Shown here piece by piece: positions 1 to 64,000 of a stretch of DNA of 64,000 nucleotides. The notes below the pieces were generated by a model, which had not been told where the DNA came from, searched no databases, and worked only from the letters and a program-made list of their open reading frames with translations. The stretch is from NCBI RefSeq assembly GCF_000002075.1, contig NW_004797457.1, forward strand, positions 733,612 to 797,611. The letters are read 5' to 3'. The translations under genes and the position numbers were made by a program. How positions within the stretch are numbered: the first letter of the stretch is position 1; every line of letters starts with the position of its first letter. The DNA is from Aplysia californica (taxonomy: Eukaryota).

Positions 1-22679: not shown

Positions 22680-25600
22680 CAGAGAAATAGAAAGGGTGAC
22701 TGCTCGATTGAAATTATGACATTGTTCTTTACTTCAAATCGTGATTCCTCCAACTCCAAAACAGAGGAAAAACGATTGTTCATCGAAAAGACATCCGCAA
22801 TCTTCATTTAGATCTAGATCTAGGCTAGCCGCGAAACTAGATCAAAGATTTATGTCTGCCTAGATCTAGATCTAGACCATAGATCTAGAAGAACCTAGGT
22901 CTACCCTGAGCCAAGAGGGCGCTGAAACTCTCCGAAATCACAAGAGTTCCCCTACCGGGTCTGTATACTTTGTGACTTTGTTCCCGGTTACCGGGTCTGT
23001 ATACACTCCCGTTAAAAAAAGCTATTTCACTTTGTTTTTCTCTTTGATAAATAACTTATTAAGCTCAATTAGCAAAGTATCTGCCCTATTGCCAAGGCAG
23101 TGATCAATTTGGGGTTCGATTCCAGCATACCAAGGAGGTTAAAAGACTCTTTCTAGAAATTGGCAGAATATTTCCTTCACCGAAGACGACTGCCATACAT
23201 TTTTCATACAAAATAGACCAATAAAAACAAGTTCATGTTCATGTTAAAATAATTTATTAACAACACAGGCCTGCAAAAGAAAAAGGCCATGTCCCTGGGA
23301 GAACAGTAAAAGAAAAATTACAAACTAAAAAACAACCCTGCGTACAAGTTTTCACACTACAAACACTCGCACGTCGTACATACAAAGTGGAATTCACTCG
23401 TCTCCTCCTCACTCATTGCCAGTATCTTTTCTCTGTCTCTACCCGTGCATCCTCTGTTGTACCACCTCCCACATTCGCACCCAATCCATCCGTCCAGGTC
23501 CCTGTCACTTGAACAAACAGCACATACACTTTCATCCACATCATTCACACAACACAACTCATCATCCATCTCAAAATCCGACCTGTCATCATACACCACT
23601 CGTGCATCATCATCATCTGAACTCGAACTTTCTTCCACTCTCCTCTTCTTGCCTTTGCCCTTCCCTTTCATTGCTGCCTCCTTCCTCTTCTTTTCCAACC
23701 TTTCTGCTTCCTTTTGTTCTCTCTCCGGGCGCTTTTCCTTTTCCTCTAACTTCTTCAACATCTTTTCCTCCCTCTTCCTCAACATCTCTGCCTTCCTCTC
23801 TTCCTGTGCCCTTTTCTTCGCCGCCACCTCTTTTTCTTTGTTCCTATGGAATTCCTTAAAGGAGACATGTGAAACGTAGGAGGGGGGGCTGTACTGTACT
23901 CGGGGCGCTCTAGATGATTTTCGCCCAGTTATAAACGGGGAGCGGCAGGTTATCGAATGTTGGTTGAGGAACAACTTTGTTCCACAATTCCAAGTACTTG
24001 GTGTACTCTGGTTCGGAGGCTGTCGCGTCATTTCTGAATAGACGACGCCTTATTTGAAACATTTCAACTGGTGACCAACCACAAGCCAGTATGTGGTCAA
24101 TCAACTGGCATGTGTGGAATGCCACGTTCGTGTCTCGGCACCCACATTTGCCAGGGGTTGACATTGGGAACACAAGATGTTGAGGACTTGTGGCTGGGCC
24201 TGCCGAATTATGACTGGTAGAGGTGGAAGGGAAGACGTCAAGGCCAGGCTCATCAGCGGAAGGCAGTGCCCCATTACTGGGGGCCGAGGTGGAAGGGAAG
24301 ACCCCAATGCCAAGCTCATCAGCGGAAGGCAGTGCCACATTACTACTGGGGGCCGAGGTGGAAGGGAAGACCACAAGGCCAGGCTCATCAGCGGAAGGCA
24401 GAGCCACATCACTGGGGGCCGAGGTGGAAGGGTCGCCCATTCCCTCAATGAAGGAACCAGGAGCCACTGAGGTCTTGGCCTAGACTGCGCTTGCCTGGCA
24501 CTTTCGATAATCAAGGTCATTAAAATTGTCATTTCTTGGGGACAATTAAAATGAAAATTAAATTTTAAAACAGTATTAAAATGTCAGCTGAACAGTCGGT
24601 TTGGAAAATTTGAGTCCGAACAGCCATGGGAGGCTATTCAGACTTCAGTCTGAATAGCCACTAAACGAAGTGACTCTTTCTCCGAACACTCGGGAAAATA
24701 AACTTGACCTCTATTCTATTTCTTCGAACGGTTTCCGTTCTCGAGTTTTTTTGTTATTTGCGAGAGTTCGGCGTCATTGTTCATTCTGCCATTCTGCGAG
24801 TAATGGGAAGAAGCATTTTTTGCATCGAGTTCAATTTCTAGAGCGTCTAGCCTAGAGATTTTTAGATGTCTGAATATTCAGATACTTAAATTGTGGTTGG
24901 AGAAACGTTCCCGACCTATACTTCGTTTGAAAATGCCTTCCAAAGGTACTAGGAGAAAACCAAACTGCTCGACTTTGGCAGTAACCTATTTTGCATTTAG
25001 TCACCCCTAAAGCAACACACACTCTCGCGCGCCGGTACTCCATTCGCAAACAACCCAAAAATGTCCAACAGTTATGTTTTTATTTTTATTTGCCTTCCCC
25101 TTCTAGATCTAAAGTAGATTGGTGGTTCTTCAACACTTTATGTAGCAATGCCTATCGTCTGCTGCGCTTGGGGCGGAAATCGGGCTCTGTATGAGAGGTA
25201 ATTTTTGGATCAGAGGTGGCTCGTTTTTAAGTATAGTTACGTGAAAATACGTGGACGATAATGAAACTTTGAAACCCAACTTGAGGAAAGGCCAAACTTA
25301 CTATATGCATGCATCCAATGCCAATAGGTTTCTAGAACAGGAGAAATTGCCATTTTGTTCTACGGTTCAAAAACGTAGAGGAGCTGATGCATGGACGCTG
25401 ACCAGACAGGCACCCCATATGTCTAATCACCTTTATTGCTGTAAAATTTCAGAAACCCGTAGTACATTTACATACCAACTTAAAATTACCACTCATCCAG
25501 CGATAAAAGTCTAAAGCCGGAAAGTGGGTCTCAATTTGAAATAACTCACCAGCTGGCATGTGAAAAGAGCATGATCGCTAGGCGACATGTAGTTTGCTGT

Positions 25601-26582
25601 CTAAAACTTAAGTCACCATTGCCGTTTTTGCGCCCATTGCAGATTTTCCTTTTGTTAACCCTGGTCCTGCTCGCCTGCGTTCTGGTCCGGTGTCAGTCTG
25701 GCCCCTAGCTCAGCGCACGCGCGCCGAGCATCATCTCCCATTTAATTCGGGTCCCGAGTCGGATCCGCATTCACGCAGCTCAAGTGTGTGTGCATCAGTG
25801 TGCTTGAGTTTGTGTGCATTTGTGGCCTTCTTCTAGAACCGCCTGCGTTGGTTCGTGACCGAGGCATACGTCTCATTCAAAACACGCCAAGTTGGTAGCT
25901 GTAGATGTTGGTCCAATGAAATTATATAGAAGAAATTGACCCACTTAGACATGAGGAGCTCGAAAGGGTAGTCAGGAAACAAGTCTTCCATTTTTCTATA
26001 CAAAATCTTTCAAATGAGCTTGATTTTGTATGAAATGATACTACCTGATAAAAACTAAGCTTGTTTGATAATTTTGAATACCATTGTGCAGGTACAAAGA
26101 ACAATTTGAGTGCAAAACATTCGGAAATTGACCTCTGTATTATCCCCTTTGAACCCCAGGTCATTCATAACAAGAGCATCTAGAAAGGTTATTCGAATGG
26201 GCGTAACTACTTTATTGTCTTATCAGCTTATGAGAGGGGGTTATTCATGTGTTTTACTATAAAGTCAGATGGTTATTGTATGTGACTAGTTTGTAGTTCT
26301 ATCACTGACTATGGCAAGATTAAATTAAAAAGCTTAATATGTCTGTTAAGGGAAGTTAACGTCAATATCATAATTAATTATTTAAAGTCAAATCATTGCT
26401 AAGATTGCTGGTTCTCAGCTTGATATGTTGGTTTCGTTGTCAAATATTTAACAGCTGGTCTGAACAGAATGTGATTAACAAATTGCTCCATATATCTGCA
26501 GGGTTCAAGTCATGGACAGTTATTAGTTGATAAATATGGTTTATATATTACATTACATTTTTTTTCATTTTTCTGTTTTTAG

Positions 26583-26884
26583 GATTATCGACAGAATGCC
26601 GAAGCAGCTAAGGCAGCCCTTGATGGGCTACAGAGGAAGGGCAGAATACTCAGAATAAGATTTGCTACCCATGGTGCTGCACTCAAAGTAAAGAATCTCC
26701 ACCCATATGTCTCAAATGAACTTCTTGAACAGTCGTTTTCTCAATTCGGGGATCTGGAGAGATGCATTGTCATTGTGGATGACAGAGGCAAATCCACAGG
26801 AGAAGGCATAGTGGAGTTTGTGAGGAAACCTGGAGCTAATTCAGCCCTCAGAAGAATCAATGAAGGAGTTTTTCTTCTTGGAGT
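26583..26884 (+). CDS. DBHS gene exon 2, copy B (within the duplicated block)
   Basis: Identical to 16308-16609. Confidence 0.85.
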
Positions 26885-27243
26885 GTATGTACTTCTTCAT
26901 ATTTTTTGTACATTGTCTCTTATTATATGTCTTACCATTTTATGCATTCCAATAATTTGTTCCATCAATTTTTTTTGAGGAGTTTTTGTTCGAAGGACCC
27001 TAGAAGTGGCCTTGTACATAAAGATTTTAACATTTAAGTTTTAGATGCAGTGAGATTGGTGACTTTAGTTTTTATTAAGCTCTTTTCAATCTTATTATTG
27101 GATGCTTTTGGGCAAAATTACAGAACTAAGTACAGGGTCTGCGTACCATAGGATCAGTCCTTGTTCTGACATTGTACATGATTAGATAGGAATGTTGATG
27201 TTTTTGATTGCTTCATTCTTGCATAATGATTTCCAATTTCTAG

Positions 27244-27339
27244 AGACCCCAAACCAGTTGCTGTAGAGCCATTGGAACAGAAAGATGAAGAAGATGGCAT
27301 GCCTGAAAAGTTCCTGACCAAGACAGAACAGTACAAAAA
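27244..27339 (+). CDS. DBHS gene exon 3, copy B (within the duplicated block)
   Basis: Identical to 16969-17064. Confidence 0.85.
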
Positions 27340-29169
27340 GTATGAATATTAATATTGTTGTGGTTTAATGATTCAAGGACCAAGTTGATTTTAGGTACAT
27401 GTATCAAATTTCTCTAGGTTTTATATGTTGATCAGAAATGTCTTTAGTTTGCACTTTTTATGAATAATAGTTTGCACTTTTATGAAAAAATTACGAATTT
27501 CCAGAATGGTTTTTGAATGAGAATGAAGCCTGTAAGTCAATTCGAGAGATTTTTTGCTTTAGGTGTAATATCAATAGTTTGAATCTAATGAGTGCCGAAA
27601 AGTGTGCTAAGGGTATGGGGGGGAGGGGTTACTTTGCCAATACCCATCATCCTGACACGTTGGGTGGATAGAGGCTGTTTTTTTTGGGGTTTTTTTGTTG
27701 TTGAAAAGTTGAGGTATTGGTATGCATAACTAAACAGTTAGAAAGTTTTCAATGCTTTTGTGTTTTTAATTTTATATACAGTCGAACCTGCCATGACGGC
27801 CGCTTTCCATTTCGCCCCTTGCGTTTTTTCTATATAATTTCACTGTGTAAAGTGGCCACCATATTTTAACACACAATCCATATCACACCAAACAATAACA
27901 CCTGTCTTAGGTGGCCACCTTAGTGGCTCCATTACGTTTTGTCATGTTAGTCATAAATTATGCATTGGCCCCTGGTGTTCTGTCCGAGCTGTCATATCCA
28001 ATCACCTGTCGTTATTAGGTAGTCCCTCCAACTGATCATGTTGCGTTGACCCCTCCCACTGTTGACCAATAGGTAACAAAATTTGTAGCTGCTGGTGAGG
28101 TAAGCGTGTGATCCCTCATAACCTATAAGCCACGCCCAAAACTCGTACACAAATCGTAAGTGAGATGAGTGGTCACTGTTTACCCCAGTCTGTAACAAAG
28201 TAACAATGGACGTCAACATGAACTTGCAACAGGAGCGTCGCTCGTTCTCCTAGTGGTGGCGACCCATGTGTTCGTTTTAACATGGCACTCGTCTTACTCA
28301 TCTGACAGATATTTAGTTTTTTTGTCACCCTTGTGCAAAATCAGCAATAAAATAAATATAACAAACGAAATACAAACCAAAAACAACAATGCGGCTACTT
28401 TTGGTGGGGACCTCAGAAGGGAATGGTTTGTTTTGTTCATCTTTATCAGTCCTGCCTAAGACAGCAACCTGTCTTATACGGCCACTTTTCTCCTTGACAA
28501 TTGGGGGCCATCTTACACAGGTTCGACTGTACTTTTAAGATTTTTTGGTCATTGTCTAGATTTACATCCTTACTCGGCCCAACATTCTTATTATCACTAA
28601 CACTTGTCGTTGCATGGCAAAAGTTCTGAATCTCAGCTAAAAATTGTTATTATTGCTTCATTGTTCTCTTATGGAATAAACCTTTTTCCCCTTCAGTATT
28701 TTGTAAAGAGGAGGACATCCGTAATGAGCGACCACTATGAGACAGAGTAGAACAGAGGAGTAGGTTTAGGGTAGGGTTAGGTCTCTTCTTTATTGTGTGT
28801 GTTGGGGTGGTCGCTTTTTACGGAAGTCCTTGTAAATAGTTATCCCTGTATTTGTTCGAAAGTATACTTTACTCACCCCCCGGGGCAGTGCCACTGACTG
28901 TAGTGTCTTTAGGCCATTCCCAAAAGGGGGTAATTTCTGGTTCAAGCACAGTAGAATTGTAAATGGGCTGATTCATCATGTGATGCTCATAGCTGCCTAA
29001 TCAACAACATGGAACTGCTGCTTTTTCTTTCCTAATCCATACTATTGTCATTTTCCTCTACTTCTTTTGTATGTTTGTCACACTCTTGTGACCCGCTATT
29101 TCCGGGATGCCTTGATAATCGAAGCAGACCTTGTGCTGTTGAAGCTAGAGAGGTGAGCAGAGTGAGTCT

Positions 29170-29660
29170 GGGGGCTCTCGTGGCCTAGAGATTAAGGTGT
29201 TGGCCTCTCATTCAAAGGTCCCGGGTTCGAATCCGGGTAGCGACCGAAAAATTTCCTTCTCTAAAATTGTCTCCTTTCACCTCCTTTCCTGCTCTCTAGC
29301 AATATTCTGTCGTCTGCTTTTGTCTCCTCTTTCTGCCCCCACCCCCTCATCTCCTTTGCCCCCTCCTCTGGGCTTCTGCACTCTTTCTGCAGCCTTTCTG
29401 CTGCTCCTCCTTGACTCCTTAAAGCTGTCTTTCTGCCACACCCCTAATCTTCTGGTAGGAAAGATCTACACCTAGCCTTCTCGGACAAGGGCGAAAAATC
29501 TCGGAGGGCCCGTGTGCAAGTTGCGCACGTCAAAGATCCCTTGGTAGTCTAAAATCGATAAGAGTGGGCTTCGGCCGCCACCCGAGCAAAATTCAAAATT
29601 TCCTACCAACTAAAAGTATTAGGTGTGTCCCGCGCGCTCATATGACCGTATGCAGTTGAT
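29170..29660 (+). mobile_element. tRNA-derived SINE with a Deu/Nin-like central domain and stem-loop tail (gap-truncated copy at 18895-19233)
   Basis: A box TGGCCTAGAG(G/A)TTAAGG, B box GGTTCGAATCC; core CCTTCTCGGAC...GGGCCCGTGTGC...AAAGATCCC...TAAGAGTGGG...CAAAATTC resembles the Deu/Nin domain from memory; tail GCGCTCATATGACCGTATGCAGTTG. Confidence 0.75.
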
Positions 29661-29778
29661 ATATATAGATATATATATACTCTGATGTATTTTTCTGAAA
29701 GCATTTTAAATTTGGTATATGTATTAGTGCCAGTTATAACAATAGACTTACAAGCTTTGCTATGACTTGCTCAAACAG

Positions 29779-29975
29779 GGAAAGAGAAAAGGAGCCAAGA
29801 TTTGCACCCCCTGGTACTTTTGAATATGAATTTGGCATGCGATGGAAGCAGCTAGAGGAGCTTGAGAAGCAACGCATTGAGCAAATTAAGAAAGACACAG
29901 AAGACGCTAGACTCAAGCTGGAGGATGAGATGCAGAATGCTCTGTATGAGTACCAGGCAGAACAAATTAGACAAG
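29779..29975 (+). CDS. DBHS gene exon 4 (NOPS end, coiled coil)
   Basis: aaacag|GGAAAGA: EREKEPRFAPPGTFEYEFGMRWKQLEELEK...EQIRQ; donor G|GTTTGT; phase 2 to 1. Confidence 0.95.
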
Positions 29976-30213
29976 GTTTGTAGAAAAGTTTTAGATAGTT
30001 TTAGCGCTATTTCTATTGTCAAGGATGCTGATTGAATGCTTTGGTTTATTTGTTGGAAGAAAATGTGTATGATAGCTTACACAATTTTGAATTTTTATTA
30101 TTATTTAAAATGGATCAAAATACTTAATGAATTAATTAAAAATATTTTTAGAGCTTTTTTGGTGCCTGGTGAACCTGCCTCTTTCAGTAATTGCTATCCT
30201 CTCTAAATTACAG

Positions 30214-30301
30214 ATTTAATCAGGCAGCAAGAGGAACTTCGTAGACTTGAGGAGCTGAGGAATGCTGACAGGCTGAGAAGACAAGAACAGCTGGAGATCA
30301 G
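30214..30301 (+). CDS. DBHS gene exon 5 (coiled coil)
   Basis: ttacag|ATTTAATC: DLIRQQEELRRLEELRNADRLRRQEQLEI; donor AG|GTAATT; phase 1 to 2. Confidence 0.95.
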
Positions 30302-30468
30302 GTAATTATTCTTGTACTAATAAAAAATGAATTTTGCTTTTGTTGTGGAAGTTTGCACATTGTTCCTTGAAAGACAAGAGTGTTACTGTTATTTCAAGTG
30401 TATCGCTAATAGATTTGGTTATTGGAAGTTTTGCAAATCATTCCTTGTGGAAGAGTAGTTAATGTGGG

Positions 30469-30646
30469 TGGTTGGCGGGTGCTCTGGTGTGGTTTGCTTC
30501 TTCTTTCCTATCAAACATCTATCGTCCTTATCTTCCCTTCTTTTTTTACATGTTTGTTACTCTCTTGTAACACCTCTAATCTTCTGGCACTTGCATGACC
30601 TTATGCAGTTGCGAGCGCCGTAAAACCTCTGCTATTAAAAAAAAAA
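30469..30646 (+). mobile_element. Short retroposon family C with the shared stem-loop tail and A-rich end
   Basis: GGTTGGCGGGTGCTCTGGTGTGG...ATGACCTTATGCAGTTGCGAGCGCCGTAAAACC; homologues at ~42470-42540, 53790-53950 and 60398-60565. Confidence 0.7.
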
Positions 30647-31044
30647 AGAGTAGGTCATCAGTAGGATTGTAGAGTTTGACTGACAGGACTTCATGTCTTG
30701 CTCCAGGGGAGTGCTCATGTTAATGTTGTAGTTTTCCCTTTACCCAGACCTGAAGGGTCTAGGTAAGAACGCGTAGTAGATTGATTATAGAATTCAATTT
30801 ACCTTTGAGTCAGTCGTTTGTGGTTTTAGACTTGAGCACTTGCTCTTGGCTGTGTTGAAAATATGATTTGTGCGCTGCACTTTTGTGGTATGCTTTGCTC
30901 TATGCTCAATTTAAATTTATAATGATATTTTTTTATTTAGCTTAATTTTTACTTTTGTTAAAAAGTTATTTCATCTTGGCAGCAGACTAAAGCTTGCAAA
31001 TTTTTCATAGTTAAAGATGCTCACATTTTTCACTCTCCCTATAG

Positions 31045-31186
31045 ACGCCAGCAAGATGACCGCGAAAGAGCTCAAGCTGAAGAAAGGCGCAGAGCTGACA
31101 TGATGATGAATATGAGACAACAAGAGATTGCGAGCCGTAGAGGTCCTATTGACCCTCCTTCGATGAGGCAGAGAGAGGAAATGATG
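31045..31186 (+). CDS. DBHS gene exon 6
   Basis: cctatag|ACGCCAG: RQQDDRERAQAEERRRADMMMNMRQQEIASRRGPIDPPSMRQREEMM; donor |GTAATA; phase 2 to 0. Confidence 0.9.
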
Positions 31187-31617
31187 GTAATAATTTTTTG
31201 TCTATATTCAATTATATAAATGACTAAAACACAATCACAACCTAGGCTTTACTTTTTCAAAACTTGCCCTCTAGAAAGAGGACATGTCATTTGATACTGT
31301 TATTGGCATGAAGACTGTCTGTATTATTTTATTGTTTAGTTTTAATAGATTTACTCGGATCTTATGATCTTACTTTTACAGTTGTATATGCTTTCAAAAC
31401 TTTTGTGGAAAGTGGTCAGATGTAATCAAAGTTGGGGGTTAGTTTGACATGAAAATTTTAATTTGGTTTTTAATTGAAAGAAGGCTTTATTGTGAAGGCT
31501 TAAGCGCAGGGTTATGTATTGTTACTGCAGTTGTGAATGAATGGATGATGCTCTGCTATTGTATATCATTGAGTGGGACATTCTATAATGCCTGGGTCTT
31601 CTCTCCGTGTTTTTCAG

Positions 31618-31839
31618 ATGGCTGACCGCTACGGTGACCGCATGGGAGAGCGTATGCCTGAACGCATGGGAGAGCGTATGCCCGAACGTATGGGAGAGCG
31701 TATGCCTGAACGCATGGGAGATCGCATGCAAGAGCGTATGGGAGAACGCATGGGTGATCGCATGCCAGAGAGACACCCAGACCGAATGGGTGGACAGCCT
31801 TCTGGCTTCATGTGGCAGGATGAGAAGGGCCGTGGAGAG
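31618..31839 (+). CDS. DBHS gene exon 7, (D/E)RM(G/P) tetrapeptide repeat
   Basis: ttttcag|ATGGCTGAC ... GAG|GTGAGA; phase 0 to 0; synonymous variation between the 12-nt units. Confidence 0.88.
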
Positions 31840-33245
31840 GTGAGATTTTTAAACAAATTATTGGTTTAAAAGCATATTGACAACTGTTTTGGCACATTCC
31901 ATGTGGGATTCTGTTGCTTCAAATTTGAAAGTGCTGAGTTGAGGGAAGTCTTTACAATGGCGTTGATTTTTTACCCTTTTACTTGAAATTTGTATTATGT
32001 TTTAAAGCTTCCCTCAATATGTCTTCCTTTCAGTAAAAGTAATGGGAGTCAGTGGTGTTATATCCTTTGAAATATCTCAGAACTTAAGGCAACTGAACTA
32101 TTTCAATTGCTAGAGCAGTATTTCTCCACTATCAAAAAGTGTCATAAAGCAAAAAATGTATGAAAATTGGCATGTAGTATTAAGAGCAGTGAAATGTGAA
32201 ATTGTTTAAAGGGAAGGAAGGAAATTCTGATTTTGCTTTGAAACATTTCTAAGTAGCTACTAGTCGTGGATTTTTCTTAGTTACGGTACTTGTAACAGGA
32301 CCAGTAGTAGTGTAGTACAGAAAATCAAGATGGGTCTGTTGGTATTCATTGAAGCAGCCAGGCTGTTTTGGAATATAAACACGTATGTACAATAATTTGT
32401 AATCATATGCAATATTTTTGCCAACAGAGCTCTCTAATATACTTAATAACTGAAACTTGAGGATTCTTGGTTTTCCTCCTGGTACCTCATTCATTTGCAG
32501 CTGCTTTGCAAACCACTCATTTAAAAGACAGTATTACTAAATTTTTGGGTGGAGCAGCTTCTCAACTAGCGTCGAGAGTGTTTTACAGGAATGCAACCTG
32601 GGCATTTTGAAGTGATAATTTTTTAATTGATGAAGCAGATTTTTCTGTTTCTTATTTTTTAGTCAGAAATGTATGTTAATGTTCATCCGCGTACCAAAAA
32701 TCTGGAAAAGATGAGTTGAAGAGCGAAAGAGAATGCAGAAGATAACACTGACATGGAATGTGCCGTTTACTTTTACTTTGTGGTTCTTGTATGGATACTT
32801 TTACAATTTTGTTGACTTTGTGGTGGGACCGATTGACCACTCAGAATAAGAAATGTTAGTTGCGGAAGAGGGTGCTCAAAGATCACCTCAATAAACAGTG
32901 TGCTTATATGGAATTTTATGTTGTATCAACATAATCAGGAAGGGGGAGTAATAATCTATGAACTCTCTCAATAATTTATGAATGCTGACTAAATTTCATA
33001 AACCTTGTTTTGACTGGTTGTCGAATTATATTTCCTCCCATGATTATTATTTGAGTGGTCCATTCCCCCCTTGATTAGAAAAGAACTCTTTGTATAAACC
33101 TTGTCCTGTGTGCATGAAATTTTTTCTGTTGTTCTTAATCATAAATCAAAGGAAAATAGTTGATTCAATTTGAGGCCGTCTATCATGTAGTTCAGCTTAA
33201 AGTGGTCAGCCTCACACGTTTGTGTTTCCCATTGCTGCCCCCCAG

Positions 33246-33428
33246 GGTGGAATGAGAGGTGAGCCCCAGCGCGGTCGAGACATGCGAGGCTCAGGGGCGC
33301 CACCCCTCCAGCCCCCACCTGTTCCTCCGTCAGGGATGGGTGCAATGGAGCGTGGTGGGCCAGCAGCTGTATCAGCTGCAGCTGCTGCTGCCGCTGCTGC
33401 TGCAGCTGTTGTTGCTCAGAATGCTAAG
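33246..33428 (+). CDS. DBHS gene exon 8 (Gly/Pro-rich, 11-Ala tract)
   Basis: cccag|GGTGGAATG ... AAG|GTAATT; phase 0 to 0. Confidence 0.88.
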
Positions 33429-35832
33429 GTAATTAATGTTCTAAATTTTTGTGATCGAAGGAGATTTGTATTTCAGTGAGAAGAAGCATATTCTTTTTGT
33501 TCATGTCAATCTTTATTTTAAAAAATTAACATTCAACATTTTGTGTGTGTACTGGAGTGAATGAGTTGTTATGAAGTTTAGTATGTATAGAATTTGGGGG
33601 ATGCAAATAGACGACTCATGAGATGGAGAAAATAGAATTAACAATTTTTAAATGTCAAAATGTAATTTTTACCTCCAAAAGCTTTTGATGGTGCAAGCTT
33701 TTTAAAAATCGTTTTTGTTATTATTTTGTTTTGTTTTTTTAAATCAACAGCTTTTGCATTTATTAAGTTGCCCATGACTGGTCATCTCCGTGAGATTTTG
33801 AATAAAATCGCTGAGCTCCAAAAGTCATAAGGGATTTTAGGGAAGTCATTGTATTGGTGAGAAACCAGAGCAAATAATAACATTCTCAAAATCATGGAAG
33901 TAATGTTAATCAGTTATTGTTACTACTTATGCTGTGTGCGATATGTATTTATCAAGTGTGAGGGAGACAACAACACCCTCCCCCCCTCCCATTAAAAACT
34001 GAGAGAGACAGTCTGAGGCAATGTTAGAATGGGAGCTGAAATTTTATTTCAATAGAAATTGAAGGGAGCCTCTGTACCAAGTTGAGCACATTTGAGGAAC
34101 ACTAGTTTTGCTATTTAGTGGTTCTTGTACACTCACCTGAAACTGAAATCCTCTTTCTTATTTTGAGATGCACACAAATTCTATTATGAGAGGCCATATA
34201 TTATTTTCATAATTGTGTCTGCTGATATGGCACATGCACACATACATATATGCCCACAATACCTATGTGAGGTTTTCCTGACTCTTGGGTATTTTAATTT
34301 CTTCCCCTGCTTCTTGTCGTTGAGAAGTTTTGGCTTTCTGTTTGTGGTGTTATTGATTATTCTGTAATGTAAGAGGCTTGTTATGTTTTTTCAGGAATTT
34401 TAACTACATATGTCATCTGACTAACAGGAAAAATCCAGTTGTGTAGAATGTCGGTTAAATCATAATTTGATTTGTGTTCTGTGTAAGGAAATAATTTGAT
34501 GTTGCGTCAGAGGTTTTCCTTTAAAAATGGGAATATTTTACTCTAAGCAAAATTTGAAAAGCTTATTAGATCAGTGCTTCCTATCTTCCACATTTTTATG
34601 GAAATCTATACTTTCTGACATTTCCATACTTGCTCCTCAATCGTTATCAACTCCATTCATACAAAAGTGCAATAGTGAAGAGTTACTGAAATTCCGTCGC
34701 AAAGGATCCATACTCGCTTCGTATCGTCTTGTATAAGTTACGGATATTAACAGTAAATCTCTCGGCAAAAATTTGATACAATAGAAACCTGCCAGACTGC
34801 GCATTTTCTGCAATCGGCAACTATCCCAGTGTGCATACATCACGGGTTGGTGGGCAAATACGTTTTTACCAGCAAATTGATCAAGATCTGGCTTGCCATG
34901 ACAGGAAACTTTTTGTGCCAATTTCTTCCTTGCTTTCATTCACCCATTCTGTCTATCTTCGGATTGTTGCTGGGGCTAGAAAATCTATGCATCGATCAAG
35001 TCAATTGACTTGTGATTTTAGTGAGAAAGAAACTTTTCAAATTTTTCTGGACTAAATGCCTTTTTCAACCCTCTTAAAGTTAAGGCACTAAATTTCAATT
35101 TCTCGGGGGGCTTCGCCTCCTGTGCCCCCACCGGGAGACAGTTTTCCTTACTTTTCAGCTTCATCTGTTGGAAGCATTGTTGAGGCTGATGTCTATTAGG
35201 CTGCCTGAATTAATATACTTGTTTTAATTGGGGTCTTGAGGATTATTTGAAGTAAATTGTTAATTTTAAAAGAACATGATTTTCCTGGAATTACATGGTA
35301 GAGACTTGGGGAAAGAAGTCTTGAAGAGTGGAAACTGACAAAGAGCTAACAGGGAAGCAAAATTAAGACAAACAAGAGCCGCAGACAGGGAGATACAGGC
35401 TAAAAAAGGGACACAAAGGTCAACCACATGTCGGTGTGGTCGCTGTGGGTACACTTGCTGAACCTGAGTGCTTCTTTCTTGTAAAACCTAACAAATCCTG
35501 TGGCCCTTGAAGCTGGGTGATACCTAAGGTGAAGCAACCTGTTTTGAAGCAAAGCAGTAGGATGCACTGCTCTGGAGATTTCTGTGAAGGATGAAAGGTG
35601 GATTTGTGATTTTTAAAATTTTTTTTTTGGGTGCTCTCTAAAAGTCTGTTTAGATGTGGCTTTTCTCATTGGGCTGTCAGATTACGAAAAGAATTGTGAT
35701 TATTTTTTATGGGGGGCTTTTTTTTGCTCTTCAGGATAAACTGACAAGGCCTGCAGGAAGGCATCAAGTTTGAGATTATGTTGAACTGAGGGATTTTTTT
35801 AACCCTTCTTTTTTTTTTTCCCCCATTTTCAG

Positions 35833-35934
35833 TCAAGTCCAAAACCTCTGATGCAGTCAGGCTCTGGCTTTGGCGGGCCAGGCAGTGGAGCAGGAGGACC
35901 AAATAATCCCAATGCTGGACCAGATGGCCCCATG
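35833..35934 (+). CDS. DBHS gene exon 9 (SSPKPLMQSGSGFGGPGSGAGGPNNPNAGPDGPM)
   Basis: Long polypyrimidine tract then ttttcag|TCAAGT ... ATG|GTGAGC; 102 nt, phase 0 to 0; absent from the ORF track. Confidence 0.8.
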
Positions 35935-38900
35935 GTGAGCATTTTTCTGTCTCATGCTGTTGGCTCTCCCCTTCTTTGTTCACATCCTAACTTTACAAAA
36001 CTGATTTGCTGCTGAAAAAGGGAAAAAGACACACACACACACTCTCCCCCATCATACCCTGTGTTCCCTGGGGTTTTTTTTCCCGTGCTACTTTTTCAGC
36101 TGCAGTTCCAGTTGTTAAAAGCCTGATGAATGTTTTATTCTCCGTTATGTGCGTCATGCATTCTAGCTAATTACATTGATGCATCAAACCAAAGCTCAAG
36201 GCGCAGGAATGGTTTGCTGAGTACACACATCTTCAAGAGTTCTGTCTTAAAAAGTATTCCTCTGTTGACCTGCCATGGTTATAGCAGCAGTTCCCGCTAC
36301 TGGAATTCAGATGCGTGAATTTTTTTTTGGTGTTTTTTGTCTTTTAGTGGAAAATGTATACAGTAATGTGAGTTTTTAAGGCTACCAAGTTATAGAGAAA
36401 TGCGAAATTGCATCTATAGCTGATGGCAAATGGTATGCTGAGTACTTTTAGGACTTGGGACTCTTTAAATGATTTTTTTTTTTTCTTCATGCCTTTAAAA
36501 AAAAATCTACAGCCTTTTGTTTTACTAAAATTAAAGCTTGATCAAATAGATATCAAACATATTGGCCGTATACTGATGTTGTCTGGGGTATATGTACTGT
36601 AGTTTGATTTTCATTTGTGTTTAGTTGGCAATCAAATGGATACCTGGGTCAAAAATGTTTTTAAAGCATCTGCACCGCTTTTGTTCTTTAAACGTTATAT
36701 TAAACCCTAGTGAATCCTTTCGACTCGGACATTGTGATTTCGAAATTTCCGCAAAATATTTTTCCTTCAATACGTATCCTGCAGTAAACTGAGTTCTAAA
36801 AGTATGCTCTGATACATACCAGTTGTTCACACACTCTCAACATTCTTTGGTATTTCCTGAACTTAAACTGGATAGACAGGACAAGAATAAGACTGTTGTG
36901 GTAACCAAAAGTAGTGTGGGTTGTAGAAGGGCTGTCCTCCATAACGAATCTGACTGAATTATTACGATTTTTAATTCAGTTTTACGCAAATACGATCGTA
37001 ATACCCCTGATTCCAATCTTTAAAAAAATTCGGCTTCCCCAACCCACTGCCAACTTTTCTGGTGTATAAGTGGAGAAAAGTAGATAAAAAGCTTCCAAGC
37101 ACGGACAGTCTATGTCACTACGTCATGTGCAGTTGTCTTAACTTCAACAGTATTAACACCCTCTTTGTGTTGAGCCCTTTTAGTCACTTAAGGGCCACTC
37201 TGCCCTTAGAAAAACATTAGACTTTAGAAGTGCCAAAGCTAGGAATAAGGCAAATATTAAACTAACAAGGTGTTAAAAAATTCCTGCTCTTTTGTATCAT
37301 CATGCCTTTATGTTGAATTTATACTATACTGGACAACAATCTCTGTCCTTGACACCCCATCGAAGATGATTTTCCCTGGCCATGTTACGAATTTCTAAAC
37401 CAGTTTACTAATTTTCTATCTGTTGATTACTAAAACATACGCTGGTGGGTGGGCAGCCCTGTTGTGAGTGTGATCAGGTGTAAAAAAGAAAAAAGAAAAG
37501 CAAAATGATCTCTTCATTTGATTAATGAGACTGTTAGAACAACTTCCGTGGTAAGACATCAGTAAAAAAAAAAATTAGGTTTTTAAAAAAAATCCTTTCC
37601 TTGTGTCTATTGTTCAACAATGCATCAATATCTGCACTTTTCTTTCATTCGAATGACAAACTTTTGTCTGCTCTTTGTAGCTCTAGATGTACCATTTCGG
37701 TATAAACGTTCACGTTCCGTTTCACTGTGTGTATATATTGTATGGGGGGACTTCCTGTGGTGGGAGCTGAGAGATTTGTTTAGTTATTATTTTTTTAACA
37801 AGGAGAGGCGTGGACGGTGCTATGTAAGGTTCAAACCCTTGCCCTTTATTTGTAGTTCCTAATGTTTATTTTGCACCTGTGGTGTAATAATAATACTGTT
37901 TGCCATTGCACCAGAAGTAAATTCAATGGTTTTGAAAACAGGAAAACAAAGGGGGGGGTGAATGAAAGCCGGTTTGGGGTCTGTGATTTTGTAGTTAAGA
38001 GTATAGCATATGGTTTGGTACAATCTCCAAGGGGTACGTGGTTTCAACCATCTCTTTCCATGTCTATAAGTCCACGTTGGATATGAATTGGTGCTTAAAT
38101 CTTTCTTGATTTTACTAATTTATATCGGACTGACATAATTCCTAAAACTTATTTTGACAACTTTTCACGGAAAAGAAGGGAAAAGAACTTTGTGTTTGCA
38201 AACATTGAACTCTCATCGCTTTCGGTTTCAAATTTCATCAGATTCCGGTTATAAGCAACAGCACTTGTGTAAAGTTTACAATANNNNNNNNNNNNNNNNN
38301 NNNNNNNNNNNNNNNNNNNNNNNNNNNNNNNNNNNNNNNNNNNNNNNNNNNNNNNNNNNNNNNNNNNNNNNNNNNNNNNNNNNNNNNNNNNNNNNNNNNN
38401 NNNNNNNNNNNNNNNNNNNNNNNNNNNNNNNNNNNNNNNNNNNNNNNNNNNNNNNNNNNNNNNNNNNNNNNNNNNNNNNNNNNNNNNNNNNNNNNNNNNN
38501 NNNNNNNNNNNNNNNNNNNNNNNNNNNNNNNNNNNNNNNNNNNNNNNNNNNNNNGGGTTTTGTTTTGGTTTCGCTTTACTTGTCACAATTAAAGTAATAC
38601 AAGCTTTCAACTCAAGTTCTGCACCTCACAAAGTCGGTCGGGCAACAGTAGAAGTACAGAACACCATTTTTTGGCTCATGATACAAAAGACAACAAGAAT
38701 ATTGATGTTCTATCCATCAATAAGCTTTTCTGGAATCCTCCCTCAGAACAATACACTTTCCCAACTCTCATGTCCAATAGTTACTGGAAAAATCACCAAC
38801 TTAAAACTTCACGTTATGTTGCACTGGTGTTATGTTTGACTTAGTGCAGTTTTCATGAAGAATATCTATGACAGAGAGGAATGAGCTCTCTCTTTAAAAA

Positions 38901-41802
38901 ATTTTTTTTTACTTCTTCCAATACTTCAAGCGTATTGTACTAGCCCTACAACTTTGCATGGCTTCTCACTTTTCATCTTTTCATGCTTCTAATATATATT
39001 TTTTTCTCCCCCATTTCGAGTCATGTTTTTTTGGGTTTTTAAAAAAAATACTGTATCGTTACGGTATTGTGTGCACAGTAATAGGCAGGTGACAACTGGT
39101 TGTTACACTAGTAGCTATATTCTTCTTTGGTGTTTAATAAATTCTTTACCCTAAATGGGACCTCTTTGAATAGTCGAATGGTTCTTGTGGCTATGATAAA
39201 AAAGATAATGGTGTGGCAGCGTTTCGAAGGGCTGAGATGATGGACAGTTTTGGCATAACGTGGTCCCCGTACTGGTGGTTAAACCTGTGTAGTGTTGTTC
39301 TTAGTTCAGAGGCGCCAATGTTCCTGAAATTGTCCCGATTTTGTATTTTACTCCTGCTTATACATTCATATTTTAAATTTAATCTCGATGTTCATATAAT
39401 ATTGCACTTTATAGAAAAACGACCATGATGCAAAATGCATATGACTTTAAAATCTGTAAATTTCCATGGGACCGCATAGTTCAGATTTTCATAACCTGTT
39501 GGTATCCTCGTTATTTAATTTTATTCCTGAAACAATCTTTCCTGGGATGCCATTATCAAAACATTTATAGTGGAGCATCAATATGGGAATGTCACTGCGT
39601 GAGTAATGTGCTGTGGGAATGAACTTTTGGATTCGTCAAATAAAAACCAGTAATTATATGTAGGGCTGTACACATGCGAACCCTGTGATGGTTTTTCTGT
39701 TTCCTAAAAGTTGAAATGTTAAAGTGACACAATACTTTTGATGGCCATGCGGAAATATGTACGTCAAGATTCTGTAGAGGCTCCAGGGAAGGTCCTTTTT
39801 TTTTCTTCCTTTTTTCTTTATATTTTCCCCCCTTCCCTTTGTTTGAGATATATGATATGTTACAAGAGTACTCTTGCTCTGATATGTGGCTAACTTAGCC
39901 GAAGTATTGCCAAAATGAGCTTTTTCATCATTAATTTGGTGATGAGCATGGTTTTGGTTTTAGTGTTTGTTTATCATGTTATTTTTTGTGTGGCTGTTGT
40001 GAATCGCTTGGTCAGATGGGTTTAAAATATGGAACAACTGGAATCATTACAAATTTGGAATGATGTTCTGAGGCATTTTCATATGTAGGAGTGGAGCATA
40101 TACAGTAATTACCCGTTTGTTAATGAGCTGCATTAAAAGTTTTTGATTACAGGTGTGTTGGAATGTATAGGATTACATTGCCGTTGAAGTGTATTGCATT
40201 TTTTTGTGAATATGTGTTGCATTGCAACTGGTGTGTTACAGATTTCTGAATTACCACTTCATACATCACTAATTTTTTTTTATCCAAACCCCAAATTCCC
40301 TGTCTTTTGTCTCTCTGTCAGTGTGAAAGAAAGACTTGCCTTTCTTAACTTCTGTTTTTTAAAGCATGTTGTCGTTTGAATTTTTTTCTTCTGAGTTGAG
40401 TAAGTGATTTGAAACTCAATATACCCTTGGGAGGGCTAAATAGACTATCAGTGTCTGTGGTGTGCAGAAAATATGTTGCAACATTTTTTTAATGTCTTTC
40501 TGCTTGGGTGTTGTATACCTCTTGGGCTGGATTGGCACAGACAGATGGGGTCGAAATAGTCCACTTATATTATTCTTAGGTAAATAAGGCACATATAATT
40601 ACATGTGTAATTGTAAGAGGGATTTTTATCACAGATTCAAGAGTTGACAAATATTAGACCCTGTGTAGAACTAACATGTGCTTGAAGGGCTGGTTTTTAA
40701 ATCGTTTGTTGGTGGTATGAATAAACCGCACGTCTGGAAAAATATTGTGGGAGGGAATAAGGGTGCTGAACTTGCTTGTCCCTAATCTTGTCTAGTACCT
40801 ATTGTCTTGCTTACTGTCAGTTTCAACAGAACCATTGTAACATCGACATGATTCTTTGCTGGAAACCAACAACAGGGTGTGGGGAATTATATTAGCACCA
40901 GTGTATAGTCTGTTTCTTCTTTTCTGGAACGAAGTCAATGGTTACAAAGATTGCGATGATGACTCTTTGAAATCAATGATTTCAATGATTCTTTAAGTGG
41001 TATTTCTGAGCAAACTTTGTGCTGTGTTTATTATGAAATTATAAGTGCGGCTGGCCATTTGTAGGCACCGTCTTGTCAATAAGATCCAGGAAAGGAAAAC
41101 CGCTCAAAACTTACAGTAAAAACAAGCAATGAAAGTCGACAAACATGAAACACGGCAGCATTCTTAAAGTCGTCTTGAATGCAGATGGCGACTGCTTTGT
41201 CCCTCCTTGTACGTGTGACTGTTATTCTCTTGCATACTTCAGAAATGGTACAGAGTGATCTGTGTTATGACTCATGGGGATGTGAACTTGAAAAGTTCCT
41301 GACTTGTAGGGGGTTATAATTTAAATTCGGGTGTGCTTTCCGCCCAGTATTACAGTTAGGCCTACTCACGAAAATAGTTTCCTGGCTAAATGTCACCACT
41401 ATTGTATCTGCTTCCCTTATACTCAATACTTTATTATTCTTTCTGTCTCTCTTTTTGTGCTGTCTGCATTCTACATGCACATGTTCAACCAATTTCTTTT
41501 TCCTGACAGTTCTTGTTTTCTTATGTGTACCTGGCACACTTTATAAAGCTTCTTTACATAACATGACAGTTTCGGAATCTCTGTTATTACATGTTGCTGT
41601 TTAATCAAGCGTATTCATACACACTGCCTGCTTACTGAATATCCTTGCTAAGAGATTTTGCCATTCTCGCATATTTATTTCATCAGTTGAGTGCTTCAAT
41701 TCAAAGGAAAGTACAGTCAAACCTGTCCGTAATGGTCACTGAAGGTCACAGAGGTTGCTATGGACTAGGTTGAGTTATGGTCGTCTATCAAATATGTAAA
41801 GA

Positions 41803-42300
41803 TCACCCCCCCCCCCCCCCCCCGGGGGGCGGTGCTACTGACTGAAGTGTCTTTAGGCAATTCCCCAAGGGGGGGACATTAAAATATCGAGTTCTTATGC
41901 ACAATAGAATTATAATTGTAAATGGGCTGATTCATCAATATCACGCTCATAACTGTGCCTGAACTGCAACAGGGAACTGCTGCTTTCTCTTTGCTAATCC
42001 TTACTATCATCATTTTCCTCTACTTCTTTTGTATGTTTGTCACACTTTTGTGACCCGCTATTTCCTGGGTGCAGTGATAGTTGAAGCAGACTTTGTGCTG
42101 TTGAAGCTCGTGGGGTGAGCAGAGTAAGTCTGATTCCCTGTAAGGACTTCTCTATTGACATCCACCGCTTGGCACTCGTATGACCTAATGCAGTTGCGAG
42201 TGCCGTAAAACCTCTACTAAAAACAAACAAAAAGATGAAGATAACTTTATACAGTTGCGAGCGCAGTAAAACCTCTACTAAAACAAACAAAAAGATGAAG
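41803..42300 (+). mobile_element. Retroposon family B full copy with tandemly duplicated 3' tail
   Basis: Starts TCACCCCC..GGGG; tail CAGTTGCGAG(T/C)GC(C/A)GTAAAACCTCTACTAAAA..CAAACAAAAAGATGAAG occurs twice (~42190-42240, 42252-42300). Confidence 0.7.
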
Positions 42301-43154
42301 TCTCACATGGTACATGTAAACCACTAACAACACAGACACTAAAGCAAAACAATCTCTTCTGAGTTCTGCATTGATTGAACCCTTACACTTTGTCTGAGGT
42401 CAGGTCATCTGTAAACGTTAGTAACATGTGACTGTAGATAGCAAGTTTTTAAGGCTGACATCTCTGTGGGTGGTTGATGGGTGCTCTGCTCCTTTCCTAT
42501 GAAAATCTATTTATCCTATCTCTCCTTTATCTTTTCTATCACACTTCCCATTGACTCTTTTTTCTTCAAGTGCCAACACCCCCNNNNNNNNNNNNNNNNN
42601 NNNNNNNNNNNNNNNNNNNNNNNNNNNNNNNNNNNNNNNNNNNNNNNNNNNNNNNNNNNNNNNNNNNNNNNNNNNNNNNNNNNNNNNNNNNNNNNNNNNN
42701 NNNNNNNNNNNNNNNNNNNNNNNNNNNNNNNNNNNNNNNNNNNNNNNNNNNNNNNNNNNNNNNNNNNNNNNNNNNNNNNNNNNNNNNNNNNNNNNNNNNN
42801 NNNNNNNNNNNNNNNNNNNNNNNNNNNNNNNNNNNNNNNNNNNNNNNNNNNNNNNNNNNNNNNNNNNNNNNNNNNNNNNNNNNNNNNNNNNNNNNNNNNN
42901 NNNNNNNNNNNNNNNNNNNNNNNNNNNNNNNNNNNNNNNNNNNNNNNNNNNNNNNNNNNNNNNNNNNNNNNNNNNNNNNNNNNNNNNNNNNNNNNNNNNN
43001 NNNNNNNNNNNNNNNNNNNNNNNNNNNNNNNNNNNNNNNNNNNNNNNNNNNNNNNNNNNNNNNNNNNNNNNNNNNNNNNNNNNNNNNNNNNNNNNNNNNN
43101 NNNNNNNNNNNNNNNNNNNNNNNNNNNNNNNNNNNNNNNNNNCTCCCTCTCCCT

Positions 43155-43219
<65 letters not shown>

Positions 43220-43449
43220 GTTAAATGACCTCACTGGTTGATCAATAACTTTTCTTTCCTTCTTTACTTTCTACTTTTTCATTTACTCCTTTCCTGGCAC
43301 TAAAAACAAGTCGTTTGTCCTGTCACTCAAACTTAACCACATTATCTATCAATGTAATCTCCCTCCTTGGATGCACAGTTTTCTCTATTCTCTATTAGTA
43401 TTGGGTGTTTAGCTTGACTGTGGGCTGGATGACTGGTTTGAGCTCTAGG

Positions 43450-43912
43450 GTTCCCCCCACCAGGACAGTGCCACTTACTGAAGTTGTTTTTAGGCTGTTC
43501 CCAAAGGGATAACATATTCTAATGCACAGTAGAATTGTTAATGGGCTGATTTATCAAAGTCATGCTCATACTGTGCCGGAACCACATAGGGGAACTGCTG
43601 CTTTTTCTTTCCTCATCCTTATTATCGTAATTTTCCTCTACTTCTTTTGTATGTTTGTCACCCTCTTGTGAACTCAGAACTGCTATTTCCGTGGTGCCTT
43701 CATAGTCGAAGCAGACTTTGTGTTGTTGAGGCGAGAGGGATGAGTAGAGTAAGCCTGATTCCCCGTCTGGGCTTCTCTGTTGATATCCAACCCTTGGCGC
43801 TTATATGGCCTAGTTGTGAGCGCCGTATAACCTGTACCAAAACAAAACCACCCCTTTGTGCTCATATGACTGTACGCAGTTGCAAGCGCCGTAAAACCTT
43901 ACAAAAACAAAC
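43450..43912 (+). mobile_element. Retroposon family B copy with doubled tail
   Basis: Homologous to 41803-42232; tail motifs at ~43797-43832 and 43859-43898. Confidence 0.7.
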
Positions 43913-44774
43913 AAGAACTCCAAGATTGGGGCATTGTTGACCTCCGGTCATTTACTGGAGTTTTTTTTAGTCTAGTGCCAAAAATAACTTTCTGTGTTGA
44001 GGGAGTTGTAAACACTTGTTAAGCGGTAACCTGTTTGTCAGTGCCTTTCTTACAATGTCGGGTGGAAGAAAGAATTTCTTCAATGAACATCTCTTGCTTC
44101 GACTGCTTGAATCTTGCTCAATATTGTACTGAGATTTTTCATTTATTATGCGTGTTTTCACTTTGAAGCCGGTGGAAATGTTTGCCGATTTTAAGTTGGC
44201 GGTTGATTTGGGAGGGAAAAGTGACGAGTGCTGCTTTTTTGTTGTTGTGCTAAACCAATCGAATATATTGTGTTCCAAGACTTACTGCTCCAAGGTACTC
44301 CTTCATGCTATGATTATGCCTCATAATGCCACTCCTTTTCATTCCAGAAATATATTACTTATGCTCGGTTTGTACCTTGTCTGACCATTTGATTCAGCTG
44401 GTGTGACCAACAAGCTTTTTGCTAATGTATTTGTCTTTCTTTTCTTCTCCCTGTTATCATGTTCTCATGGCCTGGTGATTCCTGTGTTCCTGTACTGATG
44501 AACTGGCGACCTGATGACAAATGCTGATGCTGTGCTGGTATTTGATACATTGCCGATGCTCTGATGACTTGCGCTTGGTTGTGAATGGACACGTGTTCCA
44601 TCAAAACAAATCATCCTGGTCTCCAAAACTTCATACACCCACATGCACATACTCCCTTTCGGCTGTTCGTTCCTTGATCCTTTCCTTTTTATTGCACACA
44701 AACACTTCCTCTCAAACAAAATTTGTCTTCTCCCCCTTTGCATTTTTCTCTCCCCCACCTTTTTTGTACCACAG

Positions 44775-45098
44775 AGGAGGTCTCGTTTTGAGCAAGGGGG
44801 TGGTGAGGGTTCGTACCAAAACCAGCGTGGAGTTCTTGGGAGTGGACCTGGGCCAATGGGGCCAGGTGGTATGGGTGGTCCTCAGGGTGGTCCAATGGGG
44901 CCAGGTGGAAATGCTGCTGCAGCTGCCATGGCTGCCAATCAGATGAGAGGTGGACCTGGTGGCATGGGTGGACCTGGTGGACCTGGTGGAAATTTTCCGG
45001 CGCAGGGAGGGGGCATGAATGAGCGCATACTTTTGGAGCGCAGAAGAGAGGCAGCACGCGAAGAGCTCAATGATATCAAGAGAATGCGCAGATGCTAA
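44775..45098 (+). CDS. DBHS gene exon 10, terminal (Gly/Pro/Met-rich; ends ...NDIKRMRRC*)
   Basis: tttttgtaccacag|AGGAGG, phase 0; basic C-terminus resembles the terminal NLS of NONO/SFPQ/Hrp65; total spliced CDS 2079 nt = 692 aa. Confidence 0.9.
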   Translation, partial: RRSRFEQGGGEGSYQNQRGVLGSGPGPMGPGGMGGPQGGPMGPGGNAAAAAMAANQMRGGPGGMGGPGGPGGNFPAQGGGMNERILLERRREAAREELNDIKRMRRC

Positions 45099-46078
45099 TT
45101 TGGCACGAAGACGCTCTGAAGAGCCGCCGCATATTTTATCCGTCTATGTTCGTTCGTTTGTGTATTGTGGCAGTAAACTTACATATAATTCGACAGATCA
45201 ATGTTTATGATTACGCACTTCTTTTCACCGACTCATGACCGTATATGTTTGAAGTCGTTATACCCAAGTCTTGTGCGACCAAATGAAAAGTTTTATGGAC
45301 TTGCATATTCTTATATTTTGTTTTCTCCTTGTGGACATAGTTACACTTTTATTCCTCCTTATACATTTTTTTCTTTAAACAAAAGTTCTGCAAACAAGGT
45401 GGTTGATGCAGATTTTTCTGTTACTTGTCAAAAAATGTTTTTCTTGCATGTTTCAAAGTACAAATGCTTTTACGGGGTTCAAGAGACCTATTGATTGTTG
45501 TTTTAATTGGGATGTGTACGTGATGAGTTTGGAGATTACGGTACGGTTTTTAGGAGGTACGGCGTGGATTGGTTATTTTGCAAGTGTTCTTTGACGGAAA
45601 GTTATGGGTAGAGTAAAGGATAAAGTAATGTAAATAAAATGTTGACACACCTCCATTTCATCCGTTATTCTTAATCTAGATCTGTTCACTTTGAGCTTTA
45701 CTTATTGAATGAATGAACCCAAGCCCCTTATGTTACCTGAACCAGTTATTCAAAAAAAATACTTTTGTGTATTTTTTTTTTTTCGGTTGAAATATCAGTT
45801 TGAACGTGGGTTGCTTTGACTGAAGTAACATTTGATTGTACATATTATTTTTTTTTAACGTTTATTACATATTCTAACTCCCTCAATAATTGTAATGAAA
45901 TGCATCAGTGTCGGCTAGGGGGTCGCGGAAAGGGAATTTTCCACAAAGTATGCGACACAAAATTGTCTTATTTTTTATGTTGTCTTATCCCTGTTGAATT
46001 GTAGTCATCACAATAAGTTTCTGCCAGTCAGTGTAGTATTAGTTTCAGTGGTGTAATTGTATGTTTCTGTGTATGGAA

Positions 46079-46089
46079 AATAAAATAAA
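46079..46089 (+). terminator. Candidate polyadenylation signal (overlapping AATAAA x2); an upstream AATAAA lies at 45633-45638
   Basis: AATAAAATAAA followed by a GT-rich tract (ttgttttgtagtgtg) about 1 kb after the stop codon. Confidence 0.55.
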
Positions 46090-47789
46090 ATACCCCCAAT
46101 TTGTTTTGTAGTGTGAAATTACATTTGTGCAGTAATAATTAATGAATGAAAAGGTCTTTTTCCTGATTTGCCCTGTTCACAGTTTACTGTTTTACCCAGG
46201 TCTCTTCGGAAATTCCAACTGTCACCTCCGATTCTTTTCACTTTTTCTATCTCGAAGTTTGGGATTGGGAGATGTGGTGGGTGTGTAAACCTGATGGGGT
46301 ACTGGGAGCAGTTAAAACTGCATTGTATGAGGTGTGTTGTATAATCTGAAGTTTTTGTCACTGTTGTATAGCATAACCTAATAATGCCAATATATTGCCT
46401 AGTCTTGCTTAGGTAACGGGACACATGAATATTAAGGGACACTTTGTTAATGGGAAAACAGATTTTGAGAGGTGAATATTGGTGGGATGGTTTCAGTAGA
46501 GATGTACCTTTAGGAATCACAGTGCACAACGAAAGCCTGTCGCATCTTCAAAATTGTCCTGTCCTTTCTCTATTTATGTTTGTAATTATGATTTTCTTGT
46601 GGTCAGATAGTTTTGGGTGGTTCTACCTCTTTTATAAGGTTGGCAAAAAGTGAAGTATTGTGTTGTGCTGTTATCGTTCTTGTGACTTGTTGGAGTGAGT
46701 GCCACTGGTTAGGTCTTCTTCTGTTTTTTCTGTCTGACTTGCCTATTTTCACATCATCGTACGTACATCAACATACTGGTGCCAGGCTGTTTCTACTGTG
46801 TTTTCCATGGGTTTGAAGTGAAGTGAAATATGAGGCCAGGGTTCAATAGGAACCACATTTAATTTGTTGTGATCGTGTTGTGTATTAGCCGAATTAACTA
46901 AAAGAAACAAAACAAATGTTTTGAATCACATTAGCTGTTCCTTTCTCAACACCATTAATCCTCTGCAGTGTCAGTTCTTCTCATTTCTTTGTCTTGTAAC
47001 ACTCTGAACAGGCATTTTCCCTGAGAACATTGTTGCTTTAGCAGAGTTCATTTGTTTAAATACAGACCAGTTCAGGTGTACAGCACAGGGGTTTATCAAT
47101 TTTTTTCCATTCCATTGGACACACTTATTATTATTATGGGAATACACATGTAGTTTATATTATGTATTTTTAGATGGAAATATTTTTATAAGGAAATAAG
47201 AAAACATCAAAACTAAAGGGTTTTCGCCAGCGTCTTTTGAACTACTGGCCATCACAAGTCATCATGCTACTGTGGTCACCTACCCTCCTGCCAAATTTGC
47301 AGTTTCTTTGGATGCCTAAAAATGATTAATGACTGGCACTGTCCTCAAGTTAGTATGCCTTTGTTTGGTAGTAGTGTATGTGCACTAAATGTTAACTGAA
47401 AGATGGGTGGAGTGAATATGGATTGTATGTAGGTAGTTTTTTACTGTCTTTCATAAAGTAGAGCAGTGTTGGCAACAGTTTTAAAGGTTTTCAAATTTAA
47501 AATATTATTTAGGAACTATTGGAGTTGGGATGAGGGGATTGAGAGTTCTTTAATTTTTTATGCATTTTTCTGATTTTGGAATTGGTACACCAAAGACAAA
47601 GCCGGAACTTTGTAGGTCAACTGTTCTGGTGTGTGTTAATAATGTTCCCTCCGAGGGTGTAAACACCACTAGGGGGCTCTCATGGTCTAGATATACTGTT
47701 TTTACCTCCTAGTTAAAAGGTCTCAGGCCTGTTCTCTAGCACTGCTATGTCATCTGCTTTCATCTTCACTTTCTCCTCGCACCTCCACT

Positions 47790-48255
47790 GGCGCCTGTGG
47801 TGTAGCAATTAAGTACTTCGCTGTTGCGTGCAGAAGACCCAAGTTTGATGATTCTCAAGTGGGGAGATATGTTCAAGTAACGACCTGGGTCTTTCTGCTA
47901 GGATGTACTATCCCTCTCAGCCTGGGTTAACCCTAACAAGCAGGGTTTGAAACCTGCCTACTAAATTACTTAATTTGTGTGGTTGGAGAAGTAAAACAAA
48001 TACATTAAAAAAATACTCTGTGCCCCTCTGTTATTTCTCTGACTCTGCCTGCTGCTACTCCTGGCTCTTGCTTACTACTTTCTTTCTGCGTTGATGTTAG
48101 GGTAAGTAAGGTTGAGCATTTAGCCTTCTCAGATGAGGGCGGAAAATCTTGGCGGTCTGATGTGCAAGTTACGCACATTAATTTAAAGATCTCTTAGTGG
48201 TCCTTAAATCGATGACTGGGCTTTGGCTGTCATCCAAGCAAAATTCAAACCTATT
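47790..48255 (+). mobile_element. Old diverged copy of the tRNA/Deu-like SINE
   Basis: 48120-48250 aligns by eye with 29472-29600 (AGCCTTCTC.GA..AGGGCG.AAAATCT...TGTGCAAGTT.CGCAC...AAAGATC.CTT...CAAAATTCAAA); decayed tRNA-like head near 47790-47850. Confidence 0.55.
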
Positions 48256-50557
48256 AGTACTGAAAATATTCTTGTCAGTATAAAAACGAAATACCTTTTG
48301 AATTAAAAAATGTGGCTGCCTGAAGGCAAAGGGCCCCAGGAAGTAAGGAAAAAGTCGCTCGATAAAATCAGTTGCTCTGCAGGTTGAAGAACTAGCAGTC
48401 GACTACCCCTGAGCAGAACACAAAGTTGAAGAAACAGTATCTTTGTTGAACTTGTGTTGACCATAAACAACAATAATATAAACCTGAACATAATCCGGTG
48501 AGGGGGGTGATACATTTGAGTGAATGAGTCAAGTCATTGTTACAGGTCTGTGAATATATGGGCTTATAACCCTTTTCCTCAACATGTGTACATGAGCCAC
48601 CACAGGCATGCTTATTATGCTTGCGGAGCTCCCATACCGTATAACACTTTATAACACACAGCTTAAGGGACTGCTTTATCGCATATGGCTTTGTGTGAGC
48701 AAACTCCCGTGGACTATTCATATATACTGGAAAAAGTTTATATGACGTACACAGCTTAAAACCTACTGTGGTTAGATTGTTCACTTTCTGAAGCTCCAAG
48801 TCCGATTTTGTATTTTAACTCTTTATGGCTAATATACCTTGGAACTGAATGGAGTACATTATACCGAGGTTTTACAGTAGTCTGAAGCAGACTTTGATGT
48901 GCGTTGTGAAGTTGAATAATGCTTATCATAGACTCTTACTCTTGTCAATTGAGTACCGGTACTATGTATAAAGGCAAGGTTTTCGCTACATGTCTATGTC
49001 AGTAATTGCCGTTGTCATATGACTAAAACTAGTGAAATAACCAACACAACTTTATTTTGTCAGATACGTCACTCTGCCTTGGGATGGCAGATTTCATGAC
49101 TTGTTTTTATACAACAGCATTGTGCAATCTTTTTGGACGATCAAGGTAATGAGTGGCCCATATTTACTTCGCTTTTAATCTGAGTTCGCAAATTTGTATA
49201 GAAATGTTGAAAACCCCAAATGGCTGCGTTGTACTTACGCTGTACTTACGCGTCTTTGACCTCGCGTGTGTGTGTGGGTACATGGGTGGGCTGAAGTATG
49301 GTTTGTGGGAGTTGAAATGGGAATGTTTAAGATTTTTGTTAAAGGGAAGTGGTACATTGGTCTTGGAAGGCCAAATTGTAAAGAAGGTCGTACCATATTG
49401 GACTTCAAAGTGGGTGATCGGGGAGAAGTTTTGTTGGTTTTTATTTTTTTATGGGTGAGGGAAGGGGAGGTGTATTCCTATACAGCATTTGTACAATTCA
49501 AGCCTTGAGAGTGAGAGATGATGACGGATGGCATCACCATACTTCCCGTCAAAAGAAGGAATTTGGTGTTGTGAGTATGCTATGGATCACCATGGTAGGT
49601 ATTTTTTTTCAGGTGATGTATGTGTGCGCAGGGTACTCCCGTGTTTTCAACCCCGTTCCCACTATATGACCCAAATGCTTTTGTACAAGTGATCATTCTT
49701 GTTCTTTGTGCAGAGGTTTTTGGTGGCATACTTTGCGTCAATGACTGTTTTTGATAGCATTCTTAAAGACTCTTAGGCCTTAGACTTTCAAACTATTGGG
49801 GTGCGGTGGAAGAACAGTTCTTTTTTGTAGTACGGTATACTAGAATGGGTTTTGATTTTGTTTGTTGTTTTTTAAACTAGTGGTGTCGACTTACCTATTG
49901 TTCTGATTNNNNNNNNNNNNNNNNNNNNNNNNNNNNNNNNNNNNNNNNNNNNNNNNNNNNNNNNNNNNNNNNNNNNNNNNNNNNNNNNNNNNNNNNNNNN
50001 NNNNNNNNAATAATAATAATAAAGACACCGACAATGAATTATGACTTTAGGTTGTACCAAAGAAGAGAACAAAACCCTCAGAAACCCCCACCATGAATCT
50101 AGATACAAGAACAGTGAGACAGAAGACAACACATTACAACGATTAAAAACTTGTGGAATTCAAAGACGTGACACAATTTTCTCTTTCTTCTACTTGTTTT
50201 TGTCGTTATTTATTAAGGTCTTTCTACGTCATTTCTGGCCGGAATAATTTTTTCAGTTGATAAAGGCGGGCTCGGGGGGTGGGGGGTGGGGGGCATTAAA
50301 AATCCTGAACTTGTCGGGCCCCACAGAAACACACAAGTGGGGACTCAAAGCTTGCGGATTTTACAAAAAAAATCGTTTCACTCTTTAAACGAAAGTAGCT
50401 GCATCACGTATTTATGTCTTGGTTTTTTTCTCTCTCAGTATTTGGAATTTGAAAATCCACAAAACATTTCTTGACCACGTGCAACCGATACCAATCATAG
50501 ATTGAGAAAGAGAAATTTTAAAAAATGAACGAGAAAAAACTTGGGCTTAATGCACGA

Positions 50558-50680
50558 ACCAGCTGACTGACGATATAAGTCTATGTTACAACTGACCAGA
50601 TGTCTACATAGGTTCTGACCAGCTGACTGACGATATAAGTCTATGTTACAACTGCCTACATATCTACGTAGATTCTGAGC
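50558..50680 (+). repeat. Tandem duplication of a ~60-bp unit
   Basis: ACCAGCTGACTGACGATATAAGTCTATGTTACAACTG occurs twice. Confidence 0.85.
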
Positions 50681-50738
50681 TAGCCTGTCTCTGTACAACT
50701 GTGCCAGACCTATCCTACAGTATAACATGTAGAAACAA

Positions 50739-51092
50739 TCACAGAATGGAATGGCAAACATATCAATTAATTAAACAGTCATTGTTTCTATCTCTTGTTC
50801 TGACTCAGGTAAAAAAATAATTTTAAAACACCAACCTTCAGTAACGTTTGAAGATGGTATAACTAACATTATGAATGGTTTTCTTTTTTTTTCAACTTCA
50901 TGTATAACTTGTTGAAACAGTCACAGAACGTAATGGCAAACATATCAATTAATTAAACAGTCATTGTTTCTATCTCTTGTTCTGACTCAGGTAACAAAAA
51001 TAAATAATTAAAAAACACAAAACTTTCAGTAACGTTTGGTAATGGTATAACTAACATTATGAATGGTGTTTTGTTTTCCCCCCAACTTCATG
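50739..51092 (+). repeat. Tandem duplication of a ~180-bp unit
   Basis: AATGGCAAACATATCAATTAATTAAACAGTCATTGTTTCTATCTCTTGTTCTGACTCAGGTAA...ATAACTAACATTATGAATGGT occurs twice. Confidence 0.85.
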
Positions 51093-51477
51093 GCTACATT
51101 TGGCAGCTACAAAAACACGAGCCATGGGATTCTTCAAGAATTCCTCAATACATTGTGGGTTTTTTCTCCAGTGTTCACAGAACGTGAGGGCTGTTGTTAT
51201 ATCACAAGGAGGATGACTGACACAGAAATGACTACATGTACTTCCCTCTTAGTTTCTGTGGGGAGGATTGGGGGGGGGATAGGAATTGTTTGATGTCTTT
51301 AATTTTGTGGGTGGGTTTTGCATCTAATTTGGTTTCAAGCTGGATCTGGTTTCAAGGCATGGTGGCTGGTTTTTAGATCACAGGTTTTGTCACTGTCAGT
51401 TATCCCTTCCCATTTCATACCTCTGCTCTACGCTGATAACAGGCCGATCAGATGACGTTAAAATCTAGACTAGAGGC

Positions 51478-51632
51478 ATAATAATAATAAGTAGCATATG
51501 TGTAGCCATTACCCCCGCTCAACGCTCTATGCGCTTTACACTATATTATTACCCCAGCAGACCATATAACACAGAAACATTCTCAGCTTCCTGGGAAGCA
51601 TACAGTGCAAGCAGCTGATTAAACGCTCAAAC
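51478..51632 (-). mobile_element. 3' fragment of an L2-tailed SINE/LINE, antisense
   Basis: Minus strand reads ...TGTAAAGCGCATAGAGCG...CTTATTATTATTAT, resembling L2-type tails. Confidence 0.4.
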
Positions 51633-52530
51633 ACAAGATCTGACAAGATCTTTCGCATACATACATCAATTCTGATTATTAAAGCAATTATTTCTAAAAG
51701 CCACAGATGAAGAGAACTGGATCTTGTGAAAACAAAAACATATTCTTACTTTTTTGTTTAAAAATACTTTTTTTTGCTGGCAGCAATCAGTCCATCAATC
51801 AAATTGGGTTGAGAAGTTGAACATCACAAAATTGATCTCTTACAGTGAGACTGTTGGTACTTTATTTTTGTTCAGTTGAAGACACATGGAAAGGGGCAGC
51901 CTGGAGTTGTTAAATAAAATGCTTTATCACTAATGATATTATTGGTTAAGAGTTAAGGGTCATTATTGAAGGGAGTTTTGTCGTTGTCTGAATAATGTGT
52001 TTTCTTGTACTTGGCTGTCAGTCTTATCCAGTGTATTGGACAATGAAAGTGGGTGGGTTGAATACTGTGGATCCTGCCTGCTACCCTTCGTGGGTGCCTG
52101 GGTTATTTGTTTTCTAGACATCTGTTGTTTCTCTGATTTTGACAGTTTTGATCTTCTAAGCTGTGCATATTGTATTGTTGTCTTATGTTTTTATTTGAAT
52201 TTTATTTATAATCAAAAGATATTGCTTTCTTCATCCCTTACAGTCACAGCATTCATGTCGGCATATTGCCAGAGTGGATTACTTTAAGATGGTGGGAGGA
52301 ACACATTACATGTATGTGTAACTGTTTCGCGGCTCACACATCACCCAGTGAAATCTTTTCAACCACATCCACCAAGTTTGAGTGAAAAATGTCCCCAAGG
52401 ACATGATAGTCCCAATTGCCCATAAGATTCTAGCCCCCCGTGATGCACAAAGATAACAGCTTGTGTATAGGGTGTAAAAAAGGATGTTGGTAGAAAAACT
52501 TATGAAATTAAGGGGTGGTGGTGGTGGTGG

Positions 52531-52579
<49 letters not shown>

Positions 52580-55500
52580 TAAAAGGGATGTTGGTAGCAA
52601 GAAAAACTTGTGAAATTAGGGAGGGGGTGGTGGTGGTATATAAAGCATATTGCTTCTTCCGTGTGGACATTTTTTTGTTGCTCTTACAGTCTTTGCATAC
52701 CAACTCTTTTCCCCCCCCTGCCCTTTGTCTTTTTATTTCTTTACATGTTGTCATTGTCTTAAATTTAATATTAATTCTGTGGCATCTTTGTTGACTGGAG
52801 ACATGTTCCTATTACTCTGCTCCCTCTTCCTTATTTCTACCCCTCACGTATCGACATATGTATTCTCGGTGCTGCTGGCTAATGTTTAAAAAAAAATATC
52901 ATCAGACACTTTTGTTTTAATTTTTATCCACCAGATTTTATGAATTATGGTTGAGACTGTTTTTGGGTTTTTTCGCAAGTGGATCTTGGTCCTGTGGACA
53001 ATTTGAACCTAAAGGGCTGTGTAGTGCAAACCATACCTTTCCTTCTCTCAGGTATTGGTACCTCTTCATTGACGGCGAATGATAAATTTGTCAAGAAAGA
53101 AAATTCTTGTCAAATGGATTATTTTTTTTTAAATTGGAAGACTGCTAGACCATTCTTTTATAGTCATCAGTATACCTTGGTCTGTCCATGTTCACCCTTG
53201 TTCTTCACTTATGTTCACCTTTGTTCTGGAGTGGAGGCGTTTCAGTTTCTTGTTTTCTAATCAGTGTCAAGTTTTAAAAAGTATTTAGTTCATCTTTCCA
53301 AAGCAAATTTTTTTCTAGACTTCTAGATCTAGATGTCTTTGGTATAGCTGGTATTCCTTCCCTTTCTTTTCCACTACATGAAATTAGTACATTTATATAT
53401 ATGGAAAAGCCAGTGATACCACTGGTTGTCTGCTTTTCATATTGGGTGGTGTGTTAAATGTGGGTCTCACTTTTACTTTTAAGGAGAGTTGACGGAGTTA
53501 AGTTCAGCCAAGGTGTGCATGAGGAATTTTCTTCATGCGCAAGGCAGCAGTTTGACTCTGAATTCTAATTATACAGATTCCCAGAACATCAGAGTTACTG
53601 GTTAAAGGGGGCTACTAGTAGGTCTTGCCTCTTTTATCTTTGCAGTTACTATCGTGGTTTTTTCCTTGACTAAATGGCTGTTCTGTCATTCTGCGTCTCT
53701 TTACTTGGATCAGTGGAATATCAAGGATCTTCTTGTCCATAATGAGTTTTCAAAAATTTACCTGCTGAGGTTTTTGTTTTTCAGAAACTTGGTTGGCGGG
53801 TGCTCTGATGTGGTTTTCTTCTTCTTTTTTTTTTTACTATCAAACACCCATGGTCTTTATCTCCCCTCCTTTTCTTTGTATGTTACTCCTTGTAACACCT
53901 CTATCTTTGGCATTTGAGTTGCAAGTGCCCGTAAAAGTCTTGCTCTAACTAAAACTGAAACTAGCTCTTTCGAGGAAGCACTGGAACCTTCCAGTTTTCT
54001 TCGCCCCCACATCCCCTTCCATTTCTTCCCTCATGTAAAGACAAGTGCTTTAAAAAATATATATCTACGAAAAGTAGGTTGAGCAAGTGTCTGTTGTGGA
54101 ACTGTCAGATCTACTTGCTTTCTTTCTACTCTTATATAAGTAATACTGGATGATCATGCTCTTTCTCTGAGCCTATTTTTGCCAATTGATGTCTCTGTGC
54201 TGGTATTCAGCTCCACAAACACTTTGCTTTCTCCAAGAGTTTTGCATAACTCTGCAAAGTATAGTCAGAATGAAGAGTGGTAAGTAGGTCCTTCAGTACC
54301 TGTTTGTGTTGTAATTTAGTTATACTTTTATATCTGGTAGCTTTAATAAATGGGAAGAGGGGGCAAAACTGTCTTGCATTTTTACCTCTTCAAATGTGGG
54401 TGTATGTGTGGGTGGAAGAGAAAGACACACAGACAGAATTGCAATTATGTCTGTCTTGATGTTAATGTATACAGAGGGTTGCAAAAGAAGGTATACAGTT
54501 GTGAAAAAAGAAAACGCGTACAATAATAACTGTCACTGCATTTATTATACAATAAATGAGGATTGGCATATGTATTTAATAACAAACACAGCCTTCATTC
54601 CTCAGATACTCCCGAATGCTTTTGCCGTTGGTATTCACACGTTCCTTAAATATTCTTAATGAATTAATTGTCAGAACAATTATTTTGTACTTACTGTATA
54701 CCTACTTTTGTGCCTGGCTGTATTTGTTGAAAGGAGATTACAAAGCTATCAAGTCATCTCCTATTGTGAGCCTTTCCTTTACTGATAACAATCCGGTCAC
54801 AAAGCAGGCTGACAGTTTCTGTTTTGTTATATAGTATCTTCCTTTCTGTTCACTAAAATTGGTTGTGAGGATAAGTTCCTTAGAAATAGTTCCTTCATGG
54901 GATCATGATATTGAATTTCCTAGAGCCGAAAGTATGAAAGCCGAAAAATTGTGTGACACCGTTTGATTGGGGGGGGGGGGGGGGGGGCGGTTTTGTGGGG
55001 TGTTTGCTTTTTTTTTTGGCACAGTTTTGTAACATGAATGAATAGATGACCTCGTGGTTTTTGGGGCGTGATGGACCGAGGGCTTGTCAGTGTTCTGCAT
55101 GACAAAGACTTGCTCAACGAAGAGAAGTCCATAAATTAGATAAGAACAATCATCACATAATTATCTTATCCTTCCATCAGTGACTTTTCAGGTTTTGTGA
55201 GGAGCATATTACTCTGCGTTTTACAGAAGAGATTTCTGCGTTCCAGATTCAGCCATTCACCATGCGATGATTTTTTTTTTCCTAAGCCATTTTATCGTTT
55301 TCATCTGAAGGTAAGCCATTATCATTATTGCATTCTGGTGGGGAGAACTTCGTGTGTCGTCGTGTGAAGGTAATACGTACAACGTATCATCACTGATGGA
55401 CAGTACAAACATATCTAGCAGTGAGGAATGGACTCTTTCAAATGTTGGATTTAAAGTGATCGATCCATGGATGGAGGTCTTCGTTCTTGTATTGTGTCAA

Positions 55501-57660
55501 TTCTCTGAAACTTTTCTTGTGGTTGTTGCTTGTTTAAGTCTGCTTTCTTCTTCTTAACGTGTGTGAAACTTCACATATTTGCCCTGCCGGATACCTTTCA
55601 CAGCATTATGTGTGGTTACAATAGGAATTGCATCAGCATTATTTGATATACTCACGCGTGCATATTCTGTCATGGAGATGATCCGCTGCTACCTGTATGG
55701 GTGCTTTTGAGACAGTGGTAGAGGAGAAAGGGATGACCAATGAGGGAGTAATTACTAACTGAAGAAACTTGTATTCTATAATGAAAATTATGAACAGGAT
55801 AATTAAATACATGGATAATTAAAATAAAACAAACAGAGGCAGCTCAGGGTACCTCACACCACCTTTCCTCCCTTGGGCTTGATGAGTAAGTGGGAGGTTG
55901 ATTGTGGTATTTTTGTTGTAATGACAGTCTATTAAGATGCCAATGCAGTTTGTGGAAGTTAGTGCCTGTAGGATACTATGTTTGTTGTTACTGTACAATA
56001 TAGCTGTTTACAAGGACAGTAGTCTGTGTATTTTAAAGGTAAAGTACATGCTACACACTTAAAAGCATTCATGCGGAAATGGCCACTGTAGGTAACAACC
56101 TTAAGAGAGTTGTGCATTTTCAGAAGTGCTCACTGCTTGATGGTGAATGTATGTGTGTGTGTGCGCAAGCGCGCAGGTGCACATGTGTGTGTGTTTGGCA
56201 TTTATGTGTATATATATATGTGTCTCGGTGAACTCTTGGACAGAGTATTTGGCAAAAGAACCAGTGACCACTGTTTCGTTTTTGTGATATGAAATCAGTC
56301 AGGCAAATGTGTCTCGTTTCTCAGCCTCTGTGTGTGGTATATGACAAGAGAATCTTTGAAGAATTTTCCTCAGACATCTCTTGATCATCGCCGAAACCCT
56401 TTGCAATCCCTTATGGAGTGATACCACGGATTTTTAATTTATTGCACTCAAAGGATATTTGGTTTGATGCACGCCTTTCACTGAGATTTACTTTCTGTGT
56501 CTGAGAAGAAATACAATTTTAAACCAAAATATCAAAGGCTGAAAATACTCTGTTCTGTTGAATTGTCTTTGTCTGCTTGCCTTTCTTGCTCTATCTACCT
56601 GCCTGCCTGCCTTTCGCACCTTTGTCAGTCTCCCAGTCTGTCTCTGGCTCTCTTGTACCTCTCTCTGTATCTCTTTTGCTGGCTCTCTCTCTCTCTCATC
56701 TCTCCTGTGCTCGTGTTTTTTTAATTGAAAGAAAAGAAAATCCTATTGGGGATTAGGCTGTCTCTCTGTCTCTCTCTCTTTCTTTCCCACACACTCACAC
56801 ACACACACCACATCTTTTTCTTTTTGTCTATCTGCTTGGTCTCTTTCTTTTTCTGTTTGTCTCTCTTTTCNNNNNNNNNNNNNNNNNNNNNNNNNNNNNN
56901 NNNNNNNNNNNNNNNNNNNNNNNNNNNNNNNNNNNNNNNNNNNNNNNNNNNNNNNNNNNNNNNNNNNNNNNNNNNNNNNNNNNNNNNNNNNNNNNNNNNN
57001 NNNNNNNNNNNNNNNNNNNNNNNNNNNNNNNNNNNNNNNNNNNNATCCTGTAGGGGAATTCACATATTACTGCGGCACTTGGAAATTGTTTGGCTCAACA
57101 AGGCTTTCAGTTTGAGCATATGGTTAGGTATTTGTTTCACTGGATTATTTTGATTATCCTGCGTGTTCTTGAAAAAAAACAACCTGTGAGAATTTTCACA
57201 CTTCTTGTGTGTTGGACAGGTGCATTGATATTTACCGCGAATGTCCCTGTGAAACTTGACAGATGCAGATTATCCTGATTGCGGCTAAGATTGTGTAGTT
57301 CATGTTTTGACTGTTCTTACAATATTTGATGTAGGTGAACATATAAATATTTGCTTTTGATGAGTGCTGCTGCATTATTTGTTTGTGGAGATTCATTTGA
57401 CGACTAAGAAGTTGATACCTTTTTGTTTAGCTTATAGATCTTTAAAAAAAAGGCCTTTTCTTGTATTACCTTGTAATACATGTATATTTTAAAGTTTCCA
57501 GTAAAAGAACAGTGATGCGTTTGGGTATTCTATGTTCACTGTGTTGATGATCACGTGAAGATTAGAACTTGTTATACTCCACACTATTATGTATTTTCTA
57601 TTCTTTGTGTTGCTTTTATTTGTATAATTGTTGACCGCTTATTAATATTCTTCCACACAG

Positions 57661-59515
57661 GAAGAAGATGATGCAAATGAAGGCAAAGAATTGTCCTCCT
57701 GTGATAATTCTCCAAGCCCCAGGATGTCTTTTGCTGTCTCGAAGGAAACACTTGGAGAATCAACAGCTTCTATTGCCTCCTCGAATTCACGAAGTCCTGC
57801 TGGAGACAGATGTGGATTGGACACAGATACTACTACTGACCCTGGTTCTGGAAGCCCTGGAAGGGAAAAAGCAGAAGATCAACAGGATGGTCAGGGTCTT
57901 TGGGCCACTGACTCTGACTATAGAACAGGCTTGACCCAGAGCCCCACGCGGGAACACTCGACCGTCATCTCCCCAAGTGTTGGTCAGGGGAGCAGAGATT
58001 CGCCAGGAAGATGTGGGCCTGTGCTGGATCTTGGTGACCAGGACCAAGACTACCGCTCTCCATTGTATAAAGCCACGTCTTATAGGAAAGCTTCTATGTC
58101 TAGTGCCTCTAGGTCACGTTCAGAAGAGAGAACCTATGTTGGTGAAATACTGAGTAGTGAGCTCAGCGATTCTGTGTTTATCCGAGCTAGTTCTGTTGAA
58201 CTTGGTGCAGCACGCACAAGTAATGCTGCTGATTTTGAAGAAAAACCAGAGAAAAGTACTCGTAAAAAAGCTAACAGTCTTTCACATGAAGAAGAGCATT
58301 TACCAAAATGCTCAGCTGAGGAACTTAATGAAGTATTTGAACAGGGTAGTGGTGAACAATATAAATCATCAGGAGATCAACAAGACTCAATAGTTGCCAG
58401 TGTTAGTGAATCTTATGAAACTTCAGCTCAAGATAGTAAAAGTACTCAAAGCCCGAGTACATTACACCCTAAAGGGACTATTCAAAGATATTTCTCCTCT
58501 GAAAATTTAAATTGTGCAGCTCATGTGGACTCTTATGAGTCAGTTAATGACTATGAGAACCCCTCTTTGGCAGACTCTGAACATTCAAGTTCTACTTTGA
58601 CGTTGAATAATGTGTCATTTGAATCAGTGCAGAACTTGGGAAAAAGTTGTAGTAATACAGATGGAAAGGAAAACGATGAACATGCTATGTGTGTAGACAG
58701 TGCTGATTCACTTCAGGTTTCTGACTCTTCTGTTTGTCAGACGGATTGTGAAGGAGCTAGTTATAACCAAGGAATAGACAATTATAAGTCTTCATCTACA
58801 GTCTTAGTAGAAAAAGATAATACTGTTGATAGCCTCAGTGAGCATTATAAACAGTTTCCTGTAGAAATTGACTATGACAATACTGTCGGTGATCTCAGTG
58901 AAGATTCTTCCTCTCAGTATGGATATAAACAAGCAGTTGAGAATGAGCAGCATAGCAATATCAGGGAAAAACGTCTGTCTTCATATAAGCAACATTCAAA
59001 TGATGATTTAGAAGAAATGGAAGAAGAAGATTCCACTCCTGTAGCTCTGGCAGATGTCTACCAGAGCTACGAGGAAGAAATTGTCGCGCCTCATTTACAA
59101 AATATAAATATTGCAGCTGCATTGTCTTCACAGAACATTGCTCAATCTCAGGAAAACAGTGCTTGCTGGGCTGAGGATGATAATGGAACACCTCACTCAT
59201 CAGCAGATCAAACGTCCTGCTCAGCAACCTACACCTCAACACAAAACACAGTTACAGAAGCGTTGTCCACATCAGCTCACGGTGAAAGCATTACAAACTC
59301 ATCTTCTGCAACTGCCCCTCTTTCTCTTGCTGCAATTGACCCCCACACAGCTGAAGAGGACCAGAACGATGGTGCTCTGAGGACAGGAGACCAGTCCTTC
59401 AAATCTGCTGCGGCCAGACAATCTGCTCTTGTGCCATTCTTACAGTCCTCAAGATCTGCTGGCTTCTCTGCCAGCGTGAACCCGTCCTCGTACGCTGGTG
59501 CTTCTGTTATTCGAG
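57661..59515 (+). CDS. Large internal exon (1855 nt, ~618 aa) of acidic Ser-rich disordered protein; unknown product, possibly an alternative 3' part of the DBHS gene
   Basis: ttccacacag|GAAGAAGAT (phase 0); 1.85-kb open frame in AT-rich DNA; donor G|GTAAGT (phase 1). Confidence 0.85.
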
Positions 59516-60766
59516 GTAAGTAACTGGCTGGTGGGTATCCTGAGAAAACTTTTGTAAACGACAACTGGGCTTGTTATTTGAAAACTGAGAGGGGTAAGGT
59601 TTTAAATTCTTTGCAAGATTCGGCTTTTGTTTTAATGTCCTGGATATTGGGATTTTTTTCCATCAGCAACTTTTGACTGATGCTTGTTGAGCAAAAATAT
59701 TAAGAGAGTGCACACGCTTTGAAATGTTATTGTTTTCTGGTATGGCTAATTGTTATAGAACTTAAACAAAAACTTTAAAAAGGGTGTCAAACATCCGAAA
59801 CATGAGAAAAAAACTTCCAAATCTCTCTGCAGCACTATAAAGCGCATGAGTCCAGGAAATCTTTTGAACACTTTCTGGTTACCCTGAACTTGTAGGGCAT
59901 ATATCTTGTAATATGAACTCTTTTAGAAAGGAGGAGGGGAAAATGACATACAGTCTAAAGGAGACATGGTCTTATCATTTTTTTATCTTGTGAAAAGTGT
60001 TAAAAAGGGTTACCCATTAGAAAGAGGGTGTTTGTATTGTACTGTCTTTACTAAAAAGCGATTAACCATTCTATTTGTGTTGGCCTGCATAATTCCTAAT
60101 TTCACTTACAAAAGTTTCCTTCTGAGATCCCCTCTTTGTCAAGGTTTAATTAGAAAACTTTTACGCGAGAGTATGCAGTTACTTGTCGTGCCTTTTTGAA
60201 TTGATCGCAAAAGAATAGCACACTCATGAGATCACCTTGCAGATGGTATTCATGCTTTTAAAAAAATCCTATTCTTGATTGTTTTTCACTCCCATTTCTT
60301 CCAATTTTACGACATTCTGATGGTTAGGGACCTCTTCTTGTAGTACTTCTTTCCTGCTGGGCTGTTATCTTGCTTTTTCTTTATTTATTGGCTGTTGTTG
60401 GTTAGCGGGTGCTCTGGTGTGGTTTGCCTTTTTTTTCCTATCAAACATCCATTGTCCTTATCTCTCCTCCTTTTTTGTGTTTGTTACTCTCTTGTAACAC
60501 CTTTAATCTTCATCACTTATATGACCTTATTGTGTTGCCAGTGCTGTAAAACACTAAAACTAAAAATTTATTGGCTGTTGTCATGTCAGTGTGCTTCTCT
60601 TTACTCCAGGACAACTGGTGCCTATTGTGTTTTTGGCTTATCGTACCCAGACAGTACTTGTTTGGAATTGATTTTCCCATAAAGTTACCTTTTCTTATAA
60701 AACACTTTCTTCTGTTCTTGATCTGACAACAAAAATACTAGAGCTAATTGTTGTCTGGTATTCCAG

Positions 60767-61160
60767 GTATGTCTCAGCCGGCCATGATGTCCAGCTCCTC
60801 GATGCACTTTGCCCAGCACCCTGGAGGTGGAGCGACCATCCTGCGACAACAGAGCCTCAGTGCAGCAGCAGGGCTGAATGGAGCTGGTGTAGCCGCTCAG
60901 GCCACAGTGGTGCAGCAACACGCTTTGGCCAACGGTCTCCAGGCCACTTCGCTCCTCCAGCAGCGGACGTTGACCAATGGCAGCCAGACCATGGTAGTTC
61001 AGCAGCGCACTTTGACAACCGGACTCGGTGGTATGTCGCAGCAGACGGTAGTCCAACAACGCGTTGCTCCGCTGGCACCATCTGCAGCTCTGCACGCGTC
61101 AGCCCTTCGTCAGCACGCCCTTGCCTCGCAGGCTGGTTTAATGCACCAGAGGGGAGTCAG
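60767..61160 (+). CDS. Next exon: Gln/Ala-rich repetitive low-complexity region
   Basis: attccag|GTATG, phase 1 matches the previous donor; ends GTCAG|GTATGT, phase 2. Confidence 0.85.
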
Positions 61161-61850
61161 GTATGTTGTCATGTTAGCAAAGAAAAGTGCACAGCATAAA
61201 AGAGGAAGAGTATTGTCTCTCAGTTCTCTCTGTCAAATGTAAGGAGACTGATGATGTACTTTTTGGGGGGACCTCCATTCGCTGTCAGAAAAGCTACTAA
61301 AATTTATGAGTTCACTCAGCTATTTTATTGGGGGTCATAATTTTTTTTTTTTTAAAAGGGAAATAATGTTGATTCTGTGTGGATGCACCATGATCTTTAT
61401 TCTTTTTCCTGGATATATAGTTTTAGTGGTGATTGGCTGAAGCACAGTATAAGCATCCTACTCCTTTGTATTTCTGTTGCAACCCCTTTATCATTGGCTC
61501 ACAAGATAGGCAAGTGTACTGCATGAAAATATTGTCCGTTGGATAGTCTTTTCAAGGTGTAGAGCTTTCAGAAAATATATTGTTATAAGACATTTGTGAT
61601 TGATTTCGTAGTAGTTTCGGGTATTTTATGACTCATGGATATCTTGTTGGTTTTTTAAATCATAAATGAAAGTAAAAACAGACATAATTCTTGAGATTTT
61701 GAACTTGAGAGATTGTTGGAGAACAGTGAAAGAAAATACGACTTTCCATGACACAGATTCTTGAGGGAGGAAGGAGAGCTGAAGTTCTTTTTTGACTGTT
61801 TCTTAGAAAGAAACATGAATATGAAACATTTTGTCCTCTCTTTCTCACAG

Positions 61851-62087
61851 ACTGGCCCAGGCAAGAGTACTGGGTGCTCCAATGCTACAAGCTCAGCGCC
61901 TGGGGCGGCCTGCCTTCATAGCACGAGGTGGTGCTGCTGCTGGTGGCAGTACCACTTTGTTGGGCCCGGGTCTTGTGCGTGGTGGAAGTCAGGCCTCCAT
62001 GATGCAGCAGCTAGTCCGACAGAGATATCTGGGAGGTCCTGTCATGCCGGGAAGGGGTGTCCAGATAGTAGCAGGAAGACCTGTCAG
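61851..62087 (+). CDS. Next exon: Arg/Gly/Ala-rich (LAQARVLGAPMLQAQRLGRPAFIARGG...GRPV)
   Basis: tttctcacag|ACTG, phase 2 matches; ends GTCAG|GTAAAG, phase 2. Confidence 0.8.
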
Positions 62088-63089
62088 GTAAAGGCAAAGG
62101 TTGTCTCTATTTTGCTCCTTTTTAATCCAAACCTGATACCAATACTTAACTTGAAACATTGGGTAAAAGAAACTGGGAGTAACCCCCCTCCCCATCATTC
62201 GTAACTGACTTGATGAACTTGATGTTGTCCACAGAGGCCTGAGATTGCAGTGGGGTTGGTGCTTTTGCTTTGTTTTACAGGGACAGGAAAAACTAGCTGG
62301 CTGTGTTAGTATGTGTGTGTGTGGGGGATGTTGTTTGTTTGGTGTGTGTGTGTTTTATGCTGTTCCTTTACCATTGTATTGGGCAGAAGAGAACTAAAAA
62401 TGATAGACCCTAAATGAGAACATGAAAAGGAACAGACATTGTGGGTAGTTTCTTACTTTTTTAAAATCAGCGTTATGTTAGAATTAGACATCACAAGACC
62501 TAGTCTGTACTAAATAAGTCCTTTTTATTTTTACACATTGTTAGAGTTGACAGTGCTAGGTCATGTGTAATACAGAAGGCAGGTGTACCAGAACAGATGG
62601 TAACATCAGCTCTTTTTGACTCAGTTCACAGGATATTTAGACATCTGAATTGTTAAACTTGTCAGTGCCTCCCATACATTGACAGGATATGTTTTGTTTG
62701 TTTGTTGTTGTTTTTTAAGATGAAAGAATTTTTGTTGTATATTGGTGGTCTATTTTTGACACTCTGTATCACTTGAGATGTCTAGTGTTTGAGTTTATGC
62801 TCATGCAAGAACATTTGCCTTTGCTCTGAAAATAGTGTTACTGTTGAAAGAAAAAAAAAAGTAACGAGTCATTTCAGTGTTTTTCTCACCCTGTAAAGCA
62901 TGGTCCAATGAAGGTGTTCATTTTATCTGCCATGGTGATTATATGGTTATTTTCATTTTATAGAACTTTTTTAAGGAACATCTTTTTCGACTTCCAATCA
63001 AGTTGTGATGGTGTTGTTCTAAGTCAGAAAGTTGGTTCAATATTTGTTTTACTTTGCTATTGACTGCTTGTATGTTTTGTCTTGCTCAG

Positions 63090-63141
63090 AGTGAAGATGA
63101 CGTATCCAAGAGAGAACATGCCCATGGAATCGAACACTTGA
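63090..63141 (+). CDS. Candidate terminal coding exon (R-VKMTYPRENMPMESNT*)
   Basis: ttttgtcttgctcag|AGTG in phase 2; AATAAA at 63648 and ~63932 downstream; a competing acceptor at 62280 would give R-DRKN*. Confidence 0.4.
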
Positions 63142-64000
63142 TGCAGCTCAGCAGCTGGTTAAACCACGGCAAACATTAATAAGTGCAATTCTTTCCCATG
63201 AACTTTGTGATATTTCGTGATTCATACATTTGTACCATGCTATTGATGTGCAAGTGTCAGCTCTTAACAATCCTCCATATGAATCTTTAAACGTGTATAT
63301 TTTATTAAGTCAGGAAAAATCATGTTGACATATTTTATATTATTTTTTTGTCCTTGATTTCCAGACGATTGTTTACATGAAATAATTTCAGTATTGTTTT
63401 CTTGGATCAAATCAAAGCACCATATACATTGAGTAAATTTCATATATTTTTAAAATCCGAAATGCTCATTGAATAGTGATTATTTATTCATTTATTGTTT
63501 TGGGGGTTTTTTTGTCACTGATTTTCTGTCAAGTGATATTCTAGATATTATATTATATTGACTTAAGCCGAGTGCTGATATATTATTTTTAATCAGCTAG
63601 TGGTTTCTCAGTAAATTACTTTTTTGTTGGAAAATGGCATTCTTTGGAATAAAAAGCAGCGAGTTTTGCTTTTTTTTCTTCAATTGGGTTTGAGATATTC
63701 TGATGTCCCTTAATGACCTTATAAAACAATTGAAAGTGAAATGTTCCTACTTATGGTGCAACACCCAGTGGTGTGTTTGTACGTGGTTTGTGTAATTTTC
63801 TAGTTTTATTATCAACTGGCTCGAAAATAATCGTATAGTTAATCTCTCAGAATCTGTTTTCTGAATTAAGTTTATTGTGGTCATGAACGAAGAGTATTCC
63901 TTGCAATGACACAGTGTAGTGGGTTGTTTTAAATAAAACATGCCTGAAAAATGTCTCAATGGTCACCAGTACTTCTTTTATAGGTCTTCCGTCTATGAAT

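Follow-up and report, generated by a model that had tools for sequence, protein, structure and literature searches.

A distal exon chain as the probable long alternative ending of the single DBHS gene of Aplysia

Our analysis of a 64,000-nucleotide stretch of Aplysia californica DNA (the window; contig NW_004797457.1, all features on the + strand) indicates that the exon chain at 57661-63141 is probably a distal alternative ending of the only DBHS gene found in the genome (one locus in G000), and that the resulting long form would be an NLS-less dimer partner, likely a cytoplasmic holder docked through its end motif. The exons of the chain have an open frame and are spliced, either ending continues the frame of the shared exons, and conservation extends to the tail and its acidic-then-basic charge order. 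In the mechanism that we propose, exon 9 would be joined to this chain, leaving out exon 10 with its NLS, to give a 1,430-aa form that would retain RRM1-RRM2-NOPS and act as a dimer partner devoid of import signal. This form would likely hold some of the DBHS protein in the cytoplasm, where the conserved end motif might dock it on a putative partner.

Results

The shared part of the gene starts with the coding part of exon 1 (5281..5703), comprising an N-terminal low-complexity region and the first half of RRM1 (Pfam RRM_1, E 6.6e-11; alignment with Biomphalaria residues 1-163). Exon 2 (26583..26884), which contains the end of RRM1 and RRM2, has a second copy at 16308-16609, probably an assembly duplication, and exon 3 (27244..27339), with NOPS, has one 10,275 bases upstream. 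Exons 4 to 8 (29779..33428; individually 29779-29975, 30214-30301, 31045-31186, 31618-31839 and 33246-33428) encode the end of NOPS, the coiled-coil region and a low-complexity region, and exon 9 (35833..35934), the last one common to both forms, ends with an ATG codon in phase 0 and carries the switch donor. The tandem RRM1-RRM2 was recognized from RRM_1 in exon 1 and in P0001 (135-195), with two stretches in the fused orthologs; the NOPS domain (PF08075, E 1.1e-23) and the coiled-coil region are present, and the core shares 186-211 of 230 identical residues with orthologs. The coding part of the proximal last exon 10 (44775..45098), 60% identical to Biomphalaria Pspk 567-674, ends in the basic KRMRRC, which resembles the canonical DBHS ends of other molluscs and is a classical NLS by motif only. 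Translation of exons 1-10 gives a short form of 692 aa with this C-terminus, whose expression in Aplysia is suggested by its orthologs. A zf-FCS gene lies upstream of the DBHS gene.

The distal chain begins with exon 11 (57661..59515, phase 0>1), a fast-evolving stretch of 618 codons, acidic, Ser/Thr-rich and likely disordered, with conserved islands near its end. It continues with exon 12 (60767..61160, phase 1>2), whose Gln/Thr/Val-rich hairpin repeats are predicted to form a six-strand antiparallel sheet, and exon 13 (61851..62087, phase 2>2), which encodes the greater part of the conserved end motif as well as a basic block rich in Arg, Gly and Gln. The three exons with matching phases of the initial annotation stand, and we add a fourth within the same stretch, exon 14 (coding part 63090..63141, phase 2 to stop), which completes the end motif and is present, followed by a 3' UTR, in the orthologous spliced transcript L009; AATAAA signals lie downstream of it at 63648 and 63932. 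All four exons are bounded by AG/GT, and the tail, open as proposed, measures 845 codons plus stop rather than about 830 aa. No stop interrupts the 618-codon frame of exon 11, against 16-76 stops in each of the five remaining frames; from base composition, such an open frame would arise by chance with a probability of about 4e-17. As previously noted, each of exons 6-9 ends in phase 0, and the protein of about 1,420-1,430 aa expected upon skipping of exon 10 translates into 1,430 aa (exons 1-9 plus the distal chain) without internal stops. It also shows the anticipated acidic Ser-rich (exon 11, Ser/Thr-rich) and R/G-rich (exon 13) segments and the loss of the KRMRRC end. No K[KR]x[KR] motif occurs in the Aplysia tail, nor in those of Littorina and Babylonia; the Biomphalaria and Bradybaena tails have one KKxR/K motif each. 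One weak candidate for a short Gly-stop distal exon was found in Aplysia, at 51253.

The junction between exon 9 and 57661 is, in our judgement, very probably real, as orthologs, RefSeq and contig geometry jointly imply. Contigs of runs X9 and X4, from two studies (runs of RNA type, their kinds being guessed; only contigs were taken as evidence), join 57660-59513, 60765-61157 and 61848-62087 across GT..AG introns. Each extends exactly 30 letters into an upstream exon (29 of them loose, before 57660) and then ends, an overhang below the 31 letters from which bridging was counted. Under a 31-letter assembly graph, this overhang fits two of the five donors tested, those of exons 9 and 6, by geometry and not by letters. 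Both contigs have low depths (10.7 and 13.6), the raw-read runs X22 and X23, at less than 2-fold depth, were too sparse for joints and gave no junction rows, and three runs of one study contain almost no words of the big exon 11. The join itself already exists in automated annotation: RefSeq XP_035825717.1 (‘uncharacterized protein LOC101860495’) connects 35934 to 57661 and, from residue 101 on, is exactly the long form. Its first 100 residues derive from 13902-15420, within the duplicated segment, in place of the true exon 1, so that it lacks most of RRM1; the current RefSeq protein thus has a wrong N-terminus originating from an assembly duplication.

Transcription might also start within the intron before 57661, from an internal promoter yielding a tail-only protein beside the fused form. 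We consider this improbable: the 252-nt contig at 57321-57571 (run X4, depth 3.75) that would suit such a promoter can be pre-mRNA or DNA, the contigs carrying the exons are spliced at 57661, the frame does not reach its first ATG until 26 codons in, and tail-only starts are not conserved. In agreement with the initial annotation, no convincing ATG-bearing first exon was found in the readable sequence before 57661. Our scan of 45.2-57.6 kb for ATG-to-donor exons in phase 0 ending in G, in which two N stretches are unreadable, returned a sole candidate (49317-49454) that clashes with the contig overhang.

The fused architecture is not restricted to Aplysia. The earlier proposal of a DBHS link was to fall if homologues of the tail were never fused to DBHS domains; DBHS core and tail end motif occur together in 11 stored proteins from five gastropod species. 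The fused models, all automated predictions, measure 1310-1359 aa in Biomphalaria, 1356/1363 in Bradybaena, 1103/1111 in Littorina and 1019-1023 in Babylonia, and share the junction site with Aplysia. Among the donors initially considered, 35934 (exon 9) is the one used in every species compared, to the exclusion of those of exons 6-8 (33428/31839/31186), and the same Met marks the point where short and long forms diverge in Biomphalaria, Littorina and Pomacea. The 40-residue end motif (residues 1344-1383) has 33-36 identical positions out of 39-40 in five heterobranch rows, compared with 16-18 out of 37-39 in two caenogastropod rows; by sequence comparison, it appears about as conserved in heterobranchs as the RNA-binding core. 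The ortholog tree (one of 38 rows dropped for missing the anchor motif; the Aplysia row being the RefSeq protein with the wrong N-terminus) gives a label-change count that is unusable, since species for which no long model is available may still have the form. DBHS tails of such length had been thought unprecedented, yet Ciona (830 aa), Phallusia (801 aa) and Lutzomyia (969/1025 aa) also have long models, with tails unrelated to the snail one; no description of a long snail DBHS isoform was found in the literature searched.

These conservation patterns bear on whether the distal route could be mainly a self-regulating diversion from the nuclear form, the tail protein being incidental. The autoregulatory use of human altSFPQ (PMC12372870), the between-species identity of only 15-27% in exon 11 and the low contig depth would fit such a diversion. 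By contrast, the heterobranch end motif is conserved like the core, the frame is open over about 460-845 codons in five species, dN is lower than dS in all three hely haplotype pairs, and two of the three contig substitutions in the tail are synonymous, its sole deletion being in frame. We therefore find a mere diversion quite improbable and retain a protein-coding distal ending as the preferred reading.

The tail consists of an acidic, likely disordered block followed by a basic block almost free of acidic residues, an order seen in five out of five tails versus 0 of 500 shuffles of each. In Aplysia, the C-terminal 270 aa have a net charge of +20, are nearly acid-free and might serve as an NLS of non-classical type. 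This feature would suit a long form that, with the same splice link, is nuclear, entering on the short form or via its basic end, and whose tail serves as a chromatin/RNA-processing adaptor, as in Hrp65-2. Hrp65 isoforms without NLS are reported to be imported through dimerisation (Kiesler 2003), and HRP65-2 to associate, on transcribed genes, with actin and with a histone acetyltransferase (PMC2063754). Against a nuclear long form, the classical NLS motif is missing in three of five tails and altSFPQ, produced by the same skip, is cytoplasm-predominant (PMC12372870). A nuclear location thus seems possible, if rather unlikely, and we favor a cytoplasmic one.

ESM Atlas gave no usable match for residues 1130-1389 or exon 12, and Foldseek none at E 0.001 with two models; a capping-protein likeness among the Foldseek rows (TM 0.13-0.34) was rejected. 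The best VIA-align match of the exon 12 model (Z 9.3, rmsd 4.0, 88 aligned, 7% identity) was followed by porin-type sheets. This model resembles many unrelated beta-sheets (Z 6-9, 2-13% identity), and we judged the matches a common arrangement. Residues 1-105 of exon 12, taken as two copies, scored 0.00 and gave no answer, and the tail outside exon 12 yielded no confident structure model. We also rejected the end motif as a relative of RRM1 strand 4 (E 0.4-0.9) and as a PY-type NLS or PP1 RVxF motif, neither being conserved across species.

The Biomphalaria tail has been published under another identity. In Biomphalaria glabrata, ‘hely’ (hemolysin) and ‘pspk’ were described as two genes of the Guadeloupe Resistance Complex, with ORFs of 2385 and 2028 bp and a hemolysin label resting on a BLAST E of 3e-16 (PMC4361660). 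These sizes match stored proteins of 794 and 675 aa. The tail could accordingly belong to a separate gene, with its first exon in an unread N stretch of Aplysia and the fused models being annotation errors. The publication of hely with its own ORF (PMC4361660 Table 2), tail-only models in Biomphalaria, Plakobranchus, Littorina and Candidula, and the two unreadable N stretches speak for it. Yet the 794-aa hely begins M-AEED, and this M is the last codon of the common pspk exon; the other Biomphalaria tail-only models have four different N-termini or none, so no conserved start of an independent hely ORF emerged. Five tail-only queries in Pfam and five in NCBIfam matched no family at all, hemolysin or pore-forming ones included (E 0.05), no PDB sequence matched the tail at E 1, and the tails show no membrane helix (best 19-aa hydropathy 0.9-1.2). 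In addition, the contig geometry demands an upstream exon common to a sibling exon. A separate gene is thus very improbable, and hely is likely the tail of a paraspeckle protein, not a hemolysin. Among challenged snails, susceptible ones show an approximately twofold higher hely level (PMC4361660; uncorrected p<0.05), which would therefore be an isoform ratio.

Discussion

By analogy with altSFPQ and Hrp65, the long form might dimerise with the short form and shift it towards the cytoplasm, a proposal for which we see even chances. No exon is known beyond the one that holds the stop, and with this layout the long mRNA should escape the NMD that removes altSFPQ. More speculatively, a decay-coupled, self-regulating splice route may have become a stable protein-coding route in snails. 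In a broader scenario, which we regard as doubtful, the NLS-removing switch at exon 9 would be ancestral to bilaterian DBHS genes. Its decay-coupled branch would have become, in the ancestor of caenogastropods and heterobranchs, a stable cytoplasmic DBHS protein of 110-155 kDa, combining an acidic spacer that mimics RNA, a self-associating module rich in Gln and an invariant motif for docking. If true, snails, Aplysia neurons included, would hard-wire a cytoplasmic state that human SFPQ attains solely in neurons or in ALS, and the exon-9 splice switch would have shifted where hely expression differs in Biomphalaria challenged with schistosomes.

The distal ending corrects a gene, hely, in a much-used parasite-resistance locus of a schistosome host snail, and offers DBHS biologists a form that would occur naturally, escape NMD and lack an NLS, and that bears a new conserved motif. 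Aplysia, with its giant identifiable neurons, suits tests of the role of a cytoplasmic SFPQ-like protein. The locus may also exemplify how a regulatory splice route that was a dead end gains coding residues, several hundred of them here.

The closest counterpart is the human exon 9 to 11 isoform altSFPQ, which skips the NLS-bearing exon 10, is predominantly cytoplasmic, draws wtSFPQ and NONO from the nucleus, and adds seven residues before a premature stop ahead of two introns that makes it an NMD target (PMC12372870). In both systems, the exon 9 donor is spliced either to exon 10 with its NLS or to a chain of several exons further downstream, as orthologs, RefSeq and contig geometry indicate for Aplysia. 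The canonical last exon starts M|RN[DE]RF in vertebrates and M|R[QR]SRF in molluscs, with alternative ends beginning after that Met, and the switch junctions look homologous. Unlike altSFPQ, the snail route adds 462-845 residues, stays open as far as the last known exon and terminates with a conserved motif; no early stop followed by further introns was found in the 845-codon Aplysia frame.

The alternative ends of Hrp65 are short. As described in the accessible portions of PMC4872119 and PMC2063754, Chironomus Hrp65-1/-2/-3 likewise derive from one invertebrate DBHS gene with alternative C-termini, NLS-less forms being placed by dimerisation and one isoform having a specific partner (actin for Hrp65-2). 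Unlike in the snail tail, those portions describe no acidic block or hairpin repeat, a comparison by description and not by sequence. Finally, the Guadeloupe Resistance Complex of Biomphalaria is the orthologous locus, with the same order of zinc-finger gene (zf-FCS in Aplysia, upstream), pspk and hely; while hely and pspk were published there as two genes, the evidence gathered here points to two endings of one.

Two probable alternative ends of one DBHS gene

Our analyses show that the distal exon chain of Aplysia californica is real and that its splice link to the DBHS gene is well supported. The window contains one DBHS gene (exon 2, used as a genome search query, hit two places, both inside the window), and the LOC101860495 protein matches the window's exons exactly. 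Downstream of the proximal last exon 10 (44775-45098) lie four coding exons on the + strand, at 57661-59515 (exon 11, the big exon), 60767-61160 (exon 12), 61851-62087 (exon 13) and 63090-63141 (coding part of exon 14), all with canonical splice sites and fitting phases; the initial annotation was right about the phases but had named three exons only. The big exon has no stops over 618 codons, against 16-76 in the remaining five frames. Exons 1-9 and exon 10 encode a conceptual protein of 692 aa, and exons 1-9 and the distal chain one of 1,430 aa, which agrees with the in-frame product of about 1,420-1,430 aa that had been predicted on skipping exon 10.

Window positions 9059-19233 and 19334-29508 are two copies of one 10,175-base segment, differing by 6 mismatches and separated by a 100-N stretch; this duplication doubles DBHS exons 2-3. 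It is likely an assembly overlap and likely explains why RefSeq XP_035825717.1 (P0001) is wrong in its first 100 residues. Its intron carries a 230-codon frame (13085-13774 and 23360-24049, - strand) with a Cys-rich PHD-like end and no Pfam match, likely transposon-derived. Exon 8 (33246-33428) resembles a cassette, being missing in the Biomphalaria X3 and Bradybaena long models. In the Biomphalaria protein P0034, a second last exon follows the RPVR of the end motif (the last 40 tail residues); in Aplysia, 63982-63983 may be an acceptor, and the sequence from 63984 onward shows no clear likeness to that exon. A short interspersed repeat in an intron (60393-60578; related copies at 30463 and 53792) reaches very high depth in all four sequencing runs aligned. 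Downstream of the gene, at ~73.7-87 kb in window numbering (- strand; DNA pieces L003-L004), lie gene exons with motifs that we take to be carboxylesterase-like, and a mariner-like transposase frame.

RNA support and splice donor

The big exon's words occur at 98% in 18 of 24 runs (6 studies), none of these 18 recorded as RNA, and are next to absent in three; the remaining three are raw reads outside the word index. Four runs were aligned to 57045-62600. Contigs from runs X9 and X4 carry the first three distal exons spliced over GT..AG introns and therefore derive from processed RNA; X22 and X23 showed no splice joints, at under 2-fold depth. Both contigs align from 57660, each with exactly 29 further letters on the 5' side, and extend 191 and 332 letters beyond 62087. 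An assembly graph built on 31-letter words starts a contig 30 letters ahead of a fork. Two of the five donors tested predict a start at 57660 with 29 loose letters: exon 9 (ending at 35934, with exon 10 as sibling) and exon 6 (31186). Exons 7 (31839) and 8 (33428), a candidate at 49317 and plain intron retention do not. Of the exon 9, 8, 7 and 6 donors initially proposed for 57661, the first and last thus stand, by contig geometry, not by junction letters as read. In L009, a metagenome contig of another animal, exons 12-14 are joined by splicing and lead into a 3' UTR.

Long forms in other snails

A protein search with exon 12 returned four proteins. Two carry RRM and NOPS, namely the 1389-aa Aplysia RefSeq model and a 1356-aa Bradybaena model; the other two, from Candidula and Plakobranchus, are tail-only models. 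DBHS cores were found in 30 proteins of 745-2373 aa, and among these the tail in five gastropod clusters, whose members include further fused models from Biomphalaria (RefSeq X1-X3, 1310-1359 aa), Littorina (1103 and 1111 aa) and Babylonia (1019-1023 aa). The fusion of tail homologues to DBHS domains is borne out by 11 stored proteins, from 5 species, that hold core and end motif together. Short and long forms diverge directly after the Met ending exon 9. In 10 other mollusc clusters with 75 members in all (Pomacea, Patella, Haliotis, Octopus, Pecten, Mytilus, a second Bradybaena paralog, Mya, Dreissena and Ostrea), no protein exceeds 726 aa; in Pomacea, an acidic alternative end of 144 aa begins like the Littorina and Babylonia tails.

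Searched against the full protein library, the Candidula tail matched 15 proteins at E 0.001, 14 of them clear tail relatives and one unrelated-looking. In the tree, all five long rows fall inside one 100/98 clade, together with the other rows of the groups that we take to be caenogastropods and heterobranchs. A heterobranch-only end profile found the Littorina end (E 5e-5, 204 proteins searched) but not that of Babylonia; tail homology between the two groups is therefore supported but thin. Land snails possess two DBHS paralogs, with two distinct tail types in the library (P0067, P0068, P0070, P0003, P0191, P0194, P0197), and the tail may have been retained in both paralogs. The Candidula core and tail, P0070 and P0002, are on contigs of equal length (95,017).

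The fused proteins are already present in automated annotation, labelled 'uncharacterized'. Our literature search, with subscription journals outside its coverage, found no published account of a long DBHS isoform in molluscs; 'hely' together with 'pspk' led to one 2015 paper only, and 'DBHS' did not appear among the mollusc-term matches listed.

Tail architecture and other long DBHS ends

The acidic Ser-rich segment initially annotated is indeed present: residues 545-1119 of P0001 have a net charge of -62, and Ser/Thr make up 25% of them. In the last 270 residues the net charge is +20, with 1% acidic residues. This acidic-then-basic order occurs in five of five species, in each of them more strongly than in any of 500 shuffles. 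Identity between species is only 15-27% in the acidic part; among heterobranchs it is 58-66% in exon 12 and 85-90% in the last 40 residues. Caenogastropods have Ala/Gln runs in place of the exon 12-type Gln/Thr/Val repeats. AlphaFold2 (15 sequences) predicted six antiparallel strands for exon 12 (block pLDDT 73-82 outside one loop, pTM 0.48), which recur in a second model; this predicted sheet is only a lead, because structure prediction may overcall sheets in Gln/Thr/Val repeats. The tail has no sequence match in Pfam, NCBIfam or PDB.

Another long DBHS C-terminus occurs in two tunicate models, P0027 (Ciona, 830 aa, with an HExxH motif) and P0028 (Phallusia, 801 aa), where a PF07998 end, presumably peptidase M54, stands in place of the NLS. 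The sand-fly (Lutzomyia) models P0031 and P0064 have 969 and 1025 aa; in P0031, 460 residues with PF00945, which we take to be rhabdovirus nucleoprotein, replace the NLS end; these may be of endogenous viral origin, captured through the distal splice route.

Age of the switch and possible function

In chiton, limpet, abalone, scallop, oyster and two clams there are models that stop 5-53 residues past the same junction, with a Gly-stop ending in six of these seven taxa. Judged from protein models, the ends in chiton, scallop, oyster and Mya resemble distal exons; those of limpet and abalone, starting with Val, may be intron read-through. Frog and fish SFPQ models share the M|RxxRF junction and have alternative ends of 7-8 residues (pairs from different species). 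In human altSFPQ, as part of PMC12372870 describes it, exon 9 is spliced to exon 11, skipping the NLS and adding 7 residues; this isoform is an NMD target serving autoregulation and is mostly cytoplasmic, dragging wtSFPQ and NONO along.

The best reading of the snail long form is a DBHS isoform without NLS that escapes NMD. By analogy, it would dimerise via its intact core and move part of the DBHS pool to the cytoplasm, while the conserved end motif would bind a partner and the acidic block would serve as a spacer or would restrain the basic end. The main rival is a nuclear role as an adaptor, of the kind that parts of PMC4872119 and PMC2063754 describe for Hrp65-2.

Comparison with the Biomphalaria resistance complex

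Among the Biomphalaria cluster members are 'Pspk', of 675 aa, and the so-called hemolysin, 'Hely', of 794 aa. The sections of Tennessen et al. 2015 used here (PMC4361660) place pspk and hely in the Guadeloupe Resistance Complex (GRC) as two coding genes, with ORFs of 2028 and 2385 bp ~21 kb apart, in sequences assembled with ABySS and with genes named by BLAST. Hely starts with M-AEED, Pspk reads ...SNM-RRSRF and the Biomphalaria RefSeq long form ...SNM-AEED. The Hely contig thus likely began, like the Aplysia contigs, within the exon that Pspk and the long form share. In the same sections, hely is ~twofold higher in challenged SS than in RR families, significant only uncorrected, and is not among the main candidates (PMC4361660).

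The Aplysia neighbour upstream of the DBHS gene is a zf-FCS zinc-finger gene of MYM type, the two genes lying head to head. The zinc-finger gene comprises L008:7114-8274 (- strand) and a 1,086-codon ORF ~6.5-9.7 kb upstream of the window. It matches znf2, which adjoins pspk in the Biomphalaria GRC, and this edge of the complex therefore keeps its order in Aplysia.
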